The notes under the pieces are model-generated. The model was not told the origin of the DNA and did no database searches. It saw nothing but the letters and a program-made list of their open reading frames with translations. From contig OZ245752.1 in assembly GCA_965227455.1 (NCBI GenBank), positions 5,172,822 to 5,236,821 on the forward strand: DNA of 64,000 nucleotides, written 5' to 3'. The translations under genes and the position numbers were made by a program. This document shows, in pieces, positions 1 to 64,000 of the stretch; the stretch's first letter is position 1; every line of letters begins with the position of its first letter. The stretch comes from Alphaproteobacteria bacterium (GTDB lineage Bacteria > Pseudomonadota > Alphaproteobacteria > DSM-16000 > Inquilinaceae).

Positions 1-761
1 ACCTGGCCTACGGCCTCTGCGTCCAGGCGGTCCGCGCCGTCGATGCCGGCATCCGGCAGGGTCCGATCATCTCGCTCGGCCCGGTGCACCCGGCACGGGA
101 CGATTCGGAGCACGAGCGGGCCGCGGAATGGGTGGACTGCCTGTGGCGGCGGGTCATGTGCGACCCGATCATGCTCGGTCGCTATCCGGAATTGCTGGCG
201 GAGGAGTTGGCGCCCTACGTGCAATCCGGTGACATGGAGCTGATCGGGGTGCGGCCGGACTATTTCGGCATGAACCACTACAACCGCATGTACGCCGCCC
301 CCGATCCCGACCGTATCTTCGGGGTCCAGGACATCCCGCCGCCGGGCGACGTGCCGATCACCGAAATGCAGTGGCAGATCGACCCGAGCGCGATGGTCGA
401 GCAGTTTGACGATCTGAAAGAGCGCTACGGCGAGATGCCGCCGATCTACATCACCGAGAACGGTGCGGCCTTTGACGATGTGGTCGGCCGGGACGGGCAG
501 GTCGATGACCGCAACCGGGTCGATTTCTTCAGCGGCTACATCAGCGCCCTGCTGGACGGCCTCGAGCGCGGCCACGATGTGCGCGGCTATTTCATCTGGT
601 CGCTGATGGACAATTTCGAATGGGCCGAGGGCTACGCCAAGAAATTCGGCATCGTGCACGTCGACTTCGACACCCTGAAGCGCACGCCCAAGGCGTCGTT
701 CCACCATCTCAGCCGGATCATCGGCGAGAACGGGCTGGCCGAGTTCGAGCCGGCGCGCTGA
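1..761 (+). CDS. Glycoside hydrolase family 1 beta-glucosidase, C-terminal part (5-prime end lies outside the window; in-frame from position 3)
   Basis: The translation contains the GH1 catalytic-nucleophile motif YITENGAAFDD and C-terminal GH1-like sequence FIWSLMDNFEWAEGY. The frame is open back to the window edge. Confidence 0.85.
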   Translation, partial: LAYGLCVQAVRAVDAGIRQGPIISLGPVHPARDDSEHERAAEWVDCLWRRVMCDPIMLGRYPELLAEELAPYVQSGDMELIGVRPDYFGMNHYNRMYAAPDPDRIFGVQDIPPPGDVPITEMQWQIDPSAMVEQFDDLKERYGEMPPIYITENGAAFDDVVGRDGQVDDRNRVDFFSGYISALLDGLERGHDVRGYFIWSLMDNFEWAEGYAKKFGIVHVDFDTLKRTPKASFHHLSRIIGENGLAEFEPAR

Positions 762-771
762 CGTCCGACCG

Positions 772-1776
772 ATGGGACGCGCCACCCTCAAAACCCTGGC
801 CCGGCATCTGGATTTGTCGGTCACGACGGTTTCGCGCGCCCTGAAGGACGGGCCGGAGGTGCGCCCGGACACGGTGGCGCGGGTGAAGGAGGCGGCGGAC
901 GCGCTGGGCTACGTGCCGCATCTGAGCGGCCTCAAGCTGCGCACCGGCCGCACCTTCACGATCTACTCGATGCTGGCGGCGCCGCGGGCGGACGAGGTCG
1001 GGGATGCCGGCTCGGTGGCGCTGATGCAGGGCATCCACGAGGTGCTCGAAGGCACGCCCTACAGCCTGACCGCGATCCCCATCGTGCCGGGCATGGACCG
1101 GCTGGAGACGTTGCGGCGGGTGGTCGACGCCGGCCTGGCCGATGGCATCACCTTCGACCTCACCCTGCCCCAGGACGAGCGGGTGAAATTCCTCCTCGAA
1201 CGCGACGTGCCCTTCGTGACCTTCGGCCGCACCGAGCTGTTCACGCCGCACGCCTATTTCGACGTGGACAATGAGGACGCGGCCTATCAGGCGACGGCCC
1301 TGCTGCTGCGCAAGGGCCATCGTCGCATCGCCCTGATCGACCGCAGCCTGGATTACCTCTACACCCGCCAGCGGCTTGCCGGGTATCGCCGTGCCCATGC
1401 CGAGGCCGGTCTGTCGCCGGACCCGGTGCTGGCCACCCATGGCGACCATGGCGCGGCCGGCAGCCGCGAGGGCACTCTGCATATGAGCCGGCTGCCCGAA
1501 CCGCCGACCGGTTTCGTGTGCATCAACGAGGTGGCGACGCTGGGCGTGCTGGCCGGGCTGCGCGACGCCGGCCGCGGACCGGATGCCGGCTACGACATTG
1601 TCAGCCGCGACGGCACCCTGCTGACCGCGTATCTCAACCCGCCGATCAGCTCGTGCTTCTTCTCCCTGCACGCCGCCGGCCGAAAGCTGGCCGAATTCCT
1701 CCTTCGCCGCATCGATGGCGAGCCGGCGGAGGCGCTTCAGGAGGTCGTGCCGACGGAGCTGATCGAGCGCGGCTGA
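772..1776 (+). CDS. LacI-family transcriptional regulator
   Basis: N-terminal HTH (TLKTLARHLDLSVTTVSRALKDG) followed by a periplasmic-binding-protein-like sugar-binding core of typical length. Confidence 0.85.
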   Translation: MGRATLKTLARHLDLSVTTVSRALKDGPEVRPDTVARVKEAADALGYVPHLSGLKLRTGRTFTIYSMLAAPRADEVGDAGSVALMQGIHEVLEGTPYSLTAIPIVPGMDRLETLRRVVDAGLADGITFDLTLPQDERVKFLLERDVPFVTFGRTELFTPHAYFDVDNEDAAYQATALLLRKGHRRIALIDRSLDYLYTRQRLAGYRRAHAEAGLSPDPVLATHGDHGAAGSREGTLHMSRLPEPPTGFVCINEVATLGVLAGLRDAGRGPDAGYDIVSRDGTLLTAYLNPPISSCFFSLHAAGRKLAEFLLRRIDGEPAEALQEVVPTELIERG

Positions 1777-1779
1777 CCG

Positions 1780-1983
1780 TCAGCTCTGAAGGCTCTTCAG
1801 CACGAAGATCCGGATGGCGCTGGACAGATTGCCGGTGCGTTCGGCGTCGATTCCCGCGATCAGCTGGTTCAGGGACGCGCCCTGGCGGGCGGCGATGCCC
1901 TTCAGGGCCTCCCAGAATTCCGGTTCTAAGGAGACGCTGGTGCGGTGACCGGCAACCAGCACGGAGCGTTTCTCAACGGCCAT
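1780..1983 (-). CDS. Small ribbon-helix-helix-like protein (conserved 67-aa hypothetical)
   Basis: Short ORF whose sequence (SVSLEPEFWEALKGIAARQGASLNQLI) is typical of RHH/CopG-like small proteins. It is tightly packed between flanking genes. Confidence 0.45.
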   Translation of the reverse strand: MAVEKRSVLVAGHRTSVSLEPEFWEALKGIAARQGASLNQLIAGIDAERTGNLSSAIRIFVLKSLQS

Positions 1984-2013
1984 TTTAGATGTCCATGGGC
2001 ATGGCGGTTGCGA

Positions 2014-3009
2014 TCAGGAGGGTTGCAGGATGATCTTGGGTGCCGCGCGGCCGGCATCCAGGTCGTGGAACGCGGCGGCGCCGTCCGATAGCGGCCGCCG
2101 GTCGATCCAGTCGAGCGCGCCGAGGCCGCCGGTGTGCAGGGCGTGCAGCGTCGCCCGCAGGTCGACCATGGTGTAGGTGTAGGTGCCGATGAAGGTGATC
2201 TCGGACAGGGTCATCTTGCGCACGTCCAGCTCGCCGGCGCTGTCCAGCAATCCGATATGCATCACCACGCCCCCGGGGCGCACCGCCGCCACGGCGGCTT
2301 TCCGGGTCGCGGCGGTGCCGACGGCATCGACCACCACATCGATGGTGTCGGCGGCGGGCGGGCCCGAGGCGGCAAGAGGGTCGTAGACCTTGGCCACGCC
2401 GATCGCCTCGGCCGTCTTGCGGCGCAGCGGATTGGTGTCGCCGAGCATGATGTCGGTGCAGCCCTGCCGCCAGAGGCACAGCGCGGCGAACAGGCCGATC
2501 GAGCCGCCGCCCAGGACCAGCGCCCGGGATTCGCTCAAGGGGCGGTGCGCCGCCCGGGCCGCCAGGTTGACCGCATGCAGCGAGGTGGCTGCCGGCTCGG
2601 TCAGGGCCGCCAGGGCCGGGTCCATGCCGTCGGGCATCGGGATCAGATTGGCCTCGGGGATGGCGACACGTTCGGCGAAGGCGCCGGGAATCGCCATGCC
2701 GATCAATTGCCGCTTGCTGCAAAGGTTGGAGCGGCCACCGAGGCAGTCGTCGCAACGGCCGCAGCTGATCAGCGGGTTGATCACCACCCGACGGCCGGCA
2801 CCGGACCCGGACTCGACCACGCCGGAGGCCTCATGGCCCAGGATCAGCGGCGGCACCCGGCGCGGGTCCTTGCCGTGGAAGGCATGCATATCCGAACCGC
2901 AGATGCCGACCGAGTCGATGCGCACCACGACGTCCCCCGGCCCGGGTTCGGGCTCGGGCTCGTCGCGGTAGGTGACCTCTTCGGGAGCCGTGTAGACCAG
3001 CGCTTTCAT
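2014..3009 (-). CDS. Zinc-dependent alcohol/polyol dehydrogenase (MDR family)
   Basis: GHEASGVV and GICGSDMH zinc-ligand motifs and a Rossmann GGGSIG motif; 331 aa. Confidence 0.85.
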   Translation of the reverse strand: MKALVYTAPEEVTYRDEPEPEPGPGDVVVRIDSVGICGSDMHAFHGKDPRRVPPLILGHEASGVVESGSGAGRRVVINPLISCGRCDDCLGGRSNLCSKRQLIGMAIPGAFAERVAIPEANLIPMPDGMDPALAALTEPAATSLHAVNLAARAAHRPLSESRALVLGGGSIGLFAALCLWRQGCTDIMLGDTNPLRRKTAEAIGVAKVYDPLAASGPPAADTIDVVVDAVGTAATRKAAVAAVRPGGVVMHIGLLDSAGELDVRKMTLSEITFIGTYTYTMVDLRATLHALHTGGLGALDWIDRRPLSDGAAAFHDLDAGRAAPKIILQPS

Positions 3010-3027
3010 GGGTTTTCAGCTCTCGTC

Positions 3028-3789
3028 CTATTTGGCGGTGAAGCCGCCATCCACATAGAGGATCTGGCCGGTAATGTAGTCCGAGGCCGGCGCGGCCAGG
3101 AAAATCGCCACCCCGTGCAGGTCCTCCAGCCGGCCGTTGCGCCCGATCGCGGTCTGGCGGGCGTTGCGCTCCACCATTTCGGCGTTTTCGAACACCGCCG
3201 CCGTCAGTTCGGTCGGGAAGAAGCCAGGGGCGACGGCATTGCAGGTAATGCCGTCCGGGGACCACGCCTCGGCCATGGCCCGGGTCAGCTGCGCTACACC
3301 GCCCTTCGACGTGCCATAGGGCATGGAGTTCGGGAAGGCCCGTTCCGACTGCAGCGAGGCGATGTTGATGATGCGGCCGGCCCCCTTCTCGCGCATGGCC
3401 GGCACCAGGGCGCGTGCCAGGAAGAATGGCGTCGAGAGGTTCAGCGACAGGGTCCGGTCCCAGCTTTCCGGCGTGACCGCCGCCGCCGGCTCGCGCGGAT
3501 TGATCCCGGCGGCGTTCACCAGGATGTCCGGAGCGCCGAACGGCTCCGCCATCGCCGCCGCGACCCGATCCAGACGATGATGGTCGGAAAGATCGCCGGC
3601 CACCGCGGCGGCCTTGCCACCGGCCTCCTCGATCTCCCGAACCGTCTCGGCCAAGGCCGCCTCGCGTCTCGCAACGCAGACAACCGAGGCCCCGGCCCCG
3701 GCCAGGGCCTTGGCGATGGCCTGGCCGATGCCGGAACTGGCGCCGGTGACAGCGGCGACGCGCCCGTCGAGATCGAAGAGGTGCCGCAC
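3028..3789 (-). CDS. SDR-family short-chain dehydrogenase/reductase
   Basis: TGASSGIG cofactor motif and catalytic YGTSK motif; 253 aa. Confidence 0.85.
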   Translation of the reverse strand: MRHLFDLDGRVAAVTGASSGIGQAIAKALAGAGASVVCVARREAALAETVREIEEAGGKAAAVAGDLSDHHRLDRVAAAMAEPFGAPDILVNAAGINPREPAAAVTPESWDRTLSLNLSTPFFLARALVPAMREKGAGRIINIASLQSERAFPNSMPYGTSKGGVAQLTRAMAEAWSPDGITCNAVAPGFFPTELTAAVFENAEMVERNARQTAIGRNGRLEDLHGVAIFLAAPASDYITGQILYVDGGFTAK

Positions 3790-3795
3790 CCGCGC

Positions 3796-6457
<2,662 letters not shown>

Positions 6458-6472
6458 GGTCGTGACCTCCAG

Positions 6473-6988
6473 CTAGTCGAACAGCTTGGCGCCTTCGAAC
6501 ACCGGGCGGCCGGCGCGGAAATCGCTCCAGTCGCGCAGGATCGACTGCACCAGGCGGAACACCATCATCGCGAATCCGATCGGCACCGCCGCCAGGAACC
6601 AGGCATTGCTGATCCTGAGCCCATGGGTCACCGAGCCGAACTTGATCGAGGTCAGGATCGGCTCCAGCGACCAGTACAAGGCGATCACCGCCAGGGTCAG
6701 GGTGGCGAAATCGCCGAACAGGTAGATGGCGGCTTTCGTCTTCGGCCCCAGATAGTGGAGGATCACGTCGATGCGGATATGGGCGCGTTCGCGGATTGCC
6801 GAGGATGCGCCGATCCAGGCCAGGTAGATGAAGGCGTAGCGGGCGATCTCCTCGCCCCAGATCGAAGAATAGCTGAGGACAAAGCGGCGGATCACCTCGG
6901 TCGAGATGGTCGCCACGATCATGGCGTAGAGGATCAGCAGCAGCCAGCGCTCGCCGTCCTGATCGATTTTCCGAAGCACTCCGCCCAT
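6473..6988 (-). CDS. dctQ: TRAP transporter small permease subunit (DctQ family)
   Basis: ~171-aa 4-TM protein immediately between the DctM and DctP genes. The start is set at the internal ATG (MGGVLRKIDQ); the upstream extension of the ORF is Arg-rich junk. Confidence 0.75.
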   Translation of the reverse strand: MGGVLRKIDQDGERWLLLILYAMIVATISTEVIRRFVLSYSSIWGEEIARYAFIYLAWIGASSAIRERAHIRIDVILHYLGPKTKAAIYLFGDFATLTLAVIALYWSLEPILTSIKFGSVTHGLRISNAWFLAAVPIGFAMMVFRLVQSILRDWSDFRAGRPVFEGAKLFD

Positions 6989-7046
6989 TGCAAGCCTCCC
7001 CGGTGGCAGGAAGGGCGGCCCCTTGGGTCCGGGGCCGCCCGCCCGA

Positions 7047-8198
7047 TCAGACGTCGTGCACGTAGAGACGGCCCTGGGTGTTGGCCGCTTCCAGCAGACG
7101 GTCGAAGGTCGCGATCGATCCGGCGAGATCGGTCTTGAACTCGTTCCATTCCGAACGCTGGTGGCCGGCCGCCGCGACCCATTCCTCCATCTCCGACGCA
7201 TTCGGTGCGTAGAACTGCACGCCGGCCGCCGACAGCTCGGCCATCGAGTAGGCGCGGGCCGCCGGAACCTTTGCCAGGTTCTGCTGCATGGTGACGTCGG
7301 AGGCGAACTCGATGCCCTCCTGCAGGTCGCCGGGCAGGCTGTTGAACCATTCCAGATTGCAGGAATAGACCTGGGAATCCGGGACCGACCGGTTGAAGGT
7401 CACCCAGGAGAGCACGTCCTTGAAGCCGAAGACGTGCAGCGCCTCGACCGAAGGGTCCAACGCATCGGCCACGCCCTGTTTGATGGCGCTCGGGGTCTCG
7501 CCCCAGGCGACCGGGGTCGGGTTGGCGCCCAGCAGGCGGTAGAACTGCTGCAGGATCTGCGAGCCGGGCACGCGGAACTTGATGCCCTGCATCTGCGCCG
7601 GGGTGCGGATCGGCCCGTCGATGCCCTGGCGCAGGGCGACCACGCGCGGGTCGATGCAGACATACCAGAGCGGCTTGAAGCCCTTGGCCTCGACCTTCGG
7701 GTTCACTTCCGCCGCCCAGGCGTCGGAGGTCACCAGGTTGATGAACTTCTGGTTCTCACCGCACCAGTACGGGATGTTGATCAAATCGACGGTCGGCGCA
7801 AACGGCGCGAAGTTGGACAGCGAGTGCTGTGCCGCCTGGATGGTGCCGCCCTGGACCTTCTGGGCCAGAGCGCCGCCGGCGCCCAGCTGCCCGCCCGGGG
7901 CCAGGCGCACATAGATCCGGCCGTTGGACATGTTCTGGATGTTCTCTTTGAAATCCAGTTGCATGATCGGATAGCTGCGCGACGCGCCCAGGATATAGGC
8001 GGTGGCGACCGTCATGATGTGTTCGGCGGCGTCCTCGCGGTCCCGCTCCTCGCGCGCGTTCTGCGCCGAGGCTTCGGTGGAGCCGAGGGTGCCGGCGGCC
8101 GCCGCGACCACGGCGGCGGTAAAGCCGTATTTGCCGGTGAGTTCGAAGAAACGCCGGCGTTCCGCGGATTGCAGCGTATCCGGATCCCGTGATGTCAT
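7047..8198 (-). CDS. dctP: TRAP transporter substrate-binding protein (DctP family) with a Tat-type signal peptide
   Basis: RRRFF twin-arginine N-terminus, DctP-family periplasmic binding protein length (383 aa), and adjacency to dctQM. Confidence 0.85.
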   Translation of the reverse strand: MTSRDPDTLQSAERRRFFELTGKYGFTAAVVAAAAGTLGSTEASAQNAREERDREDAAEHIMTVATAYILGASRSYPIMQLDFKENIQNMSNGRIYVRLAPGGQLGAGGALAQKVQGGTIQAAQHSLSNFAPFAPTVDLINIPYWCGENQKFINLVTSDAWAAEVNPKVEAKGFKPLWYVCIDPRVVALRQGIDGPIRTPAQMQGIKFRVPGSQILQQFYRLLGANPTPVAWGETPSAIKQGVADALDPSVEALHVFGFKDVLSWVTFNRSVPDSQVYSCNLEWFNSLPGDLQEGIEFASDVTMQQNLAKVPAARAYSMAELSAAGVQFYAPNASEMEEWVAAAGHQRSEWNEFKTDLAGSIATFDRLLEAANTQGRLYVHDV

Positions 8199-8240
8199 GA
8201 TTGTCCTCCCTAGGTATGGGCCGCTTGCCTGCGGCCGGAT

Positions 8241-8456
8241 TCAACGCGCGGCTTCGCGGTCCAGCGCGGCGATGACGAAACAGATGATGGCGGCCAGCAA
8301 TACGAGGAATTCGGCGACGTCGCCGGCATGGACCGGGGTGGTGGCCCCGACCAGGATCGATACCTTGCCGACAATGATGTTCAGGACGAAGAGGCCGAAG
8401 AGGACCACGGAGGCGCGGAAGGCCAGCCGGCCGATGGCTCGCGGATGTTGCGCCAT
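8241..8456 (-). CDS. Small two-TM membrane protein, putative first gene of the TRAP operon
   Basis: 71-aa hydrophobic ORF with good positioning upstream of dctP; no recognisable family. Confidence 0.35.
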   Translation of the reverse strand: MAQHPRAIGRLAFRASVVLFGLFVLNIIVGKVSILVGATTPVHAGDVAEFLVLLAAIICFVIAALDREAAR

Positions 8457-8501
8457 GGTTGCCTCTCCCCGTTTTGTCCGGCCCGTTTCGGGCCTTTGTT
8501 G

Positions 8502-8515
8502 TAAACGTTTACAAG
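8502..8515. promoter_or_regulatory. Perfect 14-bp palindrome TGTAAACGTTTACA, a candidate LacI-family operator in the divergent promoter region
   Basis: Perfect inverted repeat in the 180-bp gap between the minus-strand TRAP operon and the plus-strand LacI gene. A half-site copy (AAACGTTTACA) recurs at about 8664. Confidence 0.45.
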
Positions 8516-8635
8516 CTGAACAGGCTAAGCCAGCGGCGTATTGACGTCAAGCGGTGAACGGCCGCTGGATTGACTCTTCCGCATCCGATATGATCGAATC
8601 CACTGCGGTTTGTAAGAATTTCAGGGTACTAGCAT

Positions 8636-9694
8636 ATGTCGGCGCCTGAGCCGATTGTCAGAAAACGTTTACAGCGACGGCTGACGGATCGCCCGACCCT
8701 GCATGACGTGGCCGCCCTGGCGGGCGTATCGACGGCAACCGTATCGCGCTGCCTGAACGAGGCCGATTCGGTCCGCTCGGAACTTCGCGAGCGGGTCCAA
8801 TCGGCGATTGCAGAGCTGGGCTACACGCGGCACGGCGCCGCCCGGGCCCTGGCCAGCCAGCGCTCCCACGCCGTCGGCGCCGTGGTCCCGACGCTGGACA
8901 ACGCGATCTTCGCGACCGGCATCCAGGCCATGCAGGACCGCCTGTCGACCGCCGGCTACACGCTGCTGCTGGCGAGCTCGAATTACGATGTGGCCGAGGA
9001 GCTCAACCAGGCCCGAAGCCTGATCGAACGCGGACTGGACGGCCTCATGCTGATCGGCGAGGCGCGGCCGCCCGGCCTCTACGACCTGCTTGACCGCAAG
9101 GCAATCCCCTACGTCAACACCTGGACCTACCGGCCGGACAGCCGCCATCCGTCGATCGGCTTCGACAACCGCGGCTCGGCCTATCGCATCGCGTCCTATC
9201 TCATGGATATGGGGCACACGCGCATCGCCATGATTGCCGGACTGAGCGCCGGCAACGACCGCGCGGCCGAACGGCTCGACGGGGTCAGGGAGGCGTTGGC
9301 GGAGCGGGGGCTGGCATTCGGCGACGGCCTAGTGATCGAGAGCGCCTACGCCATCAGCGAGGGGCGCCAGGCGCTGCGGCGCCTGATGGCGGCGGATCCA
9401 CGCCCTACGGCGGTCATCTGCGGCAACGACGTGCTGGCTTATGGGGCGTTGTTCGAATGCCATGCGCTCGGCATCGCCGTGCCGGACGCGGTATCGATCA
9501 CCGGCTTCGACGACCTCGAACTGGCGGCGGAGCTGACCCCGGCGCTGACCACCATGCATGTCCCGTCGGACGCCATGGGCCGGCTGGCGGCGGAATACCT
9601 GCTGCACCGGATCGACGGCCAGCCGGCGCCGGACGCCACCCGTCTCGACGTCGACCTGATCATCCGGGGCTCCACCGGCCCGCCGCCGCGCTAG
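8636..9694 (+). CDS. LacI-family transcriptional regulator
   Basis: HTH (TLHDVAALAGVSTATVSRCLN) plus a sugar-binding domain; 352 aa. Confidence 0.85.
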   Translation: MSAPEPIVRKRLQRRLTDRPTLHDVAALAGVSTATVSRCLNEADSVRSELRERVQSAIAELGYTRHGAARALASQRSHAVGAVVPTLDNAIFATGIQAMQDRLSTAGYTLLLASSNYDVAEELNQARSLIERGLDGLMLIGEARPPGLYDLLDRKAIPYVNTWTYRPDSRHPSIGFDNRGSAYRIASYLMDMGHTRIAMIAGLSAGNDRAAERLDGVREALAERGLAFGDGLVIESAYAISEGRQALRRLMAADPRPTAVICGNDVLAYGALFECHALGIAVPDAVSITGFDDLELAAELTPALTTMHVPSDAMGRLAAEYLLHRIDGQPAPDATRLDVDLIIRGSTGPPPR

Positions 9695-9706
9695 CGGGGG
9701 AGCGGG

Positions 9707-10204
9707 TCAGCCAAGCCGGTCCAGAAGGGAAAACAGCGACGCCTTTTGTCGTTCGGACAGGTGGCGGGATATCCGCCGGTCATGATCGGTCACCAGGGTC
9801 TTGAGACGGTCCAGGGTCCGCGCGCCGGCATCGGTCAGAAAGATTCCGTTGGACCGCCGATCGCCTGGCGGCCGCCGGCGTTCAACGAAACCCATGGCCT
9901 CCAGGCGGTCGATCTTCGCCATGGCGCCGGAACGGGCGATGCCCATGATCTGCCCAAGTACGGTCTGCTTCAGACCCGGATTGGCGCCGATGATCACCAG
10001 CGCGGCAAACAGCGGCGGCGTGATGCCGGTGCCGGCCATGGTCCGATCGAAATCCTCATAAATCGAGATCTGCGCCCGACGCACCGCATAGCCGACCAGA
10101 CCGTCGAGGACGTCGTAGTCGACGCCGGGCCTGTGGGCGTCGAAGCGTTCGCCGTCCCACGCGTCAGCATGCTGGTCGTCCGGCCTCGGTTTCGGAGCGC
10201 TCAT
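9707..10204 (-). CDS. MarR-family transcriptional regulator
   Basis: Winged-helix MarR core (LFAALVIIGANPGLKQTVLGQIMGIARSGAMAKIDRLEAMGFVERRRPPGDRR). The start is placed at the internal ATG (MSAPKP). Confidence 0.8.
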   Translation of the reverse strand: MSAPKPRPDDQHADAWDGERFDAHRPGVDYDVLDGLVGYAVRRAQISIYEDFDRTMAGTGITPPLFAALVIIGANPGLKQTVLGQIMGIARSGAMAKIDRLEAMGFVERRRPPGDRRSNGIFLTDAGARTLDRLKTLVTDHDRRISRHLSERQKASLFSLLDRLG

Positions 10205-10273
10205 CGGCAGGCATCTCAATGGTCGTCTTCGTGCTACTGCAACACTAGACAATCGGCACGGGGAGAGGAACTC

Positions 10274-10306
10274 ATCATAACTGTAATGATAGATAACAGT
10301 TATGAT
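10274..10306. promoter_or_regulatory. AT-rich 11-bp perfect inverted repeat (ATCATAACTGT-n11-ACAGTTATGAT), a candidate MarR operator
   Basis: It lies in the divergent intergenic region between the MarR gene and the TRAP binding-protein gene. Confidence 0.4.
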
Positions 10307-10386
10307 TGCGGACATTAGGCCGGACCGGCATACTGCCGGCTGAACGACAAAGGCGGGCAAACCCGCACCAAATCAGGGAGACGACC

Positions 10387-11424
10387 ATGCGCCTCATACG
10401 GATGTTCCTGTGCTGCCTTGCCCTTGGCGGCGTATTTGTTCCCGGCATCGGCCAGGCCCAGGAGGTGATCCTGCGGCTGCATCATTTCCTGCCGCCCATG
10501 GCGCCAGCCCATGCCGACTACCTCCAGCCCTGGGCCGAACGGGTCGGCGAACAGTCCGGCGGCCGGATCGAGGTCCAGATCTACCCGGCCATGCAGCTCG
10601 GCGGCGGGCCGCCGGCCCTGTTCGACCAGGCCCGCGAGGGGGTGGTCGATCTGGTCTGGACGCTGACCGGCTACACCCCCGACCGGTTCCCGAAATCCGA
10701 GGTCTTCGACCTGCCCTTCCTGCCGGTCTCGGCGGAGGCCACAAGCCAGGCCGCCTACGAGTTCTACCAGTCGCACCTGCTCGACGAATTCGAGGACGTG
10801 CACGTCCTCATGGTCCACACCCACGGTCCGGGCCTGCTGCACGTGAAGGGGGACGGCATCCGCACCCTCGACGATCTGGAGGGCCTGCGGCTGCGCGGGC
10901 CGACGCGGATGACCACGCGGCTGTTGCAGGCGCTGGGCGCCTCGCCGGTCGGAATGCCGGTGCCGCAGGTTCCGGAGGCGCTGTCGCGCGGCGTGATCGA
11001 CGGCACCATCCTGCCCTGGGAGGTGACGCGGCCGTTGCGGGTGGCGGAGCTGGTCGACAGCCACACCAACTTCTCCGGCGATCGCGGCCTCTACACCACG
11101 CTGTTCGTCTTCGCCATGAACAAGGCCGCCTATGACGGCTTGCCCGGCGATCTGCGGGCGGTGATCGATGCCAATTCCGGCATTGCCGAAGCCCGCGAAA
11201 TGGGCCGGGTGATGGATGCGGCCGACGCGCCCGCATATGACCTCGCGGAGTCTCGCGGCAACGCGCTGATCGTGCTCGACGAGGCGGAAACGGTCCGCTG
11301 GCGGGAGGCGTCCGAAGCGGTCGTCGCCGCCTGGACCGCCGAGATGGATGAGCGTGGTCTAGATGGCGAAGGGCTGGTGCGGGACGCCGTGGCCCTGGTT
11401 GAAAAATACGCCGATGCGCCATAG
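10387..11424 (+). CDS. TRAP-type solute-binding protein (DctP family), orphan
   Basis: Signal peptide (MRLIRMFLCCLALGGVFVPGIGQA) and DctP-family sequence. No adjacent permease genes. Confidence 0.8.
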   Translation: MRLIRMFLCCLALGGVFVPGIGQAQEVILRLHHFLPPMAPAHADYLQPWAERVGEQSGGRIEVQIYPAMQLGGGPPALFDQAREGVVDLVWTLTGYTPDRFPKSEVFDLPFLPVSAEATSQAAYEFYQSHLLDEFEDVHVLMVHTHGPGLLHVKGDGIRTLDDLEGLRLRGPTRMTTRLLQALGASPVGMPVPQVPEALSRGVIDGTILPWEVTRPLRVAELVDSHTNFSGDRGLYTTLFVFAMNKAAYDGLPGDLRAVIDANSGIAEAREMGRVMDAADAPAYDLAESRGNALIVLDEAETVRWREASEAVVAAWTAEMDERGLDGEGLVRDAVALVEKYADAP

Positions 11425-11452
11425 CGCCGGCGTCGGCAGCGGAGGCCGGCCT

Positions 11453-12718
11453 ATGGAGGTGATGATCATCGGCGGCGGCATCGGCGGGCTGTCCACCGCG
11501 CTCAGCCTGCATGCCGCCGGAATCCCGGTCCGGGTCTTCGAATCGGTGCCCGAGATCAAGCCGCTCGGCGTCGGCATCAACATGCTGCCCCATGCGGTCC
11601 GCGAGCTCACCGAACTCGGCCTCCAGGACGCCCTTGCCGAGACAGCCATCGCCACCGGCTCGCTGACCTATTTCAGCAAGCTTGGCCAGCGTATCTGGCA
11701 GGAGCCACGCGGCCTGGCGGCCGGCTACCACTGGCCGCAATTTTCCATCCATCGCGGCGCCTTGCAGATGATCCTGCTTGAGGCCGTGAAGGCCCGGCTG
11801 GGCGCCGACCGGATCGTCACCGGCCAGCATCTGGCGCGGTTCGAGCAGGATCGGGATGGGGTCACCGCCTGGTTTGTCGGGCCGGGCAGCGACGAACCGA
11901 GCCATTCCTACCGCGCCGAGGTGATGGTGGCCGCCGACGGCATCCACTCGACGGTCCGCCGGCACTACCATCCCGACGAGGGCCTGCCGAAATGGAACGG
12001 CGCTATCCTGTGGCGGGCGACGACGGAGGCGGAACCGTTCCTGGACGGCGCCTCGATGATCATGGCCGGACATCAGGCGCAGAAATTCGTTGCCTATCCG
12101 ATCAGCCGGTCGGCGGCCGACCGGGGCCGGTCGCTGGTCAACTGGATCGCCGAGCTGCGCTTCGACGACCGCGACCTGCTGCGGCGCGAGGATTGGAACC
12201 GGCCAGGCCGGCTGGAAGACTTCCTTCCCGCCTTCGAGTCCTGGCGGTTCGACTGGCTGGATGTGCCGGCGCTGATCCGTGGCGCCGAAGCGGTCTATGA
12301 GTTTCCCATGGTCGACCGCGACCCGCTGGAGCGCTGGAGCGACGGCCGGATCACGCTGCTCGGCGACGCCGCCCATCCGATGTATCCGATCGGCTCCAAC
12401 GGCGCGTCCCAGGCCATTCTCGACGCACGGGTCCTTGCCCACGCCCTGGCGACCACCCCTGACCCGGTCGAGGCGCTGCGGTCCTACGACGAAGCCCGCC
12501 GGCCGGCCACCGCGCAAATCGTCCTGGCCAATCGCGGCAACGGCCCCGAACAGGTGATGCAGATCGTCGAGGACCGTGCACCGGACGGCTTCGACTCCCT
12601 GGACGACGTGATCACCGCCGAGGAACTGGAGGCGGTGGCGCAGGCCTACAAGCAGGTCGCCGGCTTCAGCCGCGACGACCTCAACACGCGGCCGTCACTT
12701 GGGGTGTCCGCGCACTAG
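11453..12718 (+). CDS. FAD-dependent aromatic-ring monooxygenase (salicylate / 3-hydroxybenzoate hydroxylase-like)
   Basis: N-terminal FAD-binding GxGxxG ([13 protein letters not shown]) and a C-terminal GD motif ([11 protein letters not shown]) typical of group A flavin monooxygenases. Confidence 0.8.
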
Positions 12719-14118
12719 GCGCTGGGCCCGACCATGTTCTCCGGCCGCACCCATTGGTCGAACTGCTCCTCGGTCAGCAGCTCCAGTGCCACCGCCGCGG
12801 CCTTCAGGGTGGAGCCGTCGGCATAGGCCTTCTTGGCGACCTTGGCGGCGTTGTCGTAGCCGATATGCGGGTTGAGCGCCGTCACCAGCATCAGGGATTC
12901 GTGCAGCAGGGAGTCGATGCGCTCGCGGTTGGCCTCGATGCCGACCACGCAATTGTCGGCGAAGCTGCGCGCCGAGTCGGCCAGCAGCCGGATCGACTGC
13001 AGCAGGTTGAAGATCATCACCGGCTTGAAGACGTTCAGCTCGTAATGGCCGTTGGACCCGGCGATGCTGACGGCGGTGTGGTTGCCCATCACCTGGGCGC
13101 AGACCATGGTCATGGCCTCCGACTGGGTCGGGTTGACCTTGCCCGGCATGATCGATGAGCCCGGCTCGTTGGCCGGCAGGACCAGCTCGCCGATGCCGCA
13201 GCGCGGGCCGGAGCCCAGCAGGCGGATGTCATTGGCGATCTTCATCAGGCTGACGGCGACCGTGTTGCAGGCGCCCGACGCCTCCACCACGGCGTCATGG
13301 GCCGCCAGGGCCTCGAACTTGTTCTCCGCCGTCACGAATGCGAAATCGGTGATGCGCGCGACCTCTGCCGCAAAGGCCTCGGCGAAGCCCTCCTTGGCAT
13401 TCAGCCCGCTGCCGACGGCGGTCCCGCCCTGAGCCAGCTGCAGCAGGCGCGGCAGGGTGTCGCGCACCCGGGCGATGCCATAGGCCACCTGGCAGGCATA
13501 GCCGGAGAACTCCTGCCCCAGAGTCAGCGGCGTGGCGTCCTGCAGATGGGTGCGGCCGATCTTGACGATCTCGGCGAATTCCTTGGCCTTGCCGTCCAGG
13601 GCCGCGTGCAGGTGCTCCAGGCACGGGATCAGCTCGTGCTCGATCTGCTCCACGGCTGAGATATGCATGACGGTCGGGAAGGTGTCGTTGGACGACTGGC
13701 CCATATTGCAGTGGTCATTGGGATGGACCGGCGATTTCGAGCCGATCTCGCCGCCCAGCATCTCGATCGCCCGGTTGGCGATGACCTCATTGGCGTTCAT
13801 GTTGGTCTGGGTGCCGGATCCGGTCTGCCAGACCACCAGGGGAAAATGCTCGGCCAGGGTGCCGTCGATGACCTCCTCGGTGGCGGCCACGATGGCCTCG
13901 CCGACCTTGGTGTCGAGCGCGCCCAGCGACATGTTGACCAGGGCCGCCGCCTTCTTCTGGATGCCCAGGGCCCGCACCAGCGGTGCCGGCATGCGCTCGC
14001 CGCCGATCTTGAAGTTCTGCAGCGACCGCTGGGTCTGGGCGCCCCAATAGCGGTCGGCGGGCACCTCCATCTCGCCCAGGCTGTCGGTCTCGATGCGGAT
14101 GTCTGGCGTGTCGGCCAT
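12715..14118 (-). CDS. fumC: Class II fumarate hydratase
   Basis: [19 protein letters not shown] signature and FumC-length protein. The start is set at the internal ATG ([16 protein letters not shown]). Confidence 0.9.
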
Positions 14119-14222
14119 GGATCGGATCTCCAAGGAATTCAAGGCGGCGGTGTGCTCGCCCGTCATCATAATCTGCGGTCGGGGGTCATGACGACCCGGG
14201 CGTCACGGCATTTGTAGATCAC

Positions 14223-14397
14223 CACAGAGACACGGAGACACAGAGACCCAAAGATCCCTACCAGTCGTCATTCCCGCGAAAGCGGGAATCCAGAAGTCAC
14301 AGTTCTGACGGCGGAACCTCTGGGAAACCTGGATTCCCGCTTTCGCGGGAATGACGAAGTTCATGTTGATTTGGTTCTCTGTGTCTCTGCGCCTCTG
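14223..14397. repeat. Family-A composite palindromic element. Inner double hairpin: GTCATTCCCGCGAAAGCGGGAATCCAG ... CTGGATTCCCGCTTTCGCGGGAATGAC. Outer inverted arms: CACAGAGACACGGAGACACAGAGACC / GGTTCTCTGTGTCTCTG.
   Basis: Nested inverted repeats seen directly in the sequence. The same inner element recurs at 34449-34539. Spurious ORFs through it translate to IPAKAGIQ / WIPAFAGMT. Confidence 0.75.
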
Positions 14398-14429
14398 CGG
14401 TTCGAAACGGTTGGTTCCGGCATCGGCCC

Positions 14430-15512
14430 TTAGGATGTTCTGGGCGTCAGACGGGTTACGTGCCCCATCTTGCGGCCCGGGCGGGCTTCGGCCTTGCCGT
14501 AGAGGTGCAGCCGGGCGCCGGGGTCCGCCAGCAGGTCGGGCCAGGTCTCGGCATCGGCCCCGATCAGATTGGTCATGACCGCGTCGGAGTGGCGGTCGAC
14601 GGCGCCCAGCGGCAGGCCGCAGATCGCCCGGACCAGCTGTTCGAACTGGCTGGTGGCGCAGGCGTCCAGGGTCCAATGGCCCGAATTGTGCGGTCGCGGC
14701 GCCAGCTCGTTGACCAGCAGCCGGCCATCGGCGGTGTGGAACATCTCCACCGCAAGCAACCCGACGATGTCCAGCGCCTCGATCAGCCGGCCGGCGATTT
14801 CCTCCGCCGCTTCGGCCTCGGTGTCGGGCAGCGCCGCCGGTACGATGGTCTCGGCCAGGATATGGTCGCGATGGCGGTTCTCGACCGGCGGGTAGCAGGT
14901 GATGGTGCCGTCCAGCGCGCGCGCGGCGATCACCGAAAGCTCGAAGTCGAAATCGACGAATCCTTCCAGGATCGCCGGCTGGTCGCCTATTCGCGCGGCG
15001 GCGGCCTCGGCCTCACCGGCCTCGCGGATGACCGCCTGGGCCTTGCCGTCATAGCCCATGCGGGTCGATTTCAGCACCGCCGGGGCGCCGATCTCCGCCA
15101 GCGCCGCCGGCAGCTCGGTCGCAGCCGGCACCGAACGGTAGGGCGCTACGGCGACGCCGAGGCCGGAGACGAAATCCTTCTCGGCGAGCCGGTCCTGGCA
15201 GATCGACAGCGCCTTCGGCCCGGGCCGCACCGGCACCCGTTCGGCCAGGAAGGCGACGGTGTGGTGCGGGATGTTCTCGAACTCGTAGGTCGCGACGTCG
15301 ACCGACTTGGCGAAGCGCTCCAGCGCGGCCTCATCGCCATAGGTGGACAGGGTCGCGCGGTCGGTGACCTGGGCCGTCGGGCTGTCCGGCTCCGGGCAGA
15401 AGACATGGGTGCGATAGCCGAGGCGCGCCGCCGCCTGGGCCGTCATGCGGCCGAGCTGGCCGCCGCCCAGCATGCCGATGGTGCTGCCGGGCGGGAGCGT
15501 CCTGTCGGTCAT
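14430..15512 (-). CDS. purK: N5-carboxyaminoimidazole ribonucleotide synthase
   Basis: ATP-grasp PurK sequence ([10 protein letters not shown] ... [10 protein letters not shown]). The start ATG overlaps the purE stop (ATGA). Confidence 0.9.
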
Positions 15513-16015
15513 TCGTCGGCCGGTGCGGCAGCCACGGCCTCGGTCTGCCGCGCCCGCCAGGCGTCCAGCGCCGCCGCCACCTCGCTGTCGCCCAAAGCCA
15601 GGATCGAGGCGGCCAGCAGGGCTGCGTTGATGGCGCCCGGCTTGCCGATGGCCAGGGTCCCGACCGGCACGCCGCCGGGCATCTGGACGATGGACAGCAG
15701 GCTGTCCATGCCCTGCAGCGCCTTGCTCTCCACCGGCACGCCCAGGACCGGCAGGGGTGTCATTGCAGCCGTCATTCCGGGAAGGTGGGCCGCGCCGCCG
15801 GCACCGGCGATGATGACCTGGATGCCGCTCTCCCGGGCCGAGGTGGCGTAGTCGCGAAGCCGCTCGGGCGTGCGGTGGGCGGAGACGATCCGGGTCTCGT
15901 GGTCGATACCCAGGGCGGCGAGGGTTTCCGCGGCATGGCGCATCGTCGCCCAGTCCGACTGGCTGCCCATGATGATCCCGACAGGGGGAGCGTTTTGCGA
16001 GGGCCGGTCGGTCAT
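15509..16015 (-). CDS. purE: N5-carboxyaminoimidazole ribonucleotide mutase
   Basis: 168 aa with the PurE core ([11 protein letters not shown] ... [13 protein letters not shown]). Confidence 0.9.
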
Positions 16016-16212
16016 GATAGCGACTTCTGGTTGAGCGATGGCTGTTGATATTCATCATCTACGATGAATAAGCGGGCGATTATAGGCGGACAGGTATCCG
16101 GCACAAGTGTTGTCAGGAATTCGTCGCAGGACCGGCGTTTAGAATTTGGTATGATATTTACGCAAGACTTCGAAGTTGGTCACCAGTCAGCCGCGATAGG
16201 CGTTCGACGCCG

Positions 16213-16941
16213 ATGAGAATCTCTGGCAAGGGGCCGGCCCAGCCGGCTGCCACCGTAAGGCCCGTGTCCGGCGTTTCCGCGCCGGCCAAGACGGAGGCCA
16301 GTTCGGCCGCCCCGGCCCGTTCCGTCGGCGAGGTGGCCACCTTCCTTGGAATTCCGGAGGCCGAGCTGACGCCCAGCGTACGCGAGGGCCTGTCCAAGCT
16401 GATGGCGGAAGTCGAGCGGCTGCGCCAGGACAATGAGGAGAAGGATCGGCGGATCAGCTATCTCGAGCGCCTGGCTGACGAAGACCCGCTGATGCCGATT
16501 CTGAACCGCCGCGCCTTCGTGCGCGAGCTGTCGCGGATGATGGCCTTCACCGACCGCTATGGCGGTGTCTCAAGCGTCGTCTTCTTCGATGTCGACGGCA
16601 TGAAGGCGATCAACGATACCTATACCCATGCCGCCGGCGACGAGGCGCTGGCGCATGTGGCCAACACCCTGCTGAACAATGTCCGCGGTTCCGACGTGGT
16701 CGGCCGCCTGGGCGGCGACGAGTTCGGCGTGCTGCTGGTGCAGGCCGACCAGGCGGCGGCAAACGGCAAGGGTGCGGCGCTTGCGGAGACCATCAGCTCG
16801 ACTCCGTTCTTCCATGACGGAAACTCGCTGACGGTGTCGGTGTCCTACGGGGCGTTCGCATTCTCCGGCGCGGGCGAGCCGGATGAAATCCTGAACGCCG
16901 CCGACCGGGCAATGTACGAGCGCAAGCGGCGCTCGCCTTAG
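16213..16941 (+). CDS. Stand-alone GGDEF-domain diguanylate cyclase
   Basis: GGDEF motif (RLGGDEFGVLL) and an A-site. The low-complexity N-terminus is followed by a short coiled-coil segment. Confidence 0.85.
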   Translation: MRISGKGPAQPAATVRPVSGVSAPAKTEASSAAPARSVGEVATFLGIPEAELTPSVREGLSKLMAEVERLRQDNEEKDRRISYLERLADEDPLMPILNRRAFVRELSRMMAFTDRYGGVSSVVFFDVDGMKAINDTYTHAAGDEALAHVANTLLNNVRGSDVVGRLGGDEFGVLLVQADQAAANGKGAALAETISSTPFFHDGNSLTVSVSYGAFAFSGAGEPDEILNAADRAMYERKRRSP

Positions 16942-16958
16942 TCCTTCCGGATATCGCC

Positions 16959-17162
16959 TTAGGCGATGATATCCGGCAGCAGCTGGCTCTCGATCTTGGC
17001 GATTTCGTCCTTCAGCATCAGCTTACGCTTCTTCAACCGCTTGATTTGCAATTGGTTGGCGGGCGTGTCACCGGTGATCTGGCCGATAACGTCGTCAAGG
17101 TCGCGATGTTCCAGCCGAAGGGATACAAGCCTCTCTTGCATATCCTCGGTCTCGTCCATCAA
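16959..17162 (-). CDS. DUF465-family small protein
   Basis: 67 aa with the characteristic LKKRKLMLKDEI C-terminal motif. Confidence 0.7.
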   Translation of the reverse strand: MMDETEDMQERLVSLRLEHRDLDDVIGQITGDTPANQLQIKRLKKRKLMLKDEIAKIESQLLPDIIA

Positions 17163-17369
17163 CGCCGTCCCTCTCGATCCTCGACGCGTCGAATACTAAC
17201 AGAACTCGCGCCCGTTCGCATCTCCGCTGGCGGCATTCCGCGGAGCCGTCGCCGGGAAATCGGCGAAGTAGGGGTGCGAACGCATTGCGGCTCCATAATC
17301 CGTTGCGGTGGGGACGCTTTCTGCTAAACCTACGCGCTGTTTGCCCATGGCGACCTGGGACTCTCGAAC

Positions 17370-18464
17370 ATGGTAAGCGAAAAGCGCATTGGCATCCTGA
17401 CCAGCGGCGGCGATTGCGCCGGGCTGAACGCGGTCATCCGGGCTTCGGTCTATCGGGCCGCGGAGCTGGGCTGGACGGTGATCGGCATCAAGGAAGGCAC
17501 CATGGGGCTGCTGTCGCGGCCGCTGCAATACGAGGTGCTGCGGCCGGAACGCTTCAACGGCAATATCCTGCGCCTGGGCGGCACCATCCTCGGCACCACC
17601 AACAAGGGCAATCCGTTCGATTTCCCGATGGCCGACGGCAGCCACAAGGACCGCTCGGAGGAGATCATCGGCGGTTGCCGGGAACTCGGTCTCGAGGCGC
17701 TGATCGTCATCGGCGGCGACGGCAGCCTGGCGATCCTGCGGAAGCTGGCGCAGCAGGGCGATCTGAAGATCGTCGGCATTCCCAAGACCATCGACAACGA
17801 TGTCGGGTTGACCGAGACTTCGGTCGGGTTCGACACCGCCGTGACGGTGGCCACCGAGGCCCTGGACCGGCTGCAGCCGACGGCGGCCAGTCACGCCCGG
17901 GTCATGGTATTGGAGGTCATGGGCCGTGATGCCGGCCATATTGCGCTCTATGCCGGGGTGGCCGGCGGCGCCGATGTGATCCTGATCCCGGAGATCCCGT
18001 ACTCGATCGAGGGCATCTGCGAAAAGATCCACAGGGTGCGCCAGATCGGCCGCAACTTCGCGCTGGTGGTCGTCTCCGAGGCGGTGAAGACGCTCGGCGG
18101 CGATGCCTTGCAGAAGGAGTATCATGGCGGCGAGAAGCGTTTCGGCGGCATCGGCGACTATCTGAGCGAGCGGATCGCGGCGGCGACCGGGGCCGAATCC
18201 CGGGTCACGGTGCTTGGCCATGTGCAGCGCGGCTCGAGTCCGAGCTGGCGGGACCGGCTGCTGGCCACCAGTTTCGGCGTGCATGCGGTCGACCTGATCG
18301 CTCAGGGCAAGTTCGACCGCATGGTCGCCTGGTCGAATCGCCAGGTGGTCGACGTGCCGCTGGAAGAGGCGATCGCCGACTACCAGGACGTTGAGCTGGA
18401 AGGCTCCCTGGTCAAGACCGCGCGCGGCCTCGGGATCTATATCGGCGACGAACCCGCGAGCTGA
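17370..18464 (+). CDS. pfk: 6-phosphofructokinase (PfkA-type; ATP vs PPi dependence not decidable by eye)
   Basis: GILTSGGDCAGLNAVIRA and IVIGGDGS motifs; 364 aa. Confidence 0.9.
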   Translation: MVSEKRIGILTSGGDCAGLNAVIRASVYRAAELGWTVIGIKEGTMGLLSRPLQYEVLRPERFNGNILRLGGTILGTTNKGNPFDFPMADGSHKDRSEEIIGGCRELGLEALIVIGGDGSLAILRKLAQQGDLKIVGIPKTIDNDVGLTETSVGFDTAVTVATEALDRLQPTAASHARVMVLEVMGRDAGHIALYAGVAGGADVILIPEIPYSIEGICEKIHRVRQIGRNFALVVVSEAVKTLGGDALQKEYHGGEKRFGGIGDYLSERIAAATGAESRVTVLGHVQRGSSPSWRDRLLATSFGVHAVDLIAQGKFDRMVAWSNRQVVDVPLEEAIADYQDVELEGSLVKTARGLGIYIGDEPAS

Positions 18465-18688
18465 CCCGGCGGGCCCGTAGGCCTCTGATTTTCCGCAATA
18501 TCTGCGGCGTTCCTACCGCGTCGCGACCGCCGCTGCGCCGGCTTCGCCGGGCGTTCGAGCCGGCATCGGACGTGCCGGCGGATGTCCGGCTGCGACGGTT
18601 TGTCTATGGGATTGATTTGTCATAATCCGGCCGCTGGTCATATAGTTGTAACGACTGGACCGCCGTCCAGTGATCGACTGACCAACTG

Positions 18689-18889
18689 TTGGAGACTGGA
18701 ATGTCGGAAATAGAGCGGATGGATTCCTTGCGTGCCAGGCATTCGAGCCTGGATGAGCAACTCAAGATCGAAATCCAGCGTCCGCTCCCCAACGCCGAAG
18801 AGATATCCCGACTGAAACGAGAAAAACTTAGACTGAAAGACGAGATCTTCCGACTCTCCAGCCATTCGGCGGAAACCAGGGTCGGCTAG
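18689..18889 (+). CDS. DUF465-family small protein (second paralogue)
   Basis: 66 aa with the LKREKLRLKDEI motif. Confidence 0.7.
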   Translation: METGMSEIERMDSLRARHSSLDEQLKIEIQRPLPNAEEISRLKREKLRLKDEIFRLSSHSAETRVG

Positions 18890-19019
18890 AACGCCGCAAG
18901 CGGCGGACAGCGACGTCCGCCGCTTTTTGCTGAACGCCACTGCAAGGCGCCGGTACCTCTGCAAATCCGGCAGGGGGCGCGGGTGGTTTTGTGAATCGCC
19001 GCGGCCTGCGGAGCACCGC

Positions 19020-19661
19020 CTAGAGCGGCTCGGATTCCGATTCCACCGATAGAGACGCAAAATCCGGCATTGCCGGTTCCCCGGTTTCGCCGCCATCCGC
19101 GGCCGCATCGTCTTCGACCGGAGCCGGCTTGGCGGATTTCGCGGATTTGCGCACCTTCGACAGCGCCTCCTCCAGTTCCTTCTGGGTGCACAATCCCAGC
19201 AGCACCGGATGCTGCGGCTTGATGTTCGCCGAGTTCCAGTGAGTCCGCTCGCGCACAGCGTTGATGGTCGGCTTGGTGGTGCCGATCATGCGCGAGATGG
19301 CGGCGTCGCTCAGCTCCGGATGGGATTTCAGCAGCCAGGCGATGGCATCCGGCTTGTCGCCGCGCTTGGTCACCGGGGTATAGCGCGGACCCTTGGACCG
19401 CTGGGTCGGCGCCGGCAGGTCGGATTCCGCCATTTTCAGCTTGGCGGACGGATCGGCGGAGCAGCGGTCGATTTCCGCCTGGGTCAGCTGGCCGTTGGCG
19501 ATGGGGTCCAGGCCGACCATGCCGATCGCAACCTCCTGGTCGGCGATGGCATTGACCTCCAGCTCGTGCAGGCCGCAGAACTCGGCGATCTGCTGAAAGG
19601 TCAGCGCGGTGTTCTCGACCAGCCACACGGCGGTTGCCTTGGGCATCAACAACTGGGCCAT
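19020..19661 (-). CDS. DUF1013-family protein (alphaproteobacteria-conserved)
   Basis: N-terminus MAQLLMPKATAVWLVENTALTFQQIAEFCGLHELEV is characteristic of the family. The C-terminal tail is acidic and Ala/Pro-rich. Confidence 0.7.
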   Translation of the reverse strand: MAQLLMPKATAVWLVENTALTFQQIAEFCGLHELEVNAIADQEVAIGMVGLDPIANGQLTQAEIDRCSADPSAKLKMAESDLPAPTQRSKGPRYTPVTKRGDKPDAIAWLLKSHPELSDAAISRMIGTTKPTINAVRERTHWNSANIKPQHPVLLGLCTQKELEEALSKVRKSAKSAKPAPVEDDAAADGGETGEPAMPDFASLSVESESEPL

Positions 19662-19822
19662 CTATCCTCCTTCACCGGCCATCCGGCACGGTGGCAATAG
19701 GCTATCGCTGCGCACCCGGGTCCGGGCGCGGCGCCAAGTGGCGTCTCTCCGCTAAGTCGCTGGATACCGGCAATATAGGGTTTTGCAACGGCGAAGCAAC
19801 GCCGCTTTTCCGGGGAGGTTCG

Positions 19823-20836
19823 TCAGCTGCCTGCCAGCAGCACGATCTTCCCGATATGGGCGCCCTCATCCAGCATGGTGTGCGCCGCCGCCGCCTCTGC
19901 CAGCGGGAAGGTGGCATGCATCACCGGTTTGACGGCGCCGGAATCCAACAGCGGCCAGACCTTGTCGCGCAGGGATCGGGCGATGGCGGCCTTGTCGGCC
20001 GGAGAGCGGGGCCTGAGCGTCGATCCGGTCAGGGTCAGCCGCTTCACCATCATCACCTGGATGTTGAACGTCGCCTGGGCACCGCCCAGAACGGCGATGC
20101 TGACATGCCGGCCGTCCACCGCCATCGCATCGATGTCGCGGGCCAGGTATTCGCCGCCGACCATGTCGAGCACCACATCCACACCGGTTCCGCCGGTCAG
20201 GTCGCGGACGATGGGACCGAAATCCTCTTCGCGGTAATTGATCGCGCGCTCCGCCCCCAGCGCCTCGCAGGCGGCGCATTTTTCGGCGTTTCCGGCGGTG
20301 GTGAAGACCCGCGCGCCGAACGCCTTGGCAAGCTGGATGGCGGTGGTGCCGATGCCGCTGGACCCGCCATGGACCAGGAAGGACTCGCCCTCCTGCAGCC
20401 GCCCGCGGTCGAACACGTTGGTCCAGACGGTGAAATAGGTCTCCGGAAGGGCCGCGGCCTCGGTCAGGGACAGGCCCTTGGGTATCGGCAGGCAATGGGC
20501 GGCATAGGTGACGCAGTACTCGGCATAGCCGCCGCCCGGTGTCAGGGCGCAGACCTGGTCGCCGACCTTCCAGCCGGCATCTTCCGCGCCTGGGCCGAGC
20601 GCAGCCACGGTTCCCGCGACCTCCAGACCGGGGAGCGGGCTTGCATCCGGCGGCGGCGCATAGGCCCCCTTGCGTTGCAGCACGTCCGGGCGGTTCACGC
20701 CGGCCGCCTCGACGGCGATCAGGAGCTGCCCTTCGCCCGGCTCCGGCAGCGGGACCGTCGCCGGCTGCAATACCTCTGGGCCGCCGGGCTCGACGATCTG
20801 GATGGCGGTCATGGAGGCGGGCAATCCCGTGCTCAT
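19823..20836 (-). CDS. NADPH:quinone oxidoreductase (MDR family, Qor/PIG3-like)
   Basis: Enoyl-reductase-like MDR sequence (GVNRPDVLQRKG ... LVHGGSSGIGTTAIQLAK). The start is chosen at the ATG preceded by GGAG; the ORF track extends upstream to a TTG at 20959. Confidence 0.8.
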   Translation of the reverse strand: MSTGLPASMTAIQIVEPGGPEVLQPATVPLPEPGEGQLLIAVEAAGVNRPDVLQRKGAYAPPPDASPLPGLEVAGTVAALGPGAEDAGWKVGDQVCALTPGGGYAEYCVTYAAHCLPIPKGLSLTEAAALPETYFTVWTNVFDRGRLQEGESFLVHGGSSGIGTTAIQLAKAFGARVFTTAGNAEKCAACEALGAERAINYREEDFGPIVRDLTGGTGVDVVLDMVGGEYLARDIDAMAVDGRHVSIAVLGGAQATFNIQVMMVKRLTLTGSTLRPRSPADKAAIARSLRDKVWPLLDSGAVKPVMHATFPLAEAAAAHTMLDEGAHIGKIVLLAGS

Positions 20837-20917
20837 CGGTGGTCTCCGCTTGGCGCACGCAGGGCTTGCAGGTGTAGCCGCCGGTCCGCAAAGTGGCAAC
20901 AAAGATGGAGGACACCG

Positions 20918-21100
20918 ATGGATCTTGACGACCTGGAACCCCGGAACCGGCCGCCGCAAAAGAAGAACCTCGACGTCATGTCCCTGGACGAGCTGGACGA
21001 CTACATCGTGGAGCTGAAGGCGGAAATCGCCCGCGTCGAGCAGGAAATCTCAAAGAAGAAGGAGCACCGCGACAGCGCCGACGCGATCTTCAAATCCTAG
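20918..21100 (+). CDS. DUF1192-family small protein
   Basis: 60 aa: MDLDDLEPRNRPPQKKNLDVMSLDELDDYIVELKAEIARVEQEI. This is the only real part of the 488-aa plus-strand ORF. Confidence 0.7.
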   Translation: MDLDDLEPRNRPPQKKNLDVMSLDELDDYIVELKAEIARVEQEISKKKEHRDSADAIFKS

Positions 21101-21125
21101 GTCCGGCGGATTGAGGGGCGGTCGG

Positions 21126-21530
21126 TCAGGCCGCCTCGCGCATCATCTCGTCGAGACGGCCGACCCGCTCGTACAGGCTCAGCGTGCGGTCGAGCAGGGT
21201 GCAGATCGCCGGCGGCAGGCGGTCGTCGTCGGCGAAGCGGTCCTCCAGGCAGACCAGCTGGCCGCCGACGGCATAATCCGCCAACGCCTCGACCGGTGAG
21301 ATCTCGCCGATCTGGGCCGCCCGCTGGCCGAGCAACCAGGCCATGGATTGGGTCAGCCGGCAGGTGACGCGCATGGTCTCCTGGGTGGCGATCAGGCGGG
21401 TTTCCGGATCCAGCGGCTGCAGATCGGCGGTTTCCTGATAGGCGATGTAGTTGCGCGCCTCGACCAGCAGGGCCAGGGCCTCTTCATAGGTCTTGTCGAA
21501 GAAGGCCGACACGGCGACGACTTCACTCAT
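21126..21530 (-). CDS. DUF1465-family protein
   Basis: MSEVVAVSAFFDKTYEEALALLVEARNYIAY N-terminus is typical of the family. Conserved synteny with qor/DUF1192 in alphaproteobacteria. Confidence 0.7.
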   Translation of the reverse strand: MSEVVAVSAFFDKTYEEALALLVEARNYIAYQETADLQPLDPETRLIATQETMRVTCRLTQSMAWLLGQRAAQIGEISPVEALADYAVGGQLVCLEDRFADDDRLPPAICTLLDRTLSLYERVGRLDEMMREAA

Positions 21531-21790
21531 GATGTGCCTCCCCCCGTGTCGACTGCATGTCCATTTGCTGCCGCGAAACCCGTGTTTCGCGGTCCCGACA
21601 CACTGCATCGCGGGCGTTAAAATAAGGTGCACGCGCGCCCGGCGCCGATGGCCGGATGCCTTGAAAGACACATCGTCGCTTCCCAGATTCAATGCGTGGC
21701 CGGATGCCTCCAAGGGTCCGGCCCTTAACCCGAAATGGCGTGGCCAAAGCGGCGCGCCGCAACTCTGGTATCGCTCAAAGGAGGATATCC

Positions 21791-22249
21791 ATGACCGGTT
21801 TTGACCTGTCTCCCCTGTTCCGTTCCACCGTTGGCTTCGACCGCCTGTCGCGGGCGCTGGACACTGCGTTCCAGTCCGACGCGCGGGTCCAGGGCTACCC
21901 GCCCTACAACATCGAGAAGACCGGTGAGAACGACTACCGCATCACCATGGCCGTCGCCGGCTTCGGCGAGGACGACATCGAGGTCACCCAGGCCGAGAAC
22001 ACGCTCGTCGTGCGCGGCAAGGTCGAAAAAGAGGAAGAGCAGGGCCGCGTCCTGCATCGCGGCATTGCCGCGCGCAGCTTTGAGCGGCGCTTCCAGCTTG
22101 CCGACTATATCGAGGTCCGCGAAGCCAATCTGGTGAACGGGATGCTGCATATCAGCTTGGTGCGCGAGGTTCCCGAGGCCATGAAGCCGCGGACCATCGC
22201 CATCGGCAGTGCCGCCCCGGCGCAGATCGAGTCGCGCAAGGCCGCGTAA
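21791..22249 (+). CDS. Hsp20 / alpha-crystallin family small heat-shock protein
   Basis: ACD core (YPPYNIEKTGENDYRITMAVAGFGEDDIEV ... LHISL). A strong SD (AAAGGAGGA) precedes the ATG. Confidence 0.9.
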   Translation: MTGFDLSPLFRSTVGFDRLSRALDTAFQSDARVQGYPPYNIEKTGENDYRITMAVAGFGEDDIEVTQAENTLVVRGKVEKEEEQGRVLHRGIAARSFERRFQLADYIEVREANLVNGMLHISLVREVPEAMKPRTIAIGSAAPAQIESRKAA

Positions 22250-22411
22250 ATCCGAACCATCTTATTGCGGTAAAGACAGGAGGCGGCGCTCCGGTTCGGC
22301 GCGCCGTTTTCCGCCGCATATGCGAAGAGACGGCCTCGCAACGGAAGTAAGAATCTGATCCTAACGCGAAGTCTGAAAAGTTACGCCACTAATTGGCGAT
22401 CATATAGGCAA

Positions 22412-22446
22412 GAAAAAAGGGGCGCCTGCGGCTGGCCCCTTTTTTG
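22412..22446. terminator. GC-rich hairpin flanked by an A-run and a T-run (bidirectional rho-independent terminator)
   Basis: AAAAAAGGGGCGCC..GGCTGGCCCCTTTTTT, read directly from the sequence. It lies downstream of hsp20. Confidence 0.5.
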
Positions 22447-22563
22447 AATTCTTGTTTTTGCCTCACCTGCTCAACCCGAGCAAGGGCTGCACACTATGGT
22501 TACATTTTTGCGACGTCAAGCCGAATTTGTGGTTAACCCACGGAGTTGCCAGGGATTTTGCGC

Positions 22564-22593
22564 AAAAAAAAGAGCCGCCCAAAGGGACGGCTC
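22564..22593 (-). terminator. Rho-independent terminator on the minus strand (GAGCCGTCCCTTTGGGCGGCTC + T8)
   Basis: Reverse complement of AAAAAAAAGAGCCGCCCAAAGGGACGGCTC. It lies ~390 nt downstream of the stop of the 236-aa minus-strand gene. Confidence 0.5.
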
Positions 22594-22957
22594 AGGTTCA
22601 ACAGGGAGGCATCAACAAGAATCGGATCAATCAGAGACGGTACAACCGCCTAATCCGATAATGGTCAGCGTAGAGGCCATCCATTAAGGATTGGTTAACA
22701 GCCAAACTCTATTCCCGGCGGCCGATATCACGAACTCGTCACGCCCAGTAGCTCGCCGTTTATCCAGGATTCTCTAAGGAAATTTGGCCCGCGGGAACGT
22801 CCATTGCGGGCCCGTATGCCCGATGAACCGTTAGGATTCTCGGCGACGAAAAATACGAAAGGTAAGAAATTTCCTGAACCGATCCGGCAAGCTTCGCGCC
22901 AGATCATGTCACGGACACCAGGTCGACGCGGTCCGGCGGCGGACCGGCCGGAGCGAT

Positions 22958-23668
22958 TCAGCGGGCTCCCGCCATGATGTCCTCCTCCTTGAGGAATCCG
23001 GCCTTCTTGGTCCTGAAGATGACCTCGCCGTTGCGATAGACGACGCGGGTGCCATGCCGGTAGTCCTGTTCGCTGTTCTTGGTCGCCTTGCCCTTGATGT
23101 TGGGATTGGATTTGGTGACGTGGCCGATGACGTAGGAACCGGTCTTGCCGGCACTGTGCAGCAGCTTGGACACCACCTCCGCGATGTTGTCGGCGACAAC
23201 GGAAAACCCATCCTCGCCGGCAATGCTGCATCCATGGAACTGCACCCGGGCATTGCTGGCAAAGCGCGAGTAGTCGATGTCCGAGAACAGCTGCGACCGC
23301 GCGCCAAACGCATTCAGCTGGTCGCTGAAATACCCGCCGATATTGACACCCAGCTTGATCATCGTGCTGGTGGCGAAACCGCAATTGCGGTCGTCCTCGA
23401 CAGAGAAGTTCAGCGTGTAGGGCGTGCCGTGGCTGAGGATGTCCAGCGACTGGATCGAGCTCTCCTTCTGGGCGCCGATCTTCTTCACGATCGTGTCGGC
23501 GCAGTCGATCTTGATGAATTCGCCGGTCGCCGCGAAATTCTTGTAGTCCTTCTGGACGTTCTTGCCGGCGTGATAGAAGGCCCAGTTGTGGGCCTTGCCG
23601 GCCGGCCGTTCCGTGCCGTCATTGTTAATTTCGCGGGTTCCGCCATAGAAGATGAGACGCTTCGCCAT
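22958..23668 (-). CDS. Hypothetical 236-aa protein, no family recognised
   Basis: Clean ORF with moderate codon bias. GC is visibly lower than the neighbours. Flanked by AT-rich non-coding DNA and terminators. Confidence 0.5.
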   Translation of the reverse strand: MAKRLIFYGGTREINNDGTERPAGKAHNWAFYHAGKNVQKDYKNFAATGEFIKIDCADTIVKKIGAQKESSIQSLDILSHGTPYTLNFSVEDDRNCGFATSTMIKLGVNIGGYFSDQLNAFGARSQLFSDIDYSRFASNARVQFHGCSIAGEDGFSVVADNIAEVVSKLLHSAGKTGSYVIGHVTKSNPNIKGKATKNSEQDYRHGTRVVYRNGEVIFRTKKAGFLKEEDIMAGAR

Positions 23669-23812
23669 GGTGCCCTCGCATGCGAATTGATCAATGAAAA
23701 CAAATCGCTGGCCGGCGTTTGCCGAACGCCGGACGATGCCCGGGGCTATGATGGATCAGGATCGGCCGCCGGGGTGTGACGAAGCTCACACCCCAGGGGA
23801 AAGGGCTCCACG

Positions 23813-25705
<1,893 letters not shown>

Positions 25706-25866
25706 GGCGCAAACCGCTCCCTCATCAGCCTCATGTCCGGTCTTGGCGATGCCGGATCGATGGAAGTGTGCGTCAGGCGGATGCCGAGCGCAAACCCGCT
25801 GGCCCGACCGCCCGGTCGTGGTCAGCGCGGGGATTAGAAGATAGGATCGCCGCGAAGGGAAATGCG

Positions 25867-26508
25867 ATGAATCAACAGCTCATCTACTTCGCCGATCCGA
25901 TGTGCTCCTGGTGCTGGGGCTTCTCCCCGGCGATGGAGGCGGTCACGGCACGGTTCGGCGACCAACTGCCGGTCCGGCTGATCCTGGGCGGCCTCAGGCC
26001 CGGCACGACGGATGCCATGGACGAGGCCATGAAAAGCTCGATTCGGGAGCATTGGCAGCATGTGCACGAAGCCAGCGGCCAGCCCTTCGACTTCGCCTTC
26101 TTCGACCGCGAGGGTTTCGTCTACGACACCGAGCCGGCGTGTCGGGCGGTGGTCGCGGCCCGCAGGATCGACCCGGCCAAGGCGATGCCGATGCTGAAGC
26201 GGACCCATCGAGCCTTCTATGCCGAGAACGCGGACGTGACGGACCGCGCGGTGCTGTGCGGCCTGGCCGAAGAGGTCGGCCTCGACCGGGCGGAGTTCGA
26301 GGCGGTCTACGACGCCGATGAGACCCTGGAGGAGACCCGCAAGGATTTCGCCATTTCCTACCATTCCGGCGTCACCGGATTTCCGACGCTGATCGTCGGC
26401 TCCGACAAGGATGGCTATGCAGCGGTCAGCCGGGGTTTCCAGCCGGGCGAGCGCATCGAGGCACTGATCGCCGGCTGGCTGGCCGAGCGCGGATCGGTCG
26501 CCGTCTAA
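25867..26508 (+). CDS. DsbA-family thioredoxin-fold protein (DSBA-like oxidoreductase / isomerase)
   Basis: CxxC motif (FADPMCSWCWGF) near the N-terminus; ~213 aa from the internal ATG (MNQQLIYF). Confidence 0.75.
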   Translation: MNQQLIYFADPMCSWCWGFSPAMEAVTARFGDQLPVRLILGGLRPGTTDAMDEAMKSSIREHWQHVHEASGQPFDFAFFDREGFVYDTEPACRAVVAARRIDPAKAMPMLKRTHRAFYAENADVTDRAVLCGLAEEVGLDRAEFEAVYDADETLEETRKDFAISYHSGVTGFPTLIVGSDKDGYAAVSRGFQPGERIEALIAGWLAERGSVAV

Positions 26509-27185
26509 GGGCGGTAGTGGCTGAGGAAGACCGCGACCGCCTCGCGGATCGAATCGTCGATGGCTAGCAACGACAGGTCTTCCGATGGCGGGCCGGGTAT
26601 CGGCGCGTCCACTCCGTACAGCACACGGAACCGCCGGGCACCGGAGGTGATGTCCAGCAGCTGGACGGCCGCTTGCGCGCTATCGTGGACGGTTAGGATG
26701 CCGGCCCGCGTGCGATCCTCCAGATACTCCGCGAGTTGACGTTCGGCCGCCGTCATGGCGGTTCGGTAGAGCCGCGATGCCAGCTCCGGGAAGCGGCCGA
26801 TCTCGCCGATGATCATGCGCTGCAGCCCGACCGAGTCGGTCCAGGTCGTCAATTCGCAGAAGCGCGCGGCATAGGATTTCAGCGCCTCGGCCACGTCGTC
26901 GGAGTAGTGGTCCGGCGGCGGCAGCTTCTCCAGGAAGCGCTGGCTGACGAATTCGACGATGCCGACGAACAGCTCTTCCTTGTTCTTGAAGTGGTTGTAG
27001 ATCGTGCGCTTGGTGGTGCTGGCCCTCAGCGCAATACCGTCCATGGTCGCCTGGGCAAAGCCGCGCTCCATGAACTCGTATTTGGCCGCCATGACGATGG
27101 CCTGACGCTTCGGCAGGCCGCTCAGATCCACGGCGAGGCCGGCCTCCGAGGCGATCGTTTCGGGGGATGTCTGTCCTGAATCCAT
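26505..27185 (-). CDS. TetR-family transcriptional regulator
   Basis: HTH (ATMDGIALRASTTKRTIYNHFKNKEELF). Divergent from the molybdo-hydroxylase genes. Confidence 0.8.
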   Translation of the reverse strand: MDSGQTSPETIASEAGLAVDLSGLPKRQAIVMAAKYEFMERGFAQATMDGIALRASTTKRTIYNHFKNKEELFVGIVEFVSQRFLEKLPPPDHYSDDVAEALKSYAARFCELTTWTDSVGLQRMIIGEIGRFPELASRLYRTAMTAAERQLAEYLEDRTRAGILTVHDSAQAAVQLLDITSGARRFRVLYGVDAPIPGPPSEDLSLLAIDDSIREAVAVFLSHYRP

Positions 27186-27241
27186 GGCGTGCGGACTGTA
27201 GTCGGTTCCCTCTGCCGGATGCAAAACCGTCGTTGACGATG

Positions 27242-27266
27242 AGTATACTATACCGTATAGTATACT
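27242..27266. promoter_or_regulatory. Near-perfect 25-bp palindrome AGTATACTATAC-c-GTATAGTATACT, a candidate TetR operator
   Basis: 12-bp perfect inverted arms read directly, in the divergent TetR / iorA-like promoter region. Confidence 0.5.
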
Positions 27267-27355
27267 TCATGACAAGGCAGCGTCGGCGTTAAGGTCGACT
27301 CGTCCTGTCCCGCCATCCATTGCCGCCGACACCCTCCAGCGAAGGAGATCGCAGC

Positions 27356-27817
27356 GTGATCACCCTCTCCGTCAACGGCGAAGATCGCCGGCTCGACGTC
27401 GATCCCGACATGCCCCTGTTATGGGCGGTCCGCGACAGCCTGGGATTGACCGGCACCAAATTCGGCTGCGGCGTCGGCCTGTGCGGCGCCTGCACCGTGC
27501 TGGTGGACGGGGTCGCGACACGCACCTGCGTCACCCCGATCAGCGCTGTCGACGGGGCCGCGATCACCACCATCGAAGGGGTGGCCGCGGATGGCGAGTT
27601 GTCGCCGGTACAACAGGCCTGGATCGACGAGCAGGTGCCGCAATGCGGCTATTGCCAGTCCGGCATGATCCTGGCGACCACGGCGCTGCTGGCGGAGAAT
27701 CCGCAGCCCAGCGACCAGGATATCGACGACGCCATAACCAATATCTGCCGCTGCGGCACCTATCCCCGGATCCGGCGCGCCATCCACCGTGCCGCCGATG
27801 AACTGGGAGACGCATGA
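27356..27817 (+). CDS. (2Fe-2S)-binding small subunit of a xanthine-dehydrogenase-family molybdo-hydroxylase (IorA/CoxS-like)
   Basis: Cys clusters [12 protein letters not shown] and [10 protein letters not shown], and ICRCGTY. A GTG start is preceded by GAAGGAGA. Confidence 0.85.
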
Positions 27818-30084
27818 TGGGCAAGCTCACGCGACGCGCATTCCTGGTCACCGGCGCCGCGGTGACGGGCGGACTGGTGGTCGGCGCGGGATATCTGTCC
27901 TCGATCGACATGACCGGGCTGGACGGGTCCATCAACGACGATGGCACGGTCAGCCTCAATGCCTGGATCCGCATTGCCGAGGACGGCACCATCACCTTCG
28001 CCGTACCGCGCACCGAGATGGGCCAGGGGGTGCATACCGCCTTGCCGATGCTCGTGGCCGAGGAGCTGGAAGTCTCCCTCGACGGCGACAACATCCGGGT
28101 CGAGCATCCGGTCGAGGAGCTGGCGGTCTACGCCAATTACACGCTGGGCCTGAACGTCCGGCCGGAGGAGGCGACCGGACCTCTCTACTGGGCCGGCAAG
28201 AAGGTGTTCGGCATCTTCCCCTATATCGGCACCGGCGGCAGCACCAGCGTCGTCGCCGCCTGGGAGCCGCTTCGTGTCGCCGGCGCCTCGGCGCGGCTGA
28301 TGTTGGCAGAGGCCGCAGCCGATGCCTGGCAGGTCTCGGCCGATGAGTGCTTCGGCGAGGACGGCCATATCGTGCATCGCCCGACCGGCCGCCGTCTGAC
28401 CTATGGCGAGTTGGCCCGAGCGGCCGCGGCGAAGGCGCCGACCGAGAACCCGCCGCTGAAGCCGGCCAGCGAGTTCAAGCTGATCGGCCGGTCCACCGCC
28501 CGCCTGGACATTCCCTCGAAGGTCACCGGCGAGGCCACATTCGGCATTGATGTGACCCTGCCGAACATGGCCTATGCGTCGATCCGCCAGAGCCCGGTCT
28601 TTGGCGGCACCGTGCGGTCCATTGACGCCGATGCCGTGCGGTCGATGCCCGGAGTCATCGAGGTGGTGAACCTCGGCGAAGCGGTCGGCGTCGTGGCCGA
28701 CAATACCTGGCATGCCAAGCAGGCGGTCAAGGCGCTGCCGGTCGAGTTCGACGACAGCGGCAATGCCGGCGGCGACTCGAGGCAGTGGCTGTCCGATATG
28801 CACCGGGCGCTGGATGCGGAAGAGGCCCATGCCTTCCGCGACGATGGCGATGTGGATGCGGTGATCGCCGGGTCGCAGCGCGTGGTCGAAGCGACCTACG
28901 AGACGCCGTTCCTGGCCCATGCCTGCATGGAGCCGATGAACTGCACCGCCCTGTTCGAGAACGGCAAGGCGGAGATCTGGATGAGCTCCCAGTCGCCGCT
29001 GACCGGCCGCTGGGGCGCCCAGCGCGGCGCCGAGCTGGTCGGTGCGGAGGTGACCGAGCCGGTCACCACCCATGTCACCCTCACCGGCGGCGGCTTCGGC
29101 CGGCGCGCCGATCTCGACCTGTCCAAGCAGGCGGTGGCGCTTGCGGCCTCGGTGCCTGGCCGCCCGGTCAAGCTGGTCTGGTCGCGCGAGGAGGACGTCC
29201 AGCACGACATGTACCGGCCGCCCGCGGTCAGCCGCTTTCGTGCGGCCCTGGACTCGGATGGCCATCCCGAAGCCTGGGAACATCGGGTCGTCACCCAGTC
29301 GATCGAACACTCCTTCGGCGAGCGCAATCTGCCCTGGGGCGGTGGCAACGGCGCCAAGGATCGTCTCTCCATCGAGGGCGCGGCCCACCTTGCCTATGGG
29401 ATCCCCAAGGCGCGGGTCGACCTGGTCGACTATCCGACGCCGGTGCCGGTCGGCTTCTGGCGCAGCGTCGGGCATTCCAACAATGCCTTCTTCGTCGAGA
29501 GCTTCATCGACGAATGCGCTCACGCCGCCGGGACCGACCCGGTCGCCTATCGCCGCCGCCTGCTGGCCGACAGCCCGCGCCATCGCGCGGTATTGGACCT
29601 GTTGGCGGAGAAGGCGGGCTGGGGCCAGCCGCTGTCGGCCGGCCGCGGCCGAGGGGTGGCGCTGCACGAATCCTTCCGCTCGATCGTCGGCGAGGTGGTC
29701 GAGGTCACGGTGGCCGAGGACGGCGCGCTGGCCATCGACCGGGTAGTCTGCGTGGTGGATTGCGGCACGGTGATCAATCCCGACACCGTCAAGGCCCAGA
29801 TGGAAGGCTCGATCCTGTTCGGCCTGACCGCGGCGCTCTATGGCGAGATCACCATCGAGGAGGGCCGTGTCGCGCAGTCCAACTTCTACGACTACGACAT
29901 GCTGCGCATGGCCCAGGCGCCGGCGATCGAGACCCATATCGTGCCGAGCGCGGAGCCGCCCGGCGGCGTCGGCGAACCGGGCCTGCCCCCGGCAATCCCG
30001 GCCCTCACCAACGCCATCTTCGCGGCCTCGGGTGAACGGGTCCGGTCGCTGCCGGTCACGAAATCGGCGCTCTGGGTCGCCTAG
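27814..30084 (+). CDS. Molybdopterin-binding large subunit of an aldehyde/isoquinoline oxidoreductase-type molybdo-hydroxylase (IorB-like), Tat-exported
   Basis: Twin-arginine N-terminus ([25 protein letters not shown]); 756 aa with a xanthine-DH-family MoCo-binding domain. Its start overlaps the stop of the small subunit. Confidence 0.85.
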
Positions 30085-30113
30085 GAGCAAACGGTGACGG
30101 ACGTGACCTTAGC

Positions 30114-30234
30114 CCCCTCACCCTAACCCTCTCCCGCAAGGGGAGAGGGAATCCCAGCCGGCCCAGATCGGACTCCTCTCCCCTTGTGGGAGAGGAAGGG
30201 GCCCGCGGCGAAGCCGTGGGAAGGTGAGGGGGCT
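30114..30234. repeat. Family-B palindromic repeat element (CCCCTCACCC ... GGGAGAGGG ... CCCTCTCCC ... GGGTGAGGGGG), copy 1
   Basis: Nested inverted repeats. Five copies in the window share more than 80% of the core sequence. Confidence 0.8.
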
Positions 30235-30281
30235 GATGAAGGCTTGCGCAATGCGCTCGTGTTTGGCGGCGATCGGCCGGC

Positions 30282-31145
30282 CTACGGCGCTGGTGTTTCG
30301 ACAGTCTGGGTCGAAAGGCAATACCCGTCCTCGTGCAGCCAGCAGCCTTTGCCGCTTTCGTGCGGATCCCGGCGCAGCGACCGCACGGCCCTGGGACCAA
30401 GCAGGCCCGGGCGGCGAAGGGCGGCGACCAGCCTCTCGGCCTGCTCCGCACTCCGGCCGCTGGCGCAATGGATGATGCCGGTCCGGCCGACGAAGCGGGC
30501 GCCGTAGCGATCCCCAAGCCGGGTCACCAGCAAGAATTGTCCCCAGCCCTCCTGGCCCGTGAGCGGGACCAGAAGCCGCCCGTTATCGGCCAGGGAATCC
30601 AGCCAGAGCGACTCGATCGCGGTCACGCCGGCATTGACGATGATCGCGTCGCACTCGCCGGGGTCATGGGTGCGGCCGTCGCCGGCGACGGCCCGGACCT
30701 GAGGCCAGCCCGACAGGTTCGCCCGGGCCCGTTCGGCCAGGTGCCCGTCGAATTCCACCGCCTCCACATGCCCGTCAGGCCCGACGATCTCGGCCAGGAT
30801 CGCCGAGTAGTAGCCGGTCCCGGTGCCGATGTGGCAGACGCGCTCGCCCCGCTTCAGGTCAATCCGGTCGTAGAGATAGGCCCACAGGCTGGGCTGGCCG
30901 TTGTTCAGGTCCCGCGCCGGATCGATGGCCACCAGGATGTCGTGATAGAGGTGTCGCGGGTCGTCGGTCTCAAGCGGCCCGTGATCGCGGCCGCCGGCCA
31001 GGATCTGCCACGGAGGAGGTCCAAGGAAGGCTTCGCGCGGCACCGCCGCGAAAGCGGCGATGACCGCGTCGGAGCGTGCCGGCGCCTGGAACCGCAGGCT
31101 CTCGGCGTACCAATGGCGGGCTGTTTCGAGATCGATCTCGCTCAT
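30282..31145 (-). CDS. Protein-L-isoaspartate O-methyltransferase-like class I SAM methyltransferase
   Basis: SAM motif I (VCHIGTGTGY) and Pcm-like pre/post motifs; 287 aa. Confidence 0.7.
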   Translation of the reverse strand: MSEIDLETARHWYAESLRFQAPARSDAVIAAFAAVPREAFLGPPPWQILAGGRDHGPLETDDPRHLYHDILVAIDPARDLNNGQPSLWAYLYDRIDLKRGERVCHIGTGTGYYSAILAEIVGPDGHVEAVEFDGHLAERARANLSGWPQVRAVAGDGRTHDPGECDAIIVNAGVTAIESLWLDSLADNGRLLVPLTGQEGWGQFLLVTRLGDRYGARFVGRTGIIHCASGRSAEQAERLVAALRRPGLLGPRAVRSLRRDPHESGKGCWLHEDGYCLSTQTVETPAP

Positions 31146-31258
31146 CGACCTTGTCCGTCAATGTGGGCCAGGTCTCGGCATACTCGCTGAACACTGACGG
31201 TGACAAGGCTCTGGCGGGACCCGGAATTGCCATTCCGTGGGCATCGGATTGGGCGGTG

Positions 31259-31352
31259 CCATCCTCACCCTTCGACAGGCTCAGGATGAGGGTGATTGGG
31301 GGACGGACTGTGCCAAACGCACCCTCATCTTGAGCCTGTCGAAGGGTGAGGT
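31259..31352. repeat. Family-C inverted repeat element (CCTCACCCTTCGACAGGCTCAGGATGAGGGTG ... CACCCTCATCTTGAGCCTGTCGAAGGGTGAGG)
   Basis: ~32-bp arms in inverted orientation, read directly. A half copy is present at 56075-56112. Confidence 0.7.
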
Positions 31353-31429
31353 CGGCTGAGCCCGAACCCCATTTGCAGGCCCCGAACGCAAGGAAGGCCG
31401 GAACCCGCTATACGGATTCCGGCCTCCCC

Positions 31430-32572
31430 TCACGCCTTGCCCTCCTTTCGGTTTCGCGGCTTGATCCGGACCAGATCGTCCAGCACGCCATCCATGCCGT
31501 TGCCGACGATGACGTTGCCGACCTTCTCGGACACCTTCTCAAGCGCCTCCAGCTCCTTCAGCCGCAAGAGGACCGGGTTGTCCTCCATCAGCTTGGCGGT
31601 GTTCAGCAGGGACCGCGTGGCCGCGGTCTCCTCCCGCCGCTTGATGACGTTCGCCTGGGCGGTCTTCTCCGCCTCGATGACCCGGTTCATCAGCTCCCGA
31701 ACGTCGCCCGGAAGGATGATGTCCTTCACGCCGACGGACGGGACCTCGAGACCGGCGTCACCCAGGTTCGGCAGCAGCCGCTCGGCGATCGCCTCGTTGA
31801 TGCCCAGCTTGTCGCCCAACACCTCCTCAAGCGTCCGGGTGCCGACCACCTGCCGGAGCGCGAACTGCAGCTCCTTGTACAGGTAGTCCTGCAGCTTGGC
31901 GGTGGCGGACACCGCCTTGACCGGATCGGCGATCCGGTAGACGGCAGTGATGTTGGCCCGCAGACCGATCCGGTCCTTGGTCAACACCTCCTGGCCGGTC
32001 ACCTCCAGGGTTTGCAGCCGCTGGTCGAGCAGGGCCACGCTGACCTTCCGGACCGCCTTGAAGAAGGCATACCGGCCCGGCTTCAGCTGCCGGTCGAGCA
32101 CGCCATCGACGTACAGCAGACCGACATGGTCGCTCGGCACCTCGGCGGTCAGCACCAGGTTGGTGGCGGACAGCCAGGTGGCCGGCGCCACCAGCGCCTC
32201 CGGCACGGCGATCTCGGCCGCGACGTCATAGACCTCGACGGTGATCGCCCGCAGCCGCTTGCCGTAGAACGCCACGCCGCCCGGACCGACCATGTCGACC
32301 AGCTTGCCGTCGGCAAACACCGCGGCGACCTGGGTATCGCCCATGTCGACCACGACGAAGTACTCGTCGACCAGCGCCCGGTGCGTCAGCACCAGGGCCG
32401 CCAGCGCGAAGTCCTTCACCGGCATCTGCCGCAGGTCCAGCCGCCGCAGCTCAAGCTTGCCTTGGCCCGGCGCAAACCGGTGCACGCCCGGCTCCAGAAC
32501 CTTCCGGAACGCCCGGTCCCGATACATCAGGCCGAGCTCGTAATCCGCAATCCGCTCGGTCTTCCAAACCAT
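31430..32572 (-). CDS. SPFH/band-7 (stomatin/prohibitin-like) membrane-associated protein
   Basis: 380 aa with an SPFH-domain middle region followed by a coiled-coil C-terminus. Confidence 0.75.
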   Translation of the reverse strand: MVWKTERIADYELGLMYRDRAFRKVLEPGVHRFAPGQGKLELRRLDLRQMPVKDFALAALVLTHRALVDEYFVVVDMGDTQVAAVFADGKLVDMVGPGGVAFYGKRLRAITVEVYDVAAEIAVPEALVAPATWLSATNLVLTAEVPSDHVGLLYVDGVLDRQLKPGRYAFFKAVRKVSVALLDQRLQTLEVTGQEVLTKDRIGLRANITAVYRIADPVKAVSATAKLQDYLYKELQFALRQVVGTRTLEEVLGDKLGINEAIAERLLPNLGDAGLEVPSVGVKDIILPGDVRELMNRVIEAEKTAQANVIKRREETAATRSLLNTAKLMEDNPVLLRLKELEALEKVSEKVGNVIVGNGMDGVLDDLVRIKPRNRKEGKA

Positions 32573-32617
32573 AATCCTTCTCCCAGTTCAGCGGACCCTT
32601 CGGGAAGTCATCCGAAA

Positions 32618-32760
32618 CCCCTCACCCTCCCACGGCTTCGCCGCGGGTCCCTCCCTCTCCCGCGAGGGGAGAGGGGCAAGTAGCGCGCCGGCCCATTTGG
32701 TTCCCTCTCCCCTTGTGGGAGAGGGAGGGACCCGCGCGTCAGCGTGGGAGGGTGAGGGGT
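32618..32760. repeat. Family-B palindromic repeat element, copy 2
   Basis: Same core as 30114-30234. Confidence 0.8.
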
Positions 32761-33130
32761 CTACGAACGACCCCCCAATCCGCAATCAATGTTTCTGTCC
32801 GTGTCGTACGTCGTGCCCTGCAGTCAGAGGATGACCGGAAGACGTCCGACGGTCCGGTGCGGATGCCCTCGGCGCCGCCTCTGCGGACGCGGGCGGCGGG
32901 CGGGGGTGCCGGCCGGCATGACGTCCGGGGACATCAGGGGCCGAACCGGCGTGCCCGCCCGCCTTGCGCGAGCGCTCGGGCGGCGGATCGAGAGCATTCG
33001 GAACACCGTTCCGCCCGGCCCCGCCGCCTCGCCGCGCGGCCGAAGCCTTGCGGTCTGGTGGCGACGCCTGGACGTCTTCCGGCACCCTTCATTGGTTCTT
33101 CGCGTTATGGCGAAACCTGATTTCCAGTCA

Positions 33131-33204
33131 GGCGGATGAGGGGAGTTGAACCCCCGACTCCAAGGTCCGTAGCCTTGTGCTCTTCCAATCTGAGCTACAT
33201 CCTG
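33131..33204 (-). tRNA. tRNA-Arg(ACG)-like sequence. Cloverleaf and anticodon loop CTACGGA are intact. The first two 5-prime acceptor nucleotides do not pair and overlap the CCA of the upstream tRNA-like gene.
   Basis: Reverse complement GGATGTAGCTCAGATTGGAAGAGCACAAGGCTACGGACCTTGGAGTCGGGGGTTCAACTCCCCTCATCCGCC, folded by eye. The 3-prime acceptor strand CATCCGC demands a 5-prime GCGGATG, but the sequence reads caGGATG. Confidence 0.5.
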
Positions 33205-33277
33205 GTTGCAATGGTGGGAATCGAACCCACGACCTCCGAGGCTATCCTCGGCGCTCTGCACGCTGAGCTACATTGCC
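33203..33277 (-). tRNA. tRNA-like sequence with an encoded CCA. It has an Ala-like overall architecture but an atypical 6-nt anticodon loop (GATAGC) and a G1-A72 mismatch; the isotype could not be assigned.
   Basis: Reverse complement GGCAATGTAGCTCAGCGTGCAGAGCGCCGAGGATAGCCTCGGAGGTCGTGGGTTCGATTCCCACCATTGCAACCA. D-arm, T-arm (GTGGGTTCGATTCCCAC) and acceptor stem fold by eye. Confidence 0.4.
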
Positions 33278-33684
33278 GTGCGGGCACGTGGCTCCGCTGA
33301 GCCCGGGATTGCCCTCGACACACGCAAGACCCATTACGGGGCCGCAAGCGCGCCGGCCGGGTCTACAGAACCCGTACCGCTGAGGTCGCACCCAACGTAC
33401 CGTCCAATGAAGCCGTGCAACCCAAAAGGGTGCCGGCCTGTTCCTATGTTCCGTGTATTCGTTTCACGGTCCTGCCCTCCGTCTCGTGACTGTGTCCGGG
33501 CAGGACACGACGCAACGCGCGTGTCAGGCCCTGAGTGTGCCTGATTGCCAAGGCAATCGATGTATCGATCCAAACGCCATGGGTGCGTCCGTAGTTGCGT
33601 GTCTTCCCCGCGATGGGGTCGGGGTGGATACATCCGATAGGTGTGGCTTGTCAACCGCGCCGATGAAATTTTCTGTCCTGCCGC

Positions 33685-34362
33685 CTATCGCGGCCGCCCG
33701 CCCTGCCCGTATCGGCTGCGGCGTTCCGCCCGGCGGTCCTGGCGGTTGGCGCGGGTCCAGCGCCAGAGCTGGCCGAGGCTGGTGGAGGCGTTGTCGAAGC
33801 GCTGGTCCAGCGCCAGCTTGTCCATGAACGGCGTCCAGACCCGCTCCTTGAACCGCCGCCAGGCCCACCACAGAACCAGGAACACGACTGCCAGCCAGAA
33901 GAAGAAGACGATGCGGAAGATCGGGATCGGGTAATGGTCCGGGCCCGGTGCCGTTTCGACATTCACCGCGTTCGGGAACATCGAGAAGATCTCAATGCGC
34001 CAGCCATAGTGTCTGACGATCACCCAATTCGGCGCCTCGGCGGTCGAGCGCATGTCCTGCGCCTCGGTCTGCAGGTTGCCGGAATCGAATTTGAAGTAGA
34101 ACGGGAAGCCCCAGCCGGTCTCCTCGTTGCGATAGACTCTGGGCCGCCCGTCCGGCCACACCGCGTTGATGAAGCGCACGTCGCGGGTGATGGCGGAGAG
34201 GTTGACCGCGTCCTCCTCCACGAAGTCCCGGGACAGCACGTTCATGCGCTTCACATCGGTGTCGACCACCCGGACCACGTCGTTGGAGGGCAGGTAGAAA
34301 TCCAGGAAGGCCAGCGCCACCAGCACCAGCAGGATCCTGATACCCCAGGTGAAGTACTTCAC
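33685..34362 (-). CDS. N-terminally membrane-anchored conserved protein (DUF1523-like)
   Basis: N-terminal TM helix (ILLVLVALAFLDFYL), a conserved FINAVWPDGRPRVYRNEETGWGFPFYFKFDS block, and a second TM helix near the C-terminus. Confidence 0.45.
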   Translation of the reverse strand: MKYFTWGIRILLVLVALAFLDFYLPSNDVVRVVDTDVKRMNVLSRDFVEEDAVNLSAITRDVRFINAVWPDGRPRVYRNEETGWGFPFYFKFDSGNLQTEAQDMRSTAEAPNWVIVRHYGWRIEIFSMFPNAVNVETAPGPDHYPIPIFRIVFFFWLAVVFLVLWWAWRRFKERVWTPFMDKLALDQRFDNASTSLGQLWRWTRANRQDRRAERRSRYGQGGRPR

Positions 34363-34448
34363 GGCACGGCCCTCCTTTGGTCGGGCAATAGGGTGGGCGC
34401 GAAATGCTGTCCATTGACCCAGAGAGCGGTCATCTCACCCCAACCCAT

Positions 34449-34539
34449 CGTCATTCCCGCGAAAGCGGGAATCCAGATTGCACGGTCTCGATGGCGGCAC
34501 CGTCGCAACACCTGGATTCCCGCTTTCGCGGGAATGACG
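34449..34539. repeat. Family-A double-hairpin element, copy 2
   Basis: CGTCATTCCCGCGAAAGCGGGAATCCAG ... CCTGGATTCCCGCTTTCGCGGGAATGACG. Confidence 0.75.
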
Positions 34540-34594
34540 GTAGAGCGTTTGGTCGAATTCGCCGAACGCATCGCTACCGCAGTCAGCCCTGCCC

Positions 34595-35914
34595 TCATTT
34601 CCGTTTCCCCCAGGGGCCCTTCACTTGCGGGTCATGGCCGTAGAGGTGGTCCCAGACCTCGCTTTGCCGGCCCTGGTAATGGCGGGCCAGATAGTCGGCG
34701 ACCAGGGTCCGGCGATGGTCTGGCCAGGTTTCGTAGAGTTCGTAGAACCGCTCCTTGTTGCAGATGAACAGCTGCCGACAGTCGAGCGGCGTCATCCGCG
34801 CCAGCAGATGGTTCACCAGGTCGCGGTCCTTATGCTTGCTGGAACGATAAAGGTAGAAGAAGGCCGGATCCTCCGGATCGATCGCCGGTGCGGAGCCGTC
34901 CTGCTCGATGCCGCGCAGCACCCGCTGCAGGTCGTGGAACTCCTCCGGCAGCTCGTCGACGTTCTGCTGCACATAGCGGCGCAGCGTCACCGGATCGTAA
35001 TGCTCGATCTCGTCGGCATCGGCCTCCTCGCCGGCGTGGGCGAGGGCGATCAGGTCCAGCTTCTCCGCCAGGATCTCGCGCGATTCCCGGTCGTCGCGAT
35101 CGTGGATTCGCTCCACCAGCCCATCGCCGATCAGGAACGCCGCCAGCGCCTTTCGGTCGGAGATCGGCACATGCCGGAAGCCGGTCGTCCTGTCGGTATG
35201 TGCCTTGACCCCGTCATCGCCGCCGCCGCAATGGATCAGCGTCGGCTTGCGGGTGGCGTTGAACACGTAGAGCCCATCCAGGTGCGACGTGTAGAAATCG
35301 GTGTGCTCGTAGCGCAGCACCTCGGGCACCAGCGGGTGGGTGCGGACATCGCCCACCGCCTCGGCAAGGGCGATGATCTCCTGCAGGCGGTCGTCGTCGT
35401 TCCAGGCGGTGTCGCTGCGCTCGAACTCCTCGATATGGCGGTTGAGGCGGTGGGCCTTCATGACCAGCTTGCGCGGCGTGCGCACCTTGACCCGGATGTT
35501 CTTGATCGAGGTGATGTCGGCCAGGTTGCTGATCTTGTAGACCGAATCCTCCAGCTCGCCGAACACCGCGTCCCGGGCGGTCAGGCCGAACAGCGCCTCG
35601 CGGTTGTCGGAGATGAAGCGCTTCAGGATGTCCCGGCTGCAGGAGAAGGTGGCGTCCAGCAGCGGCAGATAGGCCTGCTCGACGGTCAGCAGGATGAACA
35701 TCCGGTTGCAGCCCTGGGGGTTGAGATAGCTGGGATCGTCCAGCTCCTCGGCGATCTCCGGCGAGAACCCGCTCTGGTCGATGCGGAACCGCTCCAGCGC
35801 GGTTGGCCGGCCATGCAGCAGTTCCAGCGCGCTGTTGTACCGGTCCCGCAGGATCGGCGTGGAAACCTCGAACAGGTTCCCGTAGATCAGATCGTTTTCC
35901 GCCAGCCGGTGCAT
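34595..35914 (-). CDS. Hypothetical 439-aa protein, last gene of the AAA+ cluster; no family recognised
   Basis: Long clean ORF with uniform codon usage. It is separated from the upstream ATPase gene by a family-B repeat. Confidence 0.6.
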   Translation of the reverse strand: MHRLAENDLIYGNLFEVSTPILRDRYNSALELLHGRPTALERFRIDQSGFSPEIAEELDDPSYLNPQGCNRMFILLTVEQAYLPLLDATFSCSRDILKRFISDNREALFGLTARDAVFGELEDSVYKISNLADITSIKNIRVKVRTPRKLVMKAHRLNRHIEEFERSDTAWNDDDRLQEIIALAEAVGDVRTHPLVPEVLRYEHTDFYTSHLDGLYVFNATRKPTLIHCGGGDDGVKAHTDRTTGFRHVPISDRKALAAFLIGDGLVERIHDRDDRESREILAEKLDLIALAHAGEEADADEIEHYDPVTLRRYVQQNVDELPEEFHDLQRVLRGIEQDGSAPAIDPEDPAFFYLYRSSKHKDRDLVNHLLARMTPLDCRQLFICNKERFYELYETWPDHRRTLVADYLARHYQGRQSEVWDHLYGHDPQVKGPWGKRK

Positions 35915-35963
35915 ATGGTCAACCGCGCTTCGACCTTGGAGAGATTGGTGCCGACATCGGCAT

Positions 35964-36110
35964 CCCCCTCACCCGCCCACGGCTTTGCCGCGGGTACCTC
36001 CCTCTCCCACCAGGGGAGAGGGGTATCAACAACGCGCCATGCGAATTGGCCCCTCTCCCCTTGCGGGAGAGGGAGGGACCCGCGCGATAGCGTGGGAGGG
36101 TGAGGGGGCT
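35964..36110. repeat. Family-B palindromic repeat element, copy 3 (between the AAA+ ATPase gene and the 439-aa gene)
   Basis: Same core as the other family-B copies. Confidence 0.8.
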
Positions 36111-36134
36111 TGGTCGCGTCCACATGCCGTTGCG

Positions 36135-38075
36135 CTAGCTCCCGGGGGACCCGAACCGGCGCCTTGCCTCGGTCTGCAGGCGCAGGTCGCGGACCATGCC
36201 GTCGATGGCGGATTCGTCGGAGACGTTGGCATAGCGCAGCTCGGCATCGGCGTAACGGTTGATCTCCTGCAGCACCATCTCATGGGTGATCGGATTCATC
36301 AGCTCTCCGATCATGCTGGACTTGGTGTCGTAGTCCTTGGCCAGGAACAGCTCCGGGTTTTCCATCCACTCATCCGGAAGTTCCACATCCATCGCCCGCA
36401 CCTTGATCGCATCGGTGATGTTCTTGATGGCGCGGCCGGTGAAGCGCTCGTCGACCTCCTGGATCGCCTTCAAATAGGCGCCCAGCTTGGCGATCGTGTC
36501 GAGCTTGCCGTGGCGCTTGTCGACCGCCTCCAGGATCGCCTCCAATTGCGGCTCCGCCGGACGGCTGTGCTTCTCATAGGACGCGGTGACCGCACGGCGC
36601 AGCTCCTGGGCCCCGTACAGATCGTGCTTGCCGACCGGGATCTTGTGATTGGAGCCCAGCAGCAGGTGCAGAATGTCGATGTAGTCGGCCTCGGTCTGCG
36701 GCCCGTCGACCAGGAAGCGGGCGCCGGCGCGCTGGCGCAGCGCATCATCGACGTTCTCCGGGTAGTTGGAGAACATGCCGAAGGAGCAGTTGCCGCGCAC
36801 CACCGTGTTGGCGCCGGCGAAGCTCTCCATCAGGACGGCGGTGATCTCCTGCTGGCCCGAGGATGACTGCCGGTCGCCGCGCCGGCCGGCGATCTGGTCG
36901 ATATCGTCGATGGTCCCGAGTCCGATGACATGCGGATCGAGCACGGTCTGGATGAACGACTTGGCGTTCTGCGCCGATTTTCCTTGGTAGGAGTCGATCG
37001 CCTCGCTGGACAGGTTCTCATAGCGGAACGGGTAGCCGGCGGCGTCGCTGTAGTCCTTCAGCAGCCCGGCCAGCATCTGGATCAGGGTGGTCTTGCCGGT
37101 GCCGGGCTTGCCGTCGCCCAGGAAGGTGAAGATGAAGCCGCCCAGCTCGACGAACGGGTTGAGCTGGCGGCTGAAATCATACGCCATCAGCATCTTGGCC
37201 AGCTTCAGGCATTGATGCTTGGCGATGTGGTTGCCGACGACCTCCTCCGGCTTCTTGAAGGTCATGGTCAGGGTCTGAGCCGCGGCGCGATGGGCCGGGG
37301 TGAACCCGTCGATCTGGAAATCGTCCGCCTCGACCCGGTAGGTGCGGGCGATGAAGGCGTCGAGATGGCGGGCGCCGGCGGCGCGCAATGCGATCTCCTT
37401 CATCAGGGTCTCGGCAAAGGCGTCGACCACCGCCGCCAGCTTGGCGTCGCTGTCTGCATGCAGGGCGACTTTGCGGTCCAAATCCCAGACCGCCCCCTTC
37501 AGCGCCGTGTTGGGATCGTCCAGTACGATCTCCTCAACGTCGCCCACCTCGATCTCCTGGATGTCCGGTTCGCCGCTGCCCCGGGTCAGGAAGCCCAGCA
37601 TGTTGGCGAAGGTGAACAGGGCGACGATGGAGGCGGCCGACAGCAGCTCGGAGAACTCCGCCTTCTGGGAGTCGGCCAGCCGGCCCTGCTTGTTCTGCTG
37701 CAGCATCTGCTGCAACGGGGTCAGCTCGGCGTAGAGCACGACCACCGCCTCGGCGACGGCGATGGCCCGCCGGGCGCTGCGCAGCACATGGGCCTGGATC
37801 TCGCTCTGCAGCGGATCCTCGTCATCCACCGTCTGGATTCGGGCCTCCAGCGACACTCCGGCGGATGGCGCGCTCGGCGTCGAGAGGCCCGGCGTGGTGG
37901 AGCGGAAGCGGCGACGGCCGGGGATGCCCGGCGACCGCCCGCGCGTTGCCGGCGCCCCCTCGACCGGCTTGCCGAAGCGCGGCGCGTAATCGAACCCGGC
38001 CAGCAGCTGATACGCTTGGGCGTAGTGCTTGCGGATATCGGATTCCTTGATCTCGATCAGCGATTGCACGGTCAT
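36135..38075 (-). CDS. AAA+ ATPase of the classical clade (CbbX/SpoVK-like P-loop GKPGTGKTT) with a ~300-aa N-terminal domain of unknown function
   Basis: Walker A (FTFLGDGKPGTGKTTLIQ), Walker B with DD instead of DE (GLGTIDDIDQI), sensor-1 / second region of homology (SNYPENVDDALRQRAGARF); 646 aa. Confidence 0.8.
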   Translation of the reverse strand: MTVQSLIEIKESDIRKHYAQAYQLLAGFDYAPRFGKPVEGAPATRGRSPGIPGRRRFRSTTPGLSTPSAPSAGVSLEARIQTVDDEDPLQSEIQAHVLRSARRAIAVAEAVVVLYAELTPLQQMLQQNKQGRLADSQKAEFSELLSAASIVALFTFANMLGFLTRGSGEPDIQEIEVGDVEEIVLDDPNTALKGAVWDLDRKVALHADSDAKLAAVVDAFAETLMKEIALRAAGARHLDAFIARTYRVEADDFQIDGFTPAHRAAAQTLTMTFKKPEEVVGNHIAKHQCLKLAKMLMAYDFSRQLNPFVELGGFIFTFLGDGKPGTGKTTLIQMLAGLLKDYSDAAGYPFRYENLSSEAIDSYQGKSAQNAKSFIQTVLDPHVIGLGTIDDIDQIAGRRGDRQSSSGQQEITAVLMESFAGANTVVRGNCSFGMFSNYPENVDDALRQRAGARFLVDGPQTEADYIDILHLLLGSNHKIPVGKHDLYGAQELRRAVTASYEKHSRPAEPQLEAILEAVDKRHGKLDTIAKLGAYLKAIQEVDERFTGRAIKNITDAIKVRAMDVELPDEWMENPELFLAKDYDTKSSMIGELMNPITHEMVLQEINRYADAELRYANVSDESAIDGMVRDLRLQTEARRRFGSPGS

Positions 38076-38100
38076 TCCAGTAGGTCCTTCATAACGCGGG

Positions 38101-39222
38101 TCAGCCCTGCTTCAGGACCAGCCCGTCCGGGCCGACGACATATTTCCGCAGCGGCCGAAGCTGCGGCGAATCCCGCTCGACCAGCCGCTGATAGGGGCGA
38201 TAGGGCAGGATCATGCCGCGCTCCAGCCGGGTGGCGCCGGCCTCCATCTCGTCATGGGCGTGCACGTCGATGTCGAAATCCTCGCTCTGGGTGCTGCCGA
38301 ACAGGCCGGAGCTGGTGGTCTTCGTCCCCTTCGAGCGCAGCGTCTCCACCGACCAGCAGAAGATCCAGTCCTGCTCCGATCCGGGCTCGGGTTCCGACAG
38401 CAGGTCCTGCACCACATCGGCATGGCGGGTGAAGCGGTTGGAATACATCGGCCCGAAATGGATGCGGCGCAGGCGCTTGGGGTGGACGTCGGGGAAATCC
38501 TTGTCGATGCCGCGGGCGATGGTCAGCAGCTTCAGGGTGGACAGCGATTGCGCCGTCACATGCTCCACCAGGCGCGGCCAGCGCCGCTCGTCGCCCAGCA
38601 GCGGCCGGTCGCCGGATTCTTCCAGGCCCAGCAGGTAGATGTTCGGCATGTTGCGGTGGCTGTCATAGACGGCCCAGCGCACCAGATAGGCGCGCCGGTC
38701 CGAGGACCGCTCGCCCACCTGCATGATGTCCGGCGCGTTCACCGGCAGATAAGGCGGACGCTCGGCCAGGATCTCGCAATAGATCCGCCGGCTCATCTGC
38801 GTTTGCAGCTTGCGCGGCATGCTGCGCCGGGTCAGCACGTGGTCCAGCATCTGGGCCTTGAGCATCCGGCGGGTCGGCAGGGTGGTCAGGATCCGGTTCG
38901 CCTCGTCCAGATCGATGCCGAGCTGCAGGAATTCCTGGAACACCGGATAGCCGGAATCGCTGCGGTCGATGGTCAGCCCGGCCGCCGCCTTGCCGCCGGG
39001 CTGCACCCGCCGGTAACGGGCCGACAGGGCCGCAAAGCTGGTCCGGAGCCGGTCCAGGTAGTCGTCGATTCCGGTGCGCTCCAGCAGTGAAAGCGCGCCC
39101 TTGCGCTCCGCCGCGATCAGCTCGACCGGGTTGGCGCGGCAGCGCGCGATGATGTCGACGAAGGTGCTGAAATAGCTGCGACGGGCCTCGCGGTCGTCGA
39201 TGACAAGGCTGGTACCGGGCAC
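38101..39222 (-). CDS. Hypothetical 373-aa protein; no family recognised
   Basis: Clean ORF, 25-bp gap to the ATPase gene, same strand. Confidence 0.6.
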   Translation of the reverse strand: MPGTSLVIDDREARRSYFSTFVDIIARCRANPVELIAAERKGALSLLERTGIDDYLDRLRTSFAALSARYRRVQPGGKAAAGLTIDRSDSGYPVFQEFLQLGIDLDEANRILTTLPTRRMLKAQMLDHVLTRRSMPRKLQTQMSRRIYCEILAERPPYLPVNAPDIMQVGERSSDRRAYLVRWAVYDSHRNMPNIYLLGLEESGDRPLLGDERRWPRLVEHVTAQSLSTLKLLTIARGIDKDFPDVHPKRLRRIHFGPMYSNRFTRHADVVQDLLSEPEPGSEQDWIFCWSVETLRSKGTKTTSSGLFGSTQSEDFDIDVHAHDEMEAGATRLERGMILPYRPYQRLVERDSPQLRPLRKYVVGPDGLVLKQG

Positions 39223-39282
39223 GGGCGGCTGTCCGTTCGCCGTCAGCGCTGCAAGGATCTCCGGCGGGTCGGAACGGCCATG

Positions 39283-40359
39283 CTAATTCGCCCCGCCATA
39301 GAGGTTGGCGTCATGTTTCTCCACGACCTTGGCGAAGCGGCGGGCAAAGCGCTCATCCGCCTTGGCCTTCTCCTCCAGCACCTTGCGGGCGAAGACGATG
39401 TTGTCCTCGTGGCCTTCCATCATGTCGGCGATGCGCGACTGGGTGGCCGAGCCGATCGCCGCCATGGCGACCTGCGCCTCCTTGTCGGTCTCGGTGCCGA
39501 TCTCGTTGATCTTGTGGGCGACTTCCTGCTGCTGGGCAGTCTTCAGCGACTTGGTCAGGGCGTCGTACAGCACCACCCGCTGCTTGGTGTCGGTCTGCAG
39601 CTTGTTGATCAGGACCATCTGGGTCGCCGCCTGGTTCTGCAGCGAATCCATCCAGGTCTTGCCCTTCTCGATATAGGTCTCCAGCGTCTGCGACCGGGCG
39701 ATCAGGACCTGCTCGTTCTGCACCAGCTCGTTGTGCTGGGTGTTGATCGCCGCCAGCTCGGATTCGAGCTTGGTGCGCTCGGCGGGGTCGGTGGCCATGG
39801 AGACGCGGTTCTCAAGATCGATGATCTTGGGGTCCAGCGCCTGCAATTCGGCCCGCAGCCCCTCGAGCTCGCCGACCACCCGCTCGCGCTCGTCCAGGGT
39901 GCGGGTCAAATTGCCCTCGACCTTGGTCTTCTGCTCGCTGAGACTGGACAACTGCCCCTGCAGGATCGAGACGATGGTGTTGGACTTGGCGATCAGGTCC
40001 TGAAGATTGTCGTCGATGCTGGCGAAACGGATGCGTTCCGCCCTCATGGTGTCGGCGCGGGCGGTGGAGAACCAGCCGACCACCGTCTCCCAGCCGGTCT
40101 TCTCCCGCATGGAGTTGAATTCCTTGGAGAAACCGGCGGTGACCTCGTCCAGGCTGATGATCAGCTCGGCGATGTTGCCGTTCATCGATTCCGCATGCGC
40201 GTCGACCTGCTCCAGGGTCGCATTCTCGATGTCGATGGCCAGGGTGTCGGTCTTGGCGAGATCGACGCCCGTAAAGGTGGTTGAGATTGCGGCGGCCTGC
40301 TTCTGCGCCTCCGCGACCTGGGCTTCGGCATTGCGAACAGCGGTCTCGAAATCCTGCAT
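39283..40359 (-). CDS. All-alpha coiled-coil protein, 358 aa (TelA/PspA-like in composition only)
   Basis: Heptad-rich Q/E/L/A/K composition throughout; first gene of the cluster. Confidence 0.6.
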   Translation of the reverse strand: MQDFETAVRNAEAQVAEAQKQAAAISTTFTGVDLAKTDTLAIDIENATLEQVDAHAESMNGNIAELIISLDEVTAGFSKEFNSMREKTGWETVVGWFSTARADTMRAERIRFASIDDNLQDLIAKSNTIVSILQGQLSSLSEQKTKVEGNLTRTLDERERVVGELEGLRAELQALDPKIIDLENRVSMATDPAERTKLESELAAINTQHNELVQNEQVLIARSQTLETYIEKGKTWMDSLQNQAATQMVLINKLQTDTKQRVVLYDALTKSLKTAQQQEVAHKINEIGTETDKEAQVAMAAIGSATQSRIADMMEGHEDNIVFARKVLEEKAKADERFARRFAKVVEKHDANLYGGAN

Positions 40360-40548
40360 CCGGTCCCCCGAAATCTCGTTAGAACGAACGAATCACACGC
40401 GAGATATGGGCGGAATGTAGCGGTTTTGCACGAAAAATTGCACGCGATACCTGTGCTTGGCGGCCTTCAGCGAGGACTTTTAGATACTTACGCCTCGGCT
40501 ATGATGGCCGCAAAACGAACACGGAAAGACAGGGGGAGGACGCTCGCC

Positions 40549-42180
40549 ATGGCGGCCAAGAGCAACCCATTCGAATCCGGCCTGGACCGGAACGCGGCCA
40601 ATTACGTGCCGCTGTCGCCATTGTCCTTTCTGCCGCGCACCGCCTCGGTGTTTCCCGACCGCACCGCCGTCATCCATGGCGAATTGCGCCGAACCTGGCG
40701 GCAGACCTATGACCGCTGCCGCAGGCTGGCCTCGGCCCTGGCCCGGCGGGGCGTCGGGCTCGGCGACACGGTTGCCGTGATGGCGGCCAATTCGCCGGAG
40801 CTGATGGAGGCGCATTTCGGCGTGCCGATGGCCGGCGGGGTGCTCAACGCCCTGAACACCCGCCTGGACCCGGCGACCATCGCCTTCATCCTGGAGCATG
40901 GCGAGGCCAAGGTGCTGATCGCCGACCGGGAATTCTCCGCCACGGTCGCCGCCGCCCTGGGACAGATGGATGCCCGGCCGCTGGTGATCGACATCGACGA
41001 CCCGCTGGCCACCGGCGGCGAATTGCTGGGCGAGATGGATTACGAGGCCTTCCTGGACACCGGCGATCCGGATTTCGCCTGGGACCTGCCGGCCGATGAA
41101 TGGCAGGCGATCGCGCTCAACTACACCTCGGGCACCACCGGCAATCCCAAGGGCGTCGTCTACCACCATCGTGGCGCCTACATGAACGCGGTCGGCAATG
41201 TGCTGACCTGGGCGCTGCCGCATCATCCCACATATCTGTGGACGCTGCCGATGTTCCACTGCAATGGCTGGTGCTTCCCCTGGACCGTTACCGCCATGGC
41301 CGGCACCCATGTCTGCCTGCGCCGGGTCGAGGCCAAGGCGATCTATGACGCCATCGCCGACCACAAGGTCACCCATCTCTGCGGCGCGCCCATCGTCATG
41401 GGCCTGCTGCTCAACGCGCCGGAGGACCAGCGCCGGAATTTCGACCATCCGGTGCACATGATGACGGCCGCTTCGGCGCCGCCGGCCGCGGTGCTGGAGG
41501 GCATGGCCGGCCTCGGCTTCGACATCACCCATGTCTACGGCCTGACCGAGGTCTACGGCCCCGCCACGGTCTGCGCCTGGAACGAGGAGTGGAACGCCCT
41601 GCCGCCGGCCGAGCAGGCGACCCACAAGGCGCGCCAGGGCGTCACCTATCCGGTCCAGGAGGGCCTGATCGTCGCCGATCCGGAAACGATCGTGCCGGTC
41701 CCGCCAGATGGCGAAACCATCGGCGAGGTTTTCATGCGCGGCAACATCACCATGAAGGGGTATCTGAAGAATCCCACCGCCACCGAGACCGCCTTCGCCG
41801 GCGGCTGGTTCCACACCGGCGATCTCGGCGTGATGCACCCCAACGGCTATATCGAGCTCAAGGACCGCTCCAAGGACATCATCATCTCCGGCGGCGAGAA
41901 CATCTCGACCATCGAGGTCGAAGGCGCCCTCTACCGCCACCCCGCCGTCCTGGAGGCCGCCGTCGTCGCCAAACCCGACGACAAATGGGGCGAAACCCCC
42001 TGCGCCTTTGTCACCCTGAAACCCGGCGCCGAGACCACCGAAGCCGACATCATCGCCTTCTGCCGCGACCACCTGGCCCATTTCAAATGCCCGAAGACGG
42101 TGGTGTTCGGCGACCTGCCGAAGACATCCACGGGCAAGATCCAGAAATTCGTGCTGCGGGAGAAGGCCAAGGGCCCATAG
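40549..42180 (+). CDS. AMP-dependent acyl-CoA synthetase/ligase (medium/long-chain fatty-acid--CoA ligase-like)
   Basis: AMP-binding motifs (YTSGTTGNPKGV; GWFHTGDLG; GKIQKF). The start is at the ATG preceded by GGGGGAGGA. Confidence 0.85.
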   Translation: MAAKSNPFESGLDRNAANYVPLSPLSFLPRTASVFPDRTAVIHGELRRTWRQTYDRCRRLASALARRGVGLGDTVAVMAANSPELMEAHFGVPMAGGVLNALNTRLDPATIAFILEHGEAKVLIADREFSATVAAALGQMDARPLVIDIDDPLATGGELLGEMDYEAFLDTGDPDFAWDLPADEWQAIALNYTSGTTGNPKGVVYHHRGAYMNAVGNVLTWALPHHPTYLWTLPMFHCNGWCFPWTVTAMAGTHVCLRRVEAKAIYDAIADHKVTHLCGAPIVMGLLLNAPEDQRRNFDHPVHMMTAASAPPAAVLEGMAGLGFDITHVYGLTEVYGPATVCAWNEEWNALPPAEQATHKARQGVTYPVQEGLIVADPETIVPVPPDGETIGEVFMRGNITMKGYLKNPTATETAFAGGWFHTGDLGVMHPNGYIELKDRSKDIIISGGENISTIEVEGALYRHPAVLEAAVVAKPDDKWGETPCAFVTLKPGAETTEADIIAFCRDHLAHFKCPKTVVFGDLPKTSTGKIQKFVLREKAKGP

Positions 42181-42264
42181 GACAACGGTAGGGCGGCCGG
42201 GGCGGGCCGCCGTAAGCATGACACCTGGCGCCCTAGCCGCTGCCCACGGGCGTCATTGCGCACG

Positions 42265-43167
42265 CTATGTGGTGATAAACCCGACCTCCGAATACAGCTT
42301 CTCTTCGATGTGCCGCCATTTGGTATTCATGAGGATCGAGTCGAGTTGCCCGGGTTGGTCCGCGGCACTGTCGACCCGTTGCCGAAGTTCGTCCGTGTCC
42401 GGGACCTCGTCCACGACCCTTGCGAAATAGACCTTCGTTGCCAGCGGCCTGGACGTCTCATCGCTCAGTATCGAGAGGATGCCGTACAGATCCGGGTGCT
42501 CCGTCTCGCCGACCGGAGAAAAGTTGACCAGCCATAATCCCTTGTTGGGGGCGGGCAGCCCAAGCATCTGGAAGCCATAGATGCTCCCGAAGAACAATCC
42601 CCGAAAGGTGATGACGGTACCCTCGTTCATATCGAGGGCCCCCCGGATCGCAACGACCTCCGCCGCCTTGGCGTAAGGCTCGAACGGCTTGATGGTGACC
42701 AACGAGGTGATGAGCCTGCCGGAGACCTCATGCCGGTACCCGATGAACCGGCCACTGAACTTCCTGCGGCTGGACTCCTGGTCGCCCAGTTCCATCAGCG
42801 ACGTGAACTCGCGAAAGAACTGCGCCTGCCGATCCCGAACATCGGGCAGGCTCGGCCGATCCTTCCGGTCGCGCGCCGACTCGCTGTACTCGCCGAAGAT
42901 AGACTTAGTAGCCTCTGGATAATTTGAGAGAAGATAGAAATAGAAACGCTGATCGAAATTGGCGCGAAAAAACGAATACAGACTCGCCGCTTCTCTGGGC
43001 TTAAGGCTCTGAAGCGGGTTCTTCTTTCGTGTAAAGTAACTCCATCTGTTTTCTGCCTGAGCCCCAAGATCCACTTGATCTCGAACAAACTCCTTCTTCG
43101 TACCTGTTATCGCACAGTAGACGTTCACCAATTCTCGAAGCAGGTCCGCCTCCGACCCGGCCCCCAT
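42265..43167 (-). CDS. Hypothetical 300-aa protein in a low-GC islet; no family recognised
   Basis: Clean ORF. AT-rich codon usage, unlike its neighbours. Confidence 0.5.
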   Translation of the reverse strand: MGAGSEADLLRELVNVYCAITGTKKEFVRDQVDLGAQAENRWSYFTRKKNPLQSLKPREAASLYSFFRANFDQRFYFYLLSNYPEATKSIFGEYSESARDRKDRPSLPDVRDRQAQFFREFTSLMELGDQESSRRKFSGRFIGYRHEVSGRLITSLVTIKPFEPYAKAAEVVAIRGALDMNEGTVITFRGLFFGSIYGFQMLGLPAPNKGLWLVNFSPVGETEHPDLYGILSILSDETSRPLATKVYFARVVDEVPDTDELRQRVDSAADQPGQLDSILMNTKWRHIEEKLYSEVGFITT

Positions 43168-43419
43168 TCTGCAATCTCCCGCTTATGCACAGCCTCCTTT
43201 TACACTAAACTGTAATCGCTTCATCCTGCCATGAAAAGTTTCTTTTTGAAGCAGTTAAGGCGCCTCGGGTATGGTAATCAGACCGATGAACTTTATCATG
43301 TGTTGCGTGATAGCGGTGATGGGCGCGGTATTTGATTGCTCATAACTCTCCGCACTCTAGAAGTTTTTTTTGGATCTATATCACGTTCGTGAGTTTTCTC
43401 TTTGCAGATTGGAGCAAGT

Positions 43420-44464
43420 AATGGAACGCCAAGAATTGATGGCCATTGCATTTAGAATGTCCACTGGAAAAAGTGAAGGGGAAATAGAAGTCGACGAGGA
43501 GGTTGGAAGCAAGATATTTTCATTTATGAATAATATACCATTGAATGTAATCGATGAAATAAAAGCAGCGCCTGCGCTGGATGTATTTCCTGTCACTTCA
43601 ACAGAAATATTTGGTGAGAAAATACTGAAAGTAGATCAGCTGCTACTTGATGTCGGCGCTGTTCTAGAGCTTTCAGCATTAGACGAGGATTTCTTAGCTA
43701 TAGTTGCGAAGGAAATTCGATTTCGTGCTCCTGAAGAGCGAGCAATAATTCGAAGGCAATTTACTGGCGTTGATGCGGGCACAGGGGCAAACGGAGCTCG
43801 AGGGCGCGATGGCCAGACTCCTGGGAAAGCGCCTAGAAAGAACAATGGACATCGAGGGGAGGACGGCGGTTCAGGCGGCTCTGGGAATGCAGGTGAAACG
43901 CGACATCTTCCGGATATCTATGTTTTCACTAACGCGATCAAGGAGATAGATAGAAATGACCCGCCATATTTCGTCGACATGGGACTCATTATGCCCGGCA
44001 TTGATGGTGGAGACGGCGGTATTGGCGGCGATGGAGGCAATGGCGGAAACGGTGGGAGTGGCGGAGACGGTGTCGACAGCCTAATCGACTGCAAAGGCGG
44101 GCCTGGAGACGGAGGCCGAGGTGGAAATGCTGGTCTAGGCGGTCGAGGAGGTGATGCCGGCAATGGGGGTGACGGAGCCAACGTCATTTACGTTGCATCG
44201 CCGGATGCGATGAATCTGCTGTCGGCCACTAAGGTTGTTAATAGACCGGGACAGGCTGGACGGCCGGGGCTCGGAGGGAGGCCGGGACGCGAAGGTGCCG
44301 GCGGACCAAGGGGGGGCAGGACGTTCTACTGTCATGGCGGTAGACGCGGATCAGACGGAGTTGTGCCCAACCCATGGACCCTCGGACCGGGTGAAGAAGG
44401 TGAAGGGGGGAAAAAGGGATCGGTCAGTCGGGTTCCTGTTGTTTCGATCGATGACTTGTATTGA
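43420..44464 (+). CDS. Glycine-rich protein with collagen-like G-X-Y and GGX repeats, no signal peptide
   Basis: Acidic ~130-aa N-terminal domain, then GANGARGRDGQTPGKAP ... GGDGGIGGDGGNGGNGGSGGDG ... GRPGLGGRPGREGAGGPRGG. The start is set at the ATG preceded by GGAG; the ORF track begins at 43370. Confidence 0.5.
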
Positions 44465-44795
44465 TTGAAATAATGAAACCTGTATTTGTCGTAGATTATT
44501 TCCTTTTTGCTTTCTTTTGATTTTCAAGGTGGTCGAGCACGTCCGATTTTTGGGCATAACTTGTGCTCGACTGCTTTGAAATCGAGTGCCTTTGCTGCCC
44601 TGGAGCATCACCTGAAAAACACCACGGACTGAATGAGCTAGATCGGCCCGATTGAATACCCTGGCTCCCCTTCGCCGGCTGCTGGGCGCCTATCTTGAGC
44701 GCCAATTGAACGACCGGCCACGATGCCACAACGGTGACGATGCGCAGCACGCTTAGAATTGGGTATGCTGTGCCTGCAACTGATGGAGGCTGGCG

Positions 44796-45692
44796 ATGCC
44801 GAACTTGGCACTAGATTTAGCCAGGGCATTGATTATTCCGGTTCTTGCATTCGCCGCCAATGCGGCACAAGCAGCGGAGGAGACGGTCTCGATCAAGGTC
44901 GAAGGCCAGGCCGTCATCGGTACGCTGGAAATGCCCGACGGCATCGCAAACCCGCCGGCCGTTCTCATGCTCCACGGCTTCACCGCGTCGCGGGACGAGC
45001 TGGGCGTGGCCGAGACCGAGGAAGGCGTCTTCTCCCGCACCGCGCGGGTGCTGGCGGAGAACGGCTACGCCAGCCTGCGGATCGATTTCCGGGGCTCCGG
45101 CACGTCGGAGGGGGCCTGGGCCGACACCACGTTCAGCGGCCAGATCTCCGATGCCGTGGCCGCCGTCGACTGGCTGAAGGCCAGCGGCCGGATCGATGGC
45201 GAGCGCATGGCGGTGCTGGGCTGGAGCCAGGGCGGGCTGGTAGCCAGCCATCTGGCGGCGGCCCGGCCGGAGCTGGATGCGGTGGTGCTATGGGCGCCGG
45301 TGGTGCATCCGATCCAGACCTATTCCGGCCTGCTCGGTGCGGAAATGGTGCAGCAGGCCTTTGCGAGCCCGGCGGAGACCGAGATCACCGCGACCCTGCC
45401 CTGGGGGCCGGAGACGGTGCTGAAGGCCGCCTTCTACCATGAGATGGTGACAACCAGCCCGATCGCCGCGGTCGCCGGCTATCCCGGGCCGCTGCTGGTG
45501 GTCGTGGGGTCGCAGGACACCGTGGTCGCGCCGCAGCCGGCATCGGGCCAGGTGCTGCTCGACTATCACGACGGCGCGGAGAAGCTGGCGGTCTTCGAGA
45601 CCGACCATGTCTGGGGCGCGTTCGCCGGCCCGGCGGTGCTGGACGAGCTGATGGTGCCGACGACGCTGGAGTGGCTCGACACCCATCTGTGA
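44796..45692 (+). CDS. Secreted alpha/beta-hydrolase (dienelactone-hydrolase / BAAT-like)
   Basis: Signal peptide (ALIIPVLAFAANAAQA), a nucleophile-elbow-like GWSQGG, and acid/His residues near the C-terminus. Confidence 0.75.
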   Translation: MPNLALDLARALIIPVLAFAANAAQAAEETVSIKVEGQAVIGTLEMPDGIANPPAVLMLHGFTASRDELGVAETEEGVFSRTARVLAENGYASLRIDFRGSGTSEGAWADTTFSGQISDAVAAVDWLKASGRIDGERMAVLGWSQGGLVASHLAAARPELDAVVLWAPVVHPIQTYSGLLGAEMVQQAFASPAETEITATLPWGPETVLKAAFYHEMVTTSPIAAVAGYPGPLLVVVGSQDTVVAPQPASGQVLLDYHDGAEKLAVFETDHVWGAFAGPAVLDELMVPTTLEWLDTHL

Positions 45693-45709
45693 GGCCGGCC
45701 GGGCGGCGG

Positions 45710-46612
45710 TCACCGGCGCTCCGCCACGAGCGCGAAGACCCACCGACCGATCAGGAAGCCGACCTGCACGACGACCGCGGCGGCGAGGGCCATCATGGCG
45801 ATCGTGACGAGCAGGAACCCGCGTTCGCCACCATTCCAGATGTCCGAGCTCATCTGAATGGACAGTCGTCCGAGCAGCGCGATCAGCACCTGCCCGGCGA
45901 CGGCGACCAGGAAGATCGCGGACGTCCGTCCCGGTGCGAACCGCACCCGCCAGGCAAGCGCCCACGGCACCATGATGGCGGCCGCCGCCGCCAGAAGCAC
46001 CGCGACCTTGGCGGCGAACGAGTCCATGACGATCACCGGCAGTGCTCGGATCAGTCCCGCCCGCTCCGTCGCCTTCCAGTCCGAGCGCAATCGGTCGAAC
46101 GCCTGGCCCCCGCCATCCTCCGAGATGCGCCGGACCAGGGATTGCGGCAGGCAGCGGGCTCGCTCGTCGTCCCAGGATGGCGACGATCCTCGGCGAGCCA
46201 TGGCGCTGAGGCAGTGGTCAAAGGTGAGGATCTCGTAGACGCCCGACGTGACCTCCCGCCCCAGATGCCGCGCAATCTCCGGGACCGACAACCAGCTGCT
46301 CCTCGGGGGCACAACCACGGGCCGCGTGTCGTGCGCGCACATGAAGGTGCGGTAGAGGCGCTCCCGCAAGACCATGGACTCGGTGCACACGCCATCTGTG
46401 CAATTGGCCGCCAGCACGATGAGTTCCGGTTGTCCGGCGCAGGACAGCGCGAGTCCGGTCCGTGGGATCACCAGCACGGCGAGAGCGAGAAGCAAGAGAA
46501 GGCCGCGCGGGAAGCGGCGCTGCCGCCGAGCCGGTGGCGGCAAGTCTTGATGGCCATTCGCCGTCGGATGGCTGCGGCTGTGTGGCGATGTGTCCACGGC
46601 GGGTCCAGTCAC
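45710..46612 (-). CDS. Hypothetical membrane protein (several C-terminal TM helices). The start codon is uncertain; the 5-prime part may be non-coding.
   Basis: Hydrophobic C-terminal third (VAVLLAAAAAIMVPWALAW ... LLVTIAMMALAAAVVVQVGFLIG); low-complexity N-terminal third. Confidence 0.35.
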   Translation of the reverse strand: MTGPAVDTSPHSRSHPTANGHQDLPPPARRQRRFPRGLLLLLALAVLVIPRTGLALSCAGQPELIVLAANCTDGVCTESMVLRERLYRTFMCAHDTRPVVVPPRSSWLSVPEIARHLGREVTSGVYEILTFDHCLSAMARRGSSPSWDDERARCLPQSLVRRISEDGGGQAFDRLRSDWKATERAGLIRALPVIVMDSFAAKVAVLLAAAAAIMVPWALAWRVRFAPGRTSAIFLVAVAGQVLIALLGRLSIQMSSDIWNGGERGFLLVTIAMMALAAAVVVQVGFLIGRWVFALVAERR

Positions 46613-46692
46613 GGCGTGGTCCGGGCGGTTGCGCCATGCGCGAGATCAGCTTCGATCATTCCTGTTAAACGATTGCTAAGTCCGGACTGACG

Positions 46693-47383
46693 GTGGGCGG
46701 CGCCGGAGTCGCCTTCGCGGCGCTGGCGGCGCGCGCGGCCAAGGCGGACGATGACGAATCCCGCAAGGACATGGTCAACCGCGGCGGCCTGTTGAATGTC
46801 GGCGACTACTTCACCGTGAGCTGGCAGCGGGTCCAGGACCCCGAGGCGGTCAACGGCCGGGCTTTCGATTCCGCCCCGGACACCGCCATCTTCTCCCGCG
46901 GCGAGGGCTGCTGGGAGGATGACGGGCTGATCTACTTCGTCTCCACCGATGGCGGCCCGGCCGAGCTGGGGCAGGTCTGGCAGTACGATCCGCGCGCGGA
47001 GGTTCTGTATCTGCTCTACGAGGCCAGCGATGCGACGGAGGTCGACGGGCCGGACAATCTGGCGGTCAGCCGGCGGCATCCTGCTGTGCGAGGATGGCGG
47101 CTCCAATCCCAAGCGGCTGATCGGCCTCAGCGAGGACGGTCAGACCTTCCCCTTCGCCGAGAACCGCATCGTGCTGAGCGAGGCCGATATCGCCACCATC
47201 GACGCCGTGTTCCCAGGCACCCAGGCGAATTTCTGAGACAACCGGGATGCCGGCGGCGCCGGCGACTACCAGGGCCGGGAGTGGGCCGGCGCCACATTCT
47301 ATCGGCGCTGGTTGTTCGCCAACGTCCAGTCCCCCGGTGTCACCTTCGCCATCCGCGGACCCTGGGGCCGCGGCGCGCTGTAG
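46693..47383 (+). pseudogene. Frameshifted 3-prime remnant of a PhoX/DUF839-family (beta-propeller phosphatase-like) gene
   Basis: Three consecutive frames carry DUF839/PhoX C-terminal sequence (GEGCWEDDGLIYFVSTDGG...QVWQYDP // LCEDGGSNPKRLIGLSEDGQTFPFAEN // GREWAGATFYRRWLFANVQSPGVTFAIRGPW). The N-terminal ~400 aa are absent. Confidence 0.55.
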
Positions 47384-47467
47384 GATCTTCGTTGCGAAAG
47401 GGCGCCTGACGGGGCGCCCTTTCCGAATCTCTGCTTGCGCGATTGGGTAAGCCGGCTCCGACTGGCG

Positions 47468-47986
47468 CTATTCTGCGCCGTCCTGCTGCCGCTTCATCTC
47501 TTCGGCCCGCAGGATCGCCTCGGCTTGGCGCTGGATATCGTCCTCGCGCTCCAAAGCCGCCTGGGCGACTGCCTCATCTTCCACCGCGGCAGCGAATCTT
47601 GCCCTGGTCCTCCGTGACCACCAGAGCATGCCGGTGCCGACCGCGAGCATCAGGACGGCGAATACGAAGCTGTCGAGGTTGAACCCCTCCTCGGCGATGA
47701 AGGCGCCGACCATCACGGCCACGCCGATCAGCAGGTAGAACCATGTGTAGACCCTAAAGAAGACCGATCCCAGTCCCCGAACGAACAACTTTCGGGAATG
47801 CAGGTAGCACAGCAGGGCCGGGAACCCGAGATAGGCCAGGACGACCTCGACGATCGTGCTCAGCGGCTCCGGCAGCGGCGCCACGATGGAGCCGATAACC
47901 CCGAACGGAAGGATGAGTGCCAGTGCGGCTGCGGCAAGCACCAGCAGCCAGCTCTTCAGCGGCATTTCCAATCCAAAGAAAACCAT
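47468..47986 (-). CDS. Hypothetical 4-TM membrane protein with a coiled-coil C-terminal tail
   Basis: The start is set at the ATG preceded by GGAGG (MVFFGLEMPLKSWLLVLAAAALAL). Confidence 0.4.
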   Translation of the reverse strand: MVFFGLEMPLKSWLLVLAAAALALILPFGVIGSIVAPLPEPLSTIVEVVLAYLGFPALLCYLHSRKLFVRGLGSVFFRVYTWFYLLIGVAVMVGAFIAEEGFNLDSFVFAVLMLAVGTGMLWWSRRTRARFAAAVEDEAVAQAALEREDDIQRQAEAILRAEEMKRQQDGAE

Positions 47987-48189
47987 TGGTCCTCCGCGAC
48001 GTGACGATCTTCTGTTGGGGACCCGCGGCACATGCGGGCAGAGCACGTGATTTGAAAACCAATGGGATTGAAAGACAGTCACTTGGCCGGAATCTGTGAT
48101 GGTGCTCACACCTGCGGAGTACGCCCCATGGTGGAGCCAAGAGTAGAGGACCGTCATTGTGATCCCCGAATTGGTGCGGTTGGCTGCCG

Positions 48190-48972
48190 TCAGCGATACC
48201 GCAGGAACGGATGGTCGAAGCTATTCGATTTGGTGCGGTCCAGCAGACGTATTCCCTCGTCATAAGGCGGCGTATTCCTTAGAAGCCGAAGTAACGGTGC
48301 GATATGGCTTCTGGTCAGATGCACGCCTTTTTCGTCATACAGCCCACGACGCTTGGCGATGTGGTCCGAGGTAGCGAGGATGTCTCTATACAGCTCCGAC
48401 GCGACCTGCATGACCTCCTGAACGGCACCATGATGATGCAGATATACGGCCGCTGCCAGATAGCCGGCCGCTTCGCCGCGCATCTCGAATACCCGCCTCC
48501 TGTTCAGGTCGATCACCGCATGCACCGCCTCATGAATGATGAGGGAGCGCAGCTTAAGACGCTGCTTCCGTGATCCATTCCAACTCGAATAGAAGAGCGT
48601 CGTATCGAATTCGAATTTCTGCCACTCCGGATCATAAAATGCCGAATAGTTCTCTTTCTGCAGATCCGAAGTTTTCACTCCCATCCGCTCGGTCTCGATC
48701 AGGCGGCCTACATAGCGCAGGCGCTGTTCATCCACATGCAGGCGGTCCGTCCGGCCGACGAAAAAGTCGATATGGCCGATCGCAGCGTCTTCCAGCAGGA
48801 ATCGTCCCACCGCCTTGCTCAGCTTGAAGGCGATTGGCGTTTCTTCGCTGGAGCCGGCACCCGGTCTGGCGTCACGCCTGCCGGCCCGCAAGGCCACGTA
48901 GGATTCCTGGGTATGAAGATCCGCGCAGAACGGCCCAGGGCCGTATTCATGAGGGGGTCGATTAGATCTCAT
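48190..48972 (-). CDS. Hypothetical protein with an HExxH motif (putative zinc metallopeptidase-like). The start is uncertain.
   Basis: LIIHEAVHAV motif, with a downstream E/H-rich segment (EMRGEAAGYLAAAVYLHHHG). Confidence 0.4.
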   Translation of the reverse strand: MRSNRPPHEYGPGPFCADLHTQESYVALRAGRRDARPGAGSSEETPIAFKLSKAVGRFLLEDAAIGHIDFFVGRTDRLHVDEQRLRYVGRLIETERMGVKTSDLQKENYSAFYDPEWQKFEFDTTLFYSSWNGSRKQRLKLRSLIIHEAVHAVIDLNRRRVFEMRGEAAGYLAAAVYLHHHGAVQEVMQVASELYRDILATSDHIAKRRGLYDEKGVHLTRSHIAPLLRLLRNTPPYDEGIRLLDRTKSNSFDHPFLRYR

Positions 48973-49303
48973 CGCCCAGCATCCTGTAACGAGGAGAATG
49001 CCATCCGCAGGCCGGCTCTCCTCTGGATCATGCTCGAGAATAGGCTCGGGCGCCGGGCATTGGATGTGACGAATCCCACATTGCACGCGGGCGAACGGAG
49101 ACAGTGCTTGCCATTCATGCCCGGGTCACCGCCGCCGTGCCGCCCGAAATAGCCAGGCGTCGACCCTCTTGTTTCGAATTCCACCGCCGATTCCGCATGG
49201 CTGCCCTGCGCCTGGCGGGACTGTATTTCCCGGGATCGCGATGTAGATGCCTGGGCGAGACGGTGATGCCTCTGTTCCGCAACCTTGAGGAGGTGGCCCG
49301 CGC

Positions 49304-50680
49304 ATGCCGGAACTCGACACGGAGATGCTGTCCCGGATCCAGTTCGGGTTCACCATCGGCTTCCACATCCTCTTTCCCACACTGACCATCGGGCTCGGCT
49401 GGTTCCTGGTCACCGTCGAGGCGCTGTGGCTGAAGACCGGCAATCCGGTCTATGTCGGCCTCTACCGGCTGTGGGCCAAGATCTTCGCGCTCACCTTCGG
49501 CATGGGCGTGGTCTCCGGCATCGTTCTGTCCTACCAGTTCGGCACCAATTGGAGCCGCTTCTCCGAGATCGCCGGCCCGGTGATGGGCCCGCTGCTATCG
49601 GTCGAGGTGTTGACCGCCTTCTTCGTGGAGGCCGGCTTCATCGGCGTGATGTTGTTCGGCTGGAAGAAGGTCGGGCCGCGGCTGCATTTCCTGGCAACGC
49701 TTCTGGTTGCGCTGGGCACCCTGAACTCGGCCTTCTGGATCCTCTCGGCCAATAGCTGGATGCAGACCCCGGCGGGTGCCGAACTGGTCGACGGCATCTT
49801 CGTGCCCACCGATTGGTGGGCCATCATCTTCAACCCGTCCTTCCCCTACCGCCTGGCGCATATGGTGGTGGCGTCCTTCCTGACCACCGCCTTCGTGGTC
49901 GCCGGCGTCTCCGCCTGGTATCTGTTGAAGCGGCAATGCGAGGATATCGGCCGCGCCGGCCTGTCCCTCGGCCTGCTGATGGCGACCCTGCTGGCCCCGA
50001 CCCAGATCTTCCTCGGCGACTTGCACGGCCTCAACGTGCAGGAGCACCAGCCGATGAAGGTCGCTGCCATGGAGGGGCTGTGGGAGACCGAGCGGGGTGC
50101 GCCGCTGGTGCTGTTCGCGTGGCCGGACCAGGAGGCCCAGGAGAACCGGTTCGCAATCCAGGTCCCCAAGCTGGCCAGCCTGATCCTGACCCATGAACTG
50201 GATGGCGAGGTCCTGGGCCTGAACGAGGTGCCGCGCGAAAACCAGCCGCCTGTAGCGCCGGTGTTCTGGTCGTTCCGGGTGATGGTGGGGCTTGGCGTCT
50301 TCATGCTCGCGGTCGCCGGCTATGGCGTCTGGCTGCGATACCGGCGGCGGCTCTATGAGGACCGGTTGCTGCACCGGCTCTGCGTCGCTGCGATCCCCAG
50401 CGGATTCGTCGCCACCATCGCCGGCTGGCTGGTGGCAGAGATCGGACGGCAGCCCTTCACGGTCTACGGCCTTCTGCGCACCGCCGAGAGCGCCTCGCCG
50501 ATCCCCGCGGCCGCGGTCGCCACCTCGCTGACCCTGTTCGTGCTGGTCTACGGCATGCTGTTCGGCGCCTATCTCTATTACCTGTGCAAGGTGATCGCGA
50601 AAGGGCCGGACATGACCGCCCTGCCGGATCGCCCGGTGGCGGTGCCGACGCTGGTCCGCCAGCCCGATGCGGCGGAGTAG
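49304..50680 (+). CDS. cydA: Cytochrome bd-type ubiquinol oxidase subunit I
   Basis: CydA N-terminus (LSRIQFGFTIGFHILFPTLTIG) and Q-loop; 458 aa. Confidence 0.9.
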   Translation: MPELDTEMLSRIQFGFTIGFHILFPTLTIGLGWFLVTVEALWLKTGNPVYVGLYRLWAKIFALTFGMGVVSGIVLSYQFGTNWSRFSEIAGPVMGPLLSVEVLTAFFVEAGFIGVMLFGWKKVGPRLHFLATLLVALGTLNSAFWILSANSWMQTPAGAELVDGIFVPTDWWAIIFNPSFPYRLAHMVVASFLTTAFVVAGVSAWYLLKRQCEDIGRAGLSLGLLMATLLAPTQIFLGDLHGLNVQEHQPMKVAAMEGLWETERGAPLVLFAWPDQEAQENRFAIQVPKLASLILTHELDGEVLGLNEVPRENQPPVAPVFWSFRVMVGLGVFMLAVAGYGVWLRYRRRLYEDRLLHRLCVAAIPSGFVATIAGWLVAEIGRQPFTVYGLLRTAESASPIPAAAVATSLTLFVLVYGMLFGAYLYYLCKVIAKGPDMTALPDRPVAVPTLVRQPDAAE

Positions 50681-50686
50681 GAGGTC

Positions 50687-51697
50687 GTGATGGCCATCGA
50701 CCTGCCGCTCGTCGCCGCCGGGGTCATCGCCTTCGGCATCATCATGTATGTGCTGCTGGACGGTTTCGACCTGGGTGTCGGCATCCTGTTTCCGGCGGCC
50801 CGCAGCGAGGCCGACCGCGACTGGATGATCGCCACCATCGCCCCGGTCTGGGACGGCAACGAGACCTGGCTGATCCTCGGCGGCGCGGTGCTGTTCGCCG
50901 CCTTCCCGACGGCCTATGCGGTGGCCCTTCCGGCCTTCTACCTGCCGATCATGCTGCTGCTGTTCGCCCTGATCTTCCGCGGCGTGGCCTTCGAGTTCCG
51001 CGCCAAGGCAGTGACCAGCAAGCATATCTGGACCAAGGCCTTCTGCATCGGATCGGTGGTCGCCGCCTTCGCCCAGGGTCTGCTGCTGGGCGGCCTCATC
51101 GAGGGCGTGACCGTGGTCGACCGGCAATTCGCCGGCGGCGCCTTCGACTGGTTGACCCCGTTCTCGCTGCTGACCGGTGTTGCGGTGGTCTGCGGCTATG
51201 GCCTGTTGGGCGCGACCTGGCTGGTGGCAAAGACCGGAGACCGGCTGCAGGCCGACGCGCGGCGTTGGTCGCGCATCCTGCTGGTGCTGGTCGCCGGGTT
51301 CATGGCCGTCGTCAGCATCGCCACGCCGCTGATGCATGAGTCGATCGCCGAGCGCTGGTTCGCCGGCTGGCACCTGCTCTATCTGTCGCCGGTGCCGCTC
51401 ACCGCCGGCGCCGTCTCCCTGGCGTTGTGGATCGGCCTCGGCCGCGACTGGGTGCGGCCGGTCTTCTGGCTCGCCGCCGCGCTGTTCCTGCTCGGCTATC
51501 TGGGGCTGGTGATCAGCCTGTGGCCGGCCATCGTACCGCCGGCGCTGACCATCCACTCCGCCGCCGCACCGGCCTCAAGCCTGGTCTTCGTGCTGACCGC
51601 CGTCGCCATCACCCTGCCCATGGTGCTCGGCTACACCGCCTATGCCTACTGGGTATTCCGCGGCAAGTCGTCCCCCGACGGTGCCTATCATGGCTGA
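50687..51697 (+). CDS. cydB: Cytochrome bd-type ubiquinol oxidase subunit II
   Basis: CydB sequence (ILLDGFDLGVGILFP ... WDGNETWLILGG); 336 aa. Confidence 0.9.
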   Translation: MMAIDLPLVAAGVIAFGIIMYVLLDGFDLGVGILFPAARSEADRDWMIATIAPVWDGNETWLILGGAVLFAAFPTAYAVALPAFYLPIMLLLFALIFRGVAFEFRAKAVTSKHIWTKAFCIGSVVAAFAQGLLLGGLIEGVTVVDRQFAGGAFDWLTPFSLLTGVAVVCGYGLLGATWLVAKTGDRLQADARRWSRILLVLVAGFMAVVSIATPLMHESIAERWFAGWHLLYLSPVPLTAGAVSLALWIGLGRDWVRPVFWLAAALFLLGYLGLVISLWPAIVPPALTIHSAAAPASSLVFVLTAVAITLPMVLGYTAYAYWVFRGKSSPDGAYHG

Positions 51698-51815
51698 CCG
51701 CCCCCGCCTGCCGCTGGCCTGGCGCCGCCTCGCCTGGTTCGTCGGCATCTGGGCCGCCGGCGTTGTGTCGCTCGGCATCGTCTCCCATGGCTTGAAGGCG
51801 CTGATCGGGGTCTAG
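51690..51815 (+). CDS. DUF2474-like 41-aa single-TM mini-protein (CydX/CydS-position accessory ORF)
   Basis: ATG overlaps the cydB stop (ATGGCTGA). Encodes MADRPRLPLAWRRLAWFVGIWAAGVVSLGIVSHGLKALIGV. Confidence 0.5.
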   Translation: MADRPRLPLAWRRLAWFVGIWAAGVVSLGIVSHGLKALIGV

Positions 51816-51835
51816 TCGGAAGGGCCGGTTCCCAT

Positions 51836-51982
51836 CCCCCTCACCCAGCTCCGGCTAAGGCTCGGCCACTGGCCTCGCCAAGCCTTCGCAACCCTCTCCC
51901 CAAGGAGAGGGGAGAGCGGCGTTGCGAGACTATCCCTCTCTTAGGGGAGAAGGAGGGACCCGCGAAGCGGGAGGGTGAGGGG
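51836..51982. repeat. Family-B palindromic repeat element, copy 4 (more divergent)
   Basis: CCCCTCACCC ... GGAGAGGGGAGAG ... CCCTCTC ... GGGAGGGTGAGGGGG. Confidence 0.7.
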
Positions 51983-52064
51983 GAACGTCTCGGGTAGATT
52001 GGTGACCCGGAATCGAAAAAGGCGCCTCCGAAAGACGCCCTTTCAATGCCGGCTAGCGCGGACG

Positions 52065-52292
52065 TCAGCTGGACTTCAGGCCCAGCCCGGCGAAGCGCTT
52101 GTTGAACTTGGCGACCTGGCCGCCGCGGTCGACCACGCGGTGCACGCCGGTCCAGGCCGGGTGGGTCTTGGCATCGATGTCCAGGCGCAGAGAGTCTCCC
52201 TCCTTGCCGTAGGTGCTCTTGGTCTTGAACTCGGTCCCATCGGTCATGATGACCGTGATCTCGTGGTAATCCGGATGAATGTCGGACTTCAT
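52065..52292 (-). CDS. rpmE: 50S ribosomal protein L31
   Basis: [22 protein letters not shown]... ; 75 aa. Confidence 0.9.
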
Positions 52293-52376
52293 GGTCTTGC
52301 GCTCCGCGAAAACAGGCGCGGTATATAGCCAAGCTGACCGAGGGATGCAAGCGCAGTCGAAGGATGTTCTTTGAGC

Positions 52377-52835
52377 CTACCGAGCCTTTGGGTTCTCAGG
52401 TCGACCGATGATCGTCCAGTAGGTCAGTCCGGCCAATGTGCCCGCGAGGCCGCAGGACCCGCAGACGGCTACCAAAGCACGAACAAGAGGCTCGCCAGCG
52501 TCCAGGAACAAAAGGGCGTAGGGCACGGAAAAGGCAAGGCCAATGAGGGCACCGGCGCAGGCTTCTGCGTAGCCGCGAGGGACACGGGTGAGATGGAATA
52601 TGAACGCGGCTAGCAGGGTGGGAATGAACGCCATCCCGGCAACGAAGATTCCGAGAACCAATCCCTTACCCAGGACACTCGCGACCGCATGAGACGCGTC
52701 GGCGATGCCTCTCGGTGGCAGAATACCCAGCCCAATTGTGGTTCCGGCCACATAGGACGCCACGATGTACGCCATCGTGGGACGAATGATCGCCAGCCAA
52801 ACGCATCTCAATCCAGTTCTCGGGTCGGGAGCCAT
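52377..52835 (-). CDS. Hypothetical 4-TM membrane protein (paralogue 1)
   Basis: Shares a TRVPRG ... CxGAxxG block with the adjacent gene. Confidence 0.4.
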   Translation of the reverse strand: MAPDPRTGLRCVWLAIIRPTMAYIVASYVAGTTIGLGILPPRGIADASHAVASVLGKGLVLGIFVAGMAFIPTLLAAFIFHLTRVPRGYAEACAGALIGLAFSVPYALLFLDAGEPLVRALVAVCGSCGLAGTLAGLTYWTIIGRPENPKAR

Positions 52836-52919
52836 CGCATTACCTAGTCGAAGATCGGGAGATTCATCGGCCTGGCGTTCGCCGCGATTTACCGCAGGGC
52901 TTCGATCAAGACGGCCCCG

Positions 52920-53390
52920 TCAGAACGAGGACGACGGTCGTCGGGCAGTGGCCCTTGGATTGCGTGGACAGCCGACGAGCAGCCAATAGACCAGCCCGGC
53001 GACGGCACCCATCAGGGAGAAGGTGGCAAGTTGATACAATATTGTGCCGAGTGGGACGGCGGGCGAATAGATGAAGACGAATGAGAGGGCTGGGCCCAGG
53101 AATGCGCCAAGACAGGTCTCGCCGATACCTCGCGGAACTCGTGTCCGGAGCAGGATCGCGGCCGCCAACAGCACAGGGAGCAGACAGAATACCGCAATGA
53201 CCAATGCGATGACCGGGAGCAGGCCGAGATAGTCCGTCGTGAAGCCGGAGGATTCGAATATCGCATCCAGGAGAAACATCATGGTCGCGGCCGCAAGGCA
53301 GGCAACGCAATAGGCGAAGAGAGGGCGTCCAATCGCCGACCAGGCTGTTTGCAGGTGGCTGAAGTCATAGGTCTGCATGGCGATCTCCAA
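52920..53390 (-). CDS. Hypothetical 4-TM membrane protein (paralogue 2)
   Basis: LRTRVPRGIGETCLGAFLGPALSF resembles LTRVPRGYAEACAGALIGLAFSV of its neighbour. Confidence 0.4.
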   Translation of the reverse strand: MEIAMQTYDFSHLQTAWSAIGRPLFAYCVACLAAATMMFLLDAIFESSGFTTDYLGLLPVIALVIAVFCLLPVLLAAAILLRTRVPRGIGETCLGAFLGPALSFVFIYSPAVPLGTILYQLATFSLMGAVAGLVYWLLVGCPRNPRATARRPSSSF

Positions 53391-53695
53391 TCACCTCTTA
53401 CCTTGGGTTGACGCCCCAACATTCGGACAGAACGCCTTATCGAGACATGAGTTTACATCAGTTTTCACCATTGTAACAGAACTTTCTGTACTAACAGAAA
53501 TTATTGTCTCGAACTCTCGTATTGCCCGCCGGGATTGAGCGGCGCCCGCCCTCTCCAGCGGTGCAACTTGTTGCCCCGTCGGGCGATTGCTATATCAGGG
53601 GCGGGTCTAGGTCGTCGCTTTGGGGGGCACCGATTGGCGGCCCGTTCGGGCAGGCAGCAAGGGTGTCGATCGGCGTGTTCCGCGAATCCACCTAC

Positions 53696-55519
<1,824 letters not shown>

Positions 55520-55532
55520 GGCGCGGGCGACC

Positions 55533-56000
55533 ATGGCCGGCAAGCGCCTCCTGATCGTCGGGCACGTGCCGTCCCCCAACACCCTCCGCCTGCGCGACGC
55601 GGTGGTCGAGGGTGCGAAATCGGACCCGGACCAGACCATTGAGATCGAGGCGCTGGGCCCGTTCGATACCACGCCGGAGCACGTCCTGGCGGCCGGCGCC
55701 ATCATCCTCGGCACCACCGAAAACCTGGGCTACATGAGCGGCGCGCTGAAGGATTTCTTCGACCGCTGCTACTACCCCTGCCTGGAGAAGACCCAGGGCC
55801 TCCCCTATTGCCTCTACATCCGCGCCGGCCATGACGGCACCGGCACCCGGCGCGGCGTCGAGACCATCGTCACCGGCCTGCGCTGGCGCGCGGTCCATGA
55901 TCCGCTAATCTGCCGCGGCGAGTGGCAGGAGGATTTCGTCGGGCAATGCCGTGACCTGGGCGCCGCCATGGCGGCGGGGCTGGACGCGGGGATTTTCTGA
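55533..56000 (+). CDS. Flavodoxin-like fold NAD(P)H-dependent FMN reductase-like protein
   Basis: MAGKRLLIVGHVPSPNT N-terminus and GTTENLGYMSGALKDFFDR are typical of the flavodoxin_2 / NADPH-dependent FMN-reductase fold. Confidence 0.6.
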   Translation: MAGKRLLIVGHVPSPNTLRLRDAVVEGAKSDPDQTIEIEALGPFDTTPEHVLAAGAIILGTTENLGYMSGALKDFFDRCYYPCLEKTQGLPYCLYIRAGHDGTGTRRGVETIVTGLRWRAVHDPLICRGEWQEDFVGQCRDLGAAMAAGLDAGIF

Positions 56001-56074
56001 CGCGGGATCGGTCCGTACGCACGACGGTCGCGTCCGCTGCCGCTGATCTATCCTCATACGCCGCTCTGGCTTTG

Positions 56075-56112
56075 CCATCCTCACCCTTCGACAGGCTCAG
56101 GATGAGGTCGGC
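56075..56112. repeat. Family-C repeat, single-arm partial copy
   Basis: CCATCCTCACCCTTCGACAGGCTCAGGATGAGG matches the arm of 31259-31352. Confidence 0.5.
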
Positions 56113-56243
56113 AAAGCTCGAGCGCACCGTCCGAATTGCCGACGTGACACAGCCGGGCATCGGCAGAGTGATCCAGGCGTGAGACCGCGCGGGCATCCTC
56201 CCGGCCGCCGCATCGGGGGCGATGCGATCGATGACATGGCGGA

Positions 56244-56780
56244 GTGCAATCCATGAAGCTGACGAGAATCCTGGCCGTGCTCGGCGCGGCATTCCTGCTG
56301 GCCGGCTGCGAGGAGACCCTCGACGACCAGATGACCGAGTACATGGAGTTCTATTACCCCTCCACGGGCGCGTACTGGTACGACATCGCCTTCGATTGGG
56401 GCAGCTATCTGATCACCACCCACGAGAAGCTCGACGAAGAGGTGCATCCGGACAGCGAGCGGTTCCGGGGTTACGTCACTCTGCGGCCGACCGTGACGGC
56501 GCCGAGCGAGGACCTCGATCCCAAGCTCTTCCTGATCAGCCCGCAAGGTGAGGTCTGGAGCCTCCATCGGTCGGTCGACATCGCCAAATCCACCTCGCGC
56601 GAGGAGGTGACCGTGGAGCGCGTGCAGGGTGGCACCATGACCCAGACCCGCACCGTCAATTCCGAGAGCGAGCCGGTGATCGACCATTTCCTCGCCAACC
56701 CCTCCGCCTGGCGCCGCTACGGCACCATGGTCGCCGATGGCGACGAGTACGAGTTGGAGCGCCTGGAGGCAGGCGGCTGA
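56244..56780 (+). CDS. Hypothetical lipoprotein
   Basis: Lipobox (ILAVLGAAFLLAGC); 178 aa; no family recognised. Confidence 0.5.
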   Translation: MQSMKLTRILAVLGAAFLLAGCEETLDDQMTEYMEFYYPSTGAYWYDIAFDWGSYLITTHEKLDEEVHPDSERFRGYVTLRPTVTAPSEDLDPKLFLISPQGEVWSLHRSVDIAKSTSREEVTVERVQGGTMTQTRTVNSESEPVIDHFLANPSAWRRYGTMVADGDEYELERLEAGG

Positions 56781-56963
56781 CGGCCGACCAATGAGACGTA
56801 CGGTCTGTGTTCCGCGTCACTGACGCAGTTCGGCGCACCGCTAGGATGCCCGCGCATTGAAGATCGGGCCGCCGCCACTGCCAGTCGCAGAGGATTGCCG
56901 CAGCCCGGAATCCCGCTGCGCGCTCTGCCGGAGTTCCGTTGGCGGAGAATCGCGGAGGCGAAG

Positions 56964-57413
56964 ATGGCAGATTTCAAGGTGCAACTGGACGTGCCTTTGG
57001 TAGAGCAGAAGAAGAACATGTCCTGCTGGTATGCGTCGGCCTGCATGGTCGCCTATTACCGGGAGGCGGGTCCGCGGCTGGGCCTGCCCGATGTCTGGAA
57101 GGCGAACACGGGACTCTCCTATGGCGCGGTGGACAATCTCGCCAAGGTCGAGGGGCTGAGCGTCTTCCCCCATCCCAATGTCGGCAGATTCAGCGCCGCC
57201 GACATCTATGCCGCCCTGAAGCAGGCCGGGCCCCTGTGGTGCGCCGGATTGTGGTACGGCTTCGGCCACGCCATCGTGCTGACGGGGACCGACGGCAAGA
57301 ACGTGACCTTCAACGACCCGGCGGGCGACAAGAACAAGAAAGAGACCGTCGACTGGTTCAACAAGAAGCTGCTCTGGTCGCTGAAGAACTCGATCCTCTA
57401 CCGCGCCGCGTAA
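56964..57413 (+). CDS. Papain-like cysteine peptidase domain protein (peptidase C39-like fold), 149 aa
   Basis: VPLVEQKKNMSCWYASACMVAYY (Cys nucleophile context typical of C39-like proteases) and a downstream GHAIVLTG (His). SD GGAGG precedes the start. Confidence 0.55.
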   Translation: MADFKVQLDVPLVEQKKNMSCWYASACMVAYYREAGPRLGLPDVWKANTGLSYGAVDNLAKVEGLSVFPHPNVGRFSAADIYAALKQAGPLWCAGLWYGFGHAIVLTGTDGKNVTFNDPAGDKNKKETVDWFNKKLLWSLKNSILYRAA

Positions 57414-57432
57414 CCGGTCGCACCGGCCGTCG

Positions 57433-59682
57433 CTACCGCTGGTCGAGCTTAAGCTCGATCCGGCGGTTGCGCAGGAAGGCGGCGGCAGTATTGGCCGGGT
57501 CCAGGGGCTGGAATTCGCCGAAGCCGGCTGCCGCCAGGCGCTGCGGTGGAATGCCCTGCTGGATCAGGAATTGCACCACCTGGGTGGCCCGCGCGGTCGA
57601 CAACTCCCAGTTCGACGGATAGATCGAGCGAGGCCCGACCGGCACCCGGTCCGTGTGCCCGTCGACCCGCAGGATCCAGTCGACCTCGTCGGGAATGTCG
57701 CGGGCGATCTCCAGCAGTGTGCCGGCGAAGCGGGCCAGCTGCTCCTTGCCGCCGGGCTGCAAGGTGGCGAAGCCGGACGGGAAGAGCACTTCCGATTGGA
57801 ATACGAAGCGGTCGCCGACGACGCGGATATCGTCGCGCTGGCCGATCACCTCGCGCAGCCGGCCGAAGAATTCCGAGCGGTAGCGGCTCAGCTCCTCGAC
57901 CCGGCGCACCAGGGCCTGGTTCAGCCGGGCGTTCAGGTTGGCAATCTCGATGTCGCGCTCGCCGACCGAGGCTTCCGACGCTTCCAACTGCGCCTGCACC
58001 TGGGCCAGCTGGTCGCGCAGGCTCTGGATCTGGTCGTTGAGCCGGGCGACCAGGGCGCGGGATTCGGTCGACAGGCGGACCTCTTCCTCCAGGGCGGCCT
58101 CGGTGGTCCCGAGCGCCGTCAGCAGCTCCTCGATGCGGATGTCGCGGTCGTCGATCTCGCGCTGCGCCAGGGTGGTGCGCTCCTCGGCATCGCTCAGGGA
58201 GGTCTCCAGCGCCAGGCTGCGGTCGCGCAGCGCGGCCAGCTCCTGCATCAGCCGGTCGCGCTCCTCGATGGTCAGCCGCAACTCGACGGTCAGGGCGCTG
58301 GCCTGCTCGGCCGCTGCATCCAAGGCCGTCGCCGTTTCATCTCGGGCCGCGGCGGCGGCATCGCGTTCTTCCGTCAGCGTGCCGATGGCGACTTCCCGGG
58401 ACGCCAGCAGGTCGCGAAGCTGCAGGATCTCCTCGTCGCTGATGCGCAGACGGTTGGTCAGCTCGCTCTCGCTGGCCTGGGAGGCCGCCAGCGCCTCGGC
58501 CAAGGCCAACTGCTCACCCTGCAGGGCCTGCAGCTCGGCGCGGATGCCGGCGATATCGGCCTCGCGATCCTCCAGCGAGGTCATCAGCAGGCGGTTGTCC
58601 GAGCGGCTTTCTTCCAGCGCCGCGGTGAGGGTATCGATATCCGCCTGGCTCAGTTCCAGGGACGCGATCGCCTCGGCGCGTTCGCGGCCGGTGGTCTCCA
58701 ATTCGGCCCGGAGATCGGCCAGGGTGGCGTCGCGCTCCTCAAGCGACACGGTCAGCGTAGCGTTGTTCGCCCGGGCCTCCTCCAGCGCCGCGGTCAGTGT
58801 ATCAATATCGGCCTGGCTCAGCTCCAGCGCCGCGACCGCCTCGGCGGTCTCCTGCCGACTGGCCTCCAGGGCCGCCTCCAGCTCCGCCAGGGTGGCGTTG
58901 CGGTCCTCCAAGGTCGCGGTCAGGGTCGCGTTGTCGGCCTGGCTCTCCTCCAGCGCTGCCGTCAGCCGGTCGATGTCGCCCTGGCGCAATTCCAGGGTGG
59001 CGACCAGCTCCTCGTTCTCCGCCCGGCTCTCGGCCAGCTGCTGCTCCAGAAGCGCCTGCAGCGACAGCGCCTCGTCCAGGGAGACGCCAAGCGCCTCCGC
59101 CTCCGCTTCCGCCGCCCGCAGCAGCAGGGTCATGGAGGCGATCTCGATCTCCAGCGTGTCGCGCGCGGCGCGCAGCGCCTGGATATCGGCCTGCAGGCTG
59201 GCGATCTCCCGCAGCCTGAGCTCGATCGTCTCGCGGTCGGCGTCGATGGTCTGGTAGGCGTCGGCCAGTTCGGCCTCGATGGCGGCGACGTCTTCGGCCA
59301 GGGCTTCGCGGCTGGCCAGCGCATCCGCCAGACGCTGCGACAGCGACAATTGCTCGGCCTGCAGCGCGCCGATCTCCTCGCCCAGCGCGTCGCGCTCGCC
59401 GATGATGCCCTGCAATTCGGCGGAGAGCTGCGCGTAGCTGGCGCGCAGATCGGCGTTTTCGGACCGCTCCAGCCCCAGCAGCTCGTTCAGCTCGCTGATC
59501 TGACGGTTCAGCCGCTCCACCATCTCCTCGCGGCCGGACAGCGCGTTGGACAGGTAGAACTGCGCCACCATGAAGACCATCAGCACGAAGATGACCACCA
59601 TCAGCAGCGCCGCCAGGGCATCGACGAAGCCCGGCCAGATGTTGATGCTGCGATGGCTGGAACGGCGCGAGACAGCGAACAT
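57433..59682 (-). CDS. MotB-like protein: N-terminal TM anchor, ~550-aa periplasmic coiled coil with internal repeats, C-terminal OmpA/MotB peptidoglycan-binding domain
   Basis: TM (IWPGFVDALAALLMVVIFVLMVFMV), reiterated ALE...LSQADIDTLTAALEE.R.NNATLT blocks, and an OmpA-like C-terminus (RVDGHTDRVP ... NRRIELKL). Confidence 0.8.
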   Translation of the reverse strand: MFAVSRRSSHRSINIWPGFVDALAALLMVVIFVLMVFMVAQFYLSNALSGREEMVERLNRQISELNELLGLERSENADLRASYAQLSAELQGIIGERDALGEEIGALQAEQLSLSQRLADALASREALAEDVAAIEAELADAYQTIDADRETIELRLREIASLQADIQALRAARDTLEIEIASMTLLLRAAEAEAEALGVSLDEALSLQALLEQQLAESRAENEELVATLELRQGDIDRLTAALEESQADNATLTATLEDRNATLAELEAALEASRQETAEAVAALELSQADIDTLTAALEEARANNATLTVSLEERDATLADLRAELETTGRERAEAIASLELSQADIDTLTAALEESRSDNRLLMTSLEDREADIAGIRAELQALQGEQLALAEALAASQASESELTNRLRISDEEILQLRDLLASREVAIGTLTEERDAAAAARDETATALDAAAEQASALTVELRLTIEERDRLMQELAALRDRSLALETSLSDAEERTTLAQREIDDRDIRIEELLTALGTTEAALEEEVRLSTESRALVARLNDQIQSLRDQLAQVQAQLEASEASVGERDIEIANLNARLNQALVRRVEELSRYRSEFFGRLREVIGQRDDIRVVGDRFVFQSEVLFPSGFATLQPGGKEQLARFAGTLLEIARDIPDEVDWILRVDGHTDRVPVGPRSIYPSNWELSTARATQVVQFLIQQGIPPQRLAAAGFGEFQPLDPANTAAAFLRNRRIELKLDQR

Positions 59683-59727
59683 AGGTCAGATGGCCATTCG
59701 CCGGTGCGAATGAAGCGGGTTCCTAAG

Positions 59728-59866
59728 CCCCCTCACCCTCCCGCTACGCGGGTCCCTCCCTCTCTCGCAAGGGGAGAGGGGCAACAAAGATTGCGCGCTA
59801 CCTATCCCCTCTCCCCTTGCGGGAGAGGGAGGGACCCGCGCGTCAGCGTGGGAGGGTGAGGGGGCT
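59728..59866. repeat. Family-B palindromic repeat element, copy 5 (between the MotA-like and MotB-like genes)
   Basis: Same core as the other family-B copies. Confidence 0.8.
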
Positions 59867-59903
59867 TCGAAAATCACTTCGGGGTTGCCCGTCCGACTCC
59901 GCT

Positions 59904-61055
59904 TTACTGCGTCTCTTCGGCCAGCGCCGCGATGGTGCGGGCCAGGAGTTTGATCTCGCCTCGGATCTCGCCAATGATCTGGTCGCGGCTGGACGGCAGA
60001 TCGTCCATCAGCCGGTGCATGTAGACGTCCAGATTGCGCACGTGCTGGCGGGTGGATTCGTCCAGCAGCAGGCCGCCATCGCTCATCCCGTCGGCCAGCT
60101 TGGTCAGCACCGGCTTCAACTCCATCTGGCTCTCCGCCAGCCGGATCATCAGGTTCTGCTCGGTGCGCATCTGGTCGGTCAGGGTGCCCAGCCGCTCGGT
60201 CAGCGCCATCAGATTGGCGTTGCCCTGTTTTCGGTTCTCCTCGCCCTGGCTCATCACCCGGCGCAGGGTGTCCAAGTTTTCCGCCGTTTGCTCGATCAGC
60301 GCCTGCAGATAGGCCGGGACGCTGCCCTCGCCCTCGCCGGTGAAGGCGCCGCCGGTGGTCACCCGGGCGGCGCCGGACAGCCAGTCCTCCAGGTCGTTGT
60401 AGAAGCGGTTCTGGGCCTGGGTCGCCTGCAACTCGAGAAAACCGAGGACCAGGGAGCCGGCCAGGCCGAACAGCGACGAGCTGAAGGCGGTGCCCATGCC
60501 GCCCAGCGGCGCCTCCAGCCCGGCTTTCAGGTCGCCGAACACCAGGGCCAGGTCGCCCCCTTCTATGCTGAGCCCGGCGATAACGTCGGCCACCGCCGCG
60601 ATGGTCTTCAGCAGGCCCCAGAAGGTGCCAAGCAGACCGAGGAAGATCAGCATGCCGATCAGGTAGCGCGACATCTCGCGGTTCTCGTCCAGCCGGGCGT
60701 GGATGCCGTCCAGCAGCGACCGCATGGACATGGCCGTCAGGCGGAGCTGGCCCTGCTGCTCGCTCAGCATCTTGGCCATCGGGCCGAGCAGGCGCGGCGG
60801 CGGTGCCACCGTCTCCCGCTGTTCCGCGTCCCGGGACGCCTGGAATTGCTCCATCCAGGCCGCCTCCGGTCGCAGCACCATCACCGAACGCACGGTGTAG
60901 ACGACGCCGACCAGGAACAGCAGCACGATCAGGCCGTTCAGCCACGGATTGGCCAGGAAGGCCTGCGCTACGCCGACCCAGAGCACCCCGGCCACGCCAG
61001 CCACGAAGGCCAGGCAGACCGCCATTCTGAACAGATACGGCGTAAAGCGGATCAT
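59904..61055 (-). CDS. MotA/TolQ/ExbB-family proton-channel protein with a ~150-aa C-terminal coiled-coil extension
   Basis: TM helices and the MotA/TolQ/ExbB core (LIGMLIFLGLLGTFWGLL ... GGMGTAFSSSLFGLAGSLVLGFL); 383 aa. Confidence 0.8.
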   Translation of the reverse strand: MIRFTPYLFRMAVCLAFVAGVAGVLWVGVAQAFLANPWLNGLIVLLFLVGVVYTVRSVMVLRPEAAWMEQFQASRDAEQRETVAPPPRLLGPMAKMLSEQQGQLRLTAMSMRSLLDGIHARLDENREMSRYLIGMLIFLGLLGTFWGLLKTIAAVADVIAGLSIEGGDLALVFGDLKAGLEAPLGGMGTAFSSSLFGLAGSLVLGFLELQATQAQNRFYNDLEDWLSGAARVTTGGAFTGEGEGSVPAYLQALIEQTAENLDTLRRVMSQGEENRKQGNANLMALTERLGTLTDQMRTEQNLMIRLAESQMELKPVLTKLADGMSDGGLLLDESTRQHVRNLDVYMHRLMDDLPSSRDQIIGEIRGEIKLLARTIAALAEETQ

Positions 61056-61115
61056 GCGGGATCTCTGGTTGCGCTGTCGGTGCCGGATGGCGTGCGGGGC
61101 ATCAACGGGTCGACA

Positions 61116-61943
61116 TCAGTTGATCAGCAGCAGGTCGACGCGTTCCGGCGGGCCCTCGATCGAGGTGTTGCCCAGGGCGCGCACATCGATCCGGCTGCCT
61201 CGCACGCCGCGGTCGAACAGGTAGTTGCGCACCGCAAGGGCGCGTTGCAGCGACAGCAGCCGGGCCCGGGAGGCGGTGTCGGGCGTGCCGCCGGCATAGG
61301 CCTGCACGCTGAGCCTGAGGTCGCTGTGCTCCGACATGCGCTCGGCCAGGGTGTCCAGCAGCCGCTCGCCGGTCTCGCTGAGCGCGGTGCGGTCGTCGGA
61401 GAACAGGATCCGGAAGCCGTCGCCGTTCGGTAGCGCCGAAATCGTGTCGGCGGTCGCCTCGACATCGACATTGGCGCCGACCAGCTTCTCGGACGGAGTC
61501 GGGCTCGGCGCCGTCGACCGGGCGCCCACCTGCCGCAGAAGTTCGGCTCCGGCGGTCACCGGTATCGGCCGTTGCCACAGCACCGGCGCGGTCGAGACCT
61601 CGGGAATCGGGACCACCGGCGCCAGCCGGCCGGATCCGGTCGGACGGGCCGCGGGAGCGGGTTCGGCGGCCGGCGCGGGTGCGGCAGTGGGTGCCGCCAG
61701 GACCCGGCGCGGCCGTATCGGCGGGGCCGGCGGCCGGTGGCCGGGAAGCGGCGGGACCCAGCCCGGGCCGGTTGGACCGTCCAGCGCATCTAGCACGCTC
61801 AGATCCACGAAGACCGCCGGGCGATCCGCCGCATGGGCACAAGGGGCGAGGGCAAGGACAAACGCCGTCAGCGCCGCTACAAGCGCGGTTCGAGACGACC
61901 GGCCCATCAGCCCGATCCGTGTTGAAATGTCAGAACCCACCAA
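61116..61943 (-). CDS. Secreted proline-rich protein with a C-terminal OmpA-like peptidoglycan-binding domain
   Basis: Signal peptide (ALVAALTAFVLALAPCAHA), a Pro/Ala-rich linker, and an OmpA-like C-terminus (LSVQAYAGGTPDTASRARLLSLQRALAVRNYL). Confidence 0.7.
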   Translation of the reverse strand: MVGSDISTRIGLMGRSSRTALVAALTAFVLALAPCAHAADRPAVFVDLSVLDALDGPTGPGWVPPLPGHRPPAPPIRPRRVLAAPTAAPAPAAEPAPAARPTGSGRLAPVVPIPEVSTAPVLWQRPIPVTAGAELLRQVGARSTAPSPTPSEKLVGANVDVEATADTISALPNGDGFRILFSDDRTALSETGERLLDTLAERMSEHSDLRLSVQAYAGGTPDTASRARLLSLQRALAVRNYLFDRGVRGSRIDVRALGNTSIEGPPERVDLLLIN

Positions 61944-62150
61944 GACGAAACCGCAACCGCCTCCCGATCACCGCACAGCCAATCGCCAGGTGGCTGTCCG
62001 GGCGCAGCCGCGCAGCGGCAAACATCGATGCCCGGAATACGCCCGGGCGACGCCGCGACCATAGCGTATGCCCTTTGCGACCGACAACCGAATTGCGGGG
62101 ATTTGCGGGTGTACGTGTGCCGGTACGGCGGCATCCGGCCGGGCTATTCG

Positions 62151-62972
62151 TCAGGCCGTGGCGGCCCTTGCCAGCCCCTCACGGGCGCCGCGCAGCACCT
62201 TGCCGACCTGGACGTGCAGATGGGTGTTGGCGGCCAGCAGGCTGCCGCCATGCAGCGGATTGCGGCCACCGCCGATCTCGGTGACATAGCCCCCGGCCTC
62301 CTTGACCAGGATGATGCCGGCGGCGACATCCCAGGCGTTCAGCCCGGTCTCCCAGAAGCCGTCGAAGCGCCCGGCGGCGACAAAGGCCAGGTCCAGCGCG
62401 GCAGAACCGAAGCGGCGCACGCCGGCGATGGTCGGCATCAGCGCCGTGAGCTCCGCCTGGAAGGTATCGGTGTCGCCATGGCCGAGGAAGGGCGCGCCGG
62501 TGCCCAGCACCGCTTCCTCCATGCGCCGCCGGCCCGAGACCCTGAGCCGCCGGTCGTTCAGATAGGCGCCCTGGCCCTTCTCGGCCCAGTACATCTCGTC
62601 GGTGACCGGGTTGTAGACGACGCCGGCGATGATTTCGCCGTCGCGCTCCACCGCGATGGAGATCGACCAGTGCGGGATGCCGTGCAGGAAGTTGGTGGTG
62701 CCGTCCAGCGGGTCGACGACCCAGCGATGGCTGGCATCGCTGCCGGCCTTGGCGCCGCTCTCCTCCATCAGCAGGCCGTAGGTCGGCCGCGCCTTGGTCA
62801 GCTCGGCCCTGAGCGCCTTCTCGGCCTTCAGATCGGCGGTCGAGACGAAATCGGCCGGGCCCTTCTGGGAGACCTGCAGCTGCTCGACCTCGCCGAAATC
62901 GCGCACCAGACCGCGCGCCGCCTTGCCGGCCGCCTTGGTCATCACATTGATCAGTGCCGAGCGGACGGCCAT
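62151..62972 (-). CDS. suhB: Inositol monophosphatase family protein
   Basis: WVVDPLDGTTNFLHG and metal-binding motifs; 273 aa. Confidence 0.85.
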   Translation of the reverse strand: MAVRSALINVMTKAAGKAARGLVRDFGEVEQLQVSQKGPADFVSTADLKAEKALRAELTKARPTYGLLMEESGAKAGSDASHRWVVDPLDGTTNFLHGIPHWSISIAVERDGEIIAGVVYNPVTDEMYWAEKGQGAYLNDRRLRVSGRRRMEEAVLGTGAPFLGHGDTDTFQAELTALMPTIAGVRRFGSAALDLAFVAAGRFDGFWETGLNAWDVAAGIILVKEAGGYVTEIGGGRNPLHGGSLLAANTHLHVQVGKVLRGAREGLARAATA

Positions 62973-63034
62973 CTTGAACCCGCCAATGCCAGAGTTTCGA
63001 TTTGCCTGGAGCGACCTGCCGCCCCCAGGCGGGA

Positions 63035-63601
63035 CTAGTCCTTCGCGCGTTCCGCGTAGGTGTTGTCGGCGGTGTTCACGACGATGCGGGTGCCGACTTC
63101 GATATGGGGCGGCACCATCACCTTCACGCCGTTTTCGACGATGGCCGGCTTGTAGGAGGACGAGGCCGTCTGGCCCTTCACCACCGGCTCGGCCTCGGTC
63201 ACCTCCAGCACCACCGTGGCCGGCAATTCGACCGACAGCGGCGTGCCTTCATGGCTGGTGACGGTGCAGACCATGCCTTCCTGCAGGAACACCGCCTGAT
63301 CGCCCAGCGCCTCGCGGTCGATGGTGATCTGCTCGTAGCTCTCATTGTCCATGAAGGTCAGGCTGTCGCCCTCGGCGAACAGGAACTGCATCTCCGCCTC
63401 GTCCAGCCGGGCCCGCTCCACCGTCTCCTGGGTCCGCCAGCGATTGTTCGTCTTGGTGCCGGTGCGGATGTCCTTCATCTCGACCTGGATGACCGCATTG
63501 CCCTTGCCGGGTTGGATCAGATCGATCTTGGTCACCAGCATCAGCTTGCCTTCGTAGTCGAGCACGTTGCCGGGACGGATGGTGATGGCATTGACCTTCA
63601 T
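63035..63601 (-). CDS. efp: Elongation factor P
   Basis: 188 aa with an EF-P KOW-like N-terminus (GNVLDYEGKLMLVTK ... KPGKGNA). Confidence 0.9.
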   Translation of the reverse strand: MKVNAITIRPGNVLDYEGKLMLVTKIDLIQPGKGNAVIQVEMKDIRTGTKTNNRWRTQETVERARLDEAEMQFLFAEGDSLTFMDNESYEQITIDREALGDQAVFLQEGMVCTVTSHEGTPLSVELPATVVLEVTEAEPVVKGQTASSSYKPAIVENGVKVMVPPHIEVGTRIVVNTADNTYAERAKD

Positions 63602-63708
63602 GCCGAAGCCTGCTTTTCAAGAGGGACGGGGTGTGCAGCGCCGAGCGCGGCGCGGAACCTATCAGCAAGCCATTTCCAAGGCAACGGCGGGAAAGGCCGC
63701 ATCGCGGG

Positions 63709-64000
63709 ATGATCAACCGGCCGATTGCACCCTGGTGGCGCCCAGACCGACTGGCGGCCCGCAGGCCCTATCTGGAAGCCCGTACGGCCATCGCCGCGGC
63801 CCTGCGCCGGGTATTCACGGAGAGGGGTTTCCTGGAGGTCGATACCCCGGCCCTGCAGGTCTCGCCGGGCATGGAGCCGCATCTGCGGGCCTTCGCCACG
63901 GAGCTGGAGGAGCTCGACCCGGAGGAGCGGCGCCGGCTCTACCTCCACACCTCGCCGGAATTTGCCATGAAGAAGCTGCTGGCCGGCGGCATGGAGCGGA
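63709..64000 (+). CDS. epmA: EF-P lysyl ligase (EpmA/GenX/PoxA, class II aaRS-like), 5-prime part; continues beyond the window
   Basis: WWRPDRLAARRPYLEARTAIAAALRRVFTERGFLEVDTPALQVSPGMEPHL (class II synthetase motif 1 context). Divergent from efp. Confidence 0.7.
   Translation, partial: MINRPIAPWWRPDRLAARRPYLEARTAIAAALRRVFTERGFLEVDTPALQVSPGMEPHLRAFATELEELDPEERRRLYLHTSPEFAMKKLLAGGMER

What the first reader, a model, noticed from the sequence alone, without database searches (positions are those of the whole stretch)
34595..40359. Four-gene minus-strand cluster of unknown function built around a CbbX/SpoVK-type AAA+ ATPase, next to a tRNA junction
Four co-oriented genes sit with short gaps: 39283-40359 (coiled-coil), 38101-39222, 36135-38075 (AAA+ ATPase) and 34595-35914. 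Three of them match no family I recognise. The fourth is a classical-clade AAA+ ATPase with a 300-aa unknown N-terminal domain. The cluster lies immediately beside two abutting tRNA-like genes (33131-33277) and is punctuated by mobile-looking palindromic repeats (34449-34539 and 35964-36110). That is the typical context of a variable or integration hot-spot. The architecture (coiled-coil scaffold, AAA+ remodeller, two partners) does not match any named defence or stress system I can recall: not Zorya, Gabija, PARIS, Septu, Shedu, Ter/TelA or Psp. It is therefore a candidate for an undescribed stress or defence module.
Basis: partly seen in the sequence, partly recalled or inferred. Interest (0 to 1): 0.75.

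Follow-up and report, generated by a model that had tools for sequence, protein, structure and literature searches.

The report
Conserved stress-linked AAA+ ATPase operon
The four genes are real, but with a fifth membrane-protein gene they form an uncharacterised operon conserved in more than 500 bacterial species and built around a protein-unfolding-type ATPase; its counterpart in a model rhizobium is switched on by the heat-shock sigma factor, so it looks like an unstudied stress machine, not a mobile anti-phage island.

Summary
**Observation.** The four minus-strand ORFs are at the stated coordinates. The unit is larger than reported: the next gene (33685-34362, DUF1523, a 2-TM membrane protein) belongs to it.

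**Conservation.**
- The order coiled-coil protein, 373-aa protein, AAA+ ATPase, DUF6638, DUF1523 holds in nearly all of 80 retrieved loci, drawn from at least 551 species genomes.
- In Roseibium the genes overlap by 1-4 nt.
- The four-gene core also occurs in Sinorhizobium and in low-GC replicons. There the membrane partner is DUF2333, or none was detected.

**Context.** Flanks differ between lineages and are ordinary genes. GC content is genome-typical. 54 of 60 related loci have no tRNA within 10 kb. The palindromes are dispersed REP-like repeats. There are no phage hits and no PADLOC hits. The "hot-spot/defence" reading is therefore not supported.

**Proteins.**
- The ATPase is a divergent classical-clade AAA protein, nearest to YME1, Rix7, Rpt4 and Vps4. 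It is not CbbX/SpoVK-type. It keeps a pore-loop Tyr and an invariant DD Walker B.
- The 373-aa protein folds confidently (pLDDT 84.5) but has no PDB counterpart.

**Expression.** In S. meliloti the orthologues are SMc02735-SMc02733. They sit in an experimentally supported operon. SMc02735 is induced by acid shock only when RpoH1 is present.

**Best reading.** An undescribed membrane-associated AAA+ remodelling system that belongs to the heat-shock regulon.

The parts
39283..40359 (-). Gene 1: 358-aa all-helical coiled-coil protein with no Pfam family (S. meliloti orthologue SMc02735)
   Evidence: - ORF.
- 62-67% identical across orders, the same level as the ATPase.
- No family hit.
- AF2 model: hairpin H103-188/H192-287, confident only for about residues 130-250; mean pLDDT 59.9.
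38101..39222 (-). Gene 2: 373-aa alpha/beta protein with no Pfam family (SMc02734 orthologue)
   Evidence: - ORF.
- 37-47% identical in 76 loci.
- AF2 pLDDT 84.5, pTM 0.85.
- The family has only 608 representatives among 1.84 billion proteins. All are <=415 aa, with no domain fusions.
36135..38075 (-). Gene 3: 646-aa classical-clade AAA+ ATPase (SMc02733 orthologue). It has a family-specific N-domain (residues 1 to about 300) and a conserved C-terminal extension (about 500-646).
   Evidence: - PF00004 at residues 322-455.
- Walker A is GDGKPGTGKT. The pore loop is S-Y363-Q-G. Walker B is I-D390-D391-I-D, i.e. DD rather than DE. The SRH region is SNYPENVDDALRQRAGAR.
- All are invariant in 18 sequences. 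They are conserved, with minor substitutions, in the 40-53%-identical orthologues.
- Nearest solved relatives are YME1, Rix7, Rpt4, VAT, fidgetin-like, katanin and Vps4.
34595..35914 (-). Gene 4: 439-aa DUF6638 protein, ending in a variable/acidic linker plus a conserved (G)PWG tail
   Evidence: - PF20343, E 5.9e-115.
- Syntenic in 68 loci.
- The PWG tail is present in 63 of 68 orthologues from DUF1523-type loci. It is absent in the three loci that have DUF2333 or no detected membrane partner.
- Weak, unconfirmed profile hit to the thermosome apical domain, E 0.0016.
33685..34362 (-).
   Evidence: - PF07509, E 7.8e-58.
- Hydrophobic segments at residues 1-30 and 143-169.
- Syntenic in 65-67 loci. 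It overlaps the DUF6638 stop codon by 1-4 nt in Roseibium.
40404..40432 (-). Promoter-like element upstream of gene 1: CGTGCA-N16-CCCATAT (-35 at 40432-40427, -10 at 40410-40404)
   Evidence: - Sequence read directly.
- A C[CT][CT]A[TC]NT motif lies at -55 to -30 in 43 of 72 orthologous upstream regions, against 2.9% of random windows.
- The base at its first position is C in 37 of 56.
- It fits the RpoH1/RpoH2 consensus CTTGAA/CTTGCC-N15-16-CCTATAT/CCTATCT (PMC4843759). The alphaproteobacterial sigma-70 consensus is similar, so the assignment is not unique.
35961..36110 (.). REP-like palindromic repeat pair in the spacer between the AAA and DUF6638 genes. Incidental, not part of the system.
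   Evidence: Copies of the same family lie at 30110-30235 and 32618-32763.
34449..34539 (.). Second dispersed hairpin-pair repeat, in the spacer between the DUF6638 and DUF1523 genes. Incidental.
   Evidence: 28-nt arms, 100% complementary. An identical pair lies at 14270-14352.

Best explanation
The locus is a vertically inherited five-gene operon: coiled-coil protein, 373-aa protein, AAA+ ATPase, DUF6638, DUF1523. It most likely encodes an undescribed, inner-membrane-associated AAA+ protein-remodelling machine that belongs to the RpoH (heat-shock/proteotoxic stress) regulon.

**Proposed mechanism**
1. Stress raises transcription from a conserved TTG/CCYATNT promoter about 60 nt upstream of the coiled-coil gene. 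This is shown in S. meliloti for the first gene and inferred here.
2. The ATPase forms a ring and pulls polypeptide through its pore using the invariant Tyr363 pore loop. This is inferred from the motifs and from membership of the classical AAA clade.
3. The coiled-coil protein is as conserved as the ATPase. It is an obligate stoichiometric partner, acting either as a scaffold/adaptor or as the polymer that gets remodelled (inferred).
4. The 373-aa protein and DUF6638 are accessory adaptors or regulators (inferred).
5. The DUF1523 membrane protein, replaced by DUF2333 in other lineages, tethers the complex to the inner membrane or couples it to the periplasm. It may do so through the DUF6638 PWG tail (inferred from co-occurrence).
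For: **Operon and conservation**
- The same gene order holds in nearly all of 80 loci from at least 551 matching species genomes. These span Rhodobacterales, Stappiaceae, Hyphomonadaceae-like lineages, Kiloniellales, Cohaesibacter and Inquilinaceae.
- In Roseibium the stop and start codons overlap by 4 or 1 nt.
- No other gene is conserved in the flanks.
- The four-gene core recurs with a DUF2333 membrane protein in S. meliloti and in a low-GC bacterium, and next to mfd, with no membrane partner detected, in the replicon filed under V. vulnificus.

**ATPase**
- PF00004 domain.
- Classical-clade relatives that are unfoldases or disassemblases.
- Walker A, the SYQG pore loop and the arginine-finger region are conserved down to the 40%-identical orthologues.

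**Membrane link**
- DUF1523 has two TM segments.
- An extra 91-aa 2-TM ORF is present in 49 of 80 loci.
- DUF2333 is a membrane protein.

**Stress regulon**
- SMc02735, SMc02734 and SMc02733 match the cluster in gene sizes and promoter sequence.
- They lie in an 'experimental' operon with four mapped transcription start sites (PMC3616915).
- SMc02735 is induced by acid shift in the wild type (M up to 1.65) and stays flat in the rpoH1 mutant. In the mutant data it falls in cluster L with groEL5, grpE, clpB, clpP2 and hslV (PMC2976971).
- SMc02735 is up 1.49-fold and SMc02734 up 2.03-fold in a tolC mutant that shows a stress response (PMC2912261).
- An RpoH-like motif is conserved in position upstream of gene 1 in 43 of 72 loci, including this window.
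Against: - No function has been tested for any member.
- The RpoH1 dependence is shown for only one gene, in one species, whose system is the DUF2333 variant. That system is 41-53% identical to this window for the coiled-coil protein and the ATPase, and 29-31% for the other two proteins.
- SMc02734 and SMc02733 were not among the 210 genes that passed the array threshold.
- The promoter motif cannot be told apart from the alphaproteobacterial sigma-70 consensus. Schlueter et al. list the SMc02735 promoter under RpoD.
- The window's own -35 element (CGTGCA) is poor.
- Walker B has Asp in place of the catalytic Glu in every member. The protein could therefore be a slow ATPase or a nucleotide-dependent switch rather than a processive motor.
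- The coiled-coil model has low confidence (pLDDT 59.9), and its fold matches are generic.
- No substrate is identified.
Confidence: 0.45

Rival explanations
1. A Vps4/ESCRT-III-like or PspA-like membrane-repair system. This is a specific sub-case of the best explanation. The coiled-coil hairpin protein polymerises on stressed inner membrane, and the AAA+ ATPase disassembles and recycles it.
For: - The ATPase's solved relatives include the disassemblases Vps4, katanin and fidgetin-like.
- Gene 1 is a long helical hairpin that is as conserved as the ATPase.
- Membrane partners are present.
- Induction is stress-dependent.
Against: - There is no PspA_IM30, Snf7 or MIT Pfam hit, even at E<=1 across 26 members.
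- The model has low confidence.
- At 358 aa the protein is much longer than ESCRT-III or PspA (my own knowledge).
Confidence: 0.15
2. A housekeeping structural or cell-envelope module that is not primarily a stress system, for example a coiled-coil scaffold involved in envelope or polar organisation. The ATPase would act as its assembly factor, and transcription would come mainly from a sigma-70 promoter.
For: - Sequence conservation and synteny are very high across orders.
- In S. meliloti the operon is expressed under standard conditions, with four transcription start sites and a promoter listed as RpoD-type.
- It is co-transcribed with thymidine kinase.
- A ChvI-binding fragment lies inside SMc02733 (PMC3687685).
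Against: - Induction is RpoH1-dependent and clusters with the chaperones.
- The module is missing or degraded in some genomes (L043 and L047), so it is not universally essential.
That is only a lower bound, but it suggests that just part of the Alphaproteobacteria carry it.
Confidence: 0.2
3. An anti-phage or other conflict system sitting in a variable island.
For: - The module is a multi-gene unit of unknown proteins that includes an ATPase.
- There is a weak PADLOC TRIP13 hit (E 1.9e-6), which reflects general AAA similarity.
- In S. meliloti a DUF559 endonuclease-like gene follows the ATPase (SMc02732 in strain 1021), and strain Ak57 also carries an IS element there.
Against: - There is no PADLOC system hit.
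- Stable synteny and 62-67% identity across orders are the opposite of the patchy, fast-evolving pattern expected of defence genes.
- GC content is genome-typical.
- The flanks are ordinary metabolic genes with no integrase.
- The closest relative has the same flanks.
- There are no phage copies.
- The one IMG/VR contig that carries it looks bacterial: it has FliM, DnaJ and deformylase.
- tRNA adjacency is not general.
Confidence: 0.05

Closest known systems
Classical-clade AAA+ unfoldases and disassemblases (FtsH/YME1, Rpt subunits, Cdc48/VAT/Rix7, Vps4, katanin, fidgetin)
   Same: - PF00004 domain, Walker A, an aromatic pore loop 1 (SYQG) and the second region of homology with arginines.
- These proteins give the best PDB sequence matches, E 1e-7 to 1e-3.
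   Different: - Similarity is very weak, with the profile E-value only 2.8e-4.
- Walker B is DD, not DE.
- The N-domain (about 300 aa) and the C-terminal extension (about 150 aa) are unique to this family.
- There is no protease, MIT or double-psi-barrel domain detected.
- It is encoded with four dedicated partners of unknown families.
RpoH (sigma-32) regulon proteostasis machines (ClpB, HslUV, FtsH-HflKC, HtpX)
   Same: - The S. meliloti orthologue of gene 1 shows the same RpoH1-dependent acid-shock induction profile as clpB, hslV, clpP2, grpE and groEL5.
- An RpoH-like promoter motif is present.
- The system has an AAA+ ATPase and membrane partners.
   Different: - No partner is homologous to a protease, HflK/C (SPFH) or a known adaptor.
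- The substrate is unknown.
- The regulon link has been tested in only one species.
Vps4-ESCRT-III / PspA-Vipp1 membrane-remodelling systems
   Same: A helical-hairpin protein paired with a classical AAA ATPase, in a membrane context, with stress induction.
   Different: There is no sequence or fold evidence for ESCRT-III or PspA, and no MIT domain. The resemblance is functional only and is untested.
CbbX / SpoVK AAA+ proteins
   Same: All are AAA+ proteins with a Walker A motif.
   Different: spore_V_K scores 12.8 bits against a 422.95-bit cut-off. No CbbX appears among the 60 best PDB matches.

Membership tests
Classical AAA clade (Pfam PF00004) | Score above the Pfam gathering threshold | tested here: met
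   50.2 bits against a 21.2-bit cut-off, residues 322-455
Classical AAA clade (Pfam PF00004) | Walker A GxxGxGK[ST]; pore-loop-1 aromatic residue; second region of homology with arginine fingers | tested here: met
   GKPGTGKT, S-Y363-Q-G and SNYPENVDDALRQRAGAR are invariant in 18 sequences. They align to YME1 and Rpt4 and are kept with minor substitutions in the distant orthologues.
Classical AAA clade (Pfam PF00004) | Walker B hhhhDE with a catalytic Glu | tested here: not met
   The motif is I-D-D-I-D. Asp391 aligns with the Glu of YME1's DELD. The DD pair is invariant in all members, including the 40%-identical ones.
CbbX/SpoVK subfamily | Match to the equivalog or subfamily model, or closest similarity to CbbX/SpoVK | tested here: not met
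   TIGR02881 scores 12.8 bits against a 422.95-bit cut-off. No CbbX in the top 60 PDB hits.
Known anti-phage defence systems (PADLOC-DB v2) | Component proteins match the system HMMs | tested here: not met
   Only weak hits of generic AAA, coiled-coil or marginal type: TRIP13 1.9e-6, IetA 1e-3, MTase_II 1e-3, LmuB 0.02. No system can be assembled from them.
Known anti-phage defence systems (PADLOC-DB v2) | Patchy distribution in variable islands, on mobile elements or on phages | tested here: not met
   - Stable synteny in nearly all of 80 loci from at least 551 matching species genomes.
- Housekeeping flanks.
- Genome-typical GC content.
- No phage records.
- The hits in the plasmid collection are 0.9-4.6 Mb non-mobilizable replicons.
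ESCRT-III / PspA-IM30 with a Vps4-type ATPase | Snf7 or PspA_IM30 family match, or a specific fold match, for the helical protein | tested here: not met
ESCRT-III / PspA-IM30 with a Vps4-type ATPase | MIT domain at the N-terminus of the ATPase | tested here: not met
   No Pfam domain is detected in residues 1-300 at E<=0.1.
RpoH (sigma-32) regulon | Transcription depends on RpoH under stress | tested here: inconclusive
   Published arrays show RpoH1-dependent induction of the orthologue SMc02735 in S. meliloti (PMC2976971). This has not been tested in the organism of this window, nor for the other genes.
RpoH (sigma-32) regulon | Promoter matching CTTGAA-N15-16-CCTATAT or CCCATNT | tested here: inconclusive
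   The window has CGTGCA-N16-CCCATAT. The -10 motif is conserved in position in 43 of 72 loci. However, it is similar to the alphaproteobacterial sigma-70 consensus, and the S. meliloti promoter is listed as RpoD-type.
DUF6638 (PF20343) and DUF1523 (PF07509) | Score above the gathering threshold | tested here: met
   385 bits against 27 for DUF6638, and 195.2 bits against 23 for DUF1523.
FtsH-type membrane AAA protease | Peptidase_M41 domain and two N-terminal TM helices | tested here: not met
   No M41 hit. There is only one borderline hydrophobic segment, at residues 144-164.
TelA / toxic-anion-resistance helical proteins | PF05816 match | tested here: not met
   No TelA hit for any of 26 coiled-coil orthologues at E<=1.

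The most novel reading that the evidence does not exclude
The module is a previously unrecognised proteostasis or membrane-repair machine of the alphaproteobacterial heat-shock regulon.

Its core would be a classical-clade AAA+ motor with an unusual DD Walker B. The motor works with three dedicated partners, and the predicted fold of at least one of them has no counterpart in the PDB. The complex is tethered to the inner membrane by interchangeable DUF1523 or DUF2333 proteins.

The most interesting version is a bacterial analogue of Vps4/ESCRT-III, or of Msp1-type membrane-protein extraction.
Probability: 0.3. Interest if true: 0.8.

Novelty: new variant of a known kind. Interest (0 to 1): 0.55.

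Why it matters
**Why the module deserves attention**
- Bacterial heat-shock regulons are thought to be well catalogued: ClpB, HslUV, FtsH, Lon, DnaK and GroEL.
- Here is an AAA+ ATPase with four dedicated partners, conserved at more than 60% identity in hundreds of marine and plant-associated Alphaproteobacteria. It is present in model organisms such as S. meliloti and in well-known genera (Ruegeria, Roseibium).
- It is RpoH1-dependent in the one species where data exist, yet it has no name, no phenotype and no literature.
- Two of its proteins have no Pfam family. One of them folds confidently into something with no PDB counterpart.

**Why it is tractable**
- The orthologues SMc02735-SMc02733 sit in a genetically easy organism, so the question can be tested directly.

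**What this changes for the scan**
- The result corrects the 'defence island next to a tRNA' heuristic. The tRNA and the palindromes were incidental.

Tried and rejected
1. **Named families.** Pfam, NCBIfam, PADLOC and PHROGs scans of all five proteins gave only AAA, DUF6638 and DUF1523. Scanning 26 orthologues each at E<=1 gave no consistent weak family: no TelA, PspA or Cpn60.
2. **PDB profile searches.** There was nothing for the coiled-coil, 373-aa and DUF1523 proteins. DUF6638 gave a borderline match to the thermosome apical domain (E 0.0016). I did not accept it, because no member hits Cpn60_TCP1.
3. **Fold search of the coiled-coil model.** The matches were generic (MSP1, syntaxin, STAT, MukF, SMC, XaxA/AhlB), so it was rejected as uninformative.
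5. **Internal paralogy.** hhalign between the ATPase, 373-aa and DUF6638 profiles found none.
6. **Known regulatory motifs upstream.** EcfG, CtrA, LexA, sigma-54 and RpoE-like motifs were not enriched. A strict RpoH regular expression was too narrow. A position-based analysis then found the motif.
7. **Mobile-element idea.** There were no phage hits. The hits in the plasmid collection are large non-mobilizable replicons of 0.9-4.6 Mb; those over 3.5 Mb look like chromosomes. The single IMG/VR contig looks bacterial.
8. **Literature.**
   - DUF6638 returns no papers. DUF1523 and DUF2333 get incidental mentions only.
   - Barnett et al. 2012, the RpoH1/H2 regulon paper, is not held.
   - The supplements held for the S. 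meliloti NCR Tn-seq paper do not list these genes.
9. **The 'CbbX/SpoVK' label.** Rejected.

Full report

They are 39283-40359 (358 aa), 38101-39222 (373 aa), 36135-38075 (646 aa) and 34595-35914 (439 aa).
- The 646-aa protein carries a PF00004 AAA domain at residues 322-455 (50.2 bits, cut-off 21.2).
- The 439-aa protein is not an orphan. It is Pfam DUF6638 (E 5.9e-115).
- The 358-aa and 373-aa proteins match no Pfam, NCBIfam, PADLOC or PHROGs family.
- The two abutting tRNA-like genes and the two palindromic elements are also present.

**2. The unit is bigger and far more conserved than described.**

The ATPase has full-length relatives of 62-67% identity in many alphaproteobacterial lineages. 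I searched the best 80 loci with the window's proteins.
- In nearly every locus long enough to tell, the order is the same: coiled-coil protein (62-67% identity outside the closest relative L005), 373-aa protein (37-47%), ATPase (61-67%), DUF6638 (38-43%), and then a fifth co-oriented gene.
- That fifth gene is the orthologue of window ORF 33685-34362, a DUF1523 protein (E 7.8e-58).
- In the Roseibium/Stappia loci the last three genes overlap by 4 or 1 nt, and the first three are 8-10 nt apart. This is the signature of one translationally coupled operon.
- An all-against-all comparison of flanking ORFs found no other gene conserved across lineages.
- Rhodobacteraceae and some Hyphomonadaceae-like loci add a 91-aa 2-TM ORF between DUF6638 and DUF1523. 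It is present in 49 of 80 loci and absent from the window.

More distant copies of the four-gene core also exist.
- S. meliloti, Shinella and Rhizobium have copies whose ATPase is 53-56% identical.
- Replicons of about 0.9 Mb filed under Vibrio have copies at about 40% identity. The one examined, from V. vulnificus, has 37% GC.
- A 359-kb low-GC contig also carries the core. Its FliM, DnaJ-like and deformylase genes mark it as bacterial.
- In S. meliloti and in the low-GC contig the membrane partner is a DUF2333 protein instead of DUF1523. In the V. vulnificus replicon the core is followed by mfd, with no membrane partner detected.

A membrane protein from one of two unrelated families is the usual fifth member.

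**3. The 'hot-spot' context does not hold.**
- The cluster's GC content (0.63-0.68) equals the window average.
- The closest relative (L005, an Inquilinaceae MAG whose cluster proteins are 83-92% identical) has the same flanks on both sides.
- In Albibacillus the flanks are ordinary metabolic genes with no integrase or defence genes.
- 54 of 60 related loci have no tRNA within 10 kb.
- Both palindromes belong to dispersed repeat families with other copies in the window. CCCTCTCCC...GGGAGAGGG pairs lie at 30110-30235 and 32618-32763. The ATTCCCGCGAAAGCGGGAAT pair recurs at 14270-14352.
- There is no copy in 50,697 phage records. The hits in the plasmid collection are large non-mobilizable replicons of 0.9-4.6 Mb.
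- The truly anomalous region of this neighbourhood is the low-GC stretch at about 42.2-44.7 kb. It lies outside the finding.

**4. What the proteins are.**

*ATPase.* A family profile and the isolated AAA domain both find only classical-clade AAA proteins in the PDB, and only weakly. The hits are YME1 (E 1e-7), Rix7, Rpt4, VAT, fidgetin-like 1, katanin, Vps4 and Pex6. No CbbX appears. The SpoVK equivalog scores 12.8 bits against a 422.95-bit cut-off. The CbbX/SpoVK label is therefore rejected.
- Invariant in 18 orthologues are Walker A (GKPGTGKT), a pore-loop-1 aromatic motif (S-Y363-Q-G, aligned with the KY/WxG loop of YME1 and Rpt4), and the second region of homology with its arginines. They persist, with minor substitutions, in the 40-53%-identical copies from S. 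meliloti, the low-GC contig and the Vibrio replicon.
- Walker B is I-D-D-I-D in every member. Asp391 replaces the catalytic Glu.
- The roughly 300-residue N-domain and the roughly 150-residue C-terminal extension are family-specific. One borderline hydrophobic segment lies at residues 144-164.

*DUF6638.* It has no solved relative. A borderline match to the thermosome apical domain (E 0.0016) is not backed by Pfam scans. It ends in a variable, often poly-acidic linker plus a conserved (G)PWG tail. The tail is present in 63 of 68 orthologues from DUF1523-type loci and absent from the three loci with DUF2333 or no detected membrane partner.

*DUF1523.* It has two TM segments around a periplasmic domain of about 120 residues, and a basic, Trp-containing cytoplasmic tail.

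The ATPase, 373-aa and DUF6638 families are not paralogues of each other.

**5. Expression evidence.**

The S. meliloti locus maps onto published locus tags through identical gene lengths and an identical promoter sequence. The mapping is SMc02735 (coiled-coil), SMc02734 (373-aa homologue), SMc02733 (ATPase) and SMc02732 (a DUF559 endonuclease-like insert).
- Schlueter et al. (PMC3616915) list SMc02736-SMc02732 as an experimentally supported operon with four mRNA start sites upstream of SMc02735.
- In de Lucena et al. (PMC2976971), SMc02735 is one of 210 genes responding to acid shift in the wild type. Its M values are 0.05, 0.38, 0.52, 1.19, 1.65 and 1.03.
- In the rpoH1 mutant it stays flat (-0.19 to 0.29). 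It falls in mutant cluster L with groEL5, grpE, clpB, clpA/S, clpP2, hslV and hflKC. The authors call this class RpoH1-dependent.
- SMc02735 (1.49-fold), SMc02734 (2.03-fold) and SMc02732 (1.71-fold) are also up in a tolC mutant with a general stress response (PMC2912261).
- A ChvI-binding fragment lies inside SMc02733 (PMC3687685).

Upstream of the coiled-coil gene, 43 of 72 loci carry C[CT][CT]A[TC]NT at -55 to -30 from the start codon, and the window is one of them. The rates are 2.9% in random windows and 1.4% on the opposite strand. A TTG/ATG-containing element lies 14-16 nt further upstream. The first base of the -10 box is C in 37 of 56 loci.
- The window reads CGTGCA-N16-CCCATAT at 40432-40404.
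- This fits the S. meliloti RpoH1/RpoH2 consensus CTTGAA/CTTGCC-N15-16-CCTATAT/CCTATCT (quoted in PMC4843759). It also fits the TTG emphasis of the R. sphaeroides RpoH logos (PMC3441632).
- The caveat is that the alphaproteobacterial sigma-70 consensus is very similar. Schlueter et al. list the SMc02735 promoter in their RpoD table, and the RpoH tables are truncated in the held copy.
- A subset of Rhodobacteraceae also has a TGTAA-N7-T(A/T)ACA palindrome across this promoter, in 24 of 72 loci against 7 of 1600 controls. This suggests an additional unknown regulator.

**6. Most likely mechanism.**

I commit to an inner-membrane-associated AAA+ protein-remodelling machine of the heat-shock/proteotoxic stress regulon (confidence about 0.45).
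- *Shown:* operon structure and conservation; classical-AAA motifs including the pore-loop Tyr; membrane topology of the fifth component by hydropathy; RpoH1-dependent induction of the first gene in one species.
- *Inferred:* ring formation and substrate threading; the coiled-coil protein as an obligate partner or substrate, because it is as conserved as the motor; the 373-aa and DUF6638 proteins as adaptors; tethering through DUF1523 or DUF2333, possibly via the PWG tail.
- *Open:* the invariant DD Walker B may mean slow hydrolysis or switch-like behaviour.

The rivals are as follows.
- A Vps4/ESCRT-III- or PspA-like membrane-repair cycle (0.15). It is attractive but has no fold support.
- A housekeeping envelope or scaffold module driven by sigma-70 (0.2).
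- Anti-phage defence (0.05). Conservation, context and the absence of PADLOC hits all contradict it.

**7. Comparison with what is known, and verdict.**
- The ATPase is a member of the classical AAA clade with an atypical Walker B. It is not a CbbX/SpoVK, FtsH or Vps4 family member.
- The system as a whole matches no described system. No paper mentions DUF6638, and every orthologue I looked up is annotated as hypothetical, DUF, or a generic ATPase.
- I class it as a new variant of a known kind: an AAA+ remodelling system with an entirely new partner set.
The 'variable hot-spot/defence' half is not supported.
- Interest is moderate to high (0.55). The module is widespread, lies in model organisms, is probably part of a supposedly well-known regulon, and is directly testable. 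However, its function remains inferred.

Noticed in passing
window 33131-33277 (-); L005 14882-15032: The two abutting tRNA-like genes read tRNA-Arg(ACG) plus a tRNA with a 6-nt anticodon loop in the window. The positionally orthologous pair in the closest relative reads tRNA-Pro(CGG) plus tRNA-Gly(TCC). The two pairs align at 88% column identity. The second gene differs mainly in the anticodon stem-loop, while the first also differs in its acceptor arm. Acceptor stems look imperfect, and Rfam scores are modest (47-48 bits).
   Followed up: partly
window 42265-44700: A low-GC island (0.46-0.60 against about 0.66) holds two ORFs with no family hits: 42265-43167(-), 300 aa, and 43370-44464(+), 364 aa, with Gly-rich GGxGG repeats. 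The 300-aa ORF has no counterpart in the closest relative L005. This stretch, not the AAA cluster, looks like the variable region of the neighbourhood.
   Followed up: partly
window 14270-14352 and 34453-34535; 30110-30235, 32618-32763, 35961-36110: Two dispersed palindromic repeat families lie in intergenic spacers: ATTCCCGCGAAAGCGGGAAT hairpin pairs and CCCTCTCCC...GGGAGAGGG REP-like pairs. They sit inside operon spacers without disrupting genes.
   Followed up: partly
Related loci, about -60 from the coiled-coil gene (e.g. L044, L039, L018): A palindrome, TGTAA-N7-T(A/T)ACA, overlaps the promoter in 24 of 72 loci, all of them among the Rhodobacteraceae-type loci (control 7 of 1600). It looks like an operator for an unknown regulator. 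It is absent upstream of the window's coiled-coil gene.
   Followed up: partly
L081 13705-13980 and 11935-12237; 49 of 80 loci: Rhodobacteraceae add a conserved 91-aa 2-TM ORF between DUF6638 and DUF1523. Albibacillus also has a 100-aa multi-TM ORF that overlaps the ATPase stop codon. Neither is present in the window.
   Followed up: partly
L084 (NZ_CP015514.1) and three similar records: 'Plasmids' of about 0.9 Mb are filed under Vibrio vulnificus and V. parahaemolyticus. The V. vulnificus record has 37% GC around the hit and carries the four-gene core next to mfd, an RNase H gene and an A24 peptidase. They look like unusual megareplicons or a co-assembled foreign genome.
   Followed up: no
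L077 (CP022737.1, 'Halomonas ventosae'): A record labelled as a gammaproteobacterium carries the five genes plus the 91-aa small TM ORF that is otherwise seen mainly in Rhodobacteraceae-type loci, at the usual 62% identity. This may be a mislabelled or contaminated record, or a horizontal transfer.
   Followed up: no
L047 (Labrenzia sp. DG1229) and L043 (alphaproteobacterial MAG): These are rare degraded or dispersed instances. In L047 the coiled-coil gene is missing, and the 373-aa gene is truncated next to an ABC-permease/glycosidase block. In L043 the ATPase gene stands alone between a GTP-cyclohydrolase-II gene and EamA/pheT.
   Followed up: partly
window ATPase residues 5-27 and DUF6638 residues 13-35: The N-termini of the ATPase and DUF6638 share a short helix motif, (K/R)(H/R)Y..A..LL.G. 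The similarity is not statistically significant (hhalign probability 0.25%), but it could be a common docking helix.
   Followed up: no
L083 9914-11659 (S. meliloti Ak57); SMc02732 in strain 1021: In S. meliloti a DUF559 endonuclease-like gene sits between the ATPase and DUF6638 genes. In strain Ak57 an ISRm16 transposase is there as well. The operon therefore tolerates insertions at this spacer, which is the same spacer that holds a REP element in the window.
   Followed up: no

Follow-up and report, generated by a model that had tools for sequence, protein, structure and literature searches.

The low-GC stretch between an acyl-CoA ligase gene and an alpha/beta-hydrolase gene in this Inquilinaceae genome carries two divergently transcribed genes, orf300 and a glycine-rich gene (Gly-rich gene). 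The locus raises the question of how this islet came to lie there, whether its two genes belong together, and what kind of protein the Gly-rich gene encodes. The first-pass annotation had regarded the islet as a horizontally acquired two-gene module. The features discussed are collected in Table 1, in which positions refer to the window, i.e., the whole 64-kb stretch of DNA that was analysed.

Table 1. Positions of the islet, its genes and parts, and the flanking genes
Feature	Position	Strand	Remarks
Left flank, AMP-binding acyl-CoA ligase/synthetase gene	40426..42180	+	conserved; Pfam AMP-binding (1.4e-76), AMP-binding_C (1.7e-24)
Variable low-GC islet, 2.69 kb	42174..44861	.	ends where synteny with both sister genomes (L005, L006) breaks off
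orf300, 300-aa near-orphan	42265..43167	-	apparently selected gene, uncharacterised
AT-rich divergent intergenic region	43168..43420	.	presumed promoters of both genes; GC 0.40-0.47
Gly-rich gene, 347 aa	43421..44464	+	no export signal; identical to database protein P0001
N-terminal beta-rich domain (predicted)	43532..43762	+	residues 38-114, acidic; first solenoid-like coils
Glycine-triplet block A	43763..43894	+	residues 115-158; GXX runs 122-131 and 143-158
Glycine block B	43997..44071	+	residues 193-217; 9 triplets, GGX form; includes GGDGGIGGDGGNGGNGGSGGDG
Glycine block C	44096..44173	+	residues 226-251; 9 triplets, directly after conserved Cys224
Glycine block D	44249..44317	+	residues 277-299; 8 triplets, then Cys304 and short C-terminal triplet runs
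Imperfect inverted repeat	44522..44581	+	arms 19 nt, 84% complementary; 58 nt 3' of stop codon
Right flank, secreted alpha/beta hydrolase gene	44796..45692	+	conserved; Pfam Peptidase_S9, Hydrolase_4, Abhydrolase_1 (1e-14 to 1e-16)

A variable hotspot between conserved genes

The locus was compared with the corresponding region of two sister Inquilinaceae genomes (L005 and L006). Homology to both stopped at 42167-42173 and restarted at 44862-44863. The GC content of the islet was 0.538 against a mean of 0.657 for the window, and the lowest 500-bp value of the window (0.408) was located at 43201. Between 42800 and 44750 the GC content fell to 0.40-0.52, whereas that of the flanks was 0.65-0.72. 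The tetranucleotide distance, calculated in 1.5-kb windows, reached its maximum at 42251-43251 (4.3-5.1 SD over the window mean), and the islet as a whole was the strongest compositional outlier within the 64 kb. The foreign codon usage noted on first reading was also confirmed: the Gly-rich gene had a GC3 of 0.43 and orf300 one of 0.73, whereas the ligase and hydrolase genes on either side reached 0.86-0.87. Horizontal acquisition is thus supported by the foreign composition together with the absence of the islet from both sister genomes.

The order of the ligase and hydrolase genes was retained in both sister genomes, in which the ligase gene was syntenic with a DNA identity of 86-88% (GC3 here, 0.86) and the hydrolase showed protein identities of 88% (L005) and 80% (L006). 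The two genes had been expected to be directly adjacent in relatives that lack the islet; the islet was indeed absent, but other cargo lay between them, namely a gene for a 243-aa unknown protein and a Tae4 (T6SS-effector-family) gene in L005, and PsiE, a 240-aa unknown protein and an LpxR fragment in L006. The low-GC cargo was different and unrelated in each sister genome, and no similarity was detectable among the spacers of the three genomes. Since conserved flanks enclose different cargo in each genome, the site between the ligase and hydrolase genes is a variable hotspot, and the islet is its strain-specific filling.

The ligase gene on the left probably starts at an ATG codon further downstream than the annotated one. 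On the right, the first ~22 codons of the hydrolase gene (44796-44861) fell within the non-syntenic stretch, DNA homology began only at 44862, and the hydrolase N-termini were dissimilar to one another in all three genomes. Because these codons were replaced too, the islet would probably have been filled by recombination through its flanks, so that cargo turnover at the hotspot rewrites even the signal-peptide codons of the adjoining hydrolase.

Regarding the usual marks of a genomic island, atypical composition and absence from close relatives (two sister genomes) were found, and no integrase or transposase was present among the called genes of the islet, no tRNA gene flanked it (the nearest were 9 kb off), and no flanking direct (att-like) repeats exceeded chance. 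The islet resembles the accessory and defence hotspots between core genes in its conserved flanks, its per-genome low-GC cargo and the conflict-type cargo of a sister genome (Tae4); it differs from them, within the three genomes compared, in having no integrase, tRNA or att repeats and no cargo recognised by PADLOC. In itself it is an ordinary small variable hotspot, which shows cleanly how cargo turns over between two conserved genes.

orf300 and the question of a two-gene module

The divergent arrangement of the two genes was confirmed, the longest ORF of the Gly-rich gene opening at 43370. For orf300, only two relatives were found among ~15 billion proteins, P0212 (91% identity) and P0076 (64%), and the dN/dS value against P0076 was 0.14; judged by this comparison, orf300 is a real gene under selection. 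As the first-pass annotation had stated, its product belongs to no recognisable family: no match was obtained in Pfam, NCBIfam, PADLOC or PDB or among plasmids and phages, and the best PHROG match was insignificant (E 0.019). The AF2 model of orf300 had a pLDDT of 43.6, with residues 1-90 at 60-82, and the N-terminal ~90 aa were predicted to be helical. The GC3 of the gene was 0.57 in codons 1-100 and 0.76-0.86 thereafter. The blastn homology to L004 extended from 42416 to 43250 and ended there; its intergenic part, 43168-43250, matched the sequence that lies upstream of the homologous gene in that genome. No match to the sigma-70 consensus was found in 43168-43420. A regulatory role for orf300 is a conjecture.

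It is quite improbable that orf300 and the Gly-rich gene were acquired as a single functional unit, e.g., as toxin and immunity protein, effector and chaperone, or regulator and target. The two genes are adjacent and divergent and share a 253-bp AT-rich control region, the helical N-terminus predicted for orf300 might bind DNA, a Tae4 gene occupies the same hotspot in L005, and one member of the Gly-rich family closely follows a DUF2169/PAAR-like T6SS cluster. However, neither an orf300-like gene nor any other conserved neighbour was found at the 12 homologue loci of the Gly-rich gene, and no Gly-rich gene was present in the ~500 bp of sequence upstream of the 64% orf300 homologue on its contig, the one readable orf300 locus. 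Moreover, orf300 has a homologue of 91% identity, but no comparably close relative of the Gly-rich protein exists anywhere in the database, and the GC3 values of the two genes (0.73 vs 0.43) are strongly different. A toxin/immunity-like pair had also been proposed, and neither toxin, immunity, HTH nor PADLOC matches (PADLOC-DB 2.0, E<=1, for both proteins) were obtained. Within the available contigs, therefore, the islet is mosaic, its two cargo genes being solitary and unrelated rather than a functional pair.

The glycine-rich family and its predicted fold

Translation of the Gly-rich gene starts at the ATG at 43421, with a ribosome-binding site (GGAG) 6 nt upstream. No Pfam, NCBIfam or PADLOC match was obtained for its product. 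An acidic N-terminal part followed by G-X-Y and GGX runs, as described on first reading, was found: the N-terminal 114 residues contain 22 D+E versus 13 K+R, successive runs comprise 4, 6, 9, 9, 8, 3 and 4 triplets, and the run quoted at that time (GGDGGIGGDGGNGGNGGSGGDG) corresponds to residues 196-217.

Searches returned 74 word-indexed homologues, and the representatives at 50% identity numbered 3035 at E<=1e-3 and at least 364 at E<=1e-30, all of full length; no relative above 45% identity was found in a database of 5.8 billion clusters. In a Pfam scan of 191 family members, the only recurrent match was a sub-threshold one to Collagen (39/191, best E 1.8e-4). The Gly-rich protein is accordingly an intact member of a widespread, undescribed and unannotated family of ~340 aa. 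The invariant or near-invariant columns of the family are Gly, two Cys, one Pro and the start Met, and all the invariant Gly and both Cys are kept in the protein described here; Cys224 was conserved in 178 and Cys304 in 175 of 180 relatives. With conservation confined to Gly, two Cys and one Pro, the protein would most likely be a rigid, non-enzymatic binding or shielding scaffold.

Glycine was strongly periodic across 188 proteins, with a power of 1.37 at period 3 and of at most 0.15 at any other period (0.12 at period 9). The X position in GGXGG was occupied by N (19%), D (17%) or R (15%), together 51%, and by A in 8%. Block A, with invariants G147, G150, G153 and G159 (A1 numbering, +1 relative to the Gly-rich protein here), varied in length from 37 to 44 residues. 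In contrast, block B was fixed at 25 residues over the 10th-90th percentiles of 180 relatives, and blocks C and D were fixed at 26 and 23 residues, respectively, with column conservation of 0.63 (B), 0.65 (C) and 0.52 (D). The variation in repeat number that had been sought in the Gly-rich region was not found.

The AF2 model of the Gly-rich protein (monomer; MSA of 27 sequences) had a pLDDT of 90.6 and a pTM of 0.76. The Gly blocks, block B among them, were modelled at pLDDT >=90 and yet showed neither helix nor strand by DSSP. The model predicts with high confidence a beta-solenoid-like N-domain, the later coils of which are interleaved with four or five GXX/GGX blocks. The top PDB matches by Foldseek were the PPII-bundle antifreeze proteins 7jjv (E 1.8e-5), 3bog and 2pne, with low TM-scores; the nearest solved analogues are these springtail proteins and beta-helix adhesins. 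Given the period-3 glycine, the lack of any helix or strand call and the matches to antifreeze proteins, the Gly blocks would be PPII/polyglycine-II-type helices with Gly directed inward and polar N/D/R outward. Glycine at each third residue over several segments, each at least 2-4 triplets long, which marks the PPII/PGII-bundle class, was found here as runs, as period 3 and as invariant Gly columns. To our knowledge, only a handful of unrelated natural Gly-rich PPII/PGII bundles exist; these comprise the springtail antifreezes, the gp38 tip, the ALK/LTK glycine-rich domain, the Obg N-domain, acetophenone carboxylase and the predicted PGRS domains. Inward-facing Gly is described for PGII sandwiches and PPII bundles (PMC9436101, PMC13243192, bioRxiv 10.1101/2023.11.25.568672).

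The springtail antifreeze proteins (snow flea sfAFP, 2pne/3bog; Granisotoma rainieri, 7jjv) share with the Gly-rich protein GGX-rich sequence with Gly at period 3, a compact non-alpha, non-beta structure and conserved Cys. However, they are arthropod proteins of 80-130 aa built of PPII helices only, with a flat Ala-rich ice-binding face, whereas the Gly-rich protein is bacterial, mobile and 347 aa long, with N/D/R at the presumably exposed positions and, in its model, a beta-solenoid-like N-domain and interleaved strands; no sequence homology between the two was detected. In the T-even gp38 adhesins (Salmonella phage S16, PDB 6F45; PP01 gp38), conserved Gly motifs likewise alternate with variable segments, the number of triplets here would suit a small sandwich of about ten helices, and weak Foldseek matches were obtained; the family differs in lacking sequence or Pfam matches, a tail-fibre context and phage-genome matches, and in its mostly present export signals. 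The PGRS domains of mycobacterial PE_PGRS proteins, which are predicted PGII sandwiches (PMC9436101, PMC13243192), resemble it in GGX-GGX sequence with N/D at X, in confident AlphaFold models and in surface or export association. Nevertheless, GGX was present here with neither a PE domain, a GRPLI linker nor any other Pfam domain and outside an ESX context, the hosts are Gram-negative, the N-domain is beta-rich in the model, and blocks B, C and D are invariant in length in 180 relatives, whereas PGRS domains with their GGA/GGN repeats are highly length-polymorphic.

Only about a third of the Gly-rich protein aligned with the beta-helix adhesins and passengers (EtpA, pertactin, HMW1 secretion domain, IcsA) and with phage tailspikes; it is far smaller and has no TPS or autotransporter domain, and they have no Gly-triplet blocks. 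The best BFVD matches were giant-virus DUF7932 proteins (Terrestrivirus A0A3G4ZNF8) and Mimivirus LCMiAC02 A0A481Z1I0 (E 1e-6 to 1.6e-8, probability 1.00, 278-316 columns), which are longer than 1000 aa and gave a query-normalised TM of only 0.26-0.29; the DUF7932 model matched 0 of 191 family members. PPII/PGII bundles are of interest to protein design, and a compact bacterial family of single-domain size with hundreds of diverse members, fixed blocks and a confident model would, if the assignment is true, provide a tractable fold system and a signature for further examples.

Export, genomic contexts and competing readings

A strong h-region was found in 103 and a moderate one in 33 of 188 family members, and several members carry RR motifs; Sec- or Tat-type signals were present in ~60-70% of the relatives, and ~28-40% were signal-less. 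The protein encoded here has no signal peptide, as had been claimed: the best 10-residue Kyte-Doolittle mean was 1.25, and an in-frame stop lies just 5' of the longest ORF. The description of it as cytoplasmic accordingly holds for this protein but is atypical of the family. It may either act in the cytoplasm or have lost its export signal, whereas in most hosts the protein would reach the periplasm or the cell surface via Sec/Tat. Because ~28-40% of the members, including this one, are signal-less, an obligatory envelope role fits poorly, and the conservation of the two Cys in signal-less members as well argues against a simple periplasmic disulfide.

The contexts of 12 loci with homologues of the Gly-rich gene were surveyed, without a background control, by called genes and Pfam content (12/12) and by tblastn/tblastx of up to 3.5 kb of flanking sequence (6/12). 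The homologue was an opposite-strand insert in a prophage, in the moron position between the replication and terminase modules (L021), or lay near IS110/Tn3 transposases (L022), an integrase and ThiF/Multi_ubiq (L023), NsnC/GmrSD (L012), type I RM and HTH_Tnp_1 (L001) or a plasmid resolvase (L020), or just downstream of the DUF2169/PAAR-like cluster (L025). No mobile-element or defence hallmark was seen in 3 of the 12 loci (Sphingomonas L014, L024 and, largely, L015). The family would therefore appear to travel as a lone gene aboard prophages, plasmids, DNA rich in transposons, and islands of defence or competition genes. Such solitary cargo in mobile and defence DNA suggests, tentatively, a part in conflict or adhesion at the cell envelope, for instance in exclusion, immunity or binding to surfaces, and its recurrence makes the family a candidate for phage-defence and exclusion screens.

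We consider the best explanation, with a probability of about 0.55, to be that the locus is a hotspot islet with two unrelated cargo genes, of which the Gly-rich gene encodes a scaffold of an undescribed mobile family with a putative role in envelope conflict or adhesion; the lack of an integrase, a flanking tRNA or direct repeats to account for the arrival of the islet counts against it. A bolder version, in which a new, widespread PGII/PPII-bundle and beta-solenoid family spreads as one-gene mobile cargo and acts as a rigid envelope (or cytoplasmic) decoy or shield that blocks phage adsorption or injection or neutralises an effector, is distinctly unlikely; if true, this would be a novel type of exclusion or immunity factor, encoded by a single gene and based on a rare fold. 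It is unlikely that the islet is simply flotsam in which the Gly-rich gene, once transferred, shed its signal peptide and now decays without a function. Such decay would fit the missing h-region behind a pre-core N-terminus of signal-bearing length (37 residues; median 38 in signal-bearing and 20 in signal-less relatives), an upstream in-frame hydrophobic mini-ORF followed by two stops, and the unameliorated GC3. However, the ORF is intact and of full length, with a good RBS and every invariant Gly and both Cys in place, and since signal-less members are frequent and scattered across the family, one of them prophage-borne, the signal-less state looks tolerated or functional.

The structural likenesses lead to further readings. 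That the protein binds ice in the manner of the springtail PPII-bundle antifreezes is very improbable: the exposed X is N/D/R rather than Ala, so that a flat Ala-rich face was not found, the TM-scores were low, the matches to ice-binding beta-helices were generic solenoid matches, the hosts include mesophilic Sphingobium and Methylobacterium, and the protein here is predicted not to be exported. The first-pass annotation had also considered a phage-tail-fibre-like remnant, of which only a loose architectural analogy stands. A remnant or homologue of a tail-fibre or tailspike receptor-binding protein (gp38-like sandwich or beta-helix spike) is highly improbable, since tblastn of 50,697 phage genomes and a close-relative scan of IMG/VR gave no match, the PHROG tail-fibre match reached only E 0.031, the prophage copy (L021) lies outside the tail or any structural module, most members bear the Sec/Tat signals that are absent from virion proteins, and the stand-alone protein of ~340 aa has no attachment domain. 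Least probable of all is the reading as a trimeric fibre like the collagen-like proteins of bacteria (Scl/BclA type) or as a calcium-binding beta-roll of the RTX type. The GXY triplets, the sub-threshold Collagen matches of relatives, the UniProt name of one Sphingobium member ('Collagen-like protein') and two isolated GGxGxDxUx-like strings in the Gly-rich protein speak for it. Nevertheless, the protein gave no match to Collagen (PF01391) even at E<=10, its longest uninterrupted run is 9 triplets, and RTX-like strings averaged 0.47 per protein in a family whose glycine recurs with period 3 and shows no peak at 9. Thus, the earlier term 'collagen-like' is apt for the triplets and not for the fold, which would be a compact monomer with GGX-rich blocks, fixed in length and of just 8-9 triplets, interleaved with beta-strands.

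Finally, the perfect 9-bp-stem hairpin reported downstream of the Gly-rich gene was confirmed as the core of the imperfect inverted repeat, with GTCGAGCAC (44532-44540) pairing with GTGCTCGAC (44563-44571) across a loop of 22 nt. As no T-tract was found at the hairpin and no terminator was called, it is not a canonical intrinsic terminator. The surrounding region (44465-44640, 176 nt) had an MFE of -47.1 kcal/mol with a z-score of -2.5, and the hairpin may be a transcript-end or stabilising stem-loop.

Variable content of the ligase-hydrolase spacer

The islet, a low-GC stretch between an AMP-binding ligase gene and an alpha/beta-hydrolase gene (Table), differed strongly in composition from its surroundings. 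GC content in 300-bp windows was 0.40-0.52 over about 42800-44750 and 0.65-0.72 in the flanks, and the global minimum of 500-bp GC across the 64-kb window (mean 0.657, sd 0.045) was 0.408, at 43201. The tetranucleotide distance from the window average (1.5-kb) was highest at 42251-43251, 4.3-5.1 SD above the mean, making this the strongest outlier in the window. The compositional drop described in the first-pass annotation is therefore real and strong, and the two flanking genes are as it had named them.

Two MAGs of the Inquilinaceae, L005 (88% protein identity to the window copy) and L006 (80%), were recovered as close relatives when the hydrolase protein was scanned against one genome per species; both are syntenic with the window across tens of kilobases. 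DNA homology with these genomes ended at 42167-42173, in the last codons of the ligase gene, and restarted at 44862-44863, roughly 22 codons downstream of the hydrolase start codon. The same spacer was 1.8 kb long in L005 and 2.3 kb in L006 and held different, likewise GC-depressed DNA; no similarity among the three spacers was detectable by blastn or tblastx. The L005 cargo includes a member of the Tae4 family, a T6SS amidase effector family, and the LpxR-like fragment of L006 matched the C-terminal part of the model only. The islet is thus not present with identical boundaries in all relatives, and its horizontal acquisition is supported by the different DNA in both sister genomes, with no mechanism visible.

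Two of the genomic-island criteria, composition and absence from relatives, apply to the islet, without an integrase, tRNA or repeats: no integrase or transposase was found in it, the closest tRNAs lay 9 kb off, and no att-like or flanking direct repeats beyond chance surrounded it. It was probably filled via recombination through the conserved flanks. The N-terminus of the hydrolase was different in each of the three genomes, and its first ~22 codons, which encode the signal-peptide n- and h-region, lay inside the non-syntenic stretch, indicating that the exchanges extend into the signal-peptide codons of the neighbour. Cargo exchange at this site thus appears to rewrite the 5' end of the hydrolase gene.

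The islet is foreign, strain-specific DNA at a variable site and holds two independent genes; in itself it is ordinary. The 9-bp hairpin reported 3' of the glycine-rich gene is present, with a 22-nt loop, and can be extended to imperfect 19-nt arms. Its region folded better than shuffled sequence (z = -2.5); it has no T-tract and was not picked by intrinsic-terminator calling. No canonical terminator or promoter, no Rfam match and no tandem repeat was found in the islet. Three other stretches of the window, unaligned to L005 amid syntenic surroundings, are possibly further small variable islets.

Coordinates and contexts of the features analyzed (window positions unless a locus or residues are named)
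Feature	Location	Description
Islet	42174-44861	low-GC spacer
orf300	42265-43167(-)	300-aa gene
Glycine-rich gene	43421-44464(+)	347-aa gene, product P0001
Hairpin stem	44532-44540/44563-44571	
Hydrolase 5' codons	44796-44861	first ~22 codons
L005 spacer cargo	L005 8474-9946	low-GC 243-aa protein without family match, then Tae4-family amidase gene (Pfam 5.9e-22)
L006 spacer cargo	L006 7744-9895	PsiE-family membrane protein, 240-aa unknown (weak phrog_4049 match), LpxR-like fragment
Further unaligned stretch	45700-46742	GC 0.69
Further unaligned stretch	48119-49162	GC 0.59
Further unaligned stretch	52358-53554	GC 0.59
Optional N-terminal signal		start of family architecture
Beta-rich domain	residues 38-114	
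Glycine block A	residues 115-158	
Variable segment	between blocks A and B	conserved LPxIYI strand
Glycine block B	residues 193-217	then 8-residue linker ending in Cys224
Glycine block C	residues 226-251	then variable segment
Glycine block D	residues 277-299	then Cys304, shorter triplet runs, terminal strand
Homologue locus	L021	opposite strand, between lambda-P-type replication module and HNH/terminase/portal genes
Homologue locus	L022	IS110, Tn3, DDE transposases flank both sides
Homologue locus	L023	adjoins tyrosine integrase and ThiF/Multi_ubiq pair
Homologue locus	L025	52 bp downstream of DUF2169/pentapeptide/PAAR-like/TPR cluster
Homologue locus	L012	adjoins NsnC (PADLOC 8.9e-73), AAA_15/DUF3696, GmrSD
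Homologue locus	L001	near type I restriction HsdR and HTH_Tnp_1 protein
Homologue locus	L020	Methylobacterium plasmid pMRAD06; adjoins resolvase, T1SS nearby
Homologue loci	L014, L024, largely L015 and L018	ordinary chromosomal surroundings
Opposite-strand group	L021 3782-6020	three genes, prophage-like contig
Hydrophobic mini-ORF	~43289-43345(+)	MNFIMCCVIAVMGAVFDCS
Palindromic element, ~145 bp	30127-30234, 32617-32763, 35965-36110, 59726-59871; partial 51933-51983	GC-rich repeat
Same element, relatives	L005 1882-2031; L006 4836-4981	
Adjacent tRNA genes	33131-33277(-)	tRNA-Arg(ACG) and 'tRNA-???' (ARAGORN)
358-aa protein gene	39283-40359(-)	just upstream of ligase

Independence of the two islet genes

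The two divergent ORFs were found where they had been placed, at 42265-43167(-) and 43370/43421-44464(+); the start of the latter is the ATG at 43421, with GGAG six bases upstream, and its 347-aa product is identical to the database protein P0001. Among about 15 billion proteins searched, orf300 had only two relatives, P0212 (91% identical, on a 4.2-kb contig) and P0076 (64%, on a 2.1-kb contig). The dN/dS of 0.14 against P0076 indicates that orf300 is a real, selected gene. No significant Pfam, NCBIfam, PADLOC or PHROGs match was obtained for its product, nor any Pfam match for its N- and C-terminal halves searched separately (E<=10); plasmids and phages gave no match, and a profile search against PDB and a 5.8-billion-cluster database gave no further relatives. 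The AF2 model was poor (pLDDT 43.6), except for the helical N-terminal ~90 residues.

The first-pass annotation had read the two genes as a horizontally acquired module, a reading that their shared islet and divergent arrangement might suggest, and the evidence on co-inheritance spoke against it. GC3 was 0.43 in the glycine-rich gene, 0.73 in orf300 and 0.86-0.87 in the flanking ligase and hydrolase genes. Within orf300 it rose from 0.56-0.58 in codons 1-100 to 0.76-0.86 beyond, a gradient also found in the DNA of the 64% homologue (contig L004), and these differences indicate that the islet is a mosaic. Most substitutions relative to the 91% homologue lay within the first 100 residues. Homology with the P0076 contig reached 43250, 83 bp upstream of the orf300 start codon, and then ended; the rest of the upstream sequence of that contig had no similarity to any of 188 proteins of the glycine-rich family. 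The 5.8-billion-cluster database contained nothing above 45% identity to the glycine-rich protein, whereas orf300 has a 91% relative, indicating that the two genes were not co-inherited. Called genes and Pfam content were inspected at 12 loci with glycine-rich homologues, and neither an orf300-like gene nor any other recurrent neighbour was found (0/12); in six of them, flanking sequence up to 3.5 kb away was also compared by tblastn and tblastx, again without an orf300-like or recurrent neighbour. The site is very probably a variable one, with two genes that do not form a conserved pair.

The contexts of these loci (Table) indicate that the glycine-rich gene occurs on its own as accessory cargo, frequently within DNA that is mobile or linked to conflict, in what is a small sample of 12 loci without a background control. 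The opposite-strand group of L021, in which a signal-less homologue (P0016) is accompanied by an 84-aa protein and a YfbU-family gene, is a typical moron arrangement.

Family, export and predicted fold of the glycine-rich protein

A word-indexed search recovered 74 homologues. When 1.84 billion 50%-identity representatives were searched with a profile, 3035 matched at E<=1e-3 (the weaker tail of which may take in unrelated glycine-rich proteins) and 364 did so at E<=1e-30, with virtually every match of full length (300-370 aa). The source annotations were 'hypothetical protein', plus one UniProt 'Collagen-like protein'. No significant Pfam, NCBIfam, PADLOC or PHROGs match was obtained for the window protein. 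An IMG/VR scan with the single protein returned no relative.

The architecture listed in the table, from the optional signal through the terminal strand, is conserved throughout the family. The glycine-rich run GGDGGIGGDGGNGGNGGSGGDG occurs as quoted, and the N-terminal part is acidic as described (22 D+E vs 13 K+R in residues 1-114). Among 180 relatives, blocks B, C and D were 25, 26 and 23 residues long at the 10th through 90th percentile, column conservation was 0.52-0.65 in these blocks vs 0.30-0.37 elsewhere, and Cys224 and Cys304 were retained in 178 and 175 proteins, respectively. The suggested variation in repeat number was absent, the DNA having no tandem repeats and the lengths of blocks B-D being fixed, which indicates that the glycine blocks are parts of the structure rather than tracts produced by slippage. 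The invariant or near-invariant residues were only glycines, the two cysteines, one proline and the start methionine, a pattern that points to a non-enzymatic scaffold. Together, N, D and R accounted for 51% of the exposed X positions in GGXGG.

Export was called by a hydrophobicity heuristic on the N-termini of 188 family members, of which 103 had a strong h-region, 33 a moderate one and 52 none; RR motifs suggestive of Tat signals were seen in P0004, P0006, P0020 and P0055. Signal-less members were scattered in the family, the nearest neighbour being also signal-less in 39% of cases vs an overall frequency of 40% by the same criterion. The window protein was confirmed to have no signal peptide: its pre-core N-terminus of 37 residues is of a length typical of signal-bearing members, yet has no h-region. 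A frameshifted signal peptide was not found upstream; the sole find was a dubious hydrophobic mini-ORF in the frame of the gene, separated from it by two stop codons and ending about 25 codons before the ATG, which may be the relic of a former signal or lipoprotein peptide or may have arisen by chance.

An AlphaFold2 model computed on a 27-sequence alignment reached a mean pLDDT of 90.6 and a pTM of 0.76, with residues 1-32 disordered, regular strands at 53-113 and single strands after that. The glycine blocks had pLDDT>=90, and DSSP assigned them neither helix nor strand. In a Foldseek search of PDB, the top match was the Granisotoma nine-helix PPII-bundle antifreeze protein 7jjv (E 1.8e-5), followed by the snow-flea antifreeze proteins 3bog and 2pne, all with low TM-scores. 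The best BFVD matches were two giant-virus proteins (probability 1.00, TM 0.26-0.29), one labelled DUF7932, a domain that was never matched in the Pfam scan of 191 family members and of which no mention was found in the literature. PDB sequence matches of the family profile were rejected as low-complexity artefacts, being GGS linkers and collagen fragments only. According to published work (PMC9436101; PMC13243192; bioRxiv 10.1101/2023.11.25.568672), a glycine placed at every third residue points inward in PPII bundles and PGII sandwiches. Taken together with the model and fold search, this rule makes it reasonably likely that the protein is a hybrid, with a beta-solenoid-like core and later coils carrying PPII/PGII helices; judged from the triplet count, these would be roughly 10-13, and the glycine blocks would correspond to them. 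The protein is intact and belongs to a large family that lacks annotation, for which a glycine-triplet-rich, solenoid-like fold is confidently predicted.

Comparison with known families and candidate function

The glycine-rich protein is not in any of the named families tested. It is not a collagen: no Pfam domain was found in 191 family members, sub-threshold Collagen matches occurred in 39 of them and not in the window protein, which neither fits the collagen model nor contains a long enough tract. Glycine period-3 power was 1.37 vs <=0.15 at every other period, 9 included, so the nonapeptide periodicity of RTX proteins is absent, as are the PE domain and length polymorphism of PE_PGRS proteins and the Ala-rich face of the springtail antifreezes. 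A phage-tail-fibre-like protein or phage remnant had also been proposed. In the Foldseek search of PDB gp38 appeared at rank 16, but the protein has neither gp38 sequence similarity nor a tail-module context, and the islet is not a phage remnant.

The protein would instead work like glycine-rich PPII/PGII bundle proteins and beta-helix binding scaffolds, as a rigid scaffold that binds or shields and has no catalytic activity. In most hosts it may act at the envelope, and the mobile and defence-adjacent distribution might indicate that it serves in exclusion, immunity or adhesion. The copy in the window may act in the cytoplasm or have lost export. An envelope-conflict function of the family is a tentative and rather unlikely suggestion, and the composite reading, which joins it to a variable islet, unpaired genes and a PPII-hybrid fold, is given a probability of about 55%. 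The interest lies in the family, which would represent a rare fold class and is unannotated, fairly widespread and mobile.

Elsewhere in the window, a palindromic element present in at least four copies, none flanking the islet, self-matched in both orientations and looks REP/MITE-like. The two adjacent tRNA calls, the second with an odd two-base anticodon call, overlapped by 2 nt, and Rfam scored both as tRNA (47-48 bits). The 358-aa protein is apparently coiled-coil, with weak Pfam matches only, and is conserved in L005.

Follow-up and report, generated by a model that had tools for sequence, protein, structure and literature searches.

A probable distinct family of ion-driven 5:2-type membrane motors, widespread in Alphaproteobacteria

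A three-gene operon on the minus strand of the window (the whole 64,000-nt stretch of alphaproteobacterial DNA that was analyzed) probably encodes an ion-driven membrane motor of the 5:2 type from a distinct family that is vertically inherited, is widespread in Alphaproteobacteria and is neither a flagellar stator, nor a TolQR/ExbBD motor, nor a Zorya system. ORF calling verified the three co-oriented genes at 57433-61943 (Table 1), exactly where a preliminary description of this DNA had placed them, and fold, HMM and domain matches agree with its assignment of a MotA/MotB-type pair (here called A and B) with an OmpA-like partner. Its suggestion that the system might be uncharacterised is also upheld: the product names found in databases are generic or misleading ("flagellar motor protein MotA", "chemotaxis protein MotB", "peptidoglycan-binding protein"), and no functional study of the A/B operon was found in the literature searched, in which subscription journals were thinly covered. 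Structures were predicted for monomers, and confidence in the resulting AF2 models is moderate (pLDDT ~73; pTM 0.53 and 0.33).

Table 1. Features of the motor module in the window (aa, residues of the encoded protein)
Feature	Coordinates	Strand	Evidence
Accessory secreted OmpA-like protein, 275 aa	61116..61943	-	ORF, Pfam OmpA, alignments
Conserved post-signal motif xVxVDLSVLD of accessory protein	~61785-61823	-	alignments
C-terminal OmpA-like domain of accessory protein	~61119-61436	-	alignments
A subunit, 383 aa, MotA/ExbB/TolQ/ZorA fold	59904..61055	-	HMMs, alignment, AF2 model, fold matches
A membrane part	~60411-61055	-	AF2 model and hydrophobic segments
A helical cytoplasmic tail, aa 216-383	~59907-60410	-	AF2 model, alignment
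A-B intergenic region, 221 bp, with palindromic REP/MITE-like insertion of ~190 bp	59683..59903	-	comparison with related locus L002, RNA fold
B subunit, 749 aa, NCBIfam PRK09039 member	57433..59682	-	NF006543, AF2 model, PDB matches
B N-terminal TM helix with Asp21 (WPGFVD)	~59548-59634	-	ortholog alignment
B periplasmic helical/coiled-coil region, aa 46-613	~57844-59547	-	AF2 model
Three tandem 56-aa repeats in B coiled coil, aa 236-291, 292-347, 348-403	58474..58977	-	TRF and alignment
B canonical OmpA/MotB peptidoglycan-binding domain, aa 620-749	57436-57825	-	Pfam, AF2 model, GHTD...SNWELSxARA motif

The A subunit has the MotA/ExbB/TolQ fold, with a Foldseek probability of 1.0 to ExbB, TolQ and ZorA and with MotA also among its fold matches, and the AF2 model together with the hydrophobic segments suggests four TM helices. 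By sequence, the Pfam MotA_ExbB model stays below threshold on the window protein (20.7 vs 22.9 bits), and a search with the A family profile matched no A-subunit sequence in the PDB. Alignment of the family revealed the invariant motifs GLLGTFWG and GMGTAFSxSxxGL; invariant residues include T144 in the former, T189 in the latter (GMGTAF) and the G140-L148 block. Judging by motif resemblance, T144 and T189 may correspond to ExbB T148 and T181, and so to the Thr/Ser ring that faces the B aspartate from the last two A-subunit TM helices in this motor superfamily. The membrane part is followed by a tail of ~170 aa, which is helical in the AF2 model and highly conserved in the alignment. Homologs of A form more than 8000 clusters at 90% identity; those found at E<=1e-30 form 910 clusters at 50% identity, and their lengths are steady at 370-400 aa.

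The single TM helix of the B subunit carries, at its cytoplasmic end, a conserved acidic residue. The preliminary description had singled out this putative channel Asp for checking, and Asp21, within WPGFVDALAAL, proved invariant in 76 orthologs and likewise in alignment A3. AF2 helices at aa 20-197, 205-339 and 370-613, with a periplasmic helix of ~570 residues, precede the OmpA fold (aa 620-749). The latter domain is matched by Pfam OmpA at 50.3 bits, shows the GHTD...SNWELSxARA motif in the alignment, and has its best PDB sequence matches in the peptidoglycan-binding domains of MotB, PomB and MotS (E 6e-15 to 1e-11). Moreover, since B passes the cutoff of the equivalog model NF006543 (448.3 bits vs 305), it is a true member of PRK09039. 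The very long coiled coil, stressed in the preliminary description, is not a hallmark of the family as a whole: B has a median length of 437 aa in related loci (range 331-749 aa), and lengths of 693-749 aa are reached only in the lineage of the window. The extreme length there is due to expansion of the 56-aa tandem repeats (168-bp period at 58605-58965 by TRF, repeat units aligned by eye), and the ortholog in related locus L001 has 693 aa, that is, one 56-aa unit less in length.

The database names imply that this pair is an additional flagellar stator set. Besides the names "flagellar motor protein MotA" and "chemotaxis protein MotB" themselves, such a reading could draw on the flagellar proteins MotB, PomB and MotS being closest in PDB sequence to the peptidoglycan-binding domain of B, on MotD being the best NCBIfam family for B after PRK09039 (99 bits), and on the four suggested TM helices of A, as in MotA. 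We nevertheless consider it improbable. B lies far below the cutoffs of the stator models (MotD 99 vs 283, MotS 76 vs 264 and MotB 54 vs 301), A has no match at E<=0.01 among the NCBIfam models of MotA, PomA and LafT, and the fold of flagellar MotA is no closer to A than those of ExbB, TolQ and ZorA. In the AF2 model, the cytoplasmic segment between TM2 and TM3 of A comprises ~67 aa (aa 60-126) and contains 2-3 short helices, among them those at 61-76 and 91-99. A condensed TM2-TM3 segment without the torque-generating interface characterizes the non-flagellar "GIT" type (PMC12505986), to which A, as modelled, belongs by these criteria, the large torque-generating TM2-TM3 domain being absent. 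No flagellar gene adjoins the pair in any of the loci examined, the window (±20 kb) included, and the family is also present in a Holosporales MAG. In S. meliloti, the canonical motA, motB and motC genes sit in the flagellar regulon, and the module pair is separate from them.

The third gene encodes, as originally described, a secreted Pro-rich OmpA-domain protein: its N-terminus resembles a signal peptide (MGRSSRTALVAALTAFVLALAPCAHA followed by AD), the linker at aa 41-150 consists of 24% Pro and 17% Ala, and Pfam OmpA matches aa 180-260 with 46.9 bits. The signal is of the signal-peptidase-I type, a clear lipobox is absent, and translation probably begins at M13 (61907). Alignments show that the canonical Asp of the GHTD motif is replaced in this domain (AYAGG), which makes it a degenerate peptidoglycan site. 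In 67 of the 80 related loci collected, this gene is located upstream of A; the S. meliloti locus lacks it.

With such a partner, the module might be read as a rearranged TolQR/ExbBD motor of this lineage, in which the long helical B would stand for TolA and the OmpA-like third protein for Pal. ExbB and TolQ are indeed among the top fold matches of A, a long periplasmic helix combined with OmpA-like peptidoglycan-binding modules recalls the TolA/Pal parts list, and the accessory protein weakly matches models of Pal and other OmpA-family lipoproteins. This reading is hardly credible, however, when the individual parts are considered. B has an OmpA/MotB domain rather than the ExbD/TolR fold; no NCBIfam model of TolQ, TolR, ExbB or ExbD matches; the accessory protein has neither a clear lipobox nor the canonical peptidoglycan-binding Asp; and tolA, tolB, pal, cpoB and tonB are not adjacent in the window or in related loci. 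Alphaproteobacteria have an essential tolQRAB operon with pal-cpoB (PMC9275681; for S. meliloti, PMC7327166), located separately elsewhere.

The genomic context was compared across 80 related species/loci, mostly from Rhodospirillales and unclassified alphaproteobacterial MAGs, plus Sinorhizobium; the set is biased to relatives with at least 50% identity because the genome scan used peptide patterns from the window protein. The recurrent gene order is efp-suhB-(ompA-like)-A-B-ABC exporter-rpmE, with SuhB in 59, EF-P in 56 and the ABC exporter in 44 of the 80 loci, many of which are on contig fragments. Wherever both genes are complete (76 loci), A and B lie side by side at close spacing. The same efp-suhB-...-ABC-rpmE context is kept from Inquilinaceae to Sinorhizobium, and S. 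meliloti shows the same gene order, with rpmE beyond the ABC gene. Over 55 species, the median identity of A (57.5%) is close to that of EF-P (57.7%) and SuhB (58.9%). In five loci with broken synteny, the neighbors are unrelated metabolic genes according to Pfam. Family members were also found in Acetobacteraceae, Holosporales (a MAG), Sinorhizobium, Hyphomicrobium and Sphingomonadales, and in the gammaproteobacterium Thiohalospira; Azospirillum probably carries the module as well. In the plasmid collection, matches occurred only in five chromosome-sized (>=3.5 Mb), non-mobilizable records, and the phage collection yielded no match to the module. The module is a vertically inherited core-genome unit rather than a defence island.

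In the window itself, the module is flanked by genes for a cytochrome bd oxidase, an ABC exporter, L31, an acyl-CoA ligase and an AAA ATPase. The earlier observation that flagellar, Tol-Pal and TonB genes are missing from the neighborhood stands for ~20 kb around the module and extends to the 80 related loci; comparison of ortholog neighborhoods, which had been proposed as a check, revealed a housekeeping context with no linked flagellar genes in the loci examined. By contrast, the adjacent peptidase and lipoprotein genes, put forward as candidates for a missing partner, are an unrelated strain-specific insertion: the peptidase occurs in none and the lipoprotein in one of the 80 loci, and Pfam assigns the peptidase to family C70 (AvrRpt2-like, 88 bits) instead of the C39-like label given before. 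Lineage-specific, too, is the unusual spacing of A and B. The usual gap among relatives is 4-31 bp in most loci, and it reaches 221 bp here because a palindromic repeat element was inserted. This element is missing from a 96%-identical relative (L002), its motif recurs in the window at 30127, 32653 and 36000, and its RNA hairpin reaches -158 kcal/mol (z -12.6); it is no conserved part of the motor system.

These data also bear on the label of a non-canonical Zorya. The module is not canonical Zorya, as the label implied, and no ZorC/D/E/F/G effector is adjacent. What could still be envisaged is a divergent Zorya-type anti-phage system that senses phage-induced envelope perturbation and signals via the A tail to an effector located elsewhere or not recognized as such. 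A PADLOC scan of five proteins gave ZorA and ZorB core matches, the only family-specific ones among the defence HMMs, as well as weak matches of the B coiled coil to LmuB and JetC. The match to ZorA1 (E 1.8e-11) covers aa 126-310 and thus runs past the last TM helix into the A tail; ZorA3 matches A with E 3.3e-11 and ZorB3 matches B with E 5.5e-22. In addition, there is a weak match of NCBIfam antiphage_ZorA_3 to the A tail, ZorA chains rank among the top fold matches of A, and the pair shares the ZorAB architecture, in which A has a C-terminal helical tail and B an OmpA-like peptidoglycan-binding domain.

Even so, we regard a role in phage defence as very improbable. The PADLOC ZorA matches score 33-41 bits and cover their models partially, short of a family-level assignment, and the antiphage_ZorA_3 match has 15.2 bits against a cutoff of 250. 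The A tail of ~170 aa is short for PADLOC ZorA models of 420-1063 aa. The effectors that adjoin the motor in Zorya (ZorC and ZorD, ZorE, or ZorF and ZorG) were not found next to the pair in the window, nor was any other PADLOC match; the lipoprotein, the peptidase and other window ORFs gave no match, and no flanking gene scanned in the five broken-synteny loci resembles a nuclease or helicase effector by Pfam. A patchy, mobile distribution is likewise not seen: the retained housekeeping neighborhood and the EF-P-level conservation are the opposite of defence-island behavior, and the plasmid and phage results point the same way. Hence, the defence flavor of the preliminary description does not hold. 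Its contrast with ZorA, namely that the long tail sits on the B side, is correct in that B carries the long coiled coil, but is overstated because A itself has the conserved tail of ~170 aa.

For the distinct motor family favored here, a working model can be drawn by analogy with MotAB, ExbBD, TolQR and ZorAB. Five A subunits would surround two B helices, and ion flow past the B aspartate would turn the A ring relative to B. The OmpA domain of B, which follows a periplasmic coiled coil whose length varies, would hold B to the cell wall. The A tails, conserved and 170 residues long, would project into the cytoplasm and, like a short version of the ZorA tail, would likely serve as the output element. 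The third protein may act as an accessory periplasmic partner in most lineages, with Rhizobiaceae doing without it. It should be noted that a coiled coil of 250-570 residues, if extended, would span ~40-85 nm and so be far longer than the gap between inner membrane and peptidoglycan; its geometry, and with it the anchoring model, is therefore tentative.

The most likely role of the operon, which we propose tentatively, is a housekeeping envelope function that couples or monitors the inner membrane and peptidoglycan; no conserved partner gene hinting at an envelope role was found in the loci examined. More speculatively, the module could be a housekeeping counterpart of Zorya-type motors, and perhaps the source from which they evolved; its B dimer, anchored to peptidoglycan, and its conserved rotating cytoplasmic A tail would then signal or preserve the condition of the inner membrane and cell wall. 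Under this counterpart reading, conservation across the class would mean that the motor was possibly present in the alphaproteobacterial lineage ancestral to mitochondria, and the module would stand beside the flagellar, Tol, Ton, gliding and defence motors as an ion-driven envelope machine of a new functional class. To our knowledge, each characterized branch of 5:2 motors (MotAB, ExbBD, TolQR, GldLM and ZorAB) powers a different major process. The role of the module could be worked out in genetic models that carry the operon, such as Sinorhizobium, and might bring to light a new envelope function in a class to which major symbionts and pathogens belong. Assigning it would also mend a widespread annotation error and provide an evolutionary reference point for Zorya.

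Compared with known systems, the module shares with MotAB, PomAB and MotCD the adjacent A and B genes, the TM Asp of B and the OmpA/MotB peptidoglycan-binding domain, whereas the short plug and linker give way to a long coiled coil in B, and A has a long extra C-terminal tail. The accessory protein resembles Vibrio MotY (weak NCBIfam match, E 0.007) in that it is secreted to the periplasm, has an OmpA-like domain at its C-terminus and goes along with an A/B motor, but it has no MotY N-terminal domain, has its own VDLSVLD motif and Pro-rich linker, has lost the canonical Asp and lies outside any flagellar context. TolQR-TolA-Pal and ExbBD-TonB follow the same concept of an inner-membrane motor with a long periplasmic helix and OmpA-like peptidoglycan-binding modules; here, B itself contains both the helix and the peptidoglycan-binding domain, instead of their residing in separate TolA and Pal proteins, and TolB and TonB are missing. 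In ZorA/ZorB (PDB 8qyd, 8vvn), too, the B subunit combines a TM Asp with an OmpA-like peptidoglycan-binding domain, but the ZorA tail has several hundred residues, and ZorB has no room for the periplasmic coiled coil of 170-570 residues that separates the TM helix from the OmpA domain in the B family, because ZorB models are 215-254 positions long; moreover, Zorya is a variable defence island, whereas the module is a conserved core-genome locus. PRK09039 (NF006542-NF006546, "peptidoglycan-binding protein") is a family name without functional information, and its members typically have 340-470 aa (model, 350 positions), compared with 749 aa for B of the window. The combination of a ZorA-like A tail, a MotB-type anchor on a long B coiled coil of variable length and a degenerate OmpA-like accessory protein sets the module apart from all characterized systems compared here.

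All three minus-strand ORFs proposed in the preliminary description are present in the window (see table), and they encode a channel protein (the A subunit), a MotB-like protein (the B subunit) and a secreted, Pro-rich OmpA-like accessory protein. The A subunit has the MotA/ExbB/TolQ/ZorA fold. In the alignment of orthologues, its motifs GLLGTFWG and GMGTAFSxSxxGL, including the transmembrane residues T144 and T189, are invariant, and its tail of 170 residues is strongly conserved along the whole length. The AF2 model and hydrophobic segments give a cytoplasmic TM2-TM3 segment of only about 67 aa; by the classification in PMC12505986, such a segment is condensed and non-flagellar.

Features of the motor module and other observations in the window
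Feature	Position	Strand	Details
OmpA-like protein	61116-61943	-	275 aa; ORF
A subunit	59904-61055	-	383 aa; ORF
B subunit	57433-59682	-	749 aa; ORF
Lipoprotein	56244-56780	+	lipobox LLAGC
C70 papain-like cysteine protease	56895-57413	+	Pfam C70, 88 bits
Palindromic REP/MITE-like repeat	59700-59890; 30127-30196; 32653-32725; 36000-36073		four intergenic sites
Small membrane paralogues	52377-52835; 52920-53390	-	152 and 156 aa
AAA ATPase and two ORFs	36135-40359	-	646 aa; 373 and 358 aa
Two tRNA genes	33131-33277	-	head to tail, zero spacer
ORF in low-GC stretch	42265-43167	-	
ORF in low-GC stretch	43370-44464	+	

The B subunit has a MotB/ExbD-type N-terminus, and the channel Asp whose conservation was in question, Asp21 within WPGFVD, is invariant in the orthologue alignment. 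An AF2 monomer model (pLDDT 72.5) contains three long helices with two breaks (aa 20-197, 205-339 and 370-613) and, C-terminal to them, an OmpA fold, the tertiary arrangement being unreliable (pTM 0.33). The membrane-proximal (aa about 41-180) and OmpA-proximal (aa about 486-613) parts of the coiled coil are conserved among orthologues and its middle is variable. The OmpA domain, which among solved proteins is most closely related to flagellar MotB, PomB and MotS, retains the canonical peptidoglycan-binding motif GHTD...SNWELSxARA; outside this domain, the B orthologues matched Pfam only through unspecific coiled-coil noise.

The third protein belongs to a real conserved family, in which the motif xVxVDLSVLD comes after a predicted signal peptide and precedes a low-complexity Pro/Ala linker (24% proline in the window protein) that varies in length among orthologues, and an OmpA domain (Pfam, aa 180-260 in the window protein). 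Its N-terminus resembles a signal peptide with M13 as the likely start. In the OmpA-like domain, AYAGG stands in place of GHTD and ARRLSLSRALAVR is kept; because the Asp of GHTD is lost, the peptidoglycan site is probably degenerate.

The B subunit scored 448 bits against the NCBIfam equivalog NF006543 (PRK09039.1-2, 'peptidoglycan-binding protein'; cutoff 305) and is therefore a member of PRK09039, a catalogued family without assigned function. Homologues of the A subunit form more than 8000 clusters at 90% identity, with 57-71% identity among the best 120 outside its own lineage, and when 1.8 billion representative sequences were searched with a profile, 910 clusters at 50% identity reached E<=1e-30, their length being stable at ~370-400 aa. 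Family members were found in Inquilinaceae (the lineage of the window, including a 96% identical relative, L002), Skermanella, Azospirillum, Magnetospirillaceae, Acetobacteraceae, Sphingomonadales, Hyphomicrobium and Sinorhizobium, as well as in one Holosporales MAG and the gammaproteobacterium Thiohalospira. Their database names include 'flagellar motor protein MotA', 'MotA/TolQ/ExbB proton channel family protein', 'chemotaxis protein MotB', 'peptidoglycan-binding protein' and 'hypothetical', and the B orthologue of S. meliloti 1021 (CAC47355, UniProt Q92JX6) is named 'Hypothetical protein signal peptide'. The family is catalogued, widespread and mis-named. No functional study of it was found in a literature search with incomplete coverage of subscription journals, and it is not described in PMC12505986, PMC12422006, PMC7327166, PMC12204202, PMC9275681, PMC9731502 or PMC11369160.

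Across 80 species-level loci, from a genome scan biased to relatives with at least 50% identity, the recurrent gene order is efp - suhB - OmpA-like gene - A - B - convergent ABC exporter. The OmpA-like gene is a neighbour of the module in 67 of the 80 loci, SuhB in 59, EF-P in 56 and the ABC exporter in 44, these counts being affected by the truncation of many contigs. Where synteny is broken, unrelated metabolic genes adjoin the module. S. meliloti has the order suhB - A (368 aa, 42% identical) - B (342 aa) - ABC - rpmE and lacks the OmpA-like gene; rpmE also lies beyond the ABC gene in the window. In 55 species, A has a median identity of 57.5% to the window protein, compared with 57.7% for EF-P and 58.9% for SuhB. 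A search of 72,556 plasmid records with the A protein yielded only five matches, all to chromosome-sized (>=3.5 Mb), non-mobilizable records, and no match was found among 50,697 phage records. Kept synteny, identity similar to that of EF-P and the absence of mobile plasmid or phage matches therefore indicate a vertically inherited housekeeping module, not a defence island.

A 3.7-Mb S. meliloti PLSDB record labelled 'plasmid pSymB' (CP090106.1) has genes of the core chromosome, namely rpmE, purE/K, suhB and the motor pair; it appears to be a chromosome mislabelled as a plasmid. In the window, the interval from rpmE to the ABC exporter contains two tandem paralogous small membrane proteins with the common motifs TRVPRG... 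and G(R/C)P(E/R)NP(K/R)A, and the one that was scanned has no Pfam family.

The module has an operon structure, with a spacing of 4-31 bp between A and B in most of the 80 loci. The window spacer is 221 bp, which could be read as separating A and B into independent units. However, a palindromic repeat of about 190 bp that L002 lacks has been inserted in this gap and accounts for its length, and this reading was therefore rejected. Paired motifs of the repeat, CCCTCTCCCnnnnGGGGAGAGGG, have 15 matches in the window versus 0 expected. As RNA, the copy in the spacer folds into a hairpin of -158 kcal/mol (z -12.6), which could lower B expression relative to A (attenuation); promoter and terminator scans gave nothing beyond shuffle expectation. 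Another copy adjoins a gene group consisting of an AAA ATPase with a weak PADLOC TRIP13 match (E 2e-6), followed by two ORFs without Pfam or PADLOC family.

One of the two adjoining tRNA genes in the window is tRNA-Arg(ACG); the gene before it is tRNA-like (Rfam 48.5 bits), but ARAGORN lists it as 'tRNA-???', its anticodon loop being abnormal. GC content falls to 0.53 at 42000-44000 and 0.59 at 22000-24000 against a background of 0.65-0.70, and DNA in the former stretch, and also in the latter, may have been horizontally acquired.

The very long coiled coil of the preliminary description is supported by the long helices modelled in the window protein, but it is not a family-wide trait. In 76 complete orthologues, B ranges from 331 to 749 aa (median 437), and it exceeds 560 aa only in the window, L002 (749 aa) and a second relative, L001 (693 aa), all Inquilinaceae. 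The excess arises from three 56-aa tandem repeats (aa 236-403; 168-bp period by TRF), and B of L001 is shorter by exactly the length of one unit. Such repeats, together with a length confined to Inquilinaceae, identify a recent lineage-specific expansion, affecting a stretch of the protein that is both helical and variable throughout the family.

The neighbouring peptidase, previously regarded as C39-like, matches Pfam C70 (AvrRpt2-like) instead, and its motifs NMSCWYAS and GHAIVLTG resemble the catalytic Cys and His motifs of papain-like enzymes. It had been proposed, with the lipoprotein (no Pfam match), as the missing motor partner. On phyletic grounds this was ruled out, as the peptidase occurs in none and the lipoprotein in one of the 80 loci. 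The two genes lie in a variable interval flanked by B and a flavodoxin-like gene, are a strain-specific insertion and no part of the system, and may represent a toxin/immunity-like pair.

By analogy with the solved MotAB, ExbBD, TolQR and ZorAB, the subunits would assemble as A5B2, in which ion flow past Asp21 would drive relative rotation; B would be held fixed on peptidoglycan, and the bundled A tails would provide the cytoplasmic output. The median coiled coil of about 260 residues would span roughly 39 nm (0.15 nm per residue), and that of the window about 85 nm if extended. As the distance from the inner membrane to peptidoglycan is shorter than even the median length, the helix must fold back or run laterally. 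One may speculate that it forms a hairpin whose apex is free to vary in length, as its conserved ends and variable middle would fit this idea. The most likely function, which we put forward tentatively, is a housekeeping envelope role in inner membrane-peptidoglycan coupling or surveillance.

Surveys of 5:2 motors (PMC12505986, PMC12204202 and PMC9389320) cover MotAB, PomAB, AglRQS, ZorAB, SiiAB, TolQR, ExbBD, GldLM and new vWA-linked motors and, as far as found, do not mention this family; according to PMC12204202, a diversity of 5:2-type systems still awaits discovery. A place for the A/B pair among the Tol-Pal-interacting Rgs proteins of S. meliloti was rejected, as the pair is not included there. 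The module had been described as Zorya-like but non-canonical. ZorAB is indeed the nearest characterised system at the sequence level, but the defining features of Zorya that were tested fail and the locus is a conserved housekeeping one. By fold, ExbB, TolQ, ZorA and MotA are equidistant from the A subunit. On the defining features tested, the system belongs to neither Zorya, the flagellar stators nor TolQR/ExbBD, while its B subunit falls within PRK09039, and it probably represents a distinct 5:2-type family that is non-flagellar, non-Tol and non-Zorya.
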